A stretch of DNA of 62,055 nt, the filler included, from Sphacelaria rigidula (taxonomy: Eukaryota), in assembly GCA_964200075.2 (NCBI GenBank). It is 9 parts of 9 records of this genome, joined end to end, with 100 filler letters (N's around TTAATTAATTAA, not from the genome) between each part and the next. Parts side by side here need not be neighbours in the genome. Positions count along the whole stretch, not along the records: positions 13,815 to 20,621 come from CAXNAA020017987.1; 8 more parts are not named here. One strand, 5' to 3'. The first letter of the stretch is position 1. Each line of letters opens with the position of its first letter. Under the pieces are notes generated by a model. The model saw nothing but the letters and a program-made list of their open reading frames with translations. It did no database searches and was not told where the DNA came from. The position numbers and the translations under genes are program-made. Positions 1-62,055 of this stretch are shown one piece after another.

Positions 1-917
1 CTTTCGTGCAAGAGAGATATGCCACTTCAGCCCCATATTTTGTTTGAACCCCAAAATATAAAATCGGCTGTTCAATGTTAACCCGGGAAAATTAAATGTG
101 CACCCCGGTGCACCATCGACCTTTATGTGCACCCTCACCACTAGTCGCATGGTCGAGTCTTCTGGACTTCCCACTGCCAGCTCGAAAACGGAAAAGTGCT
201 CTGTGTTGATTGTTTTGAAGCTCAAATTTCTCTGCTCGCTCATCTCCATCCTCCATCCATGTATGATGCACACCGACAGACTGAAGGGAAAAGAGGTGAT
301 GCTTTGTGTACCGAGAGAAGCACAGTAAACCCAAGGTAAAGAGTGCATGGCGTGTACTGGAATAGACAACATCACGGCGACTACATTATATTCTACTGTC
401 TGTCAGTTGCGCTAAGTCTATCGGTAACACCATGACGTCCACCGTGCCATCTCTTCAGCAAAGTGAGTTTTGTTCTACAGACAGGACGGTACACATGACC
501 GTGTAGTACTACTGTATGTACACGGAAGCAAAAACACACACACACAACAGTACAGCGCAGTCGTCCTATTCTCGGTCATCCCGCTGCGTTTATCCCTTGG
601 TCGATCAGAATTGCTGAAGGATCAGATTCCACCAAAGCCCCGGGAAGCGTGATCCCTCCCTGCCGCCAGCTGTAAATTCAAGCCTTATTTGATCACCATG
701 GTGGGCATTTTTGAAGTGAAAATTGTGCCGAAGAAACAGAGAGCCCACCCTCGGTGTGACATGTTCTCGATGTTCTTTCAAACAACAGCGGACGGATGCT
801 GTAGGGCTTCGAGTAGACTTTACCACTTCTTAGTTCAAGATAGTTCTCGGAAATCCACGGCTTGTGGACAGGTGCAGTGTTGAATTTTAGTGTAGACACC
901 GAGTTCCGGATCTTCAA

Positions 918-1014
918 CCCTTTGACCTCGAAGGGAGGTTATCGTTTGAATCGACATCAACTTCACTTGAAAAAGTATGCGTGATTCAGATGGACTACCC
1001 TCGCGGTCTAAGGG
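918..1014. mobile_element. ~97-bp piggyBac-like MITE, copy 1
   Basis: TIR CCCTT(T/A)GACC..CG...CGCGGTCTAAGGG; flanks TCAA/TTAG (degenerate TTAA); homologous in opposite orientation to 13111-13208 and 41855-41955. Confidence 0.7.
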
Positions 1015-1049
1015 TTAGCCCTTAGCCCGTGATTCGGGTGTGCCTGTTG

Positions 1050-1300
1050 TCGTCCCATTTGTTTTTGGTACTCCATCTTCCTTCTGCGGTGCTTGCCCTT
1101 CCTTCTTTGTCGCGAGATGGGTTCAGCAGTACCTTTCCATCGTCCACTATCAAGTTGAGTTCCATGTACCCACGACATAGTCGCTCTCCACTGTTGGGCA
1201 TGGTGTGAGAAAAAATCCCAGATCGCTTCGAGATTCAAACCCACGACTCAACCGTCGAAAGATTCCGAGGTCATCGCCTGAGCCACTGCATGGGGCGACC
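1050..1300 (-). mobile_element. tRNA-headed SINE family A, degenerate copy
   Basis: Minus strand reads GTGGCTCAGGCG (A-box-like) ... GGGTTTGAATCTC (B-box-like); body (CCCACGACATA.TCGCTCTCCACTG on +) shared with 11078-11440 and 50095-50455. Confidence 0.65.
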
Positions 1301-1499
1301 GCCGCGGCGCGGGTAGTCCATCCCTGTCAACCATCGTGTACGAACATTTCATCAGGTCTACAACTCTAAGGGTCAACGGGCCTCTTATTATGCTAGAAGC
1401 CAAAGTATCGTGTAACAATGTAAAAGACGAATGTCACGCCGGTCCGAAACAGATGTGACTTTCAATCGGATCTTCAACTCTCCATTTCACGAAAACATT

Positions 1500-2482
1500 G
1501 TTATTTTTGTCTTCGCCCGTTGTCGGCCCCAACTTTACAGAAACAGAGGCAGGGATTTCCGAGTACCCCCTCACCTCAAAACGCTTCAGGAGCGTGTCCG
1601 TGAACGTGGTTTGCGTCACAGACAGCGTGCCTCTCTCCCAGTCTTCATCCACTGCGCATCCCATGTACCAGGTGGCCTCTCTGAGATTGTTCGTAGAGAA
1701 CGTTTTCATACCCTGGACGATAGAGTACACGGTCAAAAAATGTACTGCGTACAGTATGGAATCTATTGCCTATAGTACGTTTTGTTCAGGGTTTTGCCCA
1801 CCTTTCCTACGTTTCCCTCAGAACCACTGATAAGAATGTCGTCCACGTTGACAGATATATCCACACGCACGTCTCCTGCATCCTCCACCCTGTAAACACA
1901 TGGGTCAGCCTCACACTGTACCATCCCGACATCCTCCAGTAAAGTTTGGCACAGAAGACGAGACCACTGCCTGCCCGCTTGCTTGACCCCGTGAATAGAT
2001 TTTTCCAGCTTCACGGTCACGTATGTCCAAACGGAGCAACCTTCAGGCAACCTCATGTACACGTCAGCGTCCATCTCTGCTTGAACGAAAGCCTGTGTCA
2101 CGTCAAACTGATACAGCGGCCACTCTTCCTGAACTGCCACTGCCATGACCAGTTTGATGGAGGCCATGGAGGGCGTTATCGCGAAAGTCTCGAAATAGTC
2201 GACTGCGAAACGTTGTCCGAACCCTCGTGCTACCAACCTTGCCTTTGCCTTCGTTACAGTACCATCTGCGCCAGTGTTCCAACTAAAAACCCACTTCGCA
2301 GAAATCACGTTTACTCCTTCCGGTACAGGGCCAGTCGAAAATGTTCCAGCCTTTTCATGACCTCCTAGTTCGGCCTGCATCACGCCTAGCCATGCCTCTC
2401 GAAACTCTGATTTTGCTATGTCATCCATTCTGGTGGGTGCTGCCTCGATCTCGCTTACATGTAGGCCAACCGGTGAACGCAA
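1500..2482 (-). pseudogene. Copia reverse transcriptase (RVT_2 family), interrupted and 3'-truncated
   Basis: Motifs ISAKWVF, KAKARLVARGFGQRFAVDYFETFA, QFDVTQAF, SIHGVKQAGRQW, DPCVY and VNVDDIL; continues after a 77-bp insertion as FSTNNLREATWYMG...LSVTQTTFTDTLLKRF. Confidence 0.93.
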
Positions 2483-3227
2483 ACCGAATTCAGGCTGCCC
2501 TAGTCTGTTTTCCTCAGCAACAAAACTCGTTTTCGGCTAACTCGTTTTGGGTCGAGGCGACTGCATCTTGTCCGGCCACCTGTCCTGCTGCCGCGGTGAT
2601 CTCCATGGTTGAGCATTTGTCCTCGGCCATTCCCGCCAGCGCCATCTCCGCTTCCTTTTTGCTCCCCTCCGCTCCGCTAGCCACCAGCGTTTCGCGTCGT
2701 GTGTGTGCCGACCCCATGGCCTCGCGCGTTTGGCTCCTCGTACGCCCCGCCCTTGGTGTTGGTAACCGGTCAGCCCACGCAAGACGGCGTTGCTCGGTCC
2801 TCGGGAGTTGAGGAGCGTCGCCGCCTCCTCGCCGTCTTGCGAGGGGCCCGTGGAAGAGGGTGGCAGTGCGGGCGACGAGGAAGTGTCCGATGCCGATGTG
2901 AGCGTCGGCGTAAGTGTCGGCGTATGCGCTGGTGTTAGCGTTGATGATGATGACGATGATTCCAGCTCCGCCTCACCCCCTCCGTTGACAAATTCTGGAA
3001 CGGGGATCTCTAGTATCACCCCGCCTTCCCCCCCCCTCGCAGGGACGGTGAAGGCACTTCACCCCCTCCACTACTGACGGGGATCTGCGGTGCCGCTCCG
3101 CCCCTCCCACCGACAGAACTCGGCGGGGAGGACGGTGCGCTTGAGGAACCGCTGGACGGAGTGTCCACTGTCGAGATTTCCGTCCTTTCTTCACTTACTC
3201 CCTGGCCTTGATCGACGCTGGAATCCT

Positions 3228-5045
3228 TCAGCTCGCCCGGCGTCTGGATCGCTTGCCGTAGTACTTACCCCCCCGCCCAACAGTCAATGCATACTCGCTT
3301 GTGTCGCCGTTGATGGTGGTGTCGAAAGAGGTGAAAGCCTCCCCATCCGCCACCGAACAAACGGAGGAGCCGTCGCTGTCGTCGGTCGCGCCCATCGCCA
3401 TCACCACGTCTTCTTTCTTCGCTGTCAATCTCGGACAGTCCCAGAACGTGTGCCCCTGCTGACTGCACCTCCCGCGGTATCTCTTCGGGCAGTTCCTGGC
3501 TCGGTGCGTCGTGTCCTCGTCGCAAACGTGGAAGCGGGGCAGCTTCCCAGTCGCCGGTTTGCCGTCCAACAATGCCGACCCAGAGCTACTTGAACTCTGG
3601 CTCCCGCCGTTTTTCTGACCAGAACCGTGTTTTTTTTTCGATTTTCCCTTGCGGTGTGCACCGCTCGGTTTTCCGGTCCCACCCCTGGCAAGGAGAGCCT
3701 GGTCGCCCGGGGATGACTTCTTTCCCCGGGAAAGTTCCTGCTTCAAAGATGTCGATTCGAAGCGCTTTCGGATCGAAGTCAACACAACCTCCCGTGTCAG
3801 TGGCCCCTCTCGATCCTCGAGCATTTGCTTCTGAATGTGACACTCGAAGGGCAATGCGTTGAGGTATTTTAAGAGGATGTGGTTTTCGCTTGGTCGTTCA
3901 TGCTCCTCGTATGAGCCCAGGTTACGTGAAATTTCCTCCATCTCGAGCAGCTTCTGCTCTGGGTTATCAAGAACACCAATCTTGACTGCATTGAACTTTT
4001 CCAACAAAGAGGTTCTCGCTCCATTTGTTTTGGGGCGAAATGCATCCTTGAGTTTTCTCCAAACCGCACCTGGTGAGTGGACTCTGACCAAAATATCTTG
4101 CTCACTCTTTCCTTCTAAACTGGCAATAACCATCCGTCTCGCCCTCACGTTGGCTGCCACTGTGTATTTCCCGTGTCTACCTTCCAGATACCTCAGTGCT
4201 AATTCAGGATTACCAACATCTACGTCATGCGAACTATCGCCGGCTATGAGTGATGCTACGGTACGGTTGCACTTTTTGAGCGAAAATGTTTCTCGGGGTG
4301 TTGCACGCATCATTTTGAGAATCGGTATCCTTTTCACTTGAAAAAGACTGAAAATGATGCCGCTTCACGAAAAGGCCCCTGTGTGCATCTCCATGCCCTG
4401 TCCCCGGAGATTTGGGTCGCACAGTAAGCCCCATATATTTGGGCTCCTACAAACGAAACCCAGAAAAAAAGTGCAACCCCTATCGTAGCATTGGTCCCAT
4501 GGTAAACACCCAGTCAATTCCTTCGCCCCTCGCGAAGTTGACCAGCTCATGTCTGTATCGAGCATAATCGGCGTTCTTCCCTGAAAATTTTGGAACGTTC
4601 TGTCGAAAAGCGGAAATCCCTGACACCTTTCCACTTTCATCGTTTACTAGGATTGACTCACGTGCGGGGACAAAGCCCCTAGCTCCGTCACGTGTGGCCT
4701 CGTTGTCCCCTGCGTCGCGCGCTCCTTCCTCTGGAACAGCTTGACCCCCGATGTATCGTCGGTCTCTTCGAACTCCGGCACCATGTCGTTCCACTGTTTT
4801 ATTCGTATTGAATTCCCCTGTTGACTATGGGAACCATCACTATCGAGGACGCCATTGGTTTTTGCGCCCCCGGCCTCTTTTCCTGCCCTCATATCGTCCA
4901 TGTTGCTCTGTAAAGCAGCTTGGTTTAACTGCAAATCACGCAGTAGCTGAGTCATAGAACTCAGTCGGCTATTCACCTCCCCCAATTGCTCAATAACACC
5001 CTGCTCACCGACTACAGTAGCAGGCCTACTACCTTGATCTGCCAT
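3228..5045 (-). pseudogene. Copia gag with two degenerate CCHC zinc knuckles, frameshifted and MITE-interrupted
   Basis: ORF pieces 4647-5054, 4480-4794 and 3228-4337; VPKFSGKNADYARYRHEL, SPGAVWRKLKDAF, LLKYLNALP, HVCDEDTTHRARNC and GRCSQQGHTFWDC. Confidence 0.85.
4248..4496. mobile_element. ~250-bp MITE with GAG termini and 4-bp TSD (Sola2-like), copy 1, inserted in copia gag
   Basis: TIR ~GAG(C/T)(A/G)ATGCTACG(A/G)TAGGGGTTGCAC; TSD CTAT/CCAT; homologous to 25954-26207; removing 253 bp restores the gag frame (WVFT-IAGD). Confidence 0.85.
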
Positions 5046-5054
5046 CCTGCCCAA

Positions 5055-5066
5055 CCAGTTGTACCA
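5055..5066 (-). promoter_or_regulatory. Putative primer binding site (TGGTACAACTGG)
   Basis: TGG-starting 12-mer 4 nt after the candidate LTR end and just upstream of the gag ATG (5045); cognate tRNA not identified. Confidence 0.45.
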
Positions 5067-5070
5067 CTAG

Positions 5071-5261
5071 TGTATTCCGTGGCCCGTGGCGAAGGATAGA
5101 TAGTTTTATATTTTGTATTATTGGAGAGTGTCTTGACGGAGTCGACCCTATGATAGGGGGATCAGATGTAGAGTGGGCTCAGGTGGCAGCGAAGCAGCTG
5201 GCCTGAGCGTGGTACTGTAGCCACACACATTTGACTACCAGTACCCGTGCGTCAGTATACA
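5071..5261 (-). repeat. Candidate 5' LTR (~191 bp)
   Basis: TGTAT...ATACA inverted termini, internal TATAAAA on the minus strand, followed by a PBS-like site; no second LTR in the contig to confirm. Confidence 0.5.
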
Positions 5262-5452
5262 AATTTCTGCACATGTACATGTTCACTCAGTGTACCCGTT
5301 CACATGAACACAAGCAGCTTATACTGTACCGTTTTATATACATTACTCCGTCTGGCCAATGACAAAGACATGAACATCGAACGAATCAACTCCTTGATAG
5401 ATGCTTGGTTATGATACGGTATGCTATAGGGTAATGCTACTGTACCACCCGG

Positions 5453-6450
5453 CCGCGTTCGTCTCCTGTGCCTTGCATCGACACCACAACACTTGCAGTA
5501 CACTCACACAGTCTGTGACCATCGTTCAAGCCATCGCACGGTGCCAACGGCCTCGTAGCGAGAGAGAAACGCGTCTGCTGCACAGTGCCAAACAATACCG
5601 TCAACGGCTGGAGGTGGACATAGGTTATGTCCAAGTCGCGACTTGGACATAGCTCATGTCCACCTCCAGCGATTGAAATACCTGTCCGCGCTCGTCCCAT
5701 GTGCCTTGAACCAGCACTACAACACCCGGAATACACTCACGCAGCCCGTAGCCATCGTTCGAGCCATCGCACGGTGCCAACGGCCTCGTAGCGAGAGAGA
5801 AATGCGCCTGCTGCACGGTGCCAAAAAATACCGCTGCCCGACTGGAGGTGAACATAAGCTATGTCCAAGTCGCGACTTGGACATAGCTTATGTTCACCAC
5901 CAGCGATTGGGATACCTGTCCGCGCTCGTCCCATGTGCCTTGCGTCGACACCACAGCACCTGCAATATCCTCACACAGTTCGTAGCCACCATTCAAGCCA
6001 TCGCACGGTGCAAACAGCCTTGTAGTGGACGAGAAACGCGCCTGCTGCACAGTGCCAAGGAATACCGCCACCCGACTAAAGGTGGACATAAGCTACTATG
6101 TCCAAGTCGCGACTTGGACATAGATTATATTCACCACCAGCGAGTGGAATATCTGTCCGCGCTCGTCCCATGTGTCCTGTATCGACACCACAGCAGCGGT
6201 CTGACAGTTCGTAGCCATCATTCAAGCTATCTTGCGTTGCAAACAGCGTCATAACGGACGAGAAACGTGCCTGCTACACACAGTGCGTTCCGCCACCCAA
6301 CTGGAGTTGGACATCATAATAAGCTACTGCATGTCCAACTCCAGCGAGTGGAACACCTATCCGCGCTTGTCCCATGTGCCTTGTATCGACACCATAGCAG
6401 CTACAATATACTCACACATTGCCCAGCCACTGTTCAAGCCACCGTAGGGT
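5453..6450. repeat. Tandem array of ~234-237-bp units, each with a ~62-bp palindrome
   Basis: Units start ~5453, 5686, 5920, 6157 and 6361 (CCGCGCTCGTCCCATGTGCC); palindrome centres TCGCGA at 5638/9, 5872/3 and 6109/10; degenerate fourth at ~6301-6344. Confidence 0.92.
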
Positions 6451-6807
6451 GCAATGCTAAAGCACGCGGGAGCAGTATCACGATGCTGTAGCAATTGGGA
6501 CTAGATATACAACATTGGCCTTCTTCCCCGCAGCTCCTACAGCCGTGGGAAATCGACCCACTAGTTGTGTGTCGAGGACATCACCGGTGAGACGACGAAA
6601 GGGTCGATTTATGGAGCCATTTTCGCGGCTGGTACGCGCTATCCGCACTTCGTACCCAAAAGCCCCAGGTTATACGGACAGCGTACGTAAATAACGTGCG
6701 GCGCGAGACAGCTGATCAACGTGTACATTTAACAGCAAATTGTGAGAATTGAGGTTTAACTCTGAATTGAGGCTCAAGTGGGCAACCCAACTTTCAAACT
6801 GTTTGTA

Positions 6808-6907
6808 NNNNNNNNNNNNNNNNNNNNNNNNNNNNNNNNNNNNNNNNNNNNTTAATTAATTAANNNNNNNNNNNNNNNNNNNNNNNNNNNNNNNNNNNNN
6901 NNNNNNN
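6808..6907. other. Artificial contig spacer (N44-TTAATTAATTAA-N44, stops in all six frames)
   Basis: The same 100-nt spacer recurs at 13715-13814, 20622-20721, 27528-27627, 34434-34533, 41340-41439, 48246-48345 and 55151-55250. Intervening contigs are 6807, 6807, 6807, 6806, 6806, 6806, 6806, 6805 and 6805 bp, i.e. length-sorted. Confidence 0.98.
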
Positions 6908-8284
6908 TCAACAGAATGCGGTGGAATTACGATGCACAGTTGGGCCGCACAGACAGGCAACCACCGGACTGTACTGTCTGTACTGTCTGTACTGTCTGTA
7001 CTGCTGCAAGATGCCTTCAAGGTCAACATCTCCATCATGGGAGAGAGCCACCGAGCCTAGAGTAGCATATGTCAGTAGTTTGGGGAAGTACCGCCTGAGA
7101 CTGCGCTATACTGCCACCAGAGCCAAGAACGTAGAGAAATGGTCGAGACAGTTTGAAACTGAGCAGGAGAGGCAGCAGCTTGCGGATGGGCAAAAAAATC
7201 ATGTGGTCATGTCGGGATTTGAACTCGTGACCTGTGCGATTGGTATCGGATATTTACCAGTTTGCCCACTGGGGCACGGGGACGCAGCCTCGTCACACGA
7301 GAACTGCTCGTCATAGCCCAATTCGACGAGTTATGGGCTGAAATTTTACAGGAGTGCCCGGGACACGATTGCCCACCGCCTGGTTGAAGGTACATTCTTT
7401 ACTTTGAATTTAACACGGAGTTATGGCGATTTTCCTGTTTTCGTGTAAACTTCAAGTCGCTCCATCTTTTTTTTTTTTTTTTCTTTTAATTTTACAGATA
7501 CCAGTCCTTTCCGGGCTGGCGATAAAAATGTTGTGTCAATTTTTCAGCGCCTAACTCTTCGAATTACCGCCTGTCGGCCCTTTCCTCTGTTTCGTTATCC
7601 TCACAGCTGGCCCAGCTCGTAGTGTTTTTTTTTATTTCAACGATATGGAGGCTGTATTTTTTTAGATCAGGCGCCCCAACACAGTACACCTGGCGTCTGA
7701 TGATACCGAAAGTTGACGTATGTGTGGACTGAAGCCACAGGTGGGTGTTGACGCAGCAGTTTCGGAGACCCAAGGCGTGTGACGCGCTGCGTAGCTTGAA
7801 AGGATATTAATGCAGGATGCTGCGGTGATAGCGAAAACAAGAACACGTTCTGATGATAATTGTCTCAATAAAGGGTGACGACATGAAATCCGCGCGGAGG
7901 CAGGAGTAGATCTTGACATCCTTGTTGTTTACATCGGCCATCAGTCGGGTGAGGCTGAGACCAAGACGAGAAATAACCACCAATTAAGGTTCTTCATATG
8001 TTAGAGGCAGTTGCCCTTGGGTTTCGTAAGCCGTGCCGAGCGAGACGCGGTCGTACAACGCAGCCTAGAGTGTGATCTGTCAAGGGCCACTGCGGACCTG
8101 TTCGGGCAAGGGGCAACGTCTCCTCCCTCGCAGTGCCAGACTTAGCGTGGTAGTTGCCACGACGGTCTGAGAATGACAGGGGCAGTTGCTCTTGTTTTCT
8201 TCTTCCGCCAGATTTGGTTTCTTCTGCTAGCCTGTGACCACGGAAGGCGTCCGCATAAGATGCCCAGTACCAATGTACCGCGCA

Positions 8285-8325
8285 GATATCGGAACGGCTT
8301 TTAATGTGAAGACAACAACAACAAC
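8285..8325 (+). mobile_element. Non-LTR retroposon 3' end with (CAA)n tail
   Basis: GATATCGGAACGG(C/T)TTT.ATG..AAGA followed by CAA repeats; same motif on the minus strand at 23900-23967 and 36899-36938. Confidence 0.55.
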
Positions 8326-9056
8326 CAGAATCAACCGGATATTCTTCGGTGGTGTGCTCCCACGTGAAGACATGTACCATTCTCTGGTAGGCGCGTGATC
8401 GCCGTTGTCCGAAGTTTTCATTTGGTTCCAGAATAAAACAGAATCCGAGTTGTAATTGGAAAAAAAATCACGGATAGATCGCGGGTATTCTAGCCCTGTC
8501 GATGGGTGGCTCGCACGGTACAGTAAGTATCATTGTAATGCCACTATTTCAAGAACAAACACACAGTGTCAACTTCGTCGGGTATTGCCGTGAGCAGATA
8601 CATACCGTGCAATAAACCCTTTCCCCTTTCGCAGTGATATGCATCCTTTCCCATCCGACTGCCAAATGAGCGATGGCTGGTCTGTAGCGACAGGTATCCG
8701 TGCAGATGTGGAGACCTCTCTTCCAAGCACGTCTGTTCCTCTTGTCTCGGCATATTTTGGGCCTTAGCCCATGACCGTTTCTGACTGACACCGCGGATGA
8801 TCAACTACACTTTCGATAAAATGTCTAGATAATGCATCCATTAATTTAATTAATCAATTCGTTGGTTGGTTAGTTGGTTGGGAATGAATGGTTTGGGGGG
8901 TTGTTGAAGTTTATTTTTTGGACAAGGAAAAGGCAATAGAAAGACAAAATTGAAAAGGAAGAACACTGGAAAAGAGAGTCAGTGCGTTGAATACAAGATT
9001 TTTTTTTTGCTGAGACCGTGTCTTATCGAGAAAAAAAAAAAAGTGTGGAAGGGAAT

Positions 9057-9335
9057 AAGCGTTCAAACGAGGCAGGCTGGTTTGTCGCCGCAACCATACA
9101 CCCGCCCGATCAATCAACATGCTGCTGTGGACACTTGTTCCCTTTCACGCTTCTATTTTTCGGTTACGATGGATAAGACACGGCCCCAGCCCAAGCAGTA
9201 TATCGAGACTTAAAAGGGGGCGTGAAGGGGAACAAGCGTTCAAACGCAGCATACTGCTTTGTCGCCGCAATGATACACCCGCCCGGCGATCAATCAACAT
9301 GCTGCTGTGGACGCTTGTTCCCTTTCACGTTTCCT
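9057..9335. repeat. Local duplication (~100-bp core, ~177-bp spacing)
   Basis: AAGCGTTCAAACG...GATCAATCAACATGCTGCTGTGGAC.CTTGTTCCCTTTCACG occurs twice. Confidence 0.8.
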
Positions 9336-9997
9336 TCTTCGATGACGACAAGACACAAGACACGGCCTGACTTTCGTTGCGAATGTTCGTGCGTTGCAAT
9401 TTTGATCACAAAAGCTGTACAGGAAAATCAAAAGATGAGATGTCACCGCTAGGCAGGACTGTTGTGTTGTAAGAACAAGATTCAGAGAGCTTCAACTCAT
9501 GCTCGAGAAGTCGAGTCATGAGGGCCAAGCGCTTCTCGTCCGTAATGGCAGTCGTGCAGGAGTAAGTAATGGCTCACGAAAGCATCGTGAACACAAACAT
9601 AGCGCATAGATGTGGACGGAAACCTCAACCTCACAGCTTCGGCAGTGTTTGTTATGAAAACTGGTGGGAGCTACGGCATTCACACACTTCACAGAATGCG
9701 TTGTCGTATGCCTTCTAAACTCGTTGTGCCCGAGCTTCTCTCTTCCCCGTCTCTGCATGAATACCAGTACTGTAGTGTAACGTCAACTGCGTAGCTACAA
9801 CCGTAACCTGGTGGCAACGGTTAACAACTACCACGTCAGCAACCCATCATGGATGTTTCGTGTGACCATGTCCAGGCTCTCTCCCCCCCGTTGTTGGACA
9901 AATGCGGATGTACGGTTAGTACTCCCAGGCCACCATGTGTACTATTTGTCGTGTGCAATTCATATGTCTACGGGTGGCTTTTACACAAGTATCACGG

Positions 9998-9998
<1 letters not shown>

Positions 9999-10036
<38 letters not shown>
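9999..10036. repeat. (CA)n microsatellite
   Basis: Pure AC dinucleotide run. Confidence 0.9.
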
Positions 10037-10037
<1 letters not shown>

Positions 10038-11077
10038 GGGACGGGGTGAAGAGACCTTTGCCGTACTTTTACAAAGATGAGAGATATCGCCAAGGTTTCA
10101 CCAACATCCTGGTGGAAGTCCATTATGCAATTCTTGCGCCTTGTTCATCTCACAGGTCATCTACGGGTTTGCTTTCACATAAGCACCCAAGCAACACACA
10201 TCGAGGGAGGCGAGAAATATCTCCAAGGTTTCACCAGTATTCCGGTTTCGCAAAATAAGAGTACTTACGACGCACCGTACGGCGCCAGCAAGCCTGACGG
10301 TCAGTCGGTGCAGTTGGCATACCCGGCGCGCGCAAAGCAAGTATATACCGTAGCGACGGCGATTGGCACCCTTCACAGAGTACAGTTTCTGATGACTGCA
10401 GACATGGTAATTTCATCAGCTCGAGTCGGGAGATCGAAAGTGGAGAGTGGCTGGTCAACAAGACAGACCTTGGCAGGACGGTGAAAATACAAACGGTACC
10501 TCGTCTACTAGATACTTGTCAGCAGGCAGGGACATGAGCCTAGTGCCATGGCTCAGATTTAGGCCATGGGAAATGTTGACGGTTGACGGGTTGGAGAGGG
10601 GAGTCTGAACTGTATACAACAGACGGTAGTGGTAAAAGATGGACTGGCCGAGACAGTTGTGCAACACAGATGCGTTACATGTTGCTTGATGCCAACAACA
10701 CGGCCCTCAAATTCGACAAATACCCCCCACACACAGCACGTTTCTGTAACCAACCCCATAGTGTTGCGCTACAACACGCTCTAAAGGATGCAAATGTTTG
10801 TGGCGTTGAAGTCAAGACGGTGCCAAAAACGAAAGAATCTTCACCATATTCCATAGTACTGCTATCAGCAGAGTCGCCGCCAAATACGATGATGAGCAAA
10901 CTGCTTCTGGTCAGCAGTCTGCCGCACCTCACGTGTCGGTATGTCCATCTTTGAAATAATGAAATATTTCAATTGTTCCCGACTGAACGGCCACTCTTGC
11001 GCTGCATCTCATACTGACTGTCATGTCTTATTTACTACCAAGTTTACTGTCCATTGTGCGTATCATCACCCGTTGGA

Positions 11078-11440
11078 CTGTGCTTTATCATGTCATCTAT
11101 TCTGACGCTGGTCTTCACCTTTCGGTATGCGCGTGCATCAGCCGGGGTCACACAGGAAGGAGGTCAACACAGCAAAGGTTCATTTCATGCAGGGGTTCAT
11201 TTTATTTTTCGTTTCTAGGACTCCACCTTCCTCCTGCGTTGGTCCCTTCTGTCACATGTCGAGAAGGGTTAAAAAAAAGCCCCTTCTCCTCGTCGACCGT
11301 TGTGTCGAAATTTTGTCTACCCACGACATAATCGCTCTCCACTGTACCGTTTAGCATGATGGGAGAAAAATCCCGGGTCGAGTCACTTCACCGAGCTTCG
11401 AAATCCAAGACCCAAGTGTCAGAAGGTTTTGAGGCTAAGG
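11078..11440 (-). mobile_element. tRNA-headed SINE family A copy
   Basis: Colinear with 50095-50455 and 54830-55020 (CATCTATTCT.GACGC..GTCT.CACCTTTCGGT.T...). Confidence 0.75.
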
Positions 11441-11595
11441 CACGGGGGTAACCAGCAACGGCCGTACAACTGTTGTAGAACAGGAGGGGAGAGTAGGCCA
11501 CAGACAGTAGAACGATACAGCACAAGTCAACTATGGTGATGAGTAGAACAAAATCTGAGCAAAGATGGAATCACAAGCGCTCGACCAACACTCAC

Positions 11596-12481
11596 CCGTA
11601 TTCTAGGGTGTATTCGCATCATAGGTGAGGCCTCCTCCACACCACCTTCACCCCCATTGGCGTCCTCCCACTCCTCCCCCTCCTCTCCTTCCCTGCCGTC
11701 GTACGCTTCGGTATGCCGCGCCAAAAACGATTCCCAAGTCATGGTCATCCTTCGCTGCGTCCCCCGACTCTTGTCCTCTCGCACATCAACACTGTCCATA
11801 TTACTTGCCGTTCCTCCTCCCCCTCCCCTTCCCGCTCCCTCCTCCTTGGTGCTTGTACAGCTGTGCATGCTCGTAGTTGTCGTTGGACTGGCGTGGCCAC
11901 TACCACTGCCACCACAATGTACCTTTTTTTTGCTTGTGATGCTGCTGTTGCTGCGGCGAAGCATCATTGCTGTTCCAACATCCTCCCCACCTGTACCTGT
12001 CCCGCCCGTAATACTAACACTACGGAAGGAAAGTGGAGGGTTGTATCGGGACGATTTGACCGGAGACCTGTTGTAACTGCGGGACGTCATCGGCGTGGCA
12101 CATTCCATATCGCTGCGCAAAGGCGACCCTCCGCCTCGTCCACTCTCAGCAGTTGCTGCAACACTGTGCCTCTCCTCCGCACCATTAGGAGTTAATCCGC
12201 CGCTAGTCTCGGCGCTGACAACCGCGTCGAGGCTCAAGCGGTCATTAACCGTTACGTTTCGCCTTCCGCCTCGTCCGGCCTCCGCTGCCGCCGTCACCAT
12301 ATCCGTCCCAAAGTTGCTTGACGGTGACACGCCCGCCGGCACTCCAGAAGCACACCCGTTTTCGTTGGGTTCCAAGTCCGAGGCGGGTTGTGAAGGTCGT
12401 CGCCTATTCCGAAACGACTCCTGTTGGTTATTCAGTGTACCCTGGTTGTGTGTTTTCATTGTAACGAAGAGAGGAGCGTTT
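11596..12481 (-). CDS. Large internal exon of a Ser/Gly/Thr-rich low-complexity protein of unknown function
   Basis: Open frame of ~295 codons bounded by acceptor ...GACATAG| and donor CGG|GTGAGT. Confidence 0.6.
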
Positions 12482-12797
12482 CTATGTCAACAGGTGCGTG
12501 AAGCGACTGTTGCGGGTTTTCGGAAGTGTGTGTTGCCACTGAATAGGGGGACTCGACAATAACAGAAAAAAACGGAGTTTCAATATTTTCAACACCAGCT
12601 GCTTCATTTGCGGTAGCTTGGGTTCCGTTCTGAGCCCACACTCCCGCTTGTACTGTACTGTTACTATTATAACAGCCCACAAGTTACTGTTGTAACAACA
12701 GTAGGTACTGTACTGTTACCACAACAGTAGTTTACTTCACCATACTGCAGGCAGTGATTGTTTTTTGTATTTGTAGTGGGAGCCAAATACGCCGTAC

Positions 12798-12820
12798 CTG
12801 CAGTCTTCAAAACAAGCCAT
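12798..12820 (-). CDS. Possible first coding exon (MACFEDC-R) of the same gene
   Basis: ATG at 12820, donor CAG|GTACG; phase 2 matches the next exon (AG+A = Arg, then NAPLFVTMK). Confidence 0.35.
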
Positions 12821-13110
12821 ATCTGAGTAGTCTCGTACATCGAGATGAAACGAGTTTCCAACAGATTTTCGGGGATGACAAATGTAAACAATGTTCTTGC
12901 TCGAACATCATCATATAGCACGGAATTTTTGGTTAGAAAAACCACGTGGACATCCGATAAGTTAGATAATTGTGATGCCTATCGTCCAACGCAAACGACT
13001 ACTGTTGTTCTGTGCCGTTCGAACCTCGTATTCCCGCCGTAGCCCTCTACGAGCAAAAAGTACAGGACAAACTCGTGGTTGATGAAACCAGCAGCGACCA
13101 ACAAGTTCAA

Positions 13111-13208
13111 CCCTTAGACCGCGAGATGAGTCTTTCTGGATCATGCATACTTCTTTTCACTTGAAATTGATGCCGATTCAACAGAAGACTAACCTCGCGG
13201 TCTAAGGG
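13111..13208. mobile_element. ~98-bp piggyBac-like MITE, copy 2
   Basis: Perfect 15-bp TIR CCCTTAGACCGCGAG; flanks TCAA/TTAA. Confidence 0.8.
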
Positions 13209-14140
13209 TTAAACATCTTTACGAGGAGGAGACCTTTCGGGGAGGGATCAACAAAAACATATAAAGTGAGAGGCTGCACCAACAAAAATGCATGTGTAAA
13301 TATACGTTGATTTCAATTCTTGCACAGATGCGATATAAATTCAAAAACAGCGGTACGACTTTGTTTCGCCTGTAGTTGCGTTCACAGTTTACAAGACAGC
13401 ACTACAGTATTGTAACCACAACGTTTTATTACACGAGATCTTGACGAGATTTATATATATATATATATATTAGATTTTGAGATGTTGGTGTACTTTCTGT
13501 GAAGCACGGACGACTGAACCGAAGGTCAGGTGCATTCAATGAGCTCTGTGTGGTAGACCCCCGCGGCACGTGAGGACCTGCGAAAGGGACAAATAGGAAG
13601 CAGCCCTAGAAAATGGCGCGAAACAATTCACTCTAGCATGTAACGGCGCACGACAAAAAACGGTTGATTGCACCCGCATGACGTGCTCGCGCGCCAAGTA
13701 GCCCGGCCCGCCCGNNNNNNNNNNNNNNNNNNNNNNNNNNNNNNNNNNNNNNNNNNNNTTAATTAATTAANNNNNNNNNNNNNNNNNNNNNNNNNNNNNN
13801 NNNNNNNNNNNNNNGATACCCACCCCTGTCACAAGTGAACTGTTCTTTCGACAGTACTGCGCCTGCGCTGCAAGGTCGAGCATATTGTATGTGCGTAAAA
13901 ATACTGTACAGCATATCAACAGCAATGAACACTACACGGAGTAACGAAACCCCGTGAAGCGTCCTCTGTGGCGCAAACATATACCCTACAGCCAAATCTC
14001 CGCGAGAAACACCGCACAGTTTCCCTGAAACCGTGTGGAGCGTCCTGTGTGGCGCAAAAACGAACCCAACAGACAAATCCCCGCACAGTATCCCTGAATC
14101 CTGTAGACGTGCCCCACAGGGTGCTACTTGTCCACGTGTG

Positions 14141-15176
14141 AATGACTCGAGTGCTCGCCCTACTACTGTTTCCACAGCAAGCAATGGCTTGAGTACTCGA
14201 GGACCTTCAAAAACGGCCAACGAGCAGCCCAGCGAGTGCGAGTGCCACGAGTCACAGTCGCGGTCGTCCGACGTGTGAACGAGTCATCAGCAATGCCCTG
14301 CTCATGCGGCACAGCTAGCTAGGTGTTTGACGCTTGACAGTGTGTCTTCTGTCACATGGGCGGAGGTGCACTAGCAAATGCAGGGAGCCTGCGGTAGTGC
14401 GGAGCACTGTACACGCTGAAAAGCCGCAGCCTTCTTGCTGTACTGTGTGGCGGCCACGGCTCTTCTGCTTGTACTGTACTCCGCCCCACCGCAGGCTCCC
14501 TGCATTCGCCAGTGGGGCCCCACCTGGTGTTGGCATTGTTGATGACTTCTTACAAATATATTCGCAGTTCACGACGAATGCGCGTTTACTGTCTAGCACA
14601 CACTCGCACCTACTGCCTGCAAGTTTCAGCTCAACTCGTTTGTTCGAAACGATGCACGCCCCAGCATGTCGGGTGTTTTCGGAAAGATTTGAGGGCATGT
14701 GCTATGTTGATGTTGCTCTCCTTGGTATGCCTTTTACACGCTCAAGATGCCTTTCACACGCGACAGTGTTTCTGGCGCGACCGTGAAGGCACCACAGTCT
14801 CAAAGCACCATCTAGCCTGTACATGATTTGCGACGTGGGATACCACCCCGGTCCGCTTTGAAGCTTGACGCTTGTACATGTGCAGATATGCTTACAGACT
14901 TGAAGATTATAGGCCCAAGATTGGCGGAAAGCTCATTATAATTATTTGCTCGTCGGACTGCTGACTCCTCGACACAAGTCGTCCACCTCAAGCAATGACT
15001 CGAGTGCTCGCCCTGTTAACTTTTTCACAACGAACAATGACTCGAGTACTCGCCCTATTAAGTTTTCCATAACGAGCAATGACTCGAGTGCTCAAGAACC
15101 TCCAGAAACGGCCAACGAGCAGCTCAACGAGCGCGAGTGCCACGAGTCATACTCGTGCTCAATAGACGTATGCAAC
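14141..15176. repeat. Two ~140-bp direct repeats built from 42-bp AATGACTCGAGT(G/A)CTCG subunits
   Basis: 14141-14280 and ~14990-15176 share AATGACTCGAGTGCTCGCCCT and AAACGGCCAACGAGCAGC..A.CGAG.GCGAGTGCCACGAGTCA. Confidence 0.75.
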
Positions 15177-15420
15177 ACTGAGAAAATATTGACTTGAGTA
15201 TGACACATGTACACAGAACACTTTGAAGTATGCCAAATATGTCGGGTGAAATAACTGGTTCGAGTGGTTACAAAACGTACCAGTTAACTGTTACTGGTCA
15301 GCTAAACTGGCAACCAGTTGACAACTCTACAAATATTCGGAACAGTGTTTTTCGGTACAGAATCGCCGACAACTTATTGAAACAAAATGTAGTCCGGGGG
15401 GGTGTAGTGGGCGGGGGAGA

Positions 15421-15644
15421 CGTACTAATTTGTTGCTTGCCTTGGAGTCTAGTCGTGTGACCATTCACCACGAATCCCTTTCAGTCAGGGGGTGGGGGGG
15501 GGCGTACTCATTTGTTGCTTGCCTTAGTCATTTGACCATTGACCACGCATCCCGTTCGAGACGGAGCCACGGGGGGGGGCGTACTCATTTGTTGCTTGCC
15601 TTAGTCATTTGACCATTGACCACGCATCCCTTTCGAGACGGAGC
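15421..15644 (-). mobile_element. Three tandem copies of the G-run-anchored ~65-nt element (15421-15482 degenerate, 15503-15567, 15580-15644)
   Basis: Core CGTACTCATTTGTTGCTTGCCTTAGTCATTTGACCATTGACCACGCATCCCTTTCGAGACGGAGC on +, each preceded by G-rich sequence; CAGTCAGGGGGTGGGGGG is duplicated at 15482 and 15644. Strand given is the inferred RNA sense. Confidence 0.85.
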
Positions 15645-16303
15645 AGTCAGGGGGTGGGGGGCGGGAAATAGCGTCTTCCAACATACCTCACGCACATCGT
15701 TCCGCCACGAGAACGCAATTCGCTGCTTTATTTTCGATTGCTTCCTATGAAACTTTGACACGATGTACAGGATGTGTGAGCGAAGAGCCCATTTCCCCCC
15801 CTTCACATTTTGTTTTTGCGTGAGTAATCGGCGACGAAACGTTTCAGAACAGTTCTCCATAATTAAATCGAGAGGAAGTCACGAGAAACTAATGTACACG
15901 GGGAGAAGTTAGGGTCTTTGCACATACCGCATGCACGTGGTATCAAAATGTACCTATTCGCATCTTCGGCGGCCCGGCGTGTATATGCAGCGTGAGTCAT
16001 ACGTACATGTTGCCCACCTTTTGCTCGTATGATATAAATAGTGGAAACATGTTGCTTCCCACCTAAAGTTCATGGGGCGCAACTGTTCGATGGCTCAGCC
16101 GCCTTGCAGATCAAGTGAGCAAGTATACGCGTATACGTCGCGAACCCCTTGAGGGCTGAATCCGCAATAAGCCCAATCTCAAGTTTTTTACTCGCACCTA
16201 ACACATCATCTATCGTACAAGAAACGCGTCTGCGTGACCAGAGCGGTTTCTCCAGCCGTATGTTTTTGGCGAAAAACAAAAGTAGGTACGGTCCCCCTTA
16301 CTC

Positions 16304-17638
16304 AAGCCAAAACGTAGCTGTAGTTAACTGCGCAAGTTGGAGCTATCCGTGCTAGGACCAAACCACTCAAGAATCAATTCCCACGCGAAGGCGAGGCGCC
16401 CACAGCCCGTGCAGAGCATGTGCACCACTTTCGCAGATGAAGAGCAGGGTTTTACGGTGGAACAGTGCCGCGGGAAACACGGGCCGTGCAGTTTACCCCG
16501 TTTTGCCCGACAATGGGGTGAGACTACCCAGCAAACACCGCTGAATTTACCTTGTACCTCATTGTGTCTCACGCTTTCAGAGCATGTCCAAAGTGTGCCT
16601 CTATTTTACCAATATGGGCCTTCCACAGCTCCCGTCCAACCCAACGAAGGGCACAAACGGAGTGGACAAAGAGCTTCTTCAATCCTTTTTTTGCCTCTTT
16701 CTACGGGCTGGAGTCGCGAGAGCCCATGCCTGATTTCACCTCTTTTTACGGCCTGGAGACGCAAGAGCCCACGCTTTTTTTCACCTCTTTTTACGGCCTG
16801 GAGACTCGAGATTTCTCTGGAGTAATTGGCACACCACGCGACCGTTGATAATCGGTACGACAAGCTGGGAAATACAGAACACAACACAAACGGCACAAAT
16901 GACGGAATGCAATGGCTGAACCACACCGTCGCTCCGCCATCGCTTTGACCGCCAGCGCAACCAGGTCCAGACAACTTGCCCTTCAGGGTGGCGGCAATAT
17001 ACAACGCAATTGTAGTAGCAGTAGAAGCACACGAAAAAACCGTGCGGTATACTACATGAAACGATTGTGGACACGAAAAGACAAGCGAGCAATGCCAGAA
17101 TCTGCCCGGAGTACCATTTGGGGGATTTGGAGGTGATACAACTGTGAAGCGCAATAATCTTGGCATTTATTCGCTCAAAGCTTCTTGTAATGTTCGACAT
17201 ATGAATGGCCCTAAAAGGAGGTGAACATTGGCGTGAGCTCCTGCGTCTCAAGCATGGATCAGAGAAGTTCTCTGTCCACTCGGTTTTGCGCCGTACGTTG
17301 GGTTGGACGGGAGCTGTGGAAGGCCCATATTGGTCAAATGGAGACACATTTTGGACATGCTCTGAAAGCGTGAGACACAATGAGGTACAAGATAAATTCA
17401 GTGGTGTTCACCTGAGTACACTCCATCGTCGGGCAAAACGGAGGGGTACACGGTATTGCCTGTGTTTCCCGCGGCACTGTTCCGCCGTAAAACCCCGATC
17501 TTTATCCGCAAAAGTGGTGCACATGCTCTGCATGAGCTGTTGGCGCCTTGCCTTCGCGGGGGGGTTGATTCTTGAGTGGTTTGGTCCTAGCACGGACAGC
17601 TCCAACTTGCGCGGTTAACTGCACCTACGTTTTGGCTT
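16304..17638. mobile_element. Foldback-type element with ~380-bp inverted arms
   Basis: 16304-~16685 is the reverse complement of ~17255-17638 (both arms translate as MELSVLGPNHSRIN...); the spacer holds three ~44-bp tandem repeats; no TSD found. Confidence 0.85.
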
Positions 17639-18153
17639 AAATATGGTGCCGATCGTGTGTGAACATATCTTGATATCGGTAGACTGTATTTGGAGCGGGA
17701 CAGATTCGCTTGATAACTTGCCAATCTGATCGCTCCATTCCGCTTGGGAATCGCCAGCGGAGTACTTTAGCACCAAGTCTTCGTGTTCGTGCACCAGGGG
17801 AGTACTCTAAAACCAAGTGTTTTGCGGTCTAACTCGTGGCGACTTTCAGACAAATCCAGTATCATGGATAATACAGTATTATAAACATACTTGAGTATTT
17901 TTCCCAATTTCCCCATCAAGCTCCGGCGAGAACCCGGCGTGCTCCGCCTCGGCTTCGCAGGGGTGAACCCCCGATGGGGTTGGCGCGAGGGGCCCCATAT
18001 CGTGAAATGGCTGCACCAACGCCCCCCAGGCCGCAAAAACCTCATTCTGGGGTTGGAGGAGGAGGGGTGGTACCCGATTCCATGGGGGGGTACCCCCCTG
18101 ATCGCTGGATGATGGCGAAAGTAGTTGCTGCGCTGCACCGCACGTGTAGTAAT

Positions 18154-18670
18154 TAGAGCTCGGTATTGGGTCTGCAAATGGCCCCAGTAGGATGTAGATA
18201 TATTGGGTGAAAAACTCTCGCATTAATCTGCAATCTCGCATAAGAAAGATCATATCCGGATATTTGGACTATCCTATGCGTATCCAAGATCACACCCGAT
18301 ATCCCTTCAGATATCTGTGGATATAGGGACGATTTGTCCAGATTATACAAATTTACTCGAAGGGTGTGGTATGCCTGTGTGATTTATGTGTGTGTAACGA
18401 CTGACGAGTTACATGCCTCATTAGTGAGCTGCATACAGTTATGCACTTGCCAGGCATACTGCATAGAGGAATACACGACAGCGCTAGAGGGACAACGCGC
18501 CCAAACGCTCAGACGCCAACAAGCAGAGCAAACAAGTGGAAACAAATCACGCCTCCGAGTGACGGTACTTGATGTTGTTGGTGTTTTTTTCTGTAATTAT
18601 ACTGCGTTTATCGACCGACTCAAACGTGCCGCCAGCGGGACCCTCTGTGCTCGGTGGAGCGGCTGATGGT

Positions 18671-18701
<31 letters not shown>

Positions 18702-20078
18702 TAGCGGTGGCAGTAGCCTGCGGTGCAGTAGCAGAGGCGCTGACGGTGGTGACATTACTTCGCTGTCCAGTTGCAGTGCTGTTGGCTGGGGGTGTCGACC
18801 GGGAGTTGCTCATTGCACATGTGTGGTGTGTGGTGTATGTGTGTAGTGTGTAGTAGTCGCTTTTTGTGTGCACGGGTGTAGTGCGGTGACATCACTGTTA
18901 CTTGCGCACCAGGGATCTGGGGTCTGCAGACAACGTAATGAGACTGATTTTGATATCCAAGAAGACATATCGTGTGATATCCACGTCTATATCTCACATA
19001 TATTGGGTATATTGGATGTATTTTGGAAATATATATCATGTCTGGAATATATATGCGAGAATATGCGGATATATTGGGTAATTTGGGGGTATTTTTTCTC
19101 GCGTAAGATTGGCCAAAACATCTTCAAGGTAATGCCCAAAAAACACGCTTAGAAAATGTAAATATCCTACTTCCTCTGTCCCATAAGTCTGGGGAGTTAT
19201 GTTTGTACGAGCCCTTAACGGTGTTAGCGGCTAACAAAAAAGTAGTCAGGCCAAAAATGGCCGTACTTTGACCACTTTCCACTGGGGGCACTATAAAAAC
19301 ACAACACTAAAAACCCTCAAGAATTATCCCCAACCCTAAACCTAACCCCCCTCTACTCAACAATCCATGTCGCATCCTTCCATACTAAATCCAGTACACT
19401 AGTGACCCCACACTAGAAACAAGACACTCAGGGGTCCCACACTAAAACCAAGACACTTGGGGGCAAACCAAACAACAGTAGCCCCCCCCTCTACTCAACG
19501 CTCCATGTCGCGTCCCTATACTTAAACCAGTATAATAGCGTCCCCACGCTAAAACCAGAACACTTGGGGGTTGCACACTAAAAACAAGACACTTGGGTAT
19601 CCCACACTAAAACCAAAACACTTGGGGGTCCCCAGGGAAAAACAAACGATTAGTTGTCCTCGCTATCACTGGGACTCGATGCCAGCCACGCCCAAGCCTT
19701 GTCGAAAGCCTCCTTATCGTATCCTACCCCTCTCCAACGTTCCCGCCCTCTACCGCTTCCTCACACCGGTATGTTCCACACTAAAGTCGTTATCGCCCAT
19801 CTTACGAAGTGTCTGGTTGTAAAACTTGAAAAAGGTTCTCAAAAATGGGCCAAAATGGGCATATTTTGACTTCATTTTTGTATGAACAACCGGATCTTTT
19901 TTTTGCATCATCACCTTCGTTAAGACTTCATATTTCCAACGAACCTAACTATAGGATGATCGGAAAAGTATAAGTGCGCAAATAATTACACGCCAATAAC
20001 TCCCCAGACTTTGGGACAGAGGAAGTATGCGTATTGGGGGCGATATAGTTTTAACCCAATACCCAATACTGAGCTCTA
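18154..20078. mobile_element. Non-autonomous hAT-like element
   Basis: TIR TAGAGCTC(G/A)GTATTGGGT, GATAT-rich subterminal repeats at both ends, degenerate 8-bp TSD GTAGTAAT/GTTTTATT. Confidence 0.7.
19170..20025. mobile_element. Tc1/mariner (Stowaway-like) non-autonomous element nested in the hAT-like element
   Basis: ~30-bp TIR CTTCCTCTGTCCCA(T)AAGTCTGGGGAGTTAT with TA on both sides; internal CACACTAAAACCAAGACACTTGGGGG repeats. Confidence 0.85.
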
Positions 20079-21374
20079 GTTTTATTCTCACGTTAATTAC
20101 ATTTTATAACTGCCGCTACCTCGATGTTGGATACTCCCTTTCACCATACCACGTCCACAACATTCCCCTTTGCAACCGTTCCCTCTCTTGTGTCGCAGTG
20201 CAGTATGAATTACGATAATATGTAGATATACGCGTTGTATGAACACGACTGTCTGCCCAAACGCAGGCGAAGTACGAGATCATCTGCAATTCACACATTG
20301 TGCACGTTTATAATATCAGAACATTGCCGTGTCGGCTGGTAACACTGCAGTCAACTTACTGCATGTACATTTCAGTCATTCAGTAGCAGTACAAAACTGT
20401 TCGTCGTGCACCGCCCTCCTCAGCATGGCGGCCGTATCACTGCGATAGTGGCAGGTTGGTAACAACCGGTCTTGCAACAGCCAGCGGGACTCAATATTCA
20501 TTATCCAGTGATCCCCACCACTCAAAAATCATTTTATAGCCGGCAAACTTGCTCCCCGATGGCCACGAAACAACTGACACACCAAACCTCCTCGGTTTTG
20601 GGCTGCTCACGTTGAGATTTTNNNNNNNNNNNNNNNNNNNNNNNNNNNNNNNNNNNNNNNNNNNNTTAATTAATTAANNNNNNNNNNNNNNNNNNNNNNN
20701 NNNNNNNNNNNNNNNNNNNNNTGGAAAGGCGAGCCTACGTCTGTGACCGCGGGTTCGCGAGATCAAAGTAATGTGCGGAAATAATAATAATAATAATATA
20801 ATAATAATTGCGGTCTCGACAAAATAGTCATTTCAGTGATACAGCCTCACACATCGTGTTTTATCCTGCTGACTTTGAATAATTTCGTCGCCCGTCCTAC
20901 TCAAACGCGCAACGCTCCAGGGAGGTAATGTCTCGCTCCCGTGGTATGGGCGTTCGGACCTCACGAATAGTGAGCCGTCGACGACTCCTTTTGTCAACAC
21001 TATTATTATATCCGAGCAATGCTACGGCAGGGATGCACTTTTTTGCGCACAATCTCATGTGGTTCACGGGCTCCTAACGACTCTAGATGCACAATAAAAT
21101 GGGTCAGGGCATCCCCGTCTGCAAATCCATTCGGGATGCCCCTAGTTCTTCGGGATAGTAATCCTGGCGTACTCTCACATACTTCATAAGTCGTGTTTTG
21201 GATCAGAGAAAGGACTCCTAACAATGTCAACCTCAGAACATATTTGTACACCCCTACCGTAGCATCCCTCATTCGATCAACATCAAGAGATGACACTCAC
21301 GTGCAGTACCTGCTACATGTAACCGTCATTTTTCGGTCGAAAACCTCCTCCGCAGATTACACACAAGCGTTCCA

Positions 21375-21881
21375 TCACACGGGTTGAGTTAGAACAAGCC
21401 TTACCGCGGGCCGAGCCTCAAATAGCAAGTTCCGTCCCAGCCGGCTGTACGCCTGATTAGACAGCCTGTTGGTCACAGCCGCGATGCTCTGTGGAGGCAT
21501 GGCCACCAGGGGTGCTAAAGGTTTGACTCCAGCGGGCATGGCAGCAGAGGTATCCGCTGCTGCCACAGCCCGAGCCATACCGTGCGGTACTTCTAGCGAC
21601 GTCATCGCTGTGTCCGTAGTCACTAGTCCCAAGTCAGGGTTATCAGCCCCGCCACTGTATGCAGCTGTCGATGCCAAGAACTGTCCTTGCTGCTGTTGTT
21701 CTTGCCGTTGTAACTGTTGCTGAGCATGCCATGCTGCCTCGGCCGTGACCTCAAGATCGAGGTTGCTAGGTTCATTATCTGGAGGTGCGATTTCATCGTC
21801 GGCGGTATTGTGTCCCGTTATTGTTGTTGCTGCTGCTGCTGTTGATCTCGCTGCTTCGAAGGGGCTCATAGTAGTCGCCAT
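21375..21881 (-). CDS. Ala/Gln-rich low-complexity ORF, probable exon; host gene or transposase N-terminus
   Basis: 168-aa ATG-initiated ORF with a poly-Q stretch; donor-like GCG|GTAAGG near 21403. Confidence 0.4.
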   Translation of the reverse strand: MATTMSPFEAARSTAAAATTITGHNTADDEIAPPDNEPSNLDLEVTAEAAWHAQQQLQRQEQQQQGQFLASTAAYSGGADNPDLGLVTTDTAMTSLEVPHGMARAVAAADTSAAMPAGVKPLAPLVAMPPQSIAAVTNRLSNQAYSRLGRNLLFEARPAVRLVLTQPV

Positions 21882-23826
21882 AGTGCCCGTGCGAACTGCC
21901 CCACCTGTTGCTGTCGTCTATTCAGCATTCCCTTGGACTTGTGTAAATACCGCGGATCTGGAGACACGACGACAGCCACAGTCACTAACCACGCTGTTCG
22001 TCATTCGTCACACCCAGACCTCACGACCTGTGCAGTCCTGTCAAACGTTAAGTGTAGTGTGCGTTTTGTCAAGATGTGGGCAGGCCATTTGCCTACGGTA
22101 GGAAGGAGAAGTGATACAGAGGATAAACGACCGGCGTGATTCCAACGTTGGCGAGCGAATGATAGCTGCCGTGCCGAAGTACAAAGCATTGGATATACTT
22201 CCAGTCTCAAGAGCCTGAGCCAGCAGCTGCGGAGGAGTTACGGAGAAGAGCATTCAATTTACGAGGCTGACGTATCCTACATGACTGACATGTCAAAGGA
22301 GTGGTGCGCCGCAGGTAATGAAGTACAGTAGATCTGGTTTTTGTCGGAAAACAAAACCATGTGTGCTCAAAGGATCACATGAAAATGCAACAGCTCATTT
22401 GGATATCAATCTACCGGAGAGAGCATTCATCGGGAGGTCCGCCTCAGTTTTCGAGAAGCTGAGGGGGTTAAAATGCGAAAGGCGGGGGCCTATGAATATT
22501 TCAGTGCAGCACAGGGTAGAACAGGTTGCGTGTTTTAGATGGGCACCGGGCGGCGCCTATACGTTAAGAAAAACGTTTATTCTGGGAGGGTGAACTCATC
22601 ATCATCATCATCTATATATATGTAAAAGTGATTCAACGGGATGCATGGTTTTTGGATAACATTTACACAATGCAGTTGTGTGCAGAAATTTCTAAATATG
22701 ACGGTACCAACACACCTCTAGTTCGTGTACAGTGACGGGCTAGACACAGTTACCCACTAGTGTAAATAAGCCCTAAGTATTGGGAAAACGGAAAAACGCA
22801 ACAAAACAATGCGACGCAAGCTAGGGTCGCACACTGATTTCTTCACGGCGCAAAGATGAAAAAAGTAACTGAGTTCCTCCTTGCATGAGGATACAGAGCT
22901 CGCGCCTCGTGATTCGATTTGATTATTTTTATTGATTGTCGCATATTAACTGAACCCCCAGAGAACCAGTCGTGTGGTCACATTATAGACGTACCCAAGA
23001 TAAAAAAATACTGAAACACTCGCTGATGAAAAGGAAGGAACAGAAAAAGTCGAACGTAACGACAGCGTAGACTCAGACGTGAAGCAAAAAAAATGAAATG
23101 AGAAGTCAAGAAAGGCAAAGCACAGAAATACAAGGCCGGTCCGAAACGAAGTAAAAGAAAACAAAAAGAGAGAAAAAACAAGGTGAAAGATCACGGGATT
23201 CAAGGCAGCAGAGTAGATACAGGCACATGAATGATTCTTAAACCATGTCTTAGCGTGATGAACAACTTCGATAAGAAAGCATCGTCGGGTGTGACTGGTC
23301 GCGCATTCATGAATTTTCTGGATGTGCGTCATATTTTCCCACGCTACGTTCCCCTACGAGCAGTTACGTCCCGCAGTGGTAAAAGCCAACATGAGTTTGT
23401 GTACTGCCCAGTTGGAGTGTGTGCGAAACATACCTTGAGTAGAAATTCCCCTCTTTCTCGTATGCAGCTATTAGTGATAAAATAATCCTGCACCCTGATG
23501 TGCGGATGTCAAGACCGAAAGGCGTGTACACGTTGAACAAATCTGAAATCTTGCGTGATGTACAATGTTTGCAACATTCACTTGCTATACGAGTAGGATG
23601 TTCCAGTGACAGCTGGCATCACTATATCAGGGTGCGGGGTTACAGTATGAGGCTTCCAATTGCTATATGAAAAACGACTGGAGAATCGACAAATGTTATT
23701 TTTTGCTGCAATGGTATTTGTTTTTGCCGAAGCCCCAAAAGGACTACTTCGAAAGTCATTGCCATGTTCGAAAGATAAGATTCGCGTCTGATTTTTCTTG
23801 GGGGCGGAGGGGAACGGGGGGGGGGG

Positions 23827-23840
23827 CGTACTCATTTGTT
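23827..23840 (-). mobile_element. Heavily truncated copy of the G-run-anchored element
   Basis: G-run + CGTACTCATTTGTT(G), flanked by the exact direct repeat GGAGGGGAACGGGGGG (23806-23821 and 23841-23856). Confidence 0.75.
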
Positions 23841-23897
23841 GGAGGGGAACGGGGGGTTTGCGCGACCAACCACACGCCAATCATCATGATTATTATT

Positions 23898-23899
<2 letters not shown>

Positions 23900-23933
<34 letters not shown>

Positions 23934-23967
23934 GCTGTTTTCTTCACATTTAAACCGTTCCGATATC
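23900..23967 (-). mobile_element. Non-LTR retroposon 3' end with long (CAA)n tail
   Basis: (GTT)n followed by TCTTCACATTTAAACCGTTCCGATATC; reverse complement matches 8285-8325. Confidence 0.55.
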
Positions 23968-25953
23968 CGTAGAGTACCCTGTACTGGAAATCTGATGCGG
24001 AGGCATTTCTTGATTGGTGATAACGCAAAGTAGGGTATGAGAAAATCAAGAAAGTGAAATCGGACACGGAAAAACTCACACAGATGCGAAACCGAAAGAA
24101 CAAACAAACGAAGAGAACGATATTTTTAATGTCATGAGTGCAATTTCTAAATCTGATTATTTTGTCCTGATCAGACATGGCCCTGCCCCCTTGAACGCCC
24201 CGGCCATTAGATGGGCACTCAAAGGAGATCCTCTTCCGGGAGAGATCAATGCAGTTGGCGGCAGTTCTAAGACGTCTTCGTGAGCGAACTCCTGTCCCCG
24301 ACTCAATATGTTTTTTTTTCAATTCCAACGTGGTATTTCAATGAGCCACTCAAGCATTGGAACGGTTGAAGTCCACACGCACACGCACATCATGGACGAC
24401 AAATATCGACTGCGAGACATGCTATGTAATATCAGAAAGCATACGGACGGCGAAATGATGGAGGGAAGCGTCATCAACGGACTCAACAGCACACTCCCGC
24501 GACGTCTTGCTCGGAAAAAGGTGACCACACGCTCGCCCCGAGTGGACCCGATTCCCCACGACGATATTTTGATTACCACAACGAGCAATCTTGCGCGATT
24601 TGTCGCACCGTGCTCCCCATGACCTGATCTTCGGTGTGTGAAATGCACATGTTGGATATCCATCAACACGCCTGTACAATACATGACTGTGTTGAGAATA
24701 GTATATTTTTAGCGTTTGTATCACCGCTGAGGGATAGAGGCAAACCGTTTTGCTCTCACATATTGAATATAATGCCGCCCTAGAGGCACCCGCACCTTTG
24801 GCATTTGGCGCATCATCGCCGGAGAGTAAGTAAGCTCCATCTGAGATTTCTGAGGCTCCAAAAGTTCAGTCAAATACAAAACGTCGTATGGCAAAGCCTC
24901 GAAGAACAGACTGTGGGGCATATTCGCAGTGGTCGCGGAGAATGGGCTCGGGCGTCGAACATGTCGCAGGATCGATGAAAGCAATAACTGTTTTGGTGGA
25001 GAGCAAATATGTGCACAAGAACGGCGGTTGACACGCATGTGGGTGCCGTGCGCCATAGATTTGTACGCACGACCAGCAACGCTTTCCTGCCCAGGACAAC
25101 ATTAAAAGGGTACACGTGAGTGGTCGGTAGCAACAACGTTTTGAGCTGAACAGCCGAACGTTGTGGCGTGTCGTTAAATAACGGGTGTACATTTTGCATG
25201 TGCGATTGGTGTGGGTACTGTGGGATGGCAATTGAATGCCTGAGGTATGCGGGACCCCCCCCTCCCCCGTTCTCAGACAGCCAACTAATGGGGAGGAGCA
25301 TGGGTTGACACACATACACGAGCAACGCGCATGAAACTCCAGCTGTGCGATTGTCGCCTTGATCAATCCCTGTGGCTTGATTCAAATACGAGACAGGGGA
25401 ATCTACCACCCCAATACCACTAAGGCTGACAGTATTCACAACTGGATAATACACAGAAGGCCAAAAGGGTGCACCCGCCTCGCCCACTCATGGCAAAATG
25501 CTGCTGCAAGCCTATAACTCTATGATAACTCATGCGACCGCTCAAGCCCTTTGAGCGTGCATGTACTACGCCCGTCGAGAACATTCGTTAGTCCGAAAAC
25601 TCACGGCTCTGTCCAAGGTATTACTTGGTATTAGTGGCACTGATTTGATGAGCCAAGTCATGGATCTGAGCAGAAGTTCTGGCTTCGAGGTTTGGAGTTT
25701 GCAGCCCCATTCGCAATCGAATACTTAGAGTTGTACCCAAAAATTTGATATGGACAATAAATACGGGATAAATGAGAATATATATACATGGACCCAAAGA
25801 TATATGTTTAGAAGTATATTTGCGTGATTTTACAGCATCTTACTGAAACCTGAAAACTGATTATTGTCTTTTAACTAGTGAAAGAAAAAAACTATTTGGG
25901 TCCATGTACCTTTCATTATTACACCCTAGTGATTGTCCATACCGATTCGTAGG

Positions 25954-26207
25954 GAGCGATGCTACGGTTGGGGTGGCACGTTTTTTTATTGAAAATGTTT
26001 TTCGAGATGTTGGACGGGTCATTTTTAGAATCGGCATCGTTTTTACTTGAAAAAGACTGAAAATGATGCCGATTCACGAAAAGGTCCCTGCGTGCATCTC
26101 CATGTCTGGTCCCCGGAATTTTGGGTTGCACAGTAAGCCCCATATATTTGCGCTCCTGAAAAAAAGAGATCCAGAAAAAAAATGCAACCCCTATCGTAGC
26201 ATTGCTC
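25954..26207. mobile_element. ~254-bp Sola2-like MITE, copy 2
   Basis: GAGCGATGCTACGG...CGTAGCATTGCTC; TSD TAGG/TATG; colinear with 4248-4496. Confidence 0.85.
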
Positions 26208-27483
26208 TATGGTCCAACTCTAAGCATTGAATTGCGACTGGGCCCTTTAAAAACCGGGCCGGTACAAATTCGGAATAGTATTTTGCAGGCCACGTACCGG
26301 CCCAGGTTTAGTAGTTGTGTATTGAAAAATTGTGTAGAACCTCGCTAGGCCATGGCGAACGAAAAAAAGTGGGAAGGGTTGATTTTTGCTATTTGTTTTC
26401 ACGCATTTAGACGTTTTGGAATAGTAGAGACCATATTTTCACGAGAATTCCCATACTCCCCTCCCCCCCCCCAAAACAAAATGACGGCCGATTTTTTTGT
26501 TCGGCGTGCTTTTGCGATTCTCCATGATAAGTTTCAAGCTACAAGTCTTATTATTGAGCTGAAGAACTGAAATGAGGTCCGAAAGCATTGTCCATTTCCC
26601 CTTCAAACTCCCCTTGAAAACGAAAAAATGAGTAATTAAGTTGATTAGTTTTTCTTCATTATGCACCAGCGGTTCTCCTTACGAAATTCTAAAGCACAAC
26701 TCCGAACACCTGAGACGCGATTATCAGATGTAGTGCATTTAGTGCCTCTGCTCGCAATATACTGATTTTAGTATAGAACCTTAGGTGCGCCATATATCGA
26801 GATAGATAACGAATTAGGCGAAGGTGAGGGTATCGATCGTCTCACCGTGGTCCAGGGCATGTCCGCACCAAAAATCGCCAGCATCAGCTAAATACATCGT
26901 TCGGGGTTTCATATGGGCTTGAGTATGGACGCTATCTCCATACGATATGTAAGAATTACAATTTTAGACATGGGGTTTAATCAACGAGAAACAAATGACC
27001 CAAACGTTTGAGAAGAATGACACCTTGCTCTTGATCAGACGTTTTAATACGAAATGCGGATAACGGTCCAACTCGTTTGTGTCGCCGCGATATTGCTTCG
27101 AGAGCTTAAAATTCGCGTCTAGGCCGGTCCAGCTCGGATGAGGCATTGCACTCACGATCATCCTGGTCAGTACATCCACCACATATCGTGCATACAAATA
27201 CTTACAACAGTAGCCATTTTTCGGCGTGGTTCCCGAACATTCATGTAAGCAACCAATGTTACCTTGCCACTCTGTCATACACGCGGTGATGATGCAATAC
27301 AATGAACCACCATCCTACAACCACAGAGCATACCGAATTGTCACGATGGATCAAGGCGCCAAAACAAGCTGTCGAGTCGTTAAACTCGTCCGCAAGTCCA
27401 GGAAATTTCAAGAAAAAAGAGGCGTTCGTCCAAGATATGTTTTTCGGCCCACCAGTTTGGGGGAGGGGGGATGGGGGGGGGGG

Positions 27484-27527
27484 TGTACTCATGATCATGC
27501 ATGCCATAGTCACAAGACCATTGCCCT
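27484..27527 (-). mobile_element. G-run-anchored element, subfamily 2, cut by the contig end
   Basis: G-run + TGTACTCATGATCATGCATGCCATAGTCACAAGACCATTG. Confidence 0.75.
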
Positions 27528-28690
27528 NNNNNNNNNNNNNNNNNNNNNNNNNNNNNNNNNNNNNNNNNNNNTTAATTAATTAANNNNNNNNNNNNNNNNN
27601 NNNNNNNNNNNNNNNNNNNNNNNNNNNATCTCCTAGTATAGATATCGTCTTCTCCCTACTGTCTAGTGCATCAAACGATTGCATACCACCTTTGTTCACG
27701 TCCCGGATTTCCTCCTCTAGCACGTCCCGTTCCGTCCCGTTCGGGTAAGGGGGGGGAGGGTTTATAGGTGTGCGGGTTTATTTTTTCTCGTGCACCCCCG
27801 ACATCTCTTCATATTGTGAGACAGTCGCGTACATATCAGGACGCAAACGGCGGTAAAAGGCGAGGGAAAAGAGGACCACGGGGTCACAGTGTCTTCATCA
27901 CCCCCCATGCAGCGCTGTTCCCACCTCCAGCTTATAGCCGAAAGTCTGTGAAGCAGCCGTCATGATCCTTTCGGTCGTGTCTCCCGGACCCCGAACCAGC
28001 AATCCTCCCGGCGTAGTGTCTGTGGTCAGCGCGGATGGGAGCAGTGTCGGCCCCACGTACACCTCGCCGCTGATATCATACTGCCGGCAAAGGCGACACA
28101 TGAGCACATGCGAGGTCGGGGTCATTAGTGTAAGCTACATCTGGCACATCATATATAAGTCGCGAGTGATCAAATCCGATCCGGTACCTGTACATCGGCC
28201 AAAGGCGCGGACGAAGGATCGCAATACCTCGAGCACGTATTTGGTTTTTCGGGGGCTTACCTGTAACATCCCCGACAGAAGAGCCTTTTGGAAGGCCCTT
28301 TCCATACGGTCCCCAACCTCGGTCGCGAGAACGCAGTTGTGGAGGAAGAGCTTCGTGGGACGGTCAAGCTCGAGAGCGACCTCCAGTAGCTGCATGCTCT
28401 CCACCCCGATCCCCATCACGACATATCCTGCCAGGGGGAACCTGTCCGACGACAGTACGATGATCCCGACGTCATGACAGATCCACCACAATCGATCACT
28501 TTAGGAGCATTCTGAACAGGATGATTCCCGCTCGAAACTTGGCTGAGACCTGTCCCAACATGTATTACCACGCAAGGCACGTGCAGCGGGGGGGGAGGGG
28601 GGGGCTCTCACGGACAGATGCTGTGTGTACGTTACGGGGTTGACGGCAATGCATTACTTCATTGTGTTTTTAAATATTGTAATAATGTTC

Positions 28691-28895
28691 CAAGGGCAGG
28701 TCGAGCAGAGTATACTCAAATGCGGGGTATTTTGAAAGACGTACTTGGGGTACTCAAGTTGGGGTAGAGTGTGGGAAGTCGTACCCAAAAAATAGCTGAG
28801 GGGCGATTCCTGAAACCCTACATCCAATTTGTGTACTCGAAGTACGAATTTCAAAATACCCCGCAATTGAGTATACTCTACTCGACCTACCCTTG
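28691..28895. mobile_element. 205-bp MITE with CAAGGG termini and 8-bp TSD (P-superfamily-like)
   Basis: ~47-bp TIR CAAGGG(C/T)AGGTCGAG(C/T)AGAGTATACTCAA(A/T)TGCGGGGTATTTTGAAA; TSD TAATGTTC/TAAAGTTC. Confidence 0.8.
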
Positions 28896-28903
28896 TAAAG
28901 TTC

Positions 28904-29101
28904 AGTCGTGGCGAGAAAGCGAGGAACTATGTAATCGATTATACGAACGCTCCGGGATTGTAACTGTACATTTGCCTGGATACAACGGAAATGGATATTC
29001 AAATTGGATCATGACATACAGGGGAAGTACGAATAAGAGACTAGTTCTGTTATTTGAGATATACCCGATGTAGTGCTTGCCGTTCATATTTACCGGGGGC
29101 A
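28904..29101. repeat. ~190-bp direct repeat, partner at ~34195-34380
   Basis: Shared TAATCGATTATAC..ACGCTCC.GGATTGTAACTGTACAT.TGCCTGGATACAACGGA.ATGGATATT...GTACGAATAAGAGACTAGTTCTGTTATTTGAG. Confidence 0.85.
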
Positions 29102-29546
29102 CACGACTTCTCGCGTGGCGAAAAGATGGGATTATGACGCCTGATTTTGTACGAACGATTTCCCGCCCCACTTCATTGAGTGTACGTTCAGCATGTTTTG
29201 CGGTGTGTGTGAGTGCACACATGGGGTTTTCACATCTTACATGGAGAGTATAATATACATTTTTCTACTGGGTAATGAATACATCAACGGAGATCCCACG
29301 ACCCCTTTCCAACATGGACCCTTGCGCCGAGTAGGAGATACCAGCCTTAACGCTAGCGGCCAGGCTACGCTTTGCGCAGGCGACCTCAGGGATTCTTAAA
29401 ACGTCAAACTTGATATAAAATATCTCTATTCAAAGGGAGAGTTAAAACGGGTTTTCCAACAACGAGGCATCAAATCGCGCATACGCCGCACACTAGAAGG
29501 AGGAAGACAACATCAACGGACAGCATCGCAGCATCACAAGAGCTAC

Positions 29547-29868
29547 CTGGAGCAGTACGGTACCGAAGCTCGGCAGCGGAAACACCACCCGACACGCGCG
29601 TCACCAACTCTAGCATCCAAACGCCAGTGAGCAGCTACATCCAGGACAACAAAGTCTCATCATAGCTTCCCAGCTGTAATCTCAGATGGGCGGAGGAGCC
29701 ATGAAGGCATGTATTCATCTTCTATTTTGTATTTTGAGCTGACTGGAGTAGTACGGTACCGAAGATCGGCAGCGGTAATGTCCCCCGGCACGCGCGTCAT
29801 CAACTCTAGCATCCAAACGCCTATGAACAAGCCACGTCCAGGACAACAACGTCATCAGCTTCCCAGCT
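29547..29868. repeat. Local ~130-bp duplication
   Basis: CTGGAG.AGTACGGTACCGAAG.TCGGCAGCGG...CAACTCTAGCATCCAAACGCC...AGCTTCCCAGCT occurs twice. Confidence 0.8.
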
Positions 29869-30944
29869 TCTACCTTAAGACGAGCCACAGTGCTCAAAAG
29901 GCACGTTTTCCTTTTTATTTTTTTCCTTCGATTGAACATTAAATCTTGATAGAACCACCAGGGTCGAAGAGTAGGATGACTTCAAGAATGTTTTGTTATC
30001 GGCAAGTAGTCATTCTGTTCTAGTTTCCGAGTTGGTTTGCGTATTTGTTTGCTTTCAAGAGTGTCATATGTCCTTGTTCTTCTGTTGAACTGGGGGTGAT
30101 ATACAACGCCACACTAAATGGATATCTCGTCACGTGTACCACGTCAAGATTCATTTTGCAGGCTTGTAGTCGGATTGTTTTTGTCGGCATATATTGCCCG
30201 TCCGTTTCATCCCCTGTTTTTCGATCACTGTTATGCCCTGCCCATTTATGCAGTATTTTTCATTCATGTATGCCCCGAGGGTATGGCTGTGATTTCATAT
30301 TTCGTCGTGTAGGGGTGTCATATCCCGTCATCTACGGTAATTGAACTTAAATTTTTGACTCGAGATGACTTCTACGAGAGATGTTGCGTTATACAGACAG
30401 TACAGTAGTCGGTGTCATATTCCCGACATGAACTATTTGGTGAAGCACTCAACATGTTGCCTTGTATGGACAACCACTTGTGTTCTCAACTGTATGGATT
30501 GACAGTCAGGACTTCAACTGACCGTGATGTACAGTTCAGGAGGGCAAGATCACATTGGCTGATGATACTGAGATGCGGTTGTTTTTTGGGTTCCCGGACG
30601 TTGGACGCTGATCAAGCACGTTGAGCACGCCGACTGCAAGCAGAGACGGAATTTCGAAGTGTTGTAATGAGCGATTCCACGTAGCATTTCTCTCATGTTC
30701 AACTGCCTTCTGTATACTGTACTCCAGGCTGATTACTGCTTGCATACCGCGCTGCATTACAGCCTGCTGTGTACTGGCGCATAATCGAAGTATCATGTGC
30801 ACTGCAATGTTGATACATTTACGTTTCTGATGCTGCGGGCCAATGCGGGCCAATGCGGGCCAATGTGGGCCAATGCCATTACTTTTGTTTTTCGTCTCTA
30901 CAGATTGTTTGTTGAGAATGCTCCCCTACCCCCCCGGCGTGTGA

Positions 30945-30977
30945 TCAAATGACTAAGGCAAGCAACAAATGAGTACG
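30945..30977 (+). mobile_element. Truncated G-run-anchored element in poly(C)-tail orientation
   Basis: TCAAATGACTAAGGCAAGCAACAAATGAGTACG + C12, flanked by the direct repeat CCCCCCCGGCGTG(TG)ATCAA. Confidence 0.8.
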
Positions 30978-33900
30978 CCCCCCCCCCCCGGCGTGATCAA
31001 TCTCGGATTCATATGTATACTTTGGGAAGCCTTATGCATATACTGTTTGTAAAGGGAACATTTGAATTGATTTAATTCTGGCGAGCCAACAAAATATAGT
31101 ACTTCTGCGTGTGTGAGTTGTCGTCTCATCCATTCTGAATGCCAGTTTACACCTTTCATTCTATGTGGGCACACTAGCCGGAGTCTGAAAGGAGGATCAA
31201 CATGTGATGGTAAATGACTGAGTGCCTGAATTAAACTAGTTTTTTGGGATTTGCTGATGGTCCCCAGAAACGACCGGCGAGTATGGGAAGATTCTAGTCA
31301 AATGTGTGTCTGTATAAGGCAGGATTTCGATTTTTTTTATTCGTTGACGCAGCTGCTTGAAGCGGGGTACAAGATTGTACCCGATTAGCCGCGTGTACCT
31401 GCTGCTACTACAGCTTTGATTGGCTGAGGGCACGGCGCGTCACGGTGATTTTGTATTATGACAAGGTTGTAAGCGGGGCAGGAGGACGTACTGACATAAT
31501 AGCTTTCCCCAGCTGTTGTACCTCGCCTACCGAGGTCACTCGACACACCGACCGCAGTCTGCAGGCATCTATTGGGTATAAGAAGAGCTTTTTACGATCA
31601 TCAACCACCACTGGTCTCCCTGCCTACAGTGTCGCGAGCCACAGTATTGACGTGAGTCTCTTGTTGTGCTATATGTGTACCCTCATCCACAATTGTTACT
31701 TGTTTTCTGGCCTTGGGCTGTGTGATTCCCAAACAGCCAGTTGATCGAAAGAGAAAAAACCCACAGTTTGATACAACGAGTTGATCGCAGGACGGGCTTG
31801 CCATAATCTCATCCGCCTTGGGGTGTAGCTTGCTCTGCTAACGAATACCCCGGCAAACACAGGATTTGGTTTTTTTCCCTGTATGTTTTTAGTACTCCAC
31901 CTTATGCAAACCGAAAAAAGCGACCGCGGGCTGGGCGACGAGAACGCAACCGCTTGGGGGACTAAGCAGAAGCCAGGGCGCAGGAACCAAGCACGCTTTG
32001 GCATTTAGGTTTTTATCATTTGATTTCTTCGGGAGTTTGGATTTGATTCGGAAAATTTCCGCCTCGTTGTTCACAGCAACCTGACATGCCGACCATGTGA
32101 AACGTCCCGTGATTGCATTTTTTTGTTTGATTGTTCTAGTTTTTGTTCCCTACGCCCTACGAAGTACTACCGTAGTTCGGTTATGAGTCTTTTACTTTAT
32201 CCTTCACATGATTGCAGTGATTTTGAAATTATCGAGGAAGAAAATAATGGGGGGGGATTAGACTATTTGCTACCATGATTCCCTTTTCGGGTAATTAAAA
32301 ATTTGACTATTTGCTACCGTGATTCCCTTTTCGGGAAATTAAGAACATGTGGTGGGTTATACACAGCAGATTATTTTGGTGGAAAAATCATGTGATGGGG
32401 TGATCCACGGCGGAGTATTTTGGACAATTTGATTCGTCGGTTATGGATTTCGAGAGGGAGTTTGATATTTTGCAATCCGCGGTAAAACGTTTTTGACAAA
32501 TTGATTCGCCGGCGCTGGAGTTTGGGTTGGACATTTTCAACTGCTGAAAGAACATGGCGTGGATTCAACCTCGAGTATACTTCTGAGAGTGGAACGGTTT
32601 TTAGTCTTGGATGTCACTAAACAATTGACTACCCACCCGCCGTTCAACATGAGGGACTGACTATGCACCAGGATACTCACGAGAATTGACTCTGGGGTCA
32701 TCGATGTTATGTTTTCATATACTACCTGGAAGCAATACTCCCTGCAAGTCAATATGTAATATTGAATCGGGGGGGGCGTTTTAATACGGAGCAGTTTATG
32801 TCACGTCCTCTCCAGGGTGTGGCGTTTATTCAAGGAGTGATACCCGTCCTGATACATTTTGGGTGATAGTCCTGTTAATGAAGCGTAACTCCTAATTTGA
32901 CTTCTTTGCATGCACGTGGACTTTGGTGTACAGGGATTGATTTTTGTGTGAAAGAGAAAATTTCTAAGTGGGACGATGAATTTGACGATTTCGGGAATTT
33001 ATCGGGCCGGATGACGAGCGAGATTTGCATCAAGATCAGTAATTCGAAATGAAGTGGACTGATCAACCGCTATTTTTAGTGACAATATTTTTAGTGCTTA
33101 CAGAGTTTGGTTCTATGTTCCAAGTTTCTCCCTGATAGAATATTCGCAGTACAAGTCGTTGTGAAATGAAGGAGTACACTGGTACATTCATTTTTTCTGG
33201 GGTATTTTAGGTTTATAAGTGAACGAGGTTCAGAAGAGATGTTTTTTTTTTGTGTTCTGATATCAATGGATCCAAGCCTGCAAGTATTCACTGATGTGGG
33301 TAATATCAACTATTCTAGGCAGTTGATAGATCGTCGACATCAGGGAGGCTAATGATGTTTTGAAAGTGACTCTGTCTTGTTTTTCTAGGACACAGAGTTG
33401 TACAAACAGAAGCAGGTCTTGTGTTCTTATGTTGGGGCAGATAGGAAATCTATTTATTTCTGTATCCGAGCATACCTCTAGTTTTAGTGTTTTGATTTGA
33501 ATTGATTCGATTTGAATTTGAATTCCGTTCTCGAACTCGAGGAGAAGTGGTACACACACTACTACTGAAAATTTTCATTTTGCGGTGTGTATTTTACATA
33601 CTATTTCGAGGAGTTGCTCTTTGTTCAGTGGAATGATACCGCGGTCACTGCACATGTTGACGGTAGACACTTGCCTGATGTAGACCGTGTTGTAAACGGT
33701 ATGTTGAACCAAATTTCACATAGACAACAGCATCTTGCTACCATGAGAATAATGCGTTTTTGACAGATTCGAGTATTTGAAGGTTGAGTGTGTTTCTTGA
33801 ATGCCATCATGGTAACTGAGAAGTATGAAAAGACGTCCACTGTGCATTCATGTGTGATTTTTGGTTGTTCCAAGGAAGATTTGGGAACTGGTAATGATTG

Positions 33901-34377
33901 AGATTGATACACATATATCTATTTGTTTTGTGCTGACTGACGCAAATAATTGTTGAAATGGAGCATGGATACGTTACGAGGAACTGATTATTTTCAGGAT
34001 TTGAGCTTGTGATTGCTAAAGTAGACGAGTTTGCGACGTCTGTGCGTGGCTGGAAAGGTTTTTTCCTGACGGGATCGGGTTTTCTTTTTCAGTTCTAGGT
34101 CGTATAGTGTTGAATTCATGTTTGAAAGAACATAACATATTTTTCCCGTCTTAGAATGAGGCACTATATATTCAGGATAAACTATCAGTCCTAGAGTCGT
34201 AAGCAGGAAGGCTAATCGATTATACTTACGCTCCAGGATTGTAACTGTACATCTGCCTGGATACAACGGATATGGATATTAAGATTAGATCATGACATGC
34301 AGGGACGTACGAATAAGAGACTAGTTCTGTTATTTGAGGTATACCTGATGTAGTGCTTGCTGTACATATCTACCGGG

Positions 34378-34433
34378 GGCTCATCCTACGATAGGGGGGG
34401 GGTATTTGGTTGCACGAAAAACGAGGCTCATAA
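34378..34433. mobile_element. Terminus of a TIR element related to the Sola2-like MITE
   Basis: TCATCCTACGATAGGGGGGGGGTATTTG.TTGCACGAAAAA.GAGGCTCA; reverse-complement match at 41450-41504; resembles the MITE TIR GAGCAATGCTACGATAGGGG. Confidence 0.6.
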
Positions 34434-34620
34434 NNNNNNNNNNNNNNNNNNNNNNNNNNNNNNNNNNNNNNNNNNNNTTAATTAATTAANNNNNNNNNNN
34501 NNNNNNNNNNNNNNNNNNNNNNNNNNNNNNNNNTATCTGTGTCTGTAGTCATTCTGGTGTCCCTGAAATCCCCACAGAATCATCCGCGTGCACCGGGGGG
34601 AACGTCAGGCAGTGGGGGGG

Positions 34621-34685
34621 CGTACTCATTTGTTGCTTGCCTTAGTCATTTGACCATTGACCACGCATCCCTTTCGAGACGGAGC
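34621..34685 (-). mobile_element. Full-length G-run-anchored element
   Basis: Identical to 15580-15644; flanks GCAGTGGGGGGG and GCATGTGGGGGGG. Confidence 0.85.
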
Positions 34686-35126
34686 ATGTGGGGGGGGGGC
34701 AAGAAACCGCCCCCTTTAAAAACCAAATCTGGCTTTGGCTCGCAACCCGCCTTTGATGGAATGATTGTATCGACGCAAAAGCAAAAATCTGCCTCAAAGT
34801 ATGGAATCTGACTTGATATTTTCGAATATTGTGCAGCACTATCAAAGCACGCGCATCGACTCTGTTCACTGGGTGATATCGACTGCGTTGTGACCTTTTG
34901 ATGTCGAGAGGCTAGGTCTCGCTGACGACACAAGAAGTCGAGTACGCGAGTGTGTCCGCGCACGTTATACCTTGCGCGGTGATCCCCTAGGCAGGCTTCA
35001 CGAGTCACCTCTGGGACAACGGCATGCACACGTGTGTAACATCTTTCCTACTGGTGACAAGCGTTGATGTTGCGACTGCAAAAGAAGATACCCCCAAGAA
35101 TACGAACCACCTGAACGGGGAGCGAG

Positions 35127-36751
35127 CAAGGGGCCCTACAGACTGGAATGCGTTACGCAGGGCCTCGGATTCCCGAAACCCTCCCTCTGGGCGAGGGGGG
35201 GGGGAGGGGGGGTGCTACCCCCTTTTGGAGGGGTGGGTACCCCTCTGATCAGATGGATAATGACGACAGTAGGTACTGTACTTTGCAGTACGTGCATGAA
35301 CGGCTTCTCCTGGCTTGTGCCAGGCTTGTGTACAAATTGTGTATGGTACGGTTGCACGGCAGGTGGTAGGGGTACGTCGACGTAAGTAACGTTCAAGTCT
35401 TGATTATTATTCGTGAGAAAAGCATCCTCTCGTAAGGATCGACTAGACAACATGCGGCACGATACATGAACCTGTGAAAATTTCTGGAAACGTAGCCGTG
35501 GTTGTTCTGAGACCCGCACATTGTTGGAGTAGACTATGCCAGCATGAATAAAGATTACAGGACCGTGACTTCTTTACTACTTTCTTTACCGGCATCATCT
35601 TTACGAGATTCTCGTTTGTCCCTTCTCCTTGTGTCGCTGTGCAGTATGCCGACCTTTAGAGATGGCCATTTGAACAGCTGTCCGGGCGCGCGCACTGCCT
35701 ACGCGGGCACCAGGTGATCATCCTTGAATCATCTACAATTGTTTGATACCATGGAAGTACTGTCATAACCTTTTCATGCCGGTTGGAATTGTACACGGTG
35801 AGGACAAATAAGATCGTGATTCAACTCATGTTCATCATTTCAACAAATAAATAATACGATTCGTACATCATGTGTGATTTATACAGGTTTTGAGCTATTG
35901 TGTCGTGCAGTACACCGTCAACAGTACCACTTTCCTACCTTCAGGTCATTGGGGGTAGATCATGGGCACATATTGATCCCCTGTAAAAAAATGCGGAATG
36001 AATCACTTGTACATGCCGCCCACACTTACCATGAGGCGTGAATGGCATCTACATCTATGTCATGCGTATGACTCGTGCGGAACGAAGAGTGGGTATATCG
36101 TTAAATCCTCTCATCTCATGGGCCTTGCATCAGTCGTCCTTTTCTCCCGATCTGTATGCGGTTGAGATGACTGTACTGCATGTGTGATACACCGTCGGGT
36201 ACATGCGAGACCAACAATTCATACAGGTTGACTCCTGTCGTTACATGAGTAGTAAACTCGTATGAATCGTGATTTGTCCTAACCATGGAATTATTCAGTC
36301 AAGTCACAGTAGTAGTGTATAACTTTGGTGTCACTCAGCGATACATATAACCCGTCGTGCACTTGCCTTGATGGACAAACAGAACGCTATCGGGTTCACA
36401 TCTTGAGTATGCTGCCCTCTCCAGCATTGCGCCCTCACTACTGTAACATCTATCCCAAAGTCATTATCCAGCGGTCACCTTGACTGAAAAGTCATCATCC
36501 AACCGCCAAGTTCTCTTCCCTGCGGCCGCTAGAACAACTGATATGCCCAATCTCCTCGGTTTTGGGCTGCTCGGGTACAGGCCAGCATCGTGGTGGTGAA
36601 AATACACTTCAATTCTGTATACTGGCGAAGAAACAGGGGGGGAAAGGTTTTTGGACACCATTATTCGATTTTCCTCAATCTCGACCGCCTCTGGGAGGGG
36701 GGAGCGAGGGGGGGGGGCTGCGTAACGTATTCCAGTCTGTAAGGCCCCTTG
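35127..36751 (-). mobile_element. ~1.6-kb TIR element with a decayed transposase-like remnant
   Basis: 34-bp TIR CAAGGGGCC(C/T)TACAGACTGGAAT(G/A)CGTTACGCAG; minus-strand peptide SSFRTSHTHDIDVDAI (~36040-36090) resembles the GHTH-x-D-x-D motif of Sola-type transposases. Confidence 0.7.
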
Positions 36752-36898
36752 GGCCAAGTACCGTGATGTCGTTCTGTATACCACGCACGAGTATGATCTG
36801 ATCGATTTTACACCGCATCATCAGACAACTTAGGTTGTTGTGTGTAGCTAAGATACATGCTCATCAAGTGGTTTAGGTTTTGACCGGCCAGATCCTTG

Positions 36899-36938
36899 CT
36901 GTTGTTGTTGTCTTTGCATCAAAAACCGTTCCGATATC
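36899..36938 (-). mobile_element. Non-LTR retroposon 3' end with (CAA)n tail
   Basis: GTTGTTGTTGTCTTTGCATCAAAAACCGTTCCGATATC. Confidence 0.5.
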
Positions 36939-37548
36939 TCCACTGCTGTAGATGAACATATTGAGGTGAAGTGAAGGTCATGTGTTGCAATAATCGCCCT
37001 ATCCAAATTGTTGAGTAGTGCGATCTTGGCCTTGAACGATGAGTTGTAGGTAGTTGTACCTTCCTGCTAAGTTTTATTCTGCTGCAGTTCGTGCAATGTG
37101 AGTAATCTTCGATCGCGTGTCGGACAGGAATACTGAAAAATGACGTTTTGGCGAGTACAGATATCGTAATCTGCCCGTGCTGCTTTGGGAGGGCTGTCGA
37201 TCGTTGGTTTGTTTGCTGTACTGGGTGAAATTGAGACGGACACTTCGATAGGGACATAAATTCAGATATACACTACAATTTGTTGTCACTATTATTGTTG
37301 TTTTTGCTCCGTCCACTTCTTCGACTCCGTCGCGTCCTTCTCGGGGATGTTGAAGAAAGTGACACAAAATCGGGCAGAACACTGCTGGTTTCAGACTGCA
37401 TGAAGCGTGTCATATGGGCGACATTGGCAATAATGCCCCCACGAGTGGGAGTTTCTAATTGCCCCATTTCCTCGGCTTCTGCCTTTTTCTCTCTATATAT
37501 ACATGTAGGTTGTGCTTCCTCAACTTAGTCACTTTCCTGGGGGAGGTG

Positions 37549-37923
37549 TAGACCCTGGCCAGGCAAGCCGAAGGCGTGCCTCAGTCAAATGTATCAGGCC
37601 TGCCGCGAAAAAAATTGCGATCAGGTAAAAACTCAGGCATGCCTGACACTTATTTTCATGCCTGAAAGTGTCAATCCATGCCTGAGATGCCTTGGCTCAT
37701 AAAGGAGAATGCCTTAGACTTGACTGAGACAATCTCCCCGATATCCCGAATAATTCGAGCTGGCGTCGTCACAAGCATGTCTCACTTCCATTTATTTTTG
37801 TGGTATAAGTATTTACGTGGCGCAAACAAGGCATCTCAGAGATCAAACACCGTCTCAGGCAACCCCTTTCTGAAAAGGGACCCTCAGACAAAACGTAAGG
37901 CGTGCCTGATTGACCAGGGGCTC
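37549..37923. mobile_element. 375-bp hAT-like MITE
   Basis: TIR TAGACCCTGG../..CCAGGGGCTC; multiple TCAGGCA/TGCCTGA subterminal motifs; 8-bp TSD GGGAGGTG/GGGAGGGG. Confidence 0.7.
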
Positions 37924-40900
37924 GGGAGGGGAGTGCGGCATCCGATCACTGTATTGCCGCTTTCTTTATGACAGTTTTCGGGCTGGTTTGGGGGGGGGGG
38001 GGGGGGGCTATCGCGGGACATCACTCGCCTGTACCTGTAGCGTAGTCTGAAACTCTTTTATGGTTATGATATTGCCAAAACCTACATGGGTGTGGTACGG
38101 TGTCGACTAATCACAAGTTAGCTTTAGTATTCCAACCTGCGATTTCGCGAAACCGACGGCAGCAAATGGTGTCCCAGTCGAGGTCAACAGCAGAGATCAA
38201 TAGAGAACCGTCGGATCTAGAATGTACGTACTTCTCTCTGAGAGATGGGTCTAAAGTTGAAACACAGCGTTGTTGGAGTTTAAACCACGAGCAACTAACG
38301 ATTGATCGTGCGGTATATGAAAGATGCGCCCACGCTAGCTATCCGCTCACCTATACGCGCCCCGCCAATAGCGGCGGATATGGATATGCACCAGCAGCGA
38401 GGGGGCGGGCAGAGGTAATTGAGAACCGATCTACACGCGGTTCGGTTTAGAACCAATAAAACTCTGCTGAGCAAACTTGGGCCACACGAGGTGAAATAGA
38501 CACGAAGAAGGTGATGACATATATAGCGTTTTTATCATTGTTGCTAGTGTCGATATAAAATAATTTATGTGATGCAAAACCGTAATTGAATATTCCCTTT
38601 AGTATGCAGTTCCTGAGCTTTCTACCACCCACTCTACCTATGAGATAAGTATATCTCAAATTTACGTACGTCTTTAAATAATGGCCCCAGCAATTGCGGG
38701 GTGAACGACAGAATCGCACGCACAATTCAAGCATAAACAGGCAAGCAGACAGACCGTGGCTCGTAGGAGAGGGAAGGAGGTGGTCTAACGCGGAAGGTGA
38801 CTTGGTACACAACTAAGCACCGATATACATACAATTTGCGCCATCAGGGCTGGTATTTATTCAGAAACCGAGCCTGACGCCGAAGAGGCTCTCTCCAAGA
38901 AAAGGCCTCGCGTGCAAACTAGCACAGGGCAACCTGAAATAAATATTATGGGATCAAGATAGGCCAGGTCCCAAAAAGACGGACACATCGCCGAAAAGCA
39001 TCTGGAACGGAAGAGGGAAAGGAGGACTCAAGTCTCCAGTGACTGCGGTACCCCAGAACGGATGCTGCCGTAGTACCGACGTTTAGTCGGGTCCAGGTGT
39101 TGCAGTAGAATCGAATAACATCGTTCTAGAGTCTCCTCCGGTGTCAGCTCGGGTGAAGTTGTGCACGATAAAGCACCTTCATCTCGGCGCGCCTGTAGAG
39201 ACAACAGTACATCCAGTACGGTACCGTTCACACAACGCATAATGTTTTCGCCCACGAAGTAAGCGAAACGCAACCATGGACATTTCGTCTAGAACGAAAA
39301 CTGTGTATCGAACGAAATCGGTCGCATAGCATTACTGCAGGTAACTTGGTCTTCTTTCTGACGGCAGTTTGCACTCGCAGCCGCTCACGATTGCTGCAGT
39401 TGCGTGATTTACCTACCCAATGACCTGACTGACCCCGGTTGCGGGCGTGCGCGTGTTTGTTCTTGTGTTTGTTTTGCGCTTTGCCTACTTCAGCAGCGCT
39501 AGGTTACCCTGACTTCTTCTTGCCCTTGGCTTTGCTGCATGCTCACGTAAACAACTGGCAGAAGCCGGCGACCAAACGAAACACTAGCCTGGAGCGGGGG
39601 GAAATCTCGCACCCGAGTGAAACTAGCAACGTCGGCGATTTTGGTAGCTACGACTCGTATCGAGGAATACCGTCCTGCGAAAGGACTGTCGAGGCACGCA
39701 GCACGCTCCTGGGTCGGGGGAGGGGAAGCAGCTACTGTAATCGGCTCGTCCGTCGCCCCCACCTTACCAGATCACCTCAAATATTGCAGGTACGCGCAGT
39801 TAATATATATTGTAGATACTGGACACAGTCGTATACAGGATAGCACGAGCAGCCCCGTCAATGCAATACGACGGTCTCACACTGTAGTCGTCTCCCGGTA
39901 TCGCCTGTAACAATCAGTATCGGAGTTTTTTTTTTTGCACTATTATTATGTCCTTCACGGTGCTGTACTCTGGTGCTCTCATTTGTCCTACTCCTTTTTC
40001 GTGTAGACGTGAATGAGTTATAGAGCTTCTCTTCCGAACTATACAGTCAAGGCAGTGTCGGAAGCTCAGCTCCCCTCCAGGGAGAACTGTCCTCCGTTTC
40101 ACGGTACTCATCCCTGATGAAGAGATGGCCGGAGTTTGTTCTCGCTCGACGTCCGCTCCAGGTACAGACTCAGCGGTTGAGCCGTAACCAATGGCTTCAA
40201 GACTTGAACTCATTATCTCGTTTCCCGCTGAAGGACGCTTGGATCGAGTGGATAATACGATCGGGTGAAGAGTTGCTCGAAAGATAGGGCTGGGGTTGAG
40301 TGTTGTTCCCTCTACTGTATACTATTACTATCATACGTAAATGTGATCTGAGTAGCGGCGTGTTTCTCCATCAGCCCTTGGGAGTCAATTTTTTATCTCG
40401 ACTCTGACTCTCATTGTTTTTCAAATACTTCGGCATGTACGGACAGTACAGTACCTTGTTGGGTTTGCCACATTTTATTGCTTTTTTGTGTTTTCCCGGA
40501 CTGTTTGGATCAAGACTATACACCCCCTTGAGTATCTGCGACCGGGAGCACGTTCAATCATTTTTTTTTTTTTATGCTGAGTTTGAAACGTGTTGGTTAT
40601 ATCCGAGTGCTGTGCTGTCTTCGATGAAAGGGAGGCTCTGCAAACTCCCAAAAGTATGAGATGAACACGGCGCCATTCGTGCAAACGCAGCGGACGCTGG
40701 CTCGCCGCTCGAACACCCAAACCAGCGTTGTACTGTAGGTACTATGGACCACCAAGTTGGACCAATTCCAAGATGCTTGCGTCACGGCTCGAGCTCAACA
40801 AAACCTTCGCGCATGCGTAATCCTGCTACGCGATTGTTGTTTTCGGAGCAGTTCCCCATTTTCGGAACAGCTTTCCCGTCTGTTTTTCTACACCCCCGAG

Positions 40901-40950
40901 CCCAGGTGTGTATGTACCCTGGCTGAACGTCGACTGACGTGGGGGGGGGG

Positions 40951-41021
40951 TGTACTCATGATCATGCATACCATAGTCATAAGACCATTGACCTCGCATC
41001 TCTACAAAGCCGGGACGGAGC
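40951..41021 (-). mobile_element. Full-length G-run-anchored element, subfamily 2
   Basis: G10 + TGTACTCATGATCATGCATACCATAGTCATAAGACCATTGACCTCGCATCTCTACAAAGCCGGGACGGAGC; same GACGGAGC end as subfamily 1. Confidence 0.8.
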
Positions 41022-41278
41022 ACGCCGGGTGTTCGCCGGACCAGGCCCGCACTCAATCACCAAAGCGCCGTGGTGTGTTCGGCGAGTCGCATGAAGGGTG
41101 AGCTGCATCCTGCTAAGATTGTTCGGCCCCGAGCCTACTGATTATCTTGCATTCGGATCTCAGCCTCCAATGAGTTGCTTTATTTCGTGGTATCGCCACT
41201 TCCTGAGACAGCCACGGCTTACACACTGCCTTATGGGTGCCTTACCATATGAACATATGATATGATGTGGGGGGGGGG

Positions 41279-41339
41279 CGTACTCATTTGTTGCTTGCCT
41301 TAGTCATTTGACCATTGACCACGCATCCCTTTCGAGACG
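41279..41339 (-). mobile_element. G-run-anchored element cut by the contig end
   Basis: G10 + consensus core up to ...TTCGAGACG. Confidence 0.85.
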
Positions 41340-41854
41340 NNNNNNNNNNNNNNNNNNNNNNNNNNNNNNNNNNNNNNNNNNNNTTAATTAATTAANNNNN
41401 NNNNNNNNNNNNNNNNNNNNNNNNNNNNNNNNNNNNNNNCTGACACACTTGTGAGCCTCTTTTTTCGTGCAAGCAAATACCCCCCCCCTATCGTAGGATG
41501 ACTCCGTACACCATCCCTCACACCTAGCACTGCGTCCTATCCCTAGGCCCATTTTTTTCATTCCAAGCTCACTGCTGTCAATTCATCAACAAGAGCGATG
41601 TACAGGATGATTGTCAGAACTAATACATCGAGAAGCAGGAACGGTACGACTGACTACTCTACAGTGCCGTGACTTTCACCTAGAGCACTGCTACACCATA
41701 ACATGTAGGTCCAAGATTGCTCGTTGAACTCGGGAAAAATAGTCGAAAACCAAAATGGCCGTACGCGAGAAAAAACCACACGGCCCCCTCGGCACGAAAA
41801 TATTTATTCACTCTTTTTTGTCATGCTCATCAGCCGCAGCAGGAAAAAGCTTCA

Positions 41855-41955
41855 CCTGTAGACCGCCAGGGTAGTCCATCTAGATCATGCATAATACATT
41901 TTTCGAGTGAAATTGATATTTATTCGACAGGTGACCTACTTTGGCTGTCCAAGGG
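41855..41955. mobile_element. piggyBac-like MITE, copy 3 (diverged)
   Basis: CCTGTAGACCGCCAGGG...GATCATGCATA...TGAAATTGAT...AAGGG followed by TTAA; colinear with 13111-13208. Confidence 0.65.
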
Positions 41956-44900
41956 TTAAGCAGCTTCACCCCCTTCTCCGAATGAAACGAAAGTAGGAAA
42001 AAAAAAAAAGAGAGCTGCAGACATGAAAGAAATCGGCTGATGGATGAGAGAGAGTACGGCGACACTATGAAAAGTAACACACAACTTCGGGGCCCCCAGA
42101 TACAAGTCACAAGCTCGAAAAATAGCGCGTACGAAAGCCAACAATCAACCACCAATCCTCCGATGAGGATATTCCGATGCCGATGGGGGCTGAAAACGTG
42201 AAATTACTCGCGGCCTTTATCCATTCTATGTCCATAGCTCAAGCGACGAAGCATATGAGGTGTACACATTGGACGAAAAGAGAAGTTGTACCAGCAAGAC
42301 GTACAGCATAATCCAAATCATGACTAGTTGACCAACATGCAAAAGCAGCAAATTGGACGAGCTGACGACATCAGTTGCCACGTCAGAGACTCAACTCCGA
42401 TGACCACGCCGTACACGAAATGCAAAACACCACGGTCTGCAGTACGGTAAAGTCACCGCGCTCAGCCCCAAACGCTAGCATCAGGCCGGTACCCTCAGAA
42501 GCGGGCATGGTCTACTATGTGGAACAACAGTCACATCGAAGGTTTCACCGCCTCGTCAGCTGCCTTCTCTTGCGCTTTGACAGTTATCTGTGTGCAGTCG
42601 ACCGCCTTGCAACAAAGTGCGAAGAAGCTGCACCAGCGGGCTAACGCATGGCAGCGAACACGGGTGCGGCAGCGGAGTTGTCACCCAATGCAGAAGGGTC
42701 AGCAACTCACCCTGAGGCACCAGAGCCTGTTCACCAGCCGCTGGCGCGGTGGAGACTGCTGTCTCACTCATGCTCGCTGGGAGCGGTCTGTGTGAGAATT
42801 TCCGAAACACCCCCACGACATTTCTGTTCGCTTCATGGTTCTCTGGTGAAAAATGAAGACGCCGAATCGTGGGGCGTGTTAATCGAAAAATCCGCGTCTC
42901 CTTCCACCTCCAGCGTAGACTACACGGATTACCGACTTGATGTGCCTTTTCAAAGCGCGTTATGCCGGTCTCCAGCATACGCATTCACGCGTTGGGTACG
43001 TAGTACAACTACTCTTGTTGTGATGAGGTTGCCAAGTATCATGTGCCTCTTGAAAGCATGTGTTGACTTCTCGCCTTGGACTCAACTACCCCAATCGAGA
43101 AGGGCACAACAATATCGGCCATTGGCGCTGCACGGCAATCCAAATTGGCAACGACTACCAACAGGAATCATCAGTCTTTCGTGTCGTTGTGAGGAGGGCG
43201 CCAACCATACATATTCGTCTTCATGTCTTTGATTTGCAGCGACCCCCAAGAGCCATCGCGCAAACTCTTGGCCACGACTTCTCACATTGAACTAAACGAG
43301 GTTAGTCTTGGACGACGTTGTTTGCGGAATGCACGTCCCGACCCACCTTCGGCTTACACAGGCTGCCGACGACGCTTTAGATGTGCATTATTTCAACTGG
43401 CAGTGTTGGAGTTGATGTTGTGATTAGCAAACGCGGACTAGGGCAATTCTTACAGGTTATAGTGTATTCAATTGTTGTGATGAATCCACGGCGAAGCACA
43501 AACCACCAGCATTATAGCCATATTAGTAGTACTACTGTGATGAATTCATCACGAGACATTTTGTATGTGCGAGTCTCCATATCGAGTGTAGGCTTCAACC
43601 CCAATCGAGATGAGTGTGGTATAAAGAACGAAGGTCCCCAGTCACTGCACCATACATGAAACCATATTTCTGCTCACAGGTTGAGAAGACACCACCTACA
43701 AACAGCCCCCTGCCGGTGGCGTCACGTGTGGCCTCTGGTCTATCTGAATTCTTGGCGACGTCTTTTCTTCACCTTCGCGATAGATGCAGTCATTCTCCAT
43801 GTAGCCGCCATTACCAGTCCCAGGTCACTTATCTGGAGATTAGCAGCCCAATATCAGCGATTGGCTGCACATGACAATTATAATATCTACGACGTGTAGT
43901 TACCCAGACCCGCCGCCACAAGTTTCAGACAGTTTTTTGGAACAACAGTGTCGAGCAAAAGGTATTGATGGAAAAAAGACGACGGTTGGGCGTGATTGAG
44001 CTCACGACTTTGGCGTAGGCAAGATCAGTCCACACTCGTACTGTCTTACTGTGCGGGCTGTATGTACCTACACATCAAATTGGACTCCGCAGCATGCGTT
44101 ACGGAAAGCCCCTGCGCCGCTGAATAGTTCTGGTGTGTGGCAAGCGCACGCATCAAACTGCACTCCAAACCTCTGCTTCGTCGTCAAGATATCTGCATTG
44201 AAAGATACGCACATCAACATACTGCAACAAGAAGGGCACAACAACCACACGAGCAGCAGTTCCTATCCTCCTGTTGTAACCCTGTGCACAGGTGTACAGC
44301 AACGTCAGTCACAGGGTTGTTATAGAATGTAACATTGCAATATTTCATTCCGTATGAGCGCCGTCGTCATTTCGAGTGACGTGTGTACTTGTGATTGATA
44401 CTGATTGGCTCATGTAGGTTTCATTTCTTCTGCATTCAAGTGACTGTAGTTGGCTGGCCCATTTTCCCTGTATAAAGGGCCCACAATCGGGCCCCATTAA
44501 GCCCCATGACAGTTATACGCCGAAATATTGGAAAAAAAAAACTATTTCGGAACAAAACGTGACATTTTTTCGCCTCGTCGCGTACTGCTGCAACATGCAA
44601 CCCCAGTTCGAGACAGATGGACTTGTTGACTGTGGTTAACATGATATGTGGCCGAACCTTCAGCACGTTGCAACGCCGACAGCGTGTGTGCGACCGTACC
44701 TCCCGATCTGAGCACCTCTACAGTCGATGCGGGCATAAATTTGTACAGATTGTCCTTATTCAGAGGGTATCCCAGTACATGTCAAGAATTACCCGCGAGC
44801 ATAGCAACCCCCCAGATGCTCATGATATGGAAGTGAGTGCATGAGCGTGTCCTGATGTGCATTTACTCGCGGTGTACAAGCTCTGGGCTGCGAGAAAGCT

Positions 44901-47607
44901 ACTTTGAGGGCGAATCGTGGATGTTGCCGATATTCCAAACAGTTGCTTTGTTGAGCTTGCCTGCTCGCCCGAACGTGCCGCCGACTCATGCTTGCTGTCT
45001 GTCTTATGTCCGACTGGCGGACCAATTTTCATGGTGGTGATTCTACCCACGGTCGAGAAATTATCAAGCAAAGCCTCTTTTCAAATGTGCAATGATTTTC
45101 GTGGGCCAAGTGCGGGAGTTCACAAATGTAGGGCCGGCATTCTGATATATTGAATTCTTTTTTATTTTGGCATAGAAGAACGTTTTCGAATGCCATTAGC
45201 ATGGAAATTCACAAATATTGGGCGGGCAGTCTGATATATTGTGGTTTTTGTTTTTTCTTCTGGCGCAAAACAACTTTTTCGAATGGTATCAGATATATGC
45301 GAGCTTTTGTGCGTGTAGGACACAAGAGCAAGAAGATTTAAGCCATACGTCACCCAGAACAAACACTAGATCACCCAATTTCCTCCGCAGAACGATGGCC
45401 ACCAGGTTGTACATGTTGAAAATGCATATGAACGCACTTCGGACGTAATATATATGTACTCATGTATCACCAGATCAGCACATGTGCGTTCGCGCATTGA
45501 GATTCAGCAGATATTGATTTCTGCGCATGTGCACGTACTAGGTTCGGCACTACAAGATAAGACACTGGCTTTCAACGACCGGGTGTATCGCCGTCCAGCT
45601 TCCGGGACATGTATCCTTGTTCTATTCCTAGCGGCCGACGGAAACAGAAGCAGGACAGATGAGGAAGCTAACATATATCATCCGGATGAGAACAACGCCC
45701 CAGACGTGGAGGTATTCTGCGAATCTACAGCAACTTTCCCAACGGTTGGCAGATTACTTGGCATTTTCCATTTGACGAATCGGGAGCAGGAATATGGTAT
45801 TGTGTTCTGTCGCACATGTGGATTGTTCATGGGGCATGGATAAGCCTTTCTTTGCTGTCTCGCTTCGTGAAACGGACAGGGCGCACGCTTGAACAGCTAT
45901 TGCGACCGATGGAATGCCACGTGTCCATCAATACTATAGCGCGTCACGGTAGGTGTCACATTTTCGGTCTCGCGCTTGTTGAATAGACAGCCCGCGTTGC
46001 TCCTTATGACCACAGTACCGTACAGTGATGTATGTAACCGTACTAAACATGACACAGTCACCTTGTACAGTTCCGGTCATGGAACAATGACTGCGTCTTA
46101 GATGCGGATGATACATGTAGGAGTCTTATACTTTTGATGGGTCAACCATAACTGTCTCTCAGTCGGTCACCTCCCACACGATTCAGGTTGTGGTTCGGTA
46201 TCGCATGCAGCCTCTTCAAACCAACAGTTGAGGCGGTGCCATGCATTTCCGTGCCGGCAAGCGCCTCATGATGCGTTCACATGCTCTCCCTCAAAACAGA
46301 CGGTGAAGAGGACAAATCAGGTAGTTTCAGTCATTATGGAACCCCATGAAAAATGACAGTTATATTTATGGAAGGATTCGCATGGTCGTGTCCCATCGGT
46401 CGATGGCTTCACGCTGTATTACTTTGTACAGCGGAACCCCGACTACAGTGTAGTCAAGACCACCCATCAGGAGTCTCATCCGCCATCCTAATACTCTGCT
46501 CACCCGTCCACAGGATCGCGAAACCTTGTCGGGGTGGTGTACGGGACGCTCAGGATGCTTCACCACCTTACGCTCAACATTTTTCGTTGTCTTTGAATTC
46601 ATGGCCAGAACAGCATGCAAGCGCCGACCTCACATCATGAATACCCTGTCATCCACGATGTATGTGGCGACGTATGTGTAGGTTCACAACTGCAGCCCAT
46701 AAACACCGGCGGCGGCCAAGACTCAGCACAGCACAGCTGATGTGTATCATTTTCGATTACGAACAGTTGCTTCGTTTATACAAACTCTTGTGAAAGTTTT
46801 GGAGACGACTAGAATCCCCCAAGATTGTTTCTTCACCTAGTACCCCGATATTTCGGTCATCAAAATCCAGAATTGTATGGAGTGTAGTAGTAGTAAAAAG
46901 CTACCACCAAGTGAAGAAATGGAAGCATACTCCGGAGATTTGGTGTGGATACGAAGATTTTAATTCTCCGAGTTTTCATCCCCAGTAAAAGATCCATATC
47001 GAATTCGTAACTTCCCGGGGCCTGTCCCGATCATATCTGTAAAAAAATGTGGATAAAAAAAAAAAATCTACTCACTCATCACACTAGATCCGAAATACTA
47101 TGTTTCACGGTCAATAACACCCTCCTGATGAACGGGGTACTTGCTCGTATCGCCCGATAACACCAACTAACACTGACTTGGACAATGTGTTTCGACAAGG
47201 ATCTATTCATTGTACCAAACTTTGCCGACGCTAGCAACTTCAAGTTATATCGAAGAGTAGTATGCGAGGAAAACCCCGAAACACCCCTGAATAGTTAGAC
47301 CGCCCACTACTGTAGTGCTTCATTCGCTCTCGAATCTTTCTGCAATAGTGTAGAGCACGTCCCATTCCCTTGAATAATCTTGCGAGTAGTGCTGTAGTTG
47401 TTGGCCTCAGCCTCCATGAAGCATGGTCTCAGTTGAGTGTAGGCAGCTGCTTTTTTTCCCGAGTACTTTGAGCGACAACGAAGTCATTCGTTATCTGAAA
47501 ATCTTCAACTCGTTCTCGATCATGATTCACGAACTGTTTTCCGCGGTATTCGCATTTGTGCTACTGTCAGCAGTTGGTTTCCGGAGAAGCACCACGCGAA
47601 GGAGCTA

Positions 47608-48245
47608 ATGGCCGAAGTCGCGAGGAAAACGTGCCTCAACAAGGGCTGCTCGAAGCCATCTCACGGTTCACACGGCTCCATGCCGGACTTGTGCTCTCAG
47701 CATGCCACGGCAGGAATGGTGAATGTGGTGAGCAAGAGGTGCGGCCACGAGGGCTGCTCCACGCGGCCGTGGTATGGTGTAGCGGGAAGTAAGAAGGCGC
47801 AGTTCTGCTCGAGGCATGCCACAGAAGGAATGGTGCGTGTGAGGAGCAAGAGATGCGGCCACGAGGGCTGCTCCACGCAACCGTCGTATGGTGTAGCGGA
47901 AAGTAAAACTGCGCAGTTCTGCTCGAAACATGCCATGGCGGGAATGGTGAACGTGGTGAGCAAGAGGTGCTGCTACGAGGGCTGCCTAACTCATCCGTCG
48001 TATGGTGTAGCGGGGAGCAAAAAGGTGCAGTTCTGCTCCAAGCATGCCACGGTGGGAATGGTGCGAGTTATTAGCACGAGGTGCGGTCAGGAGGGCTGCT
48101 CCAAGTGGCCGTCGTATGGTGTAGCGGGGAGTAAAAATGCGCAGTTCTGCTCCAAGCATGCCCCGGCGGAAATGGTGTATGTGAAAGGCAAGAGGTGCGG
48201 CCAGGAGGGCTGCTCTACTCATCCGTCGTATGGTGTGGCGGGGAG
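47608..48245 (+). CDS. EsV-1-7 cysteine-rich repeat protein (3' end lost at contig break)
   Basis: Uninterrupted ORF with tandem 38-aa C-x4-C-x16-C-x2-H repeats (KRCGHEGCSTRPWYGVAGSKKAQFCSRHATEGMVRVRS), the pattern of the EsV-1-7 domain family expanded in brown algae. Confidence 0.92.
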
Positions 48246-48941
48246 NNNNNNNNNNNNNNNNNNNNNNNNNNNNNNNNNNNNNNNNNNNNTTAATTAATTA
48301 ANNNNNNNNNNNNNNNNNNNNNNNNNNNNNNNNNNNNNNNNNNNNTGGCATCTACTGTAGCAGATTCTATTGTTATCGCAATAGATGCCGTCTATTGTCC
48401 AGGGTGTGAAGAAATTACGGATTCTGCATACTTCTGACGCTGACTACTGTAGTGCATAGAGAAGGCGTGTACATGTAGAAATGCAATTTTCCCATTTCGC
48501 ACTCTCTGCAGGTAATGCTTGAGAAGATATTCGTATGGCGCATGACATCTTGCGTTACGCCATGCGGGGTTACTCCTAGGGGTATTATCAACGGATCTAC
48601 TCTTTCCCCTGAAATCTCCAATTTCACAGCGGAGGGGGAGAGGGAGATTATCCGGGGAATGCGAGAGCAGGTCTCTGAGCGAGGTCAGGCTATAGATCAA
48701 TTTCAAACTAAATGCGGATTTCTCCGAAAGTGTAGCGTCGTAAATTCCATTCTGCCATTTTCGTCGGGGAAGGAAATCAAAGTTTTCGGGAAAAGTAGAA
48801 ACAAAAATGAAGGGAGGTGCTCCTTTAGTAAGACCCCTTAGCAGTCGATGCACATCCAATTTCACCACGGCTTACGGCACACTACCTGTGCATCCTCCTA
48901 ACCCGAAACTGCTGTTACACCGGTGCTTCTCCCGTTCTCAG

Positions 48942-49051
48942 GGGTCAGAGTAGTCATGAGCGGGGTAGATCGTGACGAGGGGAGGAGGAAGAGAGCGTAC
49001 GAACGTGGCAGGGTTGCGGCGAAGGCGCTAAGGGAGTCGCGCGCCGCACAG
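48942..49051 (+). CDS. Isolated exon candidate (MSGVDRDEGRRKRAYERGRVAAKALRESRAAQ)
   Basis: Pyrimidine-rich acceptor TTCTCCCGTTCTCAG|, donor CAG|GTGAGG, GC-rich open frame; partner exons not identified. Confidence 0.45.
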
Positions 49052-50094
49052 GTGAGGCCATCGGCGAAGTTCTCATGTTCTGTTATGTCACCGTGAAGAA
49101 TTGAGTGATGCCGCGATACAAAAGCTCCCTACCGGGAGAATAGCTGGTTTGACGAGGCAAAATCTACATGTAAGTCGAAATGACAAAAGCCGAGCACACC
49201 CAGCAGGTGGGAAGTAACATGCTTGAGATCGTTTTGGCGAATGTCGTCCCTATGAGGAGTTTCATGAAGTCTGAAACCAACTATCATGCGCTTCATGGCC
49301 ATTTCCTTCGTGACTGTTTTAGGGCTGATTTCTGTGGGGGCTATCGCGGCATGACTCGGTGCTGGGAATGTATTTTCGAAGGGTTGGTCTCATGTCTGTG
49401 GAGATTCGTCGTCTTTTGTTGAATTTTACTCCACCGCATGTGCAACATTACAGTGCGCTGTTCATGCACTGGGCAGCAGGTGCATATTCCGTCATACTCT
49501 TCTGTTGAGATGGCGCTTCATCAAAAATCCATAGTCTGTATTCCGTAGAGTATGGCGACACGGGTGTGGGAAACGACCCCTTGCGGTCTGAACGTTATTT
49601 CCGGCGGATACCCTTTCGCACAAGTATATATTTATAGCGTCCCCATTTTAAAGCCATATTTCTCCCGTTACATTAACGTGAAGCAGTGAGTTTGCTTCTT
49701 GTACGGCCCCCTTACGTGAAACCATGTGGGAGTGGCCGGCCATGTATGTTTTTCTTCTTTTTTCCTCACCGGAACCGGTGTTAGATTTGTCTGGCGTTCG
49801 TCGTTGTCTGATCTTTTTTCATCCTTTTTTATCGTTGTTTTTAGTCTGTCTGTTCACTCTGTGTGTTCTGTTTTTTCTTCAAATCCACGTTTTCTGGGGT
49901 TTCCTGCGTTGAGTGTTTCCGTTTCCTTTGCTACGGGTACATCCATCTGGTGGCCAAAGCTGAAACCGTAGCGGGTCGTTTCATGTACGACAATACACCA
50001 ATCAGTCGAGTCAGTCAAGGAATTCTTGTTGAAAAATAATTGCAATCGTTCAACACAAATGTAGAGCTAGATATAATCACGTTGAATGGTTGCA

Positions 50095-50455
50095 TGTGTG
50101 TACTGTCATGTCATCTATTCTAGACGCCCGTCTACACCTTTCGGTATATGTGGATGTATCAGGCGGGGTCAAACAGGATTAAGATCAACACAGGAGTTTG
50201 TTTTGTTATTTTGTTCTAGTACCTACCTTCCTTCTGCGGTCCTTGCCTTTCTCTTTATCGCAAGAAGGGTTCAGCGATTCCTTTCACTCGTCGACCGCGA
50301 AGTCGAAGGTTGTATACCCACGACATACTCGCTCTCCACTGCTGGGCACTATGTGGGGAAATAATTCTGCAGCGGGTGACTACGCCGAGATTGGATTCCA
50401 CGTCCCAGCCGTCAGACGGTTTCGAGGTTCACCAACTGAGCCACCGAGGCGATCG
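50095..50455 (-). mobile_element. tRNA-headed SINE family A, near full length
   Basis: Minus-strand head TCGCCTCGGTGGCTCAGTTGG (A box) ... GGAATCCAATCTC (degenerate B box); body shared with three other copies. Confidence 0.8.
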
Positions 50456-52298
50456 GGTTCTCGTATTGGACGCCTGTAGATGTCTTCTGTTTCTATTCGA
50501 TGTCCCAAAAGAGAAATGAAGGATTTTATTGTACCCTCAAGTTTGGCCGTAAAACAAATTGTGACCGTCCACACTATTATGAATACTTGTGGAACGGCTG
50601 TTTTCAACCATGTTTTTTTCGTGGCCGAGATTGACGTGAACTGTCCTGAACTGGCTATTGTGGTGCACTGTACGAGTAACACTGTACCTGTACCATTGAA
50701 ACGGGTACACCACCGGGGCGCGGCGGTTAATGGACTGCTGGATTCGAATTCCGCCTTTTTTTTGTTTTTTGTTTTTTGGGCTCACTACAAGCCGATCCCC
50801 TTCCTCGGTACTAACCCACGGTCACGAGGGATCAACGTTTGGAATAAACACTGAGAGGATGTCGAGGATTTCCCAGTTTCGGGAAAGTTTTGCTAGCTAG
50901 TCATCCACCCCACGTTTGTCAGGGTGACCGAAGAGACTCTTGAACGCCTCCAATGTGGTGTATGTTCGAACCGTTTTGCCGACGTGATGCTCATGGCGTC
51001 GTCGTTGGTTCTCACAGAATTTGGATTGATGGATTGATTTTCGCACATTAACTAAAAATTGGTTAATTGCCGTGCAATTCCCTCCAACATGTACGCCGAG
51101 CCAAAAAAACATTTCGCATGACATACAGCCTTCTGAAACTTTCTATTATCACTTTCACGAAGCTACAGACACCCCCCGCCTATACCGTCCTGCGACGCTA
51201 CTCCCTGACGCCACGCTGTACACGAACGCCGGATCGCCCGATATCACACAGCACCGCATTGCTGTAACTAGCCGCAAAAAGAGGCCGGCGAGAAAGTCCG
51301 CTGTAAAACCCGTCGACTGGATCATGGTCGGTGTTCCACAGTGTTCGTATCACTGTGCTGCTACCGTGAAGGATCGTCGTTCACCTCAACCCTTATCCCG
51401 CGACCAAACCATCCCCCGCGTGTCGGCTTCCGCCCTGCACACGTTCCCCCCGTGCCGGCCCCACACACGCTTGGCATTGTGTACACACCCTTGCCTCATC
51501 GGCCTTTCTCTCAGGCGGCAGCAGCGGACCAAAGCCGTCTGTACAGGTCAAGGGCTCAGGCCGTCGCCATTACCTCGCGCAGGAGAAACAGCGCCGCTAC
51601 GGCCGCTACGGCCGCTACCACCTCCTCCACGTCGCGCAGAGCAAACTACAAAGCGGTCAGAGGTGGCCGAGACAGAGTTGGACGTTCTCGCCAGTCGATC
51701 ATGGCAGATGCTGTTGGACGGCAAGAGGTGCAGGAATTCTCCGTCGACAGGCCGGGGCCGTTAGTGGGTGTGGATGATGTGGATGGCGGTGGGGCACTCG
51801 TGCGGACTAGGTGGTCGGCGACTAGGTAGGCAATTTACAGGACAGTGCGTGTTTGTGACTGGATTGGGTGAGCTGGCACTGTGTTGCGCTCTCTGCATGT
51901 TTTTTCGTGTAGCCATGGGTTTGGAGTTGAACGTTCGCTGGAGATTTCTTTTGATTGAGGTGTGCCAACATGATTTGTTTCTCAACATGTGTAGAATGAC
52001 TCCGTTCAATCCAACCGGCGCGTGGCAATAGACATTTGAAGATTGGCATTTTTTCATTCCAGAGCATGTGTATCCATATCACGCGTTGTATAACTGACTA
52101 ACGTTTTCTTGGATGCATGTTGAATCACCCACACCTTCACGCGGCTCTCACGCGGTTGTCGTGGCTTTTGACAAGTCGTCTCATACAGAGAGAGCCAACG
52201 GTCCAGCACATTTTCCTCTCCAGGTGGGATGCCGCCTATCGTAACCATTCGCATTCAGACGCTGACGAGAACTTTCAATTTCCAAATCAGTCCAACCT

Positions 52299-52358
52299 GT
52301 CTCGAAAGGGATGCGTGGTCAACGGTCGAGCGACTAAGGCAAACAAAAAATTAGTACG
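52299..52358 (+). mobile_element. Diverged G-run-anchored element in poly(C)-tail orientation
   Basis: GTCTCGAAAGGGATGCGTGGTCAACGGTCGAGCGACTAAGGCAAAC...TAGTACG + C-rich tail. Confidence 0.8.
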
Positions 52359-54829
52359 CCCCCGCGTCCCCCCTCCCTCCCCCGCGTTCACACAAGCCGT
52401 GGCGGTGCTAGGGAGATAACACGTGGTCACCCACAAGAGGGGACGGCTGCTTTAGATCAGATACAGGCGAAGGCCGCTTAAGATGCCCTTGCAAAAGTAG
52501 CAAGTATGTGGCGCCTAACCGCGTCGAATCACTCTCGTGAGAGCAACGCTTCGTCCTGTCGAGGAAGCATGGTCAAAAGTCAGAGCCGTGGCGTTCCAAT
52601 CGTGATCGGTGCCCCCCGATCCCCCCGTCGGAAACGATCGACGTACAATCCGCACAGTCACGACATGTTAAGTCGCTTACAGTTGACACCCGGTAACTTG
52701 AGCTGTGGAGTGGCGTCGCAGCATGGTGTTGAATATCCTCGAAGCTAACTATTGATAGTCTGTAGCGAACCCGCATGAGGCGGCGTAACGACACCTCAAA
52801 ATCGCCCTTCATATCGCGGGTTATGTCGACAGCAGCAGAGCCTGTGTTTGTTACACCGCGAGTAATTGTGACGGGCCAAAAAAAACACCCACACGTTTGA
52901 TTGCAGGTGCATACGACTGTTAAGATGTTGTTCTTGAGCGATCTATAGTACCCCGACCGTACCAACATGACACTCGTGCGTACCTCTCGTGCCACATTGC
53001 TTGTGCTGCGTTGTCTGTTCTTGACGAGTAGGGCTCACGCGGATGAAAGGCTCCGTGTGGAGGGAGTGGATTTCATCCGACGGTGAGTGTTGTACTGCTG
53101 TGGGTTGTGGGAGCTCCTCTTGTTGTGTATGTGATGGGTTTGGGTTTATGTTTGTGAGTTTTCTTTTTCGATGCTTCCTCCCCCCCAGTGTATGTCGCCG
53201 CAACAGTGTAGTGGTGAAGAGTGTTGCGTTTTCGAACGAGTTCGTGCTACCCCGCCATTATTGTGGGCGTTCTTTGTGATGGACTCCGTCCTCTCCCCTC
53301 AAGCGTTCGCCGGGTACTGCACCACATGATATGTTTTTATTTCCCCAGAAAGTGAGGCTCTAGTACGTGATGGCCAGCCGCAGTAAAGGCCAGCCACTCC
53401 TGCGAAAACTGTTGTCTCTTGCTTGCAGAAAAAACAAGCTGAGACAGCGAAGAATTGCTACTGGCGGTTGGGCAGTTTTGCCCTGATGGGTCTTCAACAG
53501 ATGGGAGCTGAATTTTTGACAAGATATTTGTATCATCAACACGCGAAAAAGTAGCCGAAGGTACCAAAAAAAAAAAAAGTAACACAAGAGTAGTTTTTAA
53601 TTTGTGAAAGAAAAAAATGTCGTGACTCAGCAATATAAAAAATAAAAATAAAACATCGAATTCGCGCGTAAAAGGTCTTCGTAAACTCAAAGCAGAAGAA
53701 AATGTGCAGGAGGATACTTTGATTTTTTGTGACCCCGCTGCAGCCGGTTGTTTAACTGATTCGGGAGACTTCAGTCAGGGTGAATGGTCACGAGTTTAAA
53801 TCGCAACATACTGCCTTTTTTTCTTGCAGAATCTGGTTCAGTCGTTGAGGTCATATGTTGTGCAGTAGATGTTTTTCTAAAGCGGGAGAGGGTGTCATCA
53901 GCCGGTTGGTCTGCAGTTCATGGCGATATACCTTCATCGGGCTGATTCGGGAAGCTCAAAGTGTTTTCGTGTGCCAAAGGAATGAGAATTTCTTGTCTGG
54001 CCCAGCTCGTAGTCGTAAGTGATGAGATCTACTGTAGTCCACGAAGTATAGGGAGCGTTAAACCAATTTTTTAACGCCAAATAGACCAATACAAGGTGTT
54101 TCGTTATCAGGTTTACTCACCTCATCTTGTATTGCCATCATCCGTGATTCCTCACCAGGGAGCTAGAGGCGGACAGGAGAAGGAGGGAGAGGGCCAGTGC
54201 CCGAGCTGTGATGTCGGCGCTTAGTGACTACAATGTACAGCCTGCAGCTATACATGTATGTCCAAAATAATCCGATGGCGGACGCAAGCGTTCGCTTCTT
54301 TGCTGTCAAATCTGTCAACTGCAACAACTATTAAGCTGTTTTTCGCCGACCTATCGTTTTTTTGCAGCGTTTTAGTGGAATGTCAATGACCTGCGGGTAC
54401 TGAGTCCTTGTGTGGTTGATGCCACCTTACGGTTTTCGAGGTGTCGATATACGCCGAAGTATGTCACAGGCAAACTGGAGAATTTTCGATGGAAGATGAC
54501 AGTATTCATGTAGCACCTCGCGATGTCAAGACTTATCTGTTCCGACAGATGGAGCACACGATCTTTCGAACGGTAGTGTATCTGCGTTAGCTTTGTCGCC
54601 GGCGGAAAACAAGTTTGCGAGGGTGACGGCAGCTTGTAGAAACACGAGAAAGGAGCCAGTCCACTTGCTGTAGGCTGGAATGAAGGCTTCGATTCGTTTT
54701 GTGTGCCCGAAGGGCTATGCGCACCCGTTTGAGAAATGCTACCCTGACAGGTATAGACACGTTTCCAGAAAAATCTCGAGGCTTGTGAAGGTCAAGAAGG
54801 CTTTTCTGGCACGTTTGAGGCTTGTTGTA

Positions 54830-55020
54830 GAGTGTGTGTGTATGTGTGTGTTTATTCTCCTCCCATCTATTCTGGACGCCAGTCTACACCTTTCGGTGTA
54901 CGTGCGCGCATCAGCTGGGGTCACATAGGAAGGCCAACACAGGAGTATTTTTCTCATTTTATTTGTTCCAGTTCTCCACCTTCCTTCCTCAGTGCTCGCC
55001 TTTATTCTCATGGCGAGAAG
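54830..55020 (-). mobile_element. SINE family A, 3' half with CA-rich tail
   Basis: CATCTATTCTGGACGCCAGTCTACACCTTTCGGTGTA...GGGGTCACA.AGGAAGG; preceded on + by a TG-rich run. Confidence 0.7.
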
Positions 55021-56520
55021 AGTTTAAACAGTGTTTTCATGAGATTGAGAGTAGATGATACGATTGAAAGTGAAAAGCGGTCAATCAGTGAATTAATCGT
55101 TTCAGTTCCGAAATGCACTTTCACGAGGCCCAACATGCTTTCAGCAGTAGNNNNNNNNNNNNNNNNNNNNNNNNNNNNNNNNNNNNNNNNNNNNTTAATT
55201 AATTAANNNNNNNNNNNNNNNNNNNNNNNNNNNNNNNNNNNNNNNNNNNNGGTTTGGGGGTGTGGTTGGTTGCCTCGTCAGGGATGTGGTGTGGGGGGTG
55301 AGGGGGGGTGGGGGGGGGGGGGGGGGGTGATTTGATTTGATTGATTGATAGTCGCACGTTAACTGTTGGAAGGGAAAGGGATGATGCACGGGGATGTCGT
55401 GCTTGCTTTCCATGGACCAGGTACGTCCGACACGTGGAGTTCGTTACTCCTCAGGTATCCTTGATTGATATGGTATTGATATGGTAAGGTGTTGGTGTAG
55501 AATGCAACCGCTGAAACATGGCAATTTCGAACAGCTTTCAGAGTAGATATTGCGGTATGTACAATATATTCATGTTTCAGGTACGGAAGGAATCCACGGA
55601 CGGTGGGCACATTAATTTACATTACCCAGGGCGGTCGGTGTTTAGGCCCTGGCTTCGTTCTTGCTGAGGTGCCACGAGACGCGCGATATCTCCCGTTGAT
55701 AAACACTGGACAGGTCTCACGAAACAGCAACGCTGGGTTGTGAAGTGGACTGACTGAGGAGGGGCAAAAGGTTCCCCCACCTACCCTAGAAGAGTTACGA
55801 TAATCACCTGGACCGGGATGGGCAGTGACGATGTCCAAGCCGGACAGTCTTGGGCGTGTGAGTAGGCGTATTGGTAGAGAGAGATGGTACTCACATAGGA
55901 AAAAACCAAAATCCGATGTCTGGGGACTGACTAAACACACTATACTGGAAAATAAGAGGGCCTCATCGCCAATACCGCTGGAGCAGTACAACGTTCGCGT
56001 ACGTACGGTTGTTGTACACGGGAAGTATTCCTACTGTGATACGGCGTTGCGTTTCATCGATGCATGTTCTCTCGAAGACCTCTGTCGACTGACGCTTAGA
56101 CCGCCGAAGGCTTCCTGTTCCGAGAATACGGCTGGACAGTCCTGCGGGCATTTGGAGTATGACAATTCTATTCTTTGATGACCCTCCATGGCCCTCGGGT
56201 GCCGAATCAGACAGAAAGACAAACTCATTCATTTGGAGTACTGTATGGTAAAAAGAAATAATATATATATTCATGGCTCAGCGGACGGGTCCAAAATTTT
56301 GGGGCGCCTGTACAACATAGCACGATACGCGCAGTTTTGCTTGCCGAAGGGTCCATCTTCACAGTAGTTGCACTCCCAACACCCCCCGGATGCTGCGGAG
56401 ATCGCTCCTAACTCTGTGTTGTACTATTCTCGCTGTACCGACCGTGACACGGGGATGTTCACGCCGATGACCCGGCGGACTCAGCCCCTACTGCTTTCGT
56501 GTAGGTGTTGCGTTTTTCAT

Positions 56521-56792
56521 CATATAATAACAACTATGCCCAGGCCAACAAAGGACATTTTTTCTACTGTTTCCATGAAAGAGTTGTGTCTACCATCATA
56601 TAATAACAACTATCCCCAGGCCAAAAAAGGACATTTTTTCTACTGTTTCCTTGTAAGCGTTGTTTCTTTTATCATGTGCTAACAACTATGCCCATGCCAA
56701 TAGAGGATATTTTTCCTACTGTTTCCATGTAGGCGTTGTGTCTTTCATCATATAATAACATCTTTGCCCAGGCCAATAAAGGACATTTTTTC
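56521..56792. repeat. ~78-bp intronic minisatellite, about 4 units
   Basis: CATATAATAACAACTAT.CCCAGGCCAA.AAAGGACATTTTTT.CTACTGTTTCC repeated. Confidence 0.85.
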
Positions 56793-57143
56793 ATTTATGC
56801 ACTGGTATATTCGTTGATTGTCGCACACTAAAACGACTTGGTCTGCTTCGAGCTCAGCCATAGTCACAAGATACACGTGAGTAGCAAAGGCAAATGCACG
56901 GAAACATTCTCTAGAGGGATGGAACCTCGACGAGGAGGAAATATCGGAAAACAAATAAGGACAAAACCGAGTCGAGAATGAACACGAGAAGAAAGAATAG
57001 AGGAAGGTAAAGGAGCAAGCGAAGCAAGGAACGAGAGCAAGGATGGCTAGACACAGATTGTATCAGCAGTATCTCACCGATCCCGAGGCAGACAAGAGGT
57101 AGACAAAAAAACAAAGAAAAATGTGTGTCGCTGTTTTTTGCAG

Positions 57144-57302
57144 GAAGCTGCGGAGCAAAGAGCGGCCGAGGCGAGGGAAAGACGGGAAGCACAGCTCGCC
57201 AAGAAGTTTGCTGAGGAGATGGGCCTCGGGGCGGTAGGCGGCAATGTCGGATTGTTGAAGGCAACGGCCGGTCGACTACAGAGGAAAATGGCCGGCAACA
57301 GG
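57144..57302 (+). CDS. Exon of a MABP/beta-prism-like protein (helical, charged segment)
   Basis: TTTTTTGCAG| ... AGG|GTGAGC; 159 nt, phase 0-0; EAAEQRAAEARERREAQLAKKFAEEMG... Confidence 0.75.
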
Positions 57303-57444
57303 GTGAGCGTTCGTTGCTGTAGCACGATTTATCACGAGTTCGGAGTTCAGAGTTCACAACCTGTCACGGTCGGGTATCGGTGGTAATTGCCCCCTTTTGC
57401 GCCAGGTTAAGGCGCAAGTTCGGTCATCTTTCGGTGATTGTCTA

Positions 57445-57690
57445 TGGACAAGGAAATGATCGATGGCTGGTTGATCGGTTCGTTGGTCGGTTCGTTGATT
57501 GCCGTATACTACCTTATCCGCTACAAATCCCGCCGTGGTCACAGTAGACACAAGATAGACATGGACAAGGAAATGATCGATGGCTGGTTGATCGGTTCGT
57601 TGGTCGGTTCGTTGGTCGGTTCGTTGATTGCCGTACAGTACCTCATCCGCTACAAATCCCGCCGTGGTCACAGTAGACACAAGATAGACT
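57445..57690. repeat. Near-perfect ~117-129-bp tandem duplication with 12-bp subrepeats
   Basis: ATGGACAAGGAAATGATCGATGG...CACAGTAGACACAAGATAGAC occurs twice. Confidence 0.9.
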
Positions 57691-58403
57691 CACGCATGGT
57701 AAACCAATACGCGCACACTCGAGACACGGGAGGAAATATTCAGAAGAAAAAAGAAAGGAAATAAACCAACAGAGCGAACCAAACGTACGAAATATATAAC
57801 AATAGCTGTATTGATGTCGTACGCTGCAGTCGGTAACGACAAACTGGCGGTACCGTTGTCAATGATCGACACGATAAAATGTAGTATCGTGCCAGTTTGA
57901 TATGTCGGTAGTACGATAATACCGGTACCCATATCTTGTACAAGCCTGTCACATCCTAAGCCGGCGAGGTGAGGGCGGAGTAGGGAATGTTTGAATCTCG
58001 GCAGATGCAATCTTACGGGAATATTCTCAGGAATATCCCATTTCCATCATTGAAAACGCCACGGCGTGAATTACGAAGGAAATTTGACGGAAGATGAAGC
58101 GGTGAAGAAGCATACCGCGAAGAGCCAACGCCTGGCTCGTCCTGTATTGCAAGCTACCGTCCGAGTACAGTATCGTCATCATCCTATCGGACATGTTTTC
58201 ATGTTTTGAACTTCCTCCCGTGTGTAGTCAGTCTCTTTCTGCTGGTAGCTTACGGGGTATTGAAGATTTTGTTTCGTGCAGTGACATTTACGTAAACACC
58301 GTCGTTTGAATGCGAACACTGCCGAATGAATAGCTTGGTCTATTATCGCAATCTACGTGGCTCAATTTAGCATCATTATCCTTGAAAAATCACTCGTCCG
58401 CAG

Positions 58404-58556
58404 GAGGTGTACGGAGGTGCGTTCGACGACGAAAAAAAGGCGGTGGAGGCGGCCATCATAGCCAAACACAAGGCCAAACTGGGCAAGGTGGAGGCAATCA
58501 CCGGCTTCGCATTCACCGTGGGCACAGAAGAAACGGACGCATTCACTTCCAAGCAG
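58404..58556 (+). CDS. Exon of a MABP/beta-prism-like protein
   Basis: CCGCAG| ... CAG|GTGTGT; 153 nt; EVYGGAFDDEKKAVEAAII...EAITGFAFTVGTEETDAFTSKQ. Confidence 0.8.
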
Positions 58557-58655
58557 GTGTGTGATGCTGCTGTTGTTGTTGTTGTTGTCGTCGCCGTTGA
58601 TGATGATGATGATGGCGTTGACAACGCCTTTTTCGCTGTACTATTTTGTCGCCAG

Positions 58656-58810
58656 GCGAGGCTGGCATCGCAAGGCCTTCCTCACTACCGCAAGATGACG
58701 AAAGGCCTCGGTGGGAAAGAAGTCGTCTTCCTGTGGTTCACGAAGAGCCTTGACTCGCAGGAATTCATCACCGAGCTACAGGTCACGCATGCGGACGTCG
58801 GAAACGCTAG
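58656..58810 (+). CDS. Exon of a MABP/beta-prism-like protein
   Basis: CGCCAG| ... AG|GTACAG; HYRKMTKGLGGKEVVFLWFTK...FITELQV; ends in phase 2. Confidence 0.8.
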
Positions 58811-59656
58811 GTACAGTACCAGACCTAGTAAGTGTATATCTGATCGACTGAGTAATTGATTTGAGTGAGTGCCGATTCCTCGAGGGTCGCACATTGTCCG
58901 CTACGAATGTAGCTGTGGCCACCGGGTGGGCGCTCGAACCAAAAGACTGCCTATACTATCTAGAAAAACCTGGAGTGCCCGCATCTACGTGGCGGCCATC
59001 TACGCCTACGCCTACGTCTACGCTAATGCGCTTGATTCCATTCAACAGTATGAGCGACTTCTGCAGTCACCCCTTCCCCTTCAATGCCCCGGGTAGTTTG
59101 CTCGGGGGAACACACCTTTTTTCCTCATGATACAGTCAGTAAAATAGAATGTTGTACTTGCATATACTCTCGCAATAACCTTCGGAAGAAAGTCAAAAGG
59201 ATGCCCATGATTTTACGGGTGCAATTACCGCACACGTACAACAGGACAGAAAATCCATCGATCGACCATGCGCCGGGTTTCGTGTGCGCCGAACAGAATG
59301 ACGCTTCATCCGTCACAGATCAAATGTACTGCTTGTTGTATGCACCGAATAGATCATCATGCTCTGTCTCGTGCTGTTTGTGGATCTGGATCTTCGCAAC
59401 AAAGCATGTCGCTATTCGATGAACGCGACAAAATCGACCGATCGACGGAGGGCTCAGATGCAGACCTATTCCGGCAGGACCCTTCTGATATCATTCTGAT
59501 TATTTTCGTTTCTCCTTCTTGTCTCCGTCCTCGTATGGAGCTAGGAAGAAATTTTTATTCCGTGTTCAAATTTCCCCGACTACCCAAGCGCGTACCCATT
59601 CTGGCTTCGTTCCTTGCTGATTTGTTCATTGTGGGTTCGTACCGACGGCATCATAG

Positions 59657-59813
59657 GTACAAAAACCTGAAACCTCATGGCTATGTTTCATTCGGAAACA
59701 AAAAGTTGGTGGCTAAAGGGAGCGAGCAGCCGAGTATCCTGTTGTGGGGGAAGCGGGACCCGCATAGCAATGGCATTGCGGATGTGGACCTGTCGTACAA
59801 CCAGGCTGACGAG
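59657..59813 (+). CDS. Exon of a MABP/beta-prism-like protein
   Basis: CATAG|G completes the Arg codon; GYVSFGNKKL...SILLWGKRD...GIADVDLSY; donor GAG|GTTCGT. Confidence 0.8.
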
Positions 59814-60169
59814 GTTCGTGCGATAAAACAGTTTGAGACGTAGAGTTTTACCCTAAACAGACGAAAATGACCACAAGTCGTCATCGAAGACGTATAGTCT
59901 TTTCAGAAACAAAGGTCCTAGCAGGGCATAGCTCTGCGCGGTAGCTGTTTGACTGCGACTGTCTAGTGCTCCGCCATTTTATCTAGGATGCCGCTAAATC
60001 CTTGTCGATTCTATTTGGCATGTAGGTGATACCCGTTTATGATGCCGTTGAGTCAAGTGTACGCCTACCATGCCAATGCGAAGACATCTCGCGATTCTTT
60101 GGTTTCATCTACAGTATTCGACTGAAATCCCCCAAACGATTGAGCAGTCAAAAAGTAATCAACGAGCAG

Positions 60170-60565
60170 AGATGTCACGAGTAATGACTCCTCGTAAGTC
60201 AGGAGTCGCCGATTTTGCCCGTAAGCGCCCCCCGTCCGGTTTGACGGATGTACAGAGATTTTTGTTTTTTCCTCACACTTTGAACCCTTTGCCTTCCTCG
60301 GGATGAGTCCGTGGTCTCAAGGGATCAACCCATCTCTCCCCCGGTACGTGCTTTTCATTTTGGTGTCGCGGATTGGGCCAGCACTCCCGCACCGCGTCAA
60401 CTCACGTCACACGAACCCAGTCGACTATTTTGTTTCCTCGCGTTCTCACGCTTTCCCCGGTGGAAATTATACATAACGAAAAAAAAAATCGACGTATCGG
60501 GAATCGAACCCCGTTCTCTCCACCCTAACGGCTGTAGTTGGACCATTACACCACCGGGACGCGGC
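60170..60565 (-). mobile_element. tRNA-headed SINE family B (intronic)
   Basis: Minus-strand head GTCCCGGTGGTGTAATGG (A box) ... GGGGTTCGATTCCC (B box), then a T-run; no intact cloverleaf. Single copy here, so the 3' boundary is approximate. Confidence 0.6.
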
Positions 60566-61021
60566 GGCATATATTACAGCCATTGCAACTTACTTCTGCC
60601 AGACGCCAAACCTCCAGTAAACTTGGAAGTGTGATATCATGTCGAAGTATTCACTTATTCATGAACATTCGTTGGATTGATTGAATGTCGCACATGAAAT
60701 GATGCCCTTGAAATCCGACTGTGGCTACTGACATAGACATACCCTCGAGAACTAGAAACGGACACAGCCGCTGAAGAATCCTCGAGAAAGGATGGGGAGA
60801 AAGGTGGGAGCGAAAAAAACGAGAGAAGAGGATAATCGCAAAGAAAGCGACAGAACAAAGTACAAGAAACGAAAGGCACACAAATCCACACAGATGAAAA
60901 ATATACCATAAATCGGTTTGTTCCACGTCTCATATCATACACTGAGCGGAAGACCTTCACAGCGAGCGATACCCCGAAAAACTGTTTGCGTGATTTATTT
61001 TTTGGAAAAAATAATGCACAG

Positions 61022-61196
61022 AAAAAACTCTCGGATGTGGGCTTCAAGATGGTGCCCACGCCACTGTCAGACTTTGGCCTGCCCGACGTTCGACTGTGGT
61101 ACAGCTCGATAAAGAGGGGGGCGCACACCTTGCCTCCGGTGAAGGCAATACTGCACGAGCTAGGAGAGATCCGCAACATGCGCAAGCAAAACCCGG
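61022..61196 (+). CDS. Exon of a MABP/beta-prism-like protein
   Basis: GCACAG| KKLSDVGFKMVPTPLSDFGLPDVRLWYSS...; candidate donor G|GTGAGG at 61197 (frame stays open to 61381). Confidence 0.75.
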
Positions 61197-61995
61197 GTGA
61201 GGATGGCATGGGCGAGGCCTGCGGCGCAGCAGTCAACGTTCAAACACTAGACTCACTGACTCTTGAATTTTTGCATATGCTGGATATTTTCAAAACAAAA
61301 ATGTCGAATCGGTCAGGGTTAGTAGAAGAAACAGCAGTGCGTTCACGGGAAACATTCTACAACTTTGCGTCGCCGAGTTAATACGGAGCAAAACCTCGTT
61401 TGCGCGGGGCTGGGGGTGGTGTATTTTTGACCGAATTTGGGTTGAAAACACGTTTTCCGGGCCATAGCGGAAGGAATGGCTAAGAAGTATAACACCTTTA
61501 CCATCCAGCTATTCGTCATCATAACTGGGATTTGTTCAGTCGAGCGAAAGATTCGAAGGACCAGAATCTTGGGATGTCTGCCCGCAGGACCGCCGACGAG
61601 CCGTCAGTCCGTACGTCGTTGAATATGAAAATGATATTTACTTCTGCATTGTTGCCGAGTAGGCACGTCTCTCGATCCTTGGAAGTCGACATCATGTGAT
61701 CACGGTGACAAACCGCGGTAACCGAAAGGCTCGAAACTACTGTTTCCAGCCTATACTATTTCGACTGGATGTGAACCATAACACCGCATGCCTCTTGTTT
61801 TTGGCTGGCGTCTGGCAACCGGGTGTACCCCAGTAAGGATCGTTCTGAACGGCAGATTGCTTTTCTTCCCTATTATGTCTTCTCGTCACGCTTCTTTACC
61901 CCCTCCGCGGTTGTATATTTCGTCGTCGACACGAGTCCAAAGTCTCAAGGGGATGGAATCAACCCGATTCCCCCCCTCCCCCTCCCCCCTCCCCC

Positions 61996-62055
61996 GCTCC
62001 GTCTCGAAAGGGATGCGTGGTCAATGGTCAAACGACTAAGGCAAGCCACCAATGA
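61996..62055 (+). mobile_element. G-run-anchored element in poly(C)-tail orientation, cut by the window end
   Basis: C-rich flank, then GCTCCGTCTCGAAAGGGATGCGTGGTCAATGGTCAAACGACTAAGGCAAGC... Confidence 0.85.

Follow-up and report, generated by a model that had tools for sequence, protein, structure and literature searches.

What is the repeat of about 65 nt that recurs beside G-tracts at 15421–15661 and at other places in this DNA, and how does it move? An earlier note on the same sequence proposed a free-standing, poly(C)-tailed mini-retroposon that inserts at G-tracts and belongs to no standard class. The window, by which we mean the whole stretch of 62,055 bases analysed here, consists of nine contigs of 6805–6807 nt with N44-TTAATTAATTAA-N44 spacers between them, and the near-equal, descending contig sizes suggest whole contigs from a length-sorted, fragmented assembly. 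The core repeat is present in 11 copies on six of these nine contigs. A 50-nt stretch of the core occurs in four exact copies against 0.00 expected (100 shuffles), and a core 15-mer with up to two mismatches gives eight matches against 0.12 expected. The tally depends on the tool, with nine copies by nhmmer and 11 by blastn. The blastn copies lie at 15421, 15503, 15580, 23827 (14–15 nt only), 27484 and 30945–30977 (match orientation −), and at 34621, 40951, 41279, 52299–52358 (−) and 61996–62055 (−), the same 11 places that had been claimed from the sequence alone. The lowest-ranking matches are 23827 (E 0.007) and 27484 (E 1.1), which we count as copies since each has the G-run junction and resembles the copy at 40951 (family D16).

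The copies differ mainly in length and in what flanks them. At 15421–15482 on the minus strand lies a diverged copy of about 62 nt, 84% identical to the core, 5′-truncated at ...CCCTTTC and carrying a G-rich degenerate tail (15392–15420). Beside it is a two-unit insertion with a 17-nt target-site duplication (TSD), AGTCAGGGGGTGGGGGG, on its left (15483–15499; the G-run is extended by GGG at 15500–15502) and on its right (15645–15661). The insertion itself comprises a 65-nt unit with one substitution that reads APSRTGCVVNGQMTKASNK* (15503–15567, minus strand), a spacer of CAC plus G9 (15568–15579, the G9 at 15571–15579) and a second, head-to-tail 65-nt unit on the same strand (15580–15644), with the same sequence as the LINE 3′ end on L001 (see below). 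The diverged copy fits an insertion older than its two-unit neighbour, and the cluster as a whole (15392–15661) fits a history in which the right-hand G-rich flank of the old copy later took the two-unit insertion. Also on the minus strand are an extreme 5′-truncated copy (23806–23856), in which 14 nt (23827–23840) and five extra G lie between 16-nt TSDs, GGAGGGGAACGGGGGG; a subfamily-2 copy of G11 followed by TGTACTCATGATCATG... that is cut by a contig end (27473–27527); a 65-nt unit (34621–34685) whose 3′ end adjoins G7 and whose 9-nt TSD, GTGGGGGGG, is weak (feature 34612–34696); another subfamily-2 copy, of G10 plus 71 nt, that ends in ...GGGACGGAGC (40941–41021); and G10 plus core, cut by a contig end 4 nt before GGAGC (41269–41339). 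On the plus strand are a 33-nt 5′-truncated copy (30945–30977) followed by C12, with TSDs on both sides (30929–30995); a diverged copy of about 60 nt, 88% identical and followed by C5 (52299–52363); and a copy that starts at GCTCCGTC (61996) with C-rich target before it and has its 3′ end cut by the window end (61970–62055). A possible internally deleted copy at 32769–32792 (G8-CGT...ACGGAGCA) was rejected, as TTAATACGGAGCA recurs at 61383, far from any G-run or core, and so looks like a separate recurring motif.

One end of the repeat is fixed and the other varies. The sequence Gn-YGTACTMAT stands at the same end and in one orientation in all 10 copies whose 3′ end can be seen, the 11th being cut by the window end, and this common 3′ end is shared by copies of 14, 33, about 60, about 62, 65 (four copies) and 71 nt. 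At the opposite end, the copies at 15503, 15580, 34621 and 61996 (subfamily 1) and at 40951 (subfamily 2) stop at ...GACGGAGC, others stop earlier, at about 14 nt (23827), 33 nt (30945–30977), about 60 nt (52299) and about 62 nt (15421), and two are lost at contig ends (27527 and 41339). Read directly, the two termini of the unit, CGTACTCA... and ...GACGGAGC, do not form reverse complements; since they are not terminal inverted repeats and the TSD length varies, the unit does not fit a MITE or other DNA transposon. Direct repeats that include the G-run are found at three insertion events: 17 of 17 nt at 15483–15499 and 15645–15661, around the two-unit block 15503–15644 as a whole; 16 of 16 nt at 23806–23821 and 23841–23856 (as good in 0 of 500 shuffles); and 13 nt exactly, or about 17 with a 2-nt indel, at 30929–30941 and 30983–30995 (as good in 0 of 500 shuffles). 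The 9-nt repeat at 34621 is matched in 47 of 500 shuffles, and the TSD test at the copies 40951, 52358 and 15421 found none. In the three events with clean TSDs, the G-run forms the end of the TSD and has 3–5 G more on the element side than in the other TSD copy; the copy at 34621 is a counter-case, with an element-side G-run shorter than that of the TSD copy. A fixed 3′ end, 5′ truncation and variable TSDs that end in a G-run are the anatomy of target-primed reverse transcription (TPRT). On these points the description in the earlier note, namely a single fixed end fused to G-rich sequence, another end that is either a common boundary in five copies of both subfamilies or truncated, direct repeats with the G-run inside them (given there as 16–20 bp, here 13–17 bp), and no terminal inverted repeats, agrees with what is found.

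The nature of the element becomes apparent where the core is followed beyond the window. When 22 nt of the core were searched for in metagenome contigs, three loci (L001–L003) were returned, and a scan of viral contigs with the core returned none. All three metagenome loci run past GGAGC / GACGGAGC into one common element as far as their contigs reach, so the free-standing, ORF-less mini-retroposon of the earlier note does not stand: its supposed boundary lies within a longer element, an outcome that the note had itself named as refuting. On the strand complementary to the G-run strand, L001 holds an open frame of 1253 codons (L001:694–4455(−)), with the 5′ side running off the contig. The ORF (697–4455(−)) has a reverse transcriptase domain at residues 634–883 (RVT_1, E 7.7e-33) and an endonuclease domain at residues 64–285 (Exo_endo_phos, E 3.1e-11; Exo_endo_phos_2, E 9.2e-07), and these three are the only Pfam matches at E up to 0.01, with no GIY-YIG among them. 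APE-type LINEs have this domain order, with the endonuclease N-terminal to the reverse transcriptase. The search for an autonomous reverse transcriptase element with the same 3′ sequence plus poly(C), which had been put forward as a check, thus ends in an APE+RT LINE on L001.

The core itself proves to be coding. In one frame it reads APSRKGCVVNGQMTKASNK*, where no ORF had been seen before, and the L001 ORF ends in the same peptide; the frame closes with ...NGAPSRKGCVVNGQMTKASNK, TGA and GTACG, followed by a C-run. Window units are 100% identical to the L001 3′ end over 73–74 nt. From the shared peptide and this match it follows that the core is the last 19 codons of the LINE, its TGA stop, a 5-nt 3′ UTR (GTACG) and then (C)n, such that the whole unit of about 65 nt corresponds to the 3′ end of the LINE, a trait that SINEs share with their partner LINEs. 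The claim of an ORF-less element outside the standard SINE and MITE classes gives way accordingly, the longer element being an APE+RT LINE whose ORF ends inside the core. With a 3′ UTR of only 5 nt, the sequence recognized at the 3′ end is itself coding.

Of 8000 candidates scored in a protein search with the LINE ORF, 159 are related to it at E no higher than 0.001. P0001 is 90% identical to the L001 ORF and is 1360 residues long with an M start, P0002 is 77% identical, and the closest named relatives are proteins of Ectocarpus sp. CCAP 1310/34 at 47–71% identity. P0001, P0002 and the Ectocarpus protein P0004 end in ...NGQMT(K/T)ASNK (for P0004, ...NGAPSRKGRVANGQMTTASNK), and 29 of the 120 relatives retrieved have a VVNG-like C-terminal motif within their last 30 residues. 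As relatives share the C-terminal ending, it is a trait of the lineage that the ORF extends to the element's end. Relatives P0006–P0035, at about 40% identity to the LINE, are single ORFs with an N-terminal region before the endonuclease, conserved ...VFGV.../...GWRCV... motifs, and G-C-V-V-N-G-x3-A-M-A-A at the very end of the protein. Distant named matches include 'craniofacial development protein 2', at about 29% identity, a name that we take to be linked to RTE; like the brevity of the 3′ UTR, this name is no more than a hint of an RTE or RTE-X affinity. An ESM Atlas query returned generic reverse transcriptase and endonuclease clusters that do not point to a clade, and the papers listed for RTEX in the open full-text literature yielded nothing on 3′ ends. 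The available text of PMC12477816 sorts Ectocarpus LINEs as CRE, RTE, RTE-X and Unknown; for the curated elements that text mentions neither a (C)n tail nor a G-run target.

How much of the LINE is present in the genome of the window? A full-length LINE was not found in the window, which holds just a 35-residue fragment of a related ORF at the start of a contig (27628–27732, minus strand, 60% identical to L001 residues 1158–1192), and when the 120 retrieved relatives were all compared with the window by tblastn, the core copies and this fragment were the sole matches. The core is interrupted by the end of three window contigs, and the related LINE ORF by the start of another, which places the LINE family at four of the 18 contig ends, as expected where short-read assembly breaks at a high-copy repeat. 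A second repeat family, distinct from the LINE core, lies at two other contig ends in opposite orientations (34394–34433 and 41440–41488) and reads CATCCTACGATA-G9-TATTTGNTTGCACGAAAAA.GAGGCTCA.AA, with the G9 inside the shared sequence.

Contigs of public sequencing runs cover much of the LINE. Nine run rows share part of a unique 2-kb stretch of the window, and contigs of four such runs (three 'organism A' samples and one algal metagenome) were aligned to L001 at a likeness of at least 88%. The four gave 99,902, 77,003, 44,611 and 14,859 aligned records that cover 28, 26, 25 and 25 of 30 bins, respectively, with zero cover in the L001 flank bins 299–596; among the pieces listed for the four runs, none spans the whole LINE. 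Just before place 681, the first G of the L001 run, 1079, 953, 544 and 186 records have loose ends, and the consensus of these loose ends is a G-run in four of the four runs.

Taken together, the 65-nt repeat is probably the 5′-truncated 3′ end of an abundant, oligo(C)-tailed APE/RT LINE of a brown-alga-like genome, which inserts by TPRT at G-runs. The proposed cycle would begin with a genomic copy followed by its own (C)n, whose transcript would carry oligo(C) after the 3′-terminal recognition sequence. The endonuclease would nick the strand that bears the G-run, on the 3′ side of the run, a position suggested by the TSDs since they end in it, and the 3′-OH of the G-run would pair with the oligo(C) and prime cDNA synthesis. 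The cDNA would start ...G-CGTACTCAT on the G-run (primer) strand, which implies a template of 5′-...GCUCCGUC...AUGAGUACG followed by C's. Synthesis would mostly stop early and leave copies of 14–71 nt, and a staggered second nick 13–17 bp away (upstream, on the other strand) would give a TSD ending in the G-run. What we infer is the oligo(C) in the RNA, where the nick falls, the pairing that primes synthesis and what causes copies to favour one 5′ end, as discussed below. Because the element-side G-run is 3–5 G longer than that of the TSD copy, the template 5′-GCUCCGUC...AUGAGUACG-(C)n is very likely right; of the earlier proposal of oligo(C) priming at a G-run, the TPRT anatomy and the template orientation hold, and what falls is the ORF-less, unclassified element to which it was attached.

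The G9 at 15571–15579 is informative here. It lies inside one TSD-flanked insertion and so does not derive from the target, but was copied from a template C-run or added by the polymerase. With the G-run duplicated in the TSD and lengthened by the tail, an insertion would leave two targets behind, and further insertions, nested or head-to-tail, would be favoured. The window has 16 runs of at least 9 G/C, of which about half touch a copy or a TSD (by a count over the list of runs). There are also G18 runs at 37990–38007 and 55310–55327, G10 runs at 35195 and 36708 and a C10 run at 26463 with no recognizable core beside them; they may belong to the tails of different families, mark insertions of zero length, or have nothing to do with the LINE. 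A dispersed repeat beside G-runs is seen twice, at 18084–18150 and 35195–35270 (…GGGGTGGTACCC…CTGATC…GATGATGGCGA…).

The remainder of the window holds features of other kinds. A copia-type retrotransposon fragment at 1763–4337 (minus strand) has an RVT_2 match (E 3.2e-35; reverse transcriptase at 1763–2482) and a weak gag below the Pfam cut-off. Tandem repeats are present at 5372–6454 (period about 233–234 nt, 3–4 copies) and at 56488–56791 (period 76 nt, three copies). An inverted repeat at 16296–17646, with 204-nt arms that are 87% complementary, inner 124-nt arms at 93% and about 0.6–0.9 kb between, is a candidate DNA transposon or foldback element. An open frame at 47608–48245 encodes six EsV-1-7 cysteine-rich repeats (E 1e-78), with 114-nt tandem repeats from 47684 to 48253, at the contig end. 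Together with the copia-type reverse transcriptase and the Ectocarpus proteins closest to the LINE, this frame leads us to regard the source as a brown alga or something closely related.

One feature of the copies is left over by early termination as such. Nine window copies have a visible 5′ end, and five of them begin at the same base, 65–66 nt from the 3′ end; a pile-up of 5′ ends at one base is not what random early termination predicts, so a discrete 66-nt RNA may exist. The 65–66-nt units would then be a non-autonomous mini-retroposon, a discrete short RNA mobilized in trans by the LINE, which we consider a genuine possibility, short of being probable. Such an RNA would perhaps be a minimal LINE 3′ recognition module plus oligo(C), made from source copies of its own or by processing of LINE RNA; the machinery would be that of the LINE cycle proposed above and only the template would differ, so the two readings are compatible. 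The shared first base spans two subfamilies, and the run contigs point the same way. Among the 15 joints listed of 764, nine return from places 733–757 to 681–683, seven of these leave from 750–754, and the commonest, 754->681 ('goes back 74'), is found in 55, 41, 20 and 4 contigs in the four runs. These backward joints are head-to-tail arrays of the 65–66-nt unit, some with extra G-rich letters between units, and in run X4 a further 249 loose ends behind place 754 have a G-run as their consensus. In the window, the two-unit block within one TSD (15483–15661) fits a polymerase jump from the 5′ end of a short RNA to the tail of the next; the reverse transcriptase of R2 is known to make end-to-end template jumps.

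Against a separate short RNA stand the further copies whose truncation falls at other points (lengths of 14 and 33 nt, and of about 60 and 62 nt), the lack of an evident promoter, and the coding nature of the boundary itself. The start GCTCCGTC is also coding (APSR) and is conserved in the LINE, so that it is weak evidence for a mini-element, and the likeness of the two subfamilies at this point needs no mini-element. ARAGORN found no tRNA genes in the window, Rfam gave no match there at gathering score, and a B-box-like pattern matched eight times in the window against 13.35 expected, with no match in any copy; the earlier statement that pol III boxes are lacking thus holds for tRNA and for B-box-like sites, and a SINE head (tRNA, 7SL or 5S, with an internal pol III promoter) is rejected on these three results. 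A self-cleaving ribozyme (HDV-like, hatchet and others) at the 5′ boundary of the unit was likewise rejected: Rfam and ribozyme covariance models gave no match in L001:600–1100 on both strands at E up to 5, and the fold of the unit plus tail is ordinary (−17 kcal/mol, z −0.33, with 66 of 200 shuffles folding as well). The preferred end may have its source in a discrete short RNA, in arrays that are transcribed and re-copied, or in a strong polymerase stop; a discrete RNA may in turn have a start site of its own, arise by processing, or represent the protected footprint of a bound protein. Of the discrete mini-unit first proposed, then, the 5′ boundary common to five window copies and many run contigs survives, while the unit itself is the 3′ end of the LINE.

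Two further explanations were weighed. Endonuclease-independent capture of LINE cDNA at broken, quadruplex-prone G-runs, or a satellite spread by recombination, would account for the tandem arrays of the unit, and G-runs are plausible fragile sites. Both are improbable, however, given 13–17 bp TSDs that argue for staggered nicks, an orientation to the G strand that is fixed in 10 of 10 copies, the dispersal of the copies over six contigs with different flanks, and the recognizable endonuclease domain in the LINE ORF. Least credible of all are terminal fragments of a Chlamys-group Penelope-like element (PLE), a group with (C)n and (CA)n bias, pseudo-LTRs and head-to-tail non-autonomous insertions in the available text of PMC8557442 and with three PLE/Chlamys families in Ectocarpus (PMC12477816, Table 1), which recall the G/C-run targeting and tandem units of the window, but membership fails on the AP endonuclease N-terminal to RVT_1 and no GIY-YIG in the element behind the core, and clean TSDs are seen.

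A comparison with known systems helps to separate what is ordinary in this LINE from what is unusual. L1 elements have a poly(A) tail and use T-rich nicks, RTE, CR1 and I elements have short-repeat tails, and microsatellite tails are inherited in other LINEs. The family described here resembles APE-type LINEs in its single long ORF with APE followed by RT, its fixed 3′ end, 5′ truncation and variable TSDs, and, under the proposed cycle, in a tail that would be complementary to the primer strand at the nick and whose repeat would be inherited with the copy. It differs from L1, RTE, CR1 and I in the (C)n tail and the G-run target, and from APE-type LINEs in that many copies are just 14–71 nt, with a preferred 5′ end at 65–66 nt. 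With SINEs and LINE-derived mini-elements it shares a LINE-derived 3′ end, an apparently discrete 5′ end and a high copy number; unlike SINEs, it has no pol III head that our searches found, is shorter than usual at 65–66 nt, and consists in its whole unit of LINE coding sequence. Chlamys PLEs, in the available text of PMC8557442, are similar in their (C)n bias and in head-to-tail, short non-autonomous derivatives that share the 3′ end of the autonomous element, whereas they carry a GIY-YIG endonuclease and the L001 LINE an AP endonuclease. Among the papers listed in our search of the open full-text literature, none has poly(C)-tail wording for retrotransposons or non-LTR LINEs. The 5′-truncated LINE tails are ordinary; the C tail with a G-run target, the 5-nt 3′ UTR and the 65–66-nt unit with its arrays are unusual.

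A mini-retroposon look-alike that is the tail of a LINE matters for the annotation of brown-algal genomes, and fragments of 14–71 nt together with G-runs break short-read assemblies. If a family of this kind holds, with each insertion leaving a lengthened and duplicated G-run, many long G-tracts would be explained. A broader picture, more speculative and in our judgement rather unlikely, is that of a lineage of single-ORF APE LINEs, in brown algae and other marine protists, in which oligo(C)/G-run pairing replaces the poly(A)/T-rich logic of L1, the recognition signal lies in the last 20 codons, a discrete 66-nt RNA is copied singly or by template jumping into head-to-tail arrays, and the family is a main generator of long, quadruplex-prone G-tracts in these genomes. 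A 66-nt RNA, if real, would to our knowledge be the shortest LINE-dependent retroposon, and the preferred 66-nt unit could define the minimal RNA recognized by such a reverse transcriptase. Priming of oligo(C) at G-runs, if confirmed, would supply an endonuclease and reverse transcriptase pair with a simple and different homopolymer specificity, and would provide a natural test of the rule that the tail of a LINE pairs with the nicked target strand.

Follow-up and report, generated by a model that had tools for sequence, protein, structure and literature searches.

A two-hairpin tail at the 3' end of a brown-algal LINE as a candidate handle for template recognition by reverse transcriptase

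Background

HDV-like and other self-cleaving ribozymes occur at the 5' ends of retrotransposon RNAs, and microsatellite-specific elements of the R1 and R4 clades were reportedly described by Kojima and Fujiwara in 2004. To our knowledge, the retrotransposition biology of brown algae has been little studied.

In the stringent LINEs of zebrafish, the ORF2 protein binds the cognate 3' stem-loop, recognizing the stem in a general way and the loop specifically (PMC4176376). Other LINEs end in simple repeats, as in (TAA)n for the I element or (TGTAA)n for UnaL2, and show template slippage (PMC3747384). For Ectocarpus, a third paper describes abundant 5'-truncated LINEs and very short non-autonomous families, including a non-autonomous element that has its 3' end in common with RTE-X LINEs (PMC12477816). 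The words "hairpin" and "homopolymer" have no occurrence in the main text of that paper, where the single "microsatellite" refers to Tandem Repeats Finder annotation and "target site" refers to Harbinger elements, neither of them having a bearing on LINE tails.

The locus described here is a short G-tract element that recurs in a window of 62,055 nucleotides from Sphacelaria rigidula (assembly GCA_964200075.2). An earlier note on this DNA had recognized two hairpins in the element and proposed selection on a folded RNA, such as an RT-recognition structure or a processing motif. By analogy with the stringent LINEs, the two-hairpin module is probably a "stringent-type" handle, carried on the tail of a LINE, by which the LINE's own RT picks its template, in combination with priming on a C tail.

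Results and discussion

Copies of the element in the window

The window consists of nine pieces of about 6.8 kb each, which are not contiguous and are joined by N44-TTAATTAATTAA-N44 linkers. At 40941-41021, read on the plus strand, a run of ten G is followed by TGTACTCAT...GACGGAGC. The junction between the G run and GTACTCAT was the target of a search of the window with GGGGGGGNGTACTCAT, which at two mismatches or fewer gave 10 matches where 0.09 were expected (10 or more were obtained in 0 of 100 shuffles). A match of this junction search at 22584 is spurious, with no copy of the element. The copies at 15421-15482 and 61996-62055 were added by BLAST, and the total comes to 11 copies or fragments within the window. 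The ends of copies at 27527, 41339 and 62055 are cuts made by piece ends, an artefact and not biology.

Read along the poly-C strand, the layout is GCUCCG, hairpin 1, CGUGGUCAA, hairpin 2, GGCA..GCAACA.., UGAGUA and a short simple repeat, here (C)n. Two subfamilies are distinguished, and the features are as follows, with the position of the element itself in parentheses where it differs from that of the feature.

40941 to 40950, minus strand: C tail of the subfamily-2 copy, G10 (C10 in sense), perhaps fused to the target's own G run
40951 to 41021, minus strand: subfamily-2 copy of the 3' tail module, in sense order GCUCCG, hairpin 1, linker GCGAGGUCAA, hairpin 2, AUGAGUACA
41022 to 41262, minus strand: 5' (upstream) body of the subfamily-2 element, from translation and BLAST, its 5' end undefined
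34614 to 34685, minus strand: full 65-nt subfamily-1 unit (34621-34685) and a G7 run, with hairpin 1 at 34666-34681 and hairpin 2 at 34643-34656
15483 to 15661, minus strand: head-to-tail dimer of 65-nt units (15503-15567 and 15580-15644), sitting at the end of an older copy
15421 to 15482, minus strand: older copy, 5'-truncated by 10 nt and with a 7-nt insertion; hairpin 2 loop ACAC
23806 to 23856, minus strand: remnant of 15 nt from the 3' end (23827-23841), enclosed by 16-nt direct repeats GGAGGGGAACGGGGGG
27477 to 27527, minus strand: subfamily-2 copy (27484-27527), cut by a piece end; hairpin 2 loop UUGU
27628 to 27733, minus strand: LINE ORF fragment in the first stretch of the next piece, corresponding to residues 1158-1192 of the ORF of the related contig L001 (60% identity over 35 aa)
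30929 to 30998, plus strand: 31-nt 5'-truncated copy (30947-30977), with direct repeats GATCAC(A)CGCCGGGGGGG
41272 to 41339, minus strand: subfamily-1 copy cut by a piece end, its retained 61 nt (41279-41339) equal to the unit at 34621-34685
52299 to 52363, plus strand: older subfamily-1-like copy (52299-52358), 5'-truncated by 5 nt; loop GAGC; stop codon TGA changed to TTA
61996 to 62055, plus strand: older subfamily-1-like copy with a full 5' end; loop AAAC; cut by the window end

In the subfamily-2 copy at 40951..41021, AUGAGUACA occupies 40951-40959, hairpin 1 has the base CGUC/GAUG and an apex of 13 nt, and hairpin 2 reads U-GGUC-UUAU-GACU-A at 40974-40987 on the minus (poly-C) strand. 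Among the proteins encoded in the window is one with six EsV-1-7 repeats.

Identity of the element and its relatives

An exact search with 33 bases found a sole metagenome contig, L001, whose minus (poly-C) strand holds an open frame of 1253 aa with matches to Exo_endo_phos (E = 3.1e-11) and RVT_1 (E = 7.7e-33). This frame ends inside the element: its last 19 codons and TGA (GCT CCG TCT CGA AAG GGA TGC GTG GTC AAT GGT CAA ATG ACT AAG GCA AGC AAC AAA TGA) are followed by GTACG and C8, and the ORF end is 100% identical over 73-74 nt to the copies at 34614 and about 15572. A second contig, L003, carries a LINE 95% identical to that of L001, with a frame of 1382 aa and a C13 tail; it is these related contigs, and not the window, in which the endonuclease/RT ORF was located. 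In both contigs the end of the ORF, through TGA and GTACG, equals the 65-nt unit at 34621-34685. L003 is filed inside a "bacterial" MAG. The nearest named homologues of the LINE protein are Ectocarpus proteins at 57-71% identity, and the solved chains closest to the L001 ORF protein are R2 and LINE-1 ORF2p. The Ectocarpus homologues, the EsV-1-7 protein and the label of one sequencing run that contains the sequence, algae metagenome, point to a brown alga or a close relative as the host; no RNA run was listed among the runs that contain it.

Sequence comparison identifies the G-tract element as the module that closes the 3' end of an APE-type non-LTR retrotransposon (LINE), and not as a free-standing RNA gene. 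The endonuclease and RT occur in one element, the 3' end is collinear, and there are 5'-truncated copies with TSDs. The autonomous element has its tail module overlapping the final 19 codons and the stop codon. The earlier note had been right to read the poly-C strand, which is the sense strand of the LINE ORF, and had missed the coding 3' end of a LINE as the identity of the element. A strict SINE carries a tRNA-, 5S- or 7SL-derived 5' head and, inside it, a pol III promoter; the 65-nt unit is headless and does not belong to that class. ARAGORN detected 0 genes in the window, and Rfam gave 0 matches there at gathering score. An unexplained "G-tract repeat" can now be annotated as copies of a LINE tail, to be masked in this genome.

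Subfamily 2 has only the last ~68 nt in common with the LINE, at 79% identity. The ~240 nt upstream of that segment contain stops in all three sense frames and have no similarity to the L001 LINE ORF. This body is repeated in the genome at least as far as ~41212 (contig pieces 40952-41202/41212), with loose contig ends at 41046 (frequent) and 41063. The carrier of the module in subfamily 2 is therefore either a non-coding element or a LINE, not seen here, whose untranslated end contains it.

A search of a prokaryote genome collection with the LINE protein turned up many related LINE copies in one genome, G001, which is filed as a MAG of 16 Mb, has megabase-sized contigs and is evidently eukaryotic. 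Protein identity between the G001 LINE and that of L001 is about 38-40%. The G001 tail reads GCUCCG-CCUGC-GUAU-GUGGGUG-CGUGGUCAAU-GGCG-UAAG-CGCU-ACGGCAGCAACA-UGAGUAU-(AUU)n, different copies ending in (ATT)n or (TTTA)n, and it has in common with the algal tails the linker UGCGUGGUCAAUGG and the blocks GCUCCG, GGCA, GCAACA and UGAGUA. A further LINE (L009, 25% identity) terminates in ...ADGQLGAE* and shows no evident hairpin there. Viral contigs scanned with a degenerate tail pattern yielded 0 matches, and no relatives were present among viral-contig loci in 122 pattern matches. The sole match of the degenerate pattern in genome contigs (L002) is bacterial and arose by chance, as did 11 of the 35 stretches from a second pattern scan, which lie in real prokaryotes (L032, L035, L041, L043, L044, L047, L051, L058, L061, L062 and L065).

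Insertion, truncation and abundance

All of the shorter copies (15, 31, 55 and 60 nt) retain the GTACG-C(n) end. In three insertions, a small sample, the element lies between direct repeats of 16, 17 and 18 nt, each closing with a G run. The run is longer on the element side than on the other by 3, 5 and 5 G, the 5 extra G being found at 23806..23856 and at 30929..30998. The dimer at 15503-15644 lies inside a single 17-nt direct repeat, AGTCAGGGGGTGGGGGG (15483-15499 and 15645-15661). Head-to-tail joints of this kind are common in the contigs of four public runs, with 13-61 contigs per joint in run X1. In the same run, 1205 contigs part from the reference at precisely the 5' edge of the unit, and the consensus they form equals the upstream sequence of the LINE found in L001. 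The LINE tail family is very abundant, with the proviso that contig depths, when summed, do not give copy numbers and that poly-G reads may have inflated them.

The truncations and the G-run TSDs fit target-primed reverse transcription in which a nicked G tract, paired to the C tail of the RNA, is the primer. From the junctions of just three insertions, the endonuclease would nick a genomic G tract on its 3' side, and the end of the G tract would anneal to the C tail and prime RT, with slippage in the homopolymer. The cDNA would then be extended toward the 5' end of the RNA, a second nick being made 16-18 nt away.

The sharp 5' end

That the element has a sharp 5' end, as had been claimed, is borne out in the window, where four of the eight subfamily-1 copies with a readable 5' end begin exactly at GCUCC, the other four being shorter and none longer. 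This start coincides with the 5' edge of the block conserved with G001, and in the LINE RNA GCUCC forms the 3' arm of a predicted hairpin. Copies in G001 show no such sharp edge. The upstream sequences of L001, G001 and subfamily 2 all permit a candidate hairpin, H0 (GGAG.../...CUCC). The sharp 5' end would be explained by a site-specific cut, by a defined short transcript or by a preferred RT stop.

The sharp copies, 65 nt in length, raise the question of whether tail RNAs arise by processing. An account that is compatible with template recognition through the hairpins, and would add to it, is that site-specific cleavage immediately before GCUCC frees the 65-nt unit from longer transcripts, the short RNA being the main template copied; a host nuclease acting on the loop of the upstream hairpin GGAGUA-GGAACGG-UGCUCC, or self-cleavage, could be responsible. 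It gains from the readable 5' ends in the window, from the 1205 X1 contigs that break at the GCUCC base, from the coincidence of that base with the edge of the conserved block, from the predicted hairpin arm, and from the head-to-tail multimers, which suggest template jumps from a defined RNA 5' end. We nevertheless hold it to be unlikely, since a preferred RT stop would yield the same pattern, the G001 copies are without a sharp 5' end, ARAGORN found no tRNA-like gene in the window, and no ribozyme was found, by Rfam at gathering score in the window or at E <= 5 in L001 and L003. The Rfam comparison takes in the HDV-like, hammerhead, twister, pistol and hatchet families. Nothing supports a processing motif, which the earlier note had offered as an alternative, or a ribozyme. 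The sole match in L001 and L003 at that looser threshold is weak, unrelated (Ocean-VII) and far from the tail. The likeness to HDV-like 5' ribozymes is one of outcome only, a sharp 5' end independent of the upstream sequence; in contrast to them, the element matches no Rfam ribozyme model, and its first seven bases have no evident P1 partner, only GCUC/GAGU being able to pair.

A more extended proposal, which is doubtful, makes the 65-nt module a complete minimal retroposon: a cut dictated by structure, made in LINE or read-through transcripts immediately 5' of GCUCC by a host nuclease or by the RNA itself, would free a promoter-less, tRNA-sized RNA consisting of an RT handle and a C tail, which would be primed repeatedly by nicked G tracts. 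If this were true, the 65-nt tail RNA would rank among the genome's most abundant repeats and would create new G tracts in which later copies could insert.

Conservation and covariation of the hairpins

Within the window, the hairpin 2 stem GGUC/GACU is invariant in 9 of the 9 copies that span it, as had been observed before, and its closing U-A pair is kept in 8 of them, the copy at 52299 having C.A. The loop takes exactly the six forms previously listed, namely AAAU (four copies), UUAU, UUGU, GAGC, AAAC and ACAC. Hairpin 1, CGUCUC-GAAA-GGGAUG in subfamily 1, keeps its CGUC/GAUG base in subfamily 2, also as described. The G-U pairs form solely on the poly-C strand, in agreement with the earlier reading; several of them would be C.A on the opposite strand.

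Changes were counted by column between the reference unit at 34621-34685 (subfamily 1) and six other copies spanning hairpin 2, leaving out the copies at 15580-15644 (identical) and 41279-41339 (cut). The hairpin 2 stem had changed at 1 of 60 positions, the loop at 11 of 24 and all other columns at 25 of 192 (Fisher p = 1.3e-6 for stem versus loop, 0.008 for stem versus other and 3e-4 for loop versus other, all of them too small because of shared ancestry). Part of the loop variability is a single CpG>TpG change, three older copies having the AAAC-G type and the young family AAAU-G. The stem of hairpin 1 is no better conserved than the rest in the window (6/47 versus 25/192, p = 1), all six of its changes being flank aligned to the truncated copy at 15421.

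An invariant stem beside a variable loop is no covariation, and the structure is unproven from the window alone. Folding energies showed no gain over shuffles (z = +0.63 and -1.25; z = -1.20, +0.37, -1.29 and -0.94), and the minimum-energy fold of subfamily 2 does without hairpin 2. A closing helix GCUC/GAGU appears in one minimum-energy fold; its two sides never vary, so it is uninformative.

In hairpin 2, GGUC/GACU of the alga corresponds to GGCG/CGCU of G001, the inner pairs changing from U-A to C-G and from C-G to G-C. In hairpin 1, the third pair changes from U-A to C-G and the sixth from C-G to G-U, and the stem gains one pair; a few G001 variants add U-A, U-G and A-U forms. From a plain MAFFT alignment (23 tails), RNAalifold predicts hairpin 2 alone, with 2 of its 5 pairs changed on both sides (UA in 8 sequences versus CG in 10, and CG in 7 versus GC in 12) and with a weak covariation term, -0.26 of -3.02 kcal/mol.

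A covariance model built solely from 11 G001 tails (model R2) matches six window copies, L001 and L003 at E values from 8e-8 to 1.4e-4, the copy at 40951..41021 being matched at 1.4e-4. The alignment based on this model (A4) has 26 distinct rows and 12 pairs and is fitted to the structure of the model, which applies to each of the following figures. Paired cells make up 92.6%, versus 82.6 +/- 1.2 in shuffles; cells changed on both sides number 28, versus 9.1 +/- 3.3; and the covariation score is 0.380, versus 0.213 +/- 0.020 (0/500 shuffles for each), slid partners reaching at most 0.167 for the score and staying below the observed value in the other two measures as well. Two counts do not rise above shuffles, that of pairs altered on both sides (6 versus 4.2; 78/500) and that of further pair types (16 versus 16.9; 404/500). 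The rows amount roughly to two clades, alga and G001, plus a few G001 variants, and hence to very few independent covariation events.

Decayed G001 copies look neutral, in that C>U changes, which keep a wobble pair, are about as frequent at stem CpGs as G>A changes, which break the pair (a rough hand count over 74 distinct rows). In L003, an inverted copy that has diverged (about 560-620) apparently lacks hairpin 2. Between lineages, few as they are, the stem-loops are kept by compensatory changes, UA/CG and CG/GC in hairpin 2 and UA/CG and CG/GU in hairpin 1. The support for the earlier proposal of selection on a folded RNA comes from these both-side changes in G001, and not from the contrast of stem and loop in the window. 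The hairpins are probably a selected RNA structure.

Conservation at the RNA level versus the protein level

Coding constraint only is an explanation of a different kind, in which the conserved blocks would encode a C-terminal peptide, ...GCVVNG....*, and the hairpins would be a by-product. The tail module does lie inside the ORF in L001 and L003, and a motif [CRGE][VEA][VAEY][NDY]G occurs in the last 25 residues of 22 of the 120 homologues listed, mostly 6-8 residues before the stop and preceded by a variable linker. Against this, GCUCCG and GCAACA, which flank GCVVNG, are read in different frames in the two LINE families, and the third positions of TGC GTG GTC AAT (C-V-V-N) are all identical between LINEs that are ~38-40% identical in protein. 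Subfamily 2, moreover, retains the module behind stops in all frames. The hairpin 2 codons translate as GQMT, GLMT, GLVT, GRAT, GQTT or GHTT in the alga and as GVSA in G001, with the stem bases paired throughout. The loop variants are non-synonymous (QM, LM, LV, RA, QT and HT), and the first base C and last base G of the two loop codons, which are stem bases, are invariant across them. The differing frames, the fixed third positions, the non-coding context in subfamily 2 and the varying hairpin 2 codons argue for conservation at the RNA level, and an explanation by coding constraint only is quite improbable; a dual role of the module, as RNA and as peptide, is possible.

The absence of any selection, with young copies alike by descent, inverted repeats arising by chance and loop changes due to decay and a CpG hotspot, would suit the five window copies that are identical or nearly so to the consensus, the CpG at one loop site, the folding energies and the roughly neutral decay in G001 (by hand count), but is very improbable given that both hairpins recur in G001 with other, still pairing stem bases at so low a protein identity and that the window copies change so rarely in the stem of hairpin 2 relative to its loop and the other columns.

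Template recognition and comparison with known systems

Recognition of the tail by the LINE's own RT is the reading we prefer; conserved stems and lineage-specific loops are what the stringent model predicts. By analogy, the LINE protein would select its template by binding the hairpin module, with its conserved stems and subfamily-specific loops, and the same module would let the non-coding subfamily 2 and the 65-nt tail-only RNAs be copied as well. Conservation at the nucleotide level between proteins so far diverged, together with the overlap of the stop codon, makes this a clean case for RT template recognition, and it provides a compact candidate RNA handle (two hairpins in 65 nt) for a brown-algal LINE lineage. 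The finding of eukaryotic contigs inside "bacterial" MAGs is flagged here as a by-product.

Among brown algae, the LINEs of Ectocarpus and their dependents (RTE-X, RTE and CRE; RTEX-N1_Ec32) belong to the same host group, the one that supplies the homologues 57-71% identical to the LINE protein. Searches of the full-text literature found no described C-tailed LINE, which is weak evidence of novelty, and the supplements of PMC12477816 may list the family.

The algal tail resembles the stringent tails of L2-clade LINEs (UnaL2, ZfL2-1/ZfL2-2) and of SINEs in having a short conserved 3' stem-loop followed by a simple repeat. As in stringent LINE tails, the module may be common to an autonomous LINE and a non-coding element, and the stem is kept while the loop is lineage-specific (PMC4176376; PMC3747384). 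It differs from them in its place, across the end of the ORF and not in a 3' UTR, in having two hairpins and in ending in a C homopolymer; nor is the algal LINE, as far as shown, a member of the L2 clade, its closest named relatives being the Ectocarpus proteins. Like the simple-repeat LINEs (I element, UnaL2), the algal tail closes with a simple repeat whose counterpart is present in the target, and the length of the run differs across the insertion, as annealing and slippage predict (PMC3747384). Unlike in those LINEs, the algal repeat is a C/G homopolymer, the G001 relative of the module having (ATT)n or (TTTA)n. Four features of the algal element are uncommon for a stringent tail: it ends in C, it has a G-tract target, its module runs across the end of the ORF, and it has left numerous 65-nt copies whose 5' end is sharp. 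A C tail paired with a target of this type would widen the range of simple repeats known to be used in priming.

LINE tails in genomes with bacterial labels

The two-hairpin module that ends these LINEs also terminates a related LINE family in a 16-Mb genome (G001) that is filed as a Nitrospirales metagenome-assembled genome (MAG) and assembled into megabase contigs. LINE tails on these contigs number at least 150 and are accompanied by many open reading frames of the APE/RT type (loci L004-L030 and L066-L135), which marks the sequence as eukaryotic DNA under a bacterial label. At one of these loci (L093) the tail units form a tandem array with a spacing of about 145 nt. The contig that carries the 1382-aa LINE frame (L003) is a parallel case: an algal LINE contig within an "uncultured bacterium" MAG. 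Upstream of its LINE, at about 560-620, lies a diverged and inverted tail copy from which the hairpin-2 segment seems to be missing, AAUGG being almost directly joined to CAAGGCA.

Sequence shared with, or adjoining, tail copies

A 34-nt block at 17922-17955 (minus strand) is 88% identical to 41007-41040 (plus strand), where it covers the 5' edge of the module in subfamily 2, the family with a non-coding body, together with adjoining upstream sequence. The downstream part differs at the 17922 copy, with a G run and CGT about 85 nt off, and this locus may represent another family whose tail has been swapped.

Microsatellites adjoin element copies at 23930-23975 and 30850-30900: (GTT)n follows the 15-nt tail remnant at 23827, and a tandem repeat of TTGGCCCGCA type lies near the 31-nt, 5'-truncated copy at 30947.

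Other features of the window

The window (1-62055) is made up of nine pieces, each about 6806 nt long, linked by N44-TTAATTAATTAA-N44, the N runs starting at 6808, 13715, 20622, 27528, 34434, 41340, 48246 and 55151. The sequence does not continue from one piece to the next, so any feature that reaches the end of a piece is truncated there. Beyond the tail copies, the window contains:

1763-4364, minus strand: Copia-type LTR retrotransposon fragments (RVT_2 and a weak gag match)
About 34390-34433 and 41440-41510, two pieces, opposite orientations: separate family of repeats that carries a G9/C9 run in its interior
47443-48245, plus strand: open frame encoding six cysteine-rich repeats of the EsV-1-7 type (PF19114 in Pfam, E=5e-78)

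The separate repeat family reads ...CGTGCAA[C/G]CAAATA-C9-TATCGTAGGATGA..., and because it is conserved on both flanks of the run, the run is internal and no tail. Further repeat families occupy 35215-37030, where contig depth in four runs exceeds that of single-copy sequence by a factor of hundreds to thousands. Within the Copia-type fragments, the RVT_2 match spans 1763-2536 (E=4e-35) and the weak gag match 3228-4364. The EsV-1-7 frame breaks off where its piece ends; EsV-1-7 domains are characteristic of brown algae and of the viruses of brown algae.
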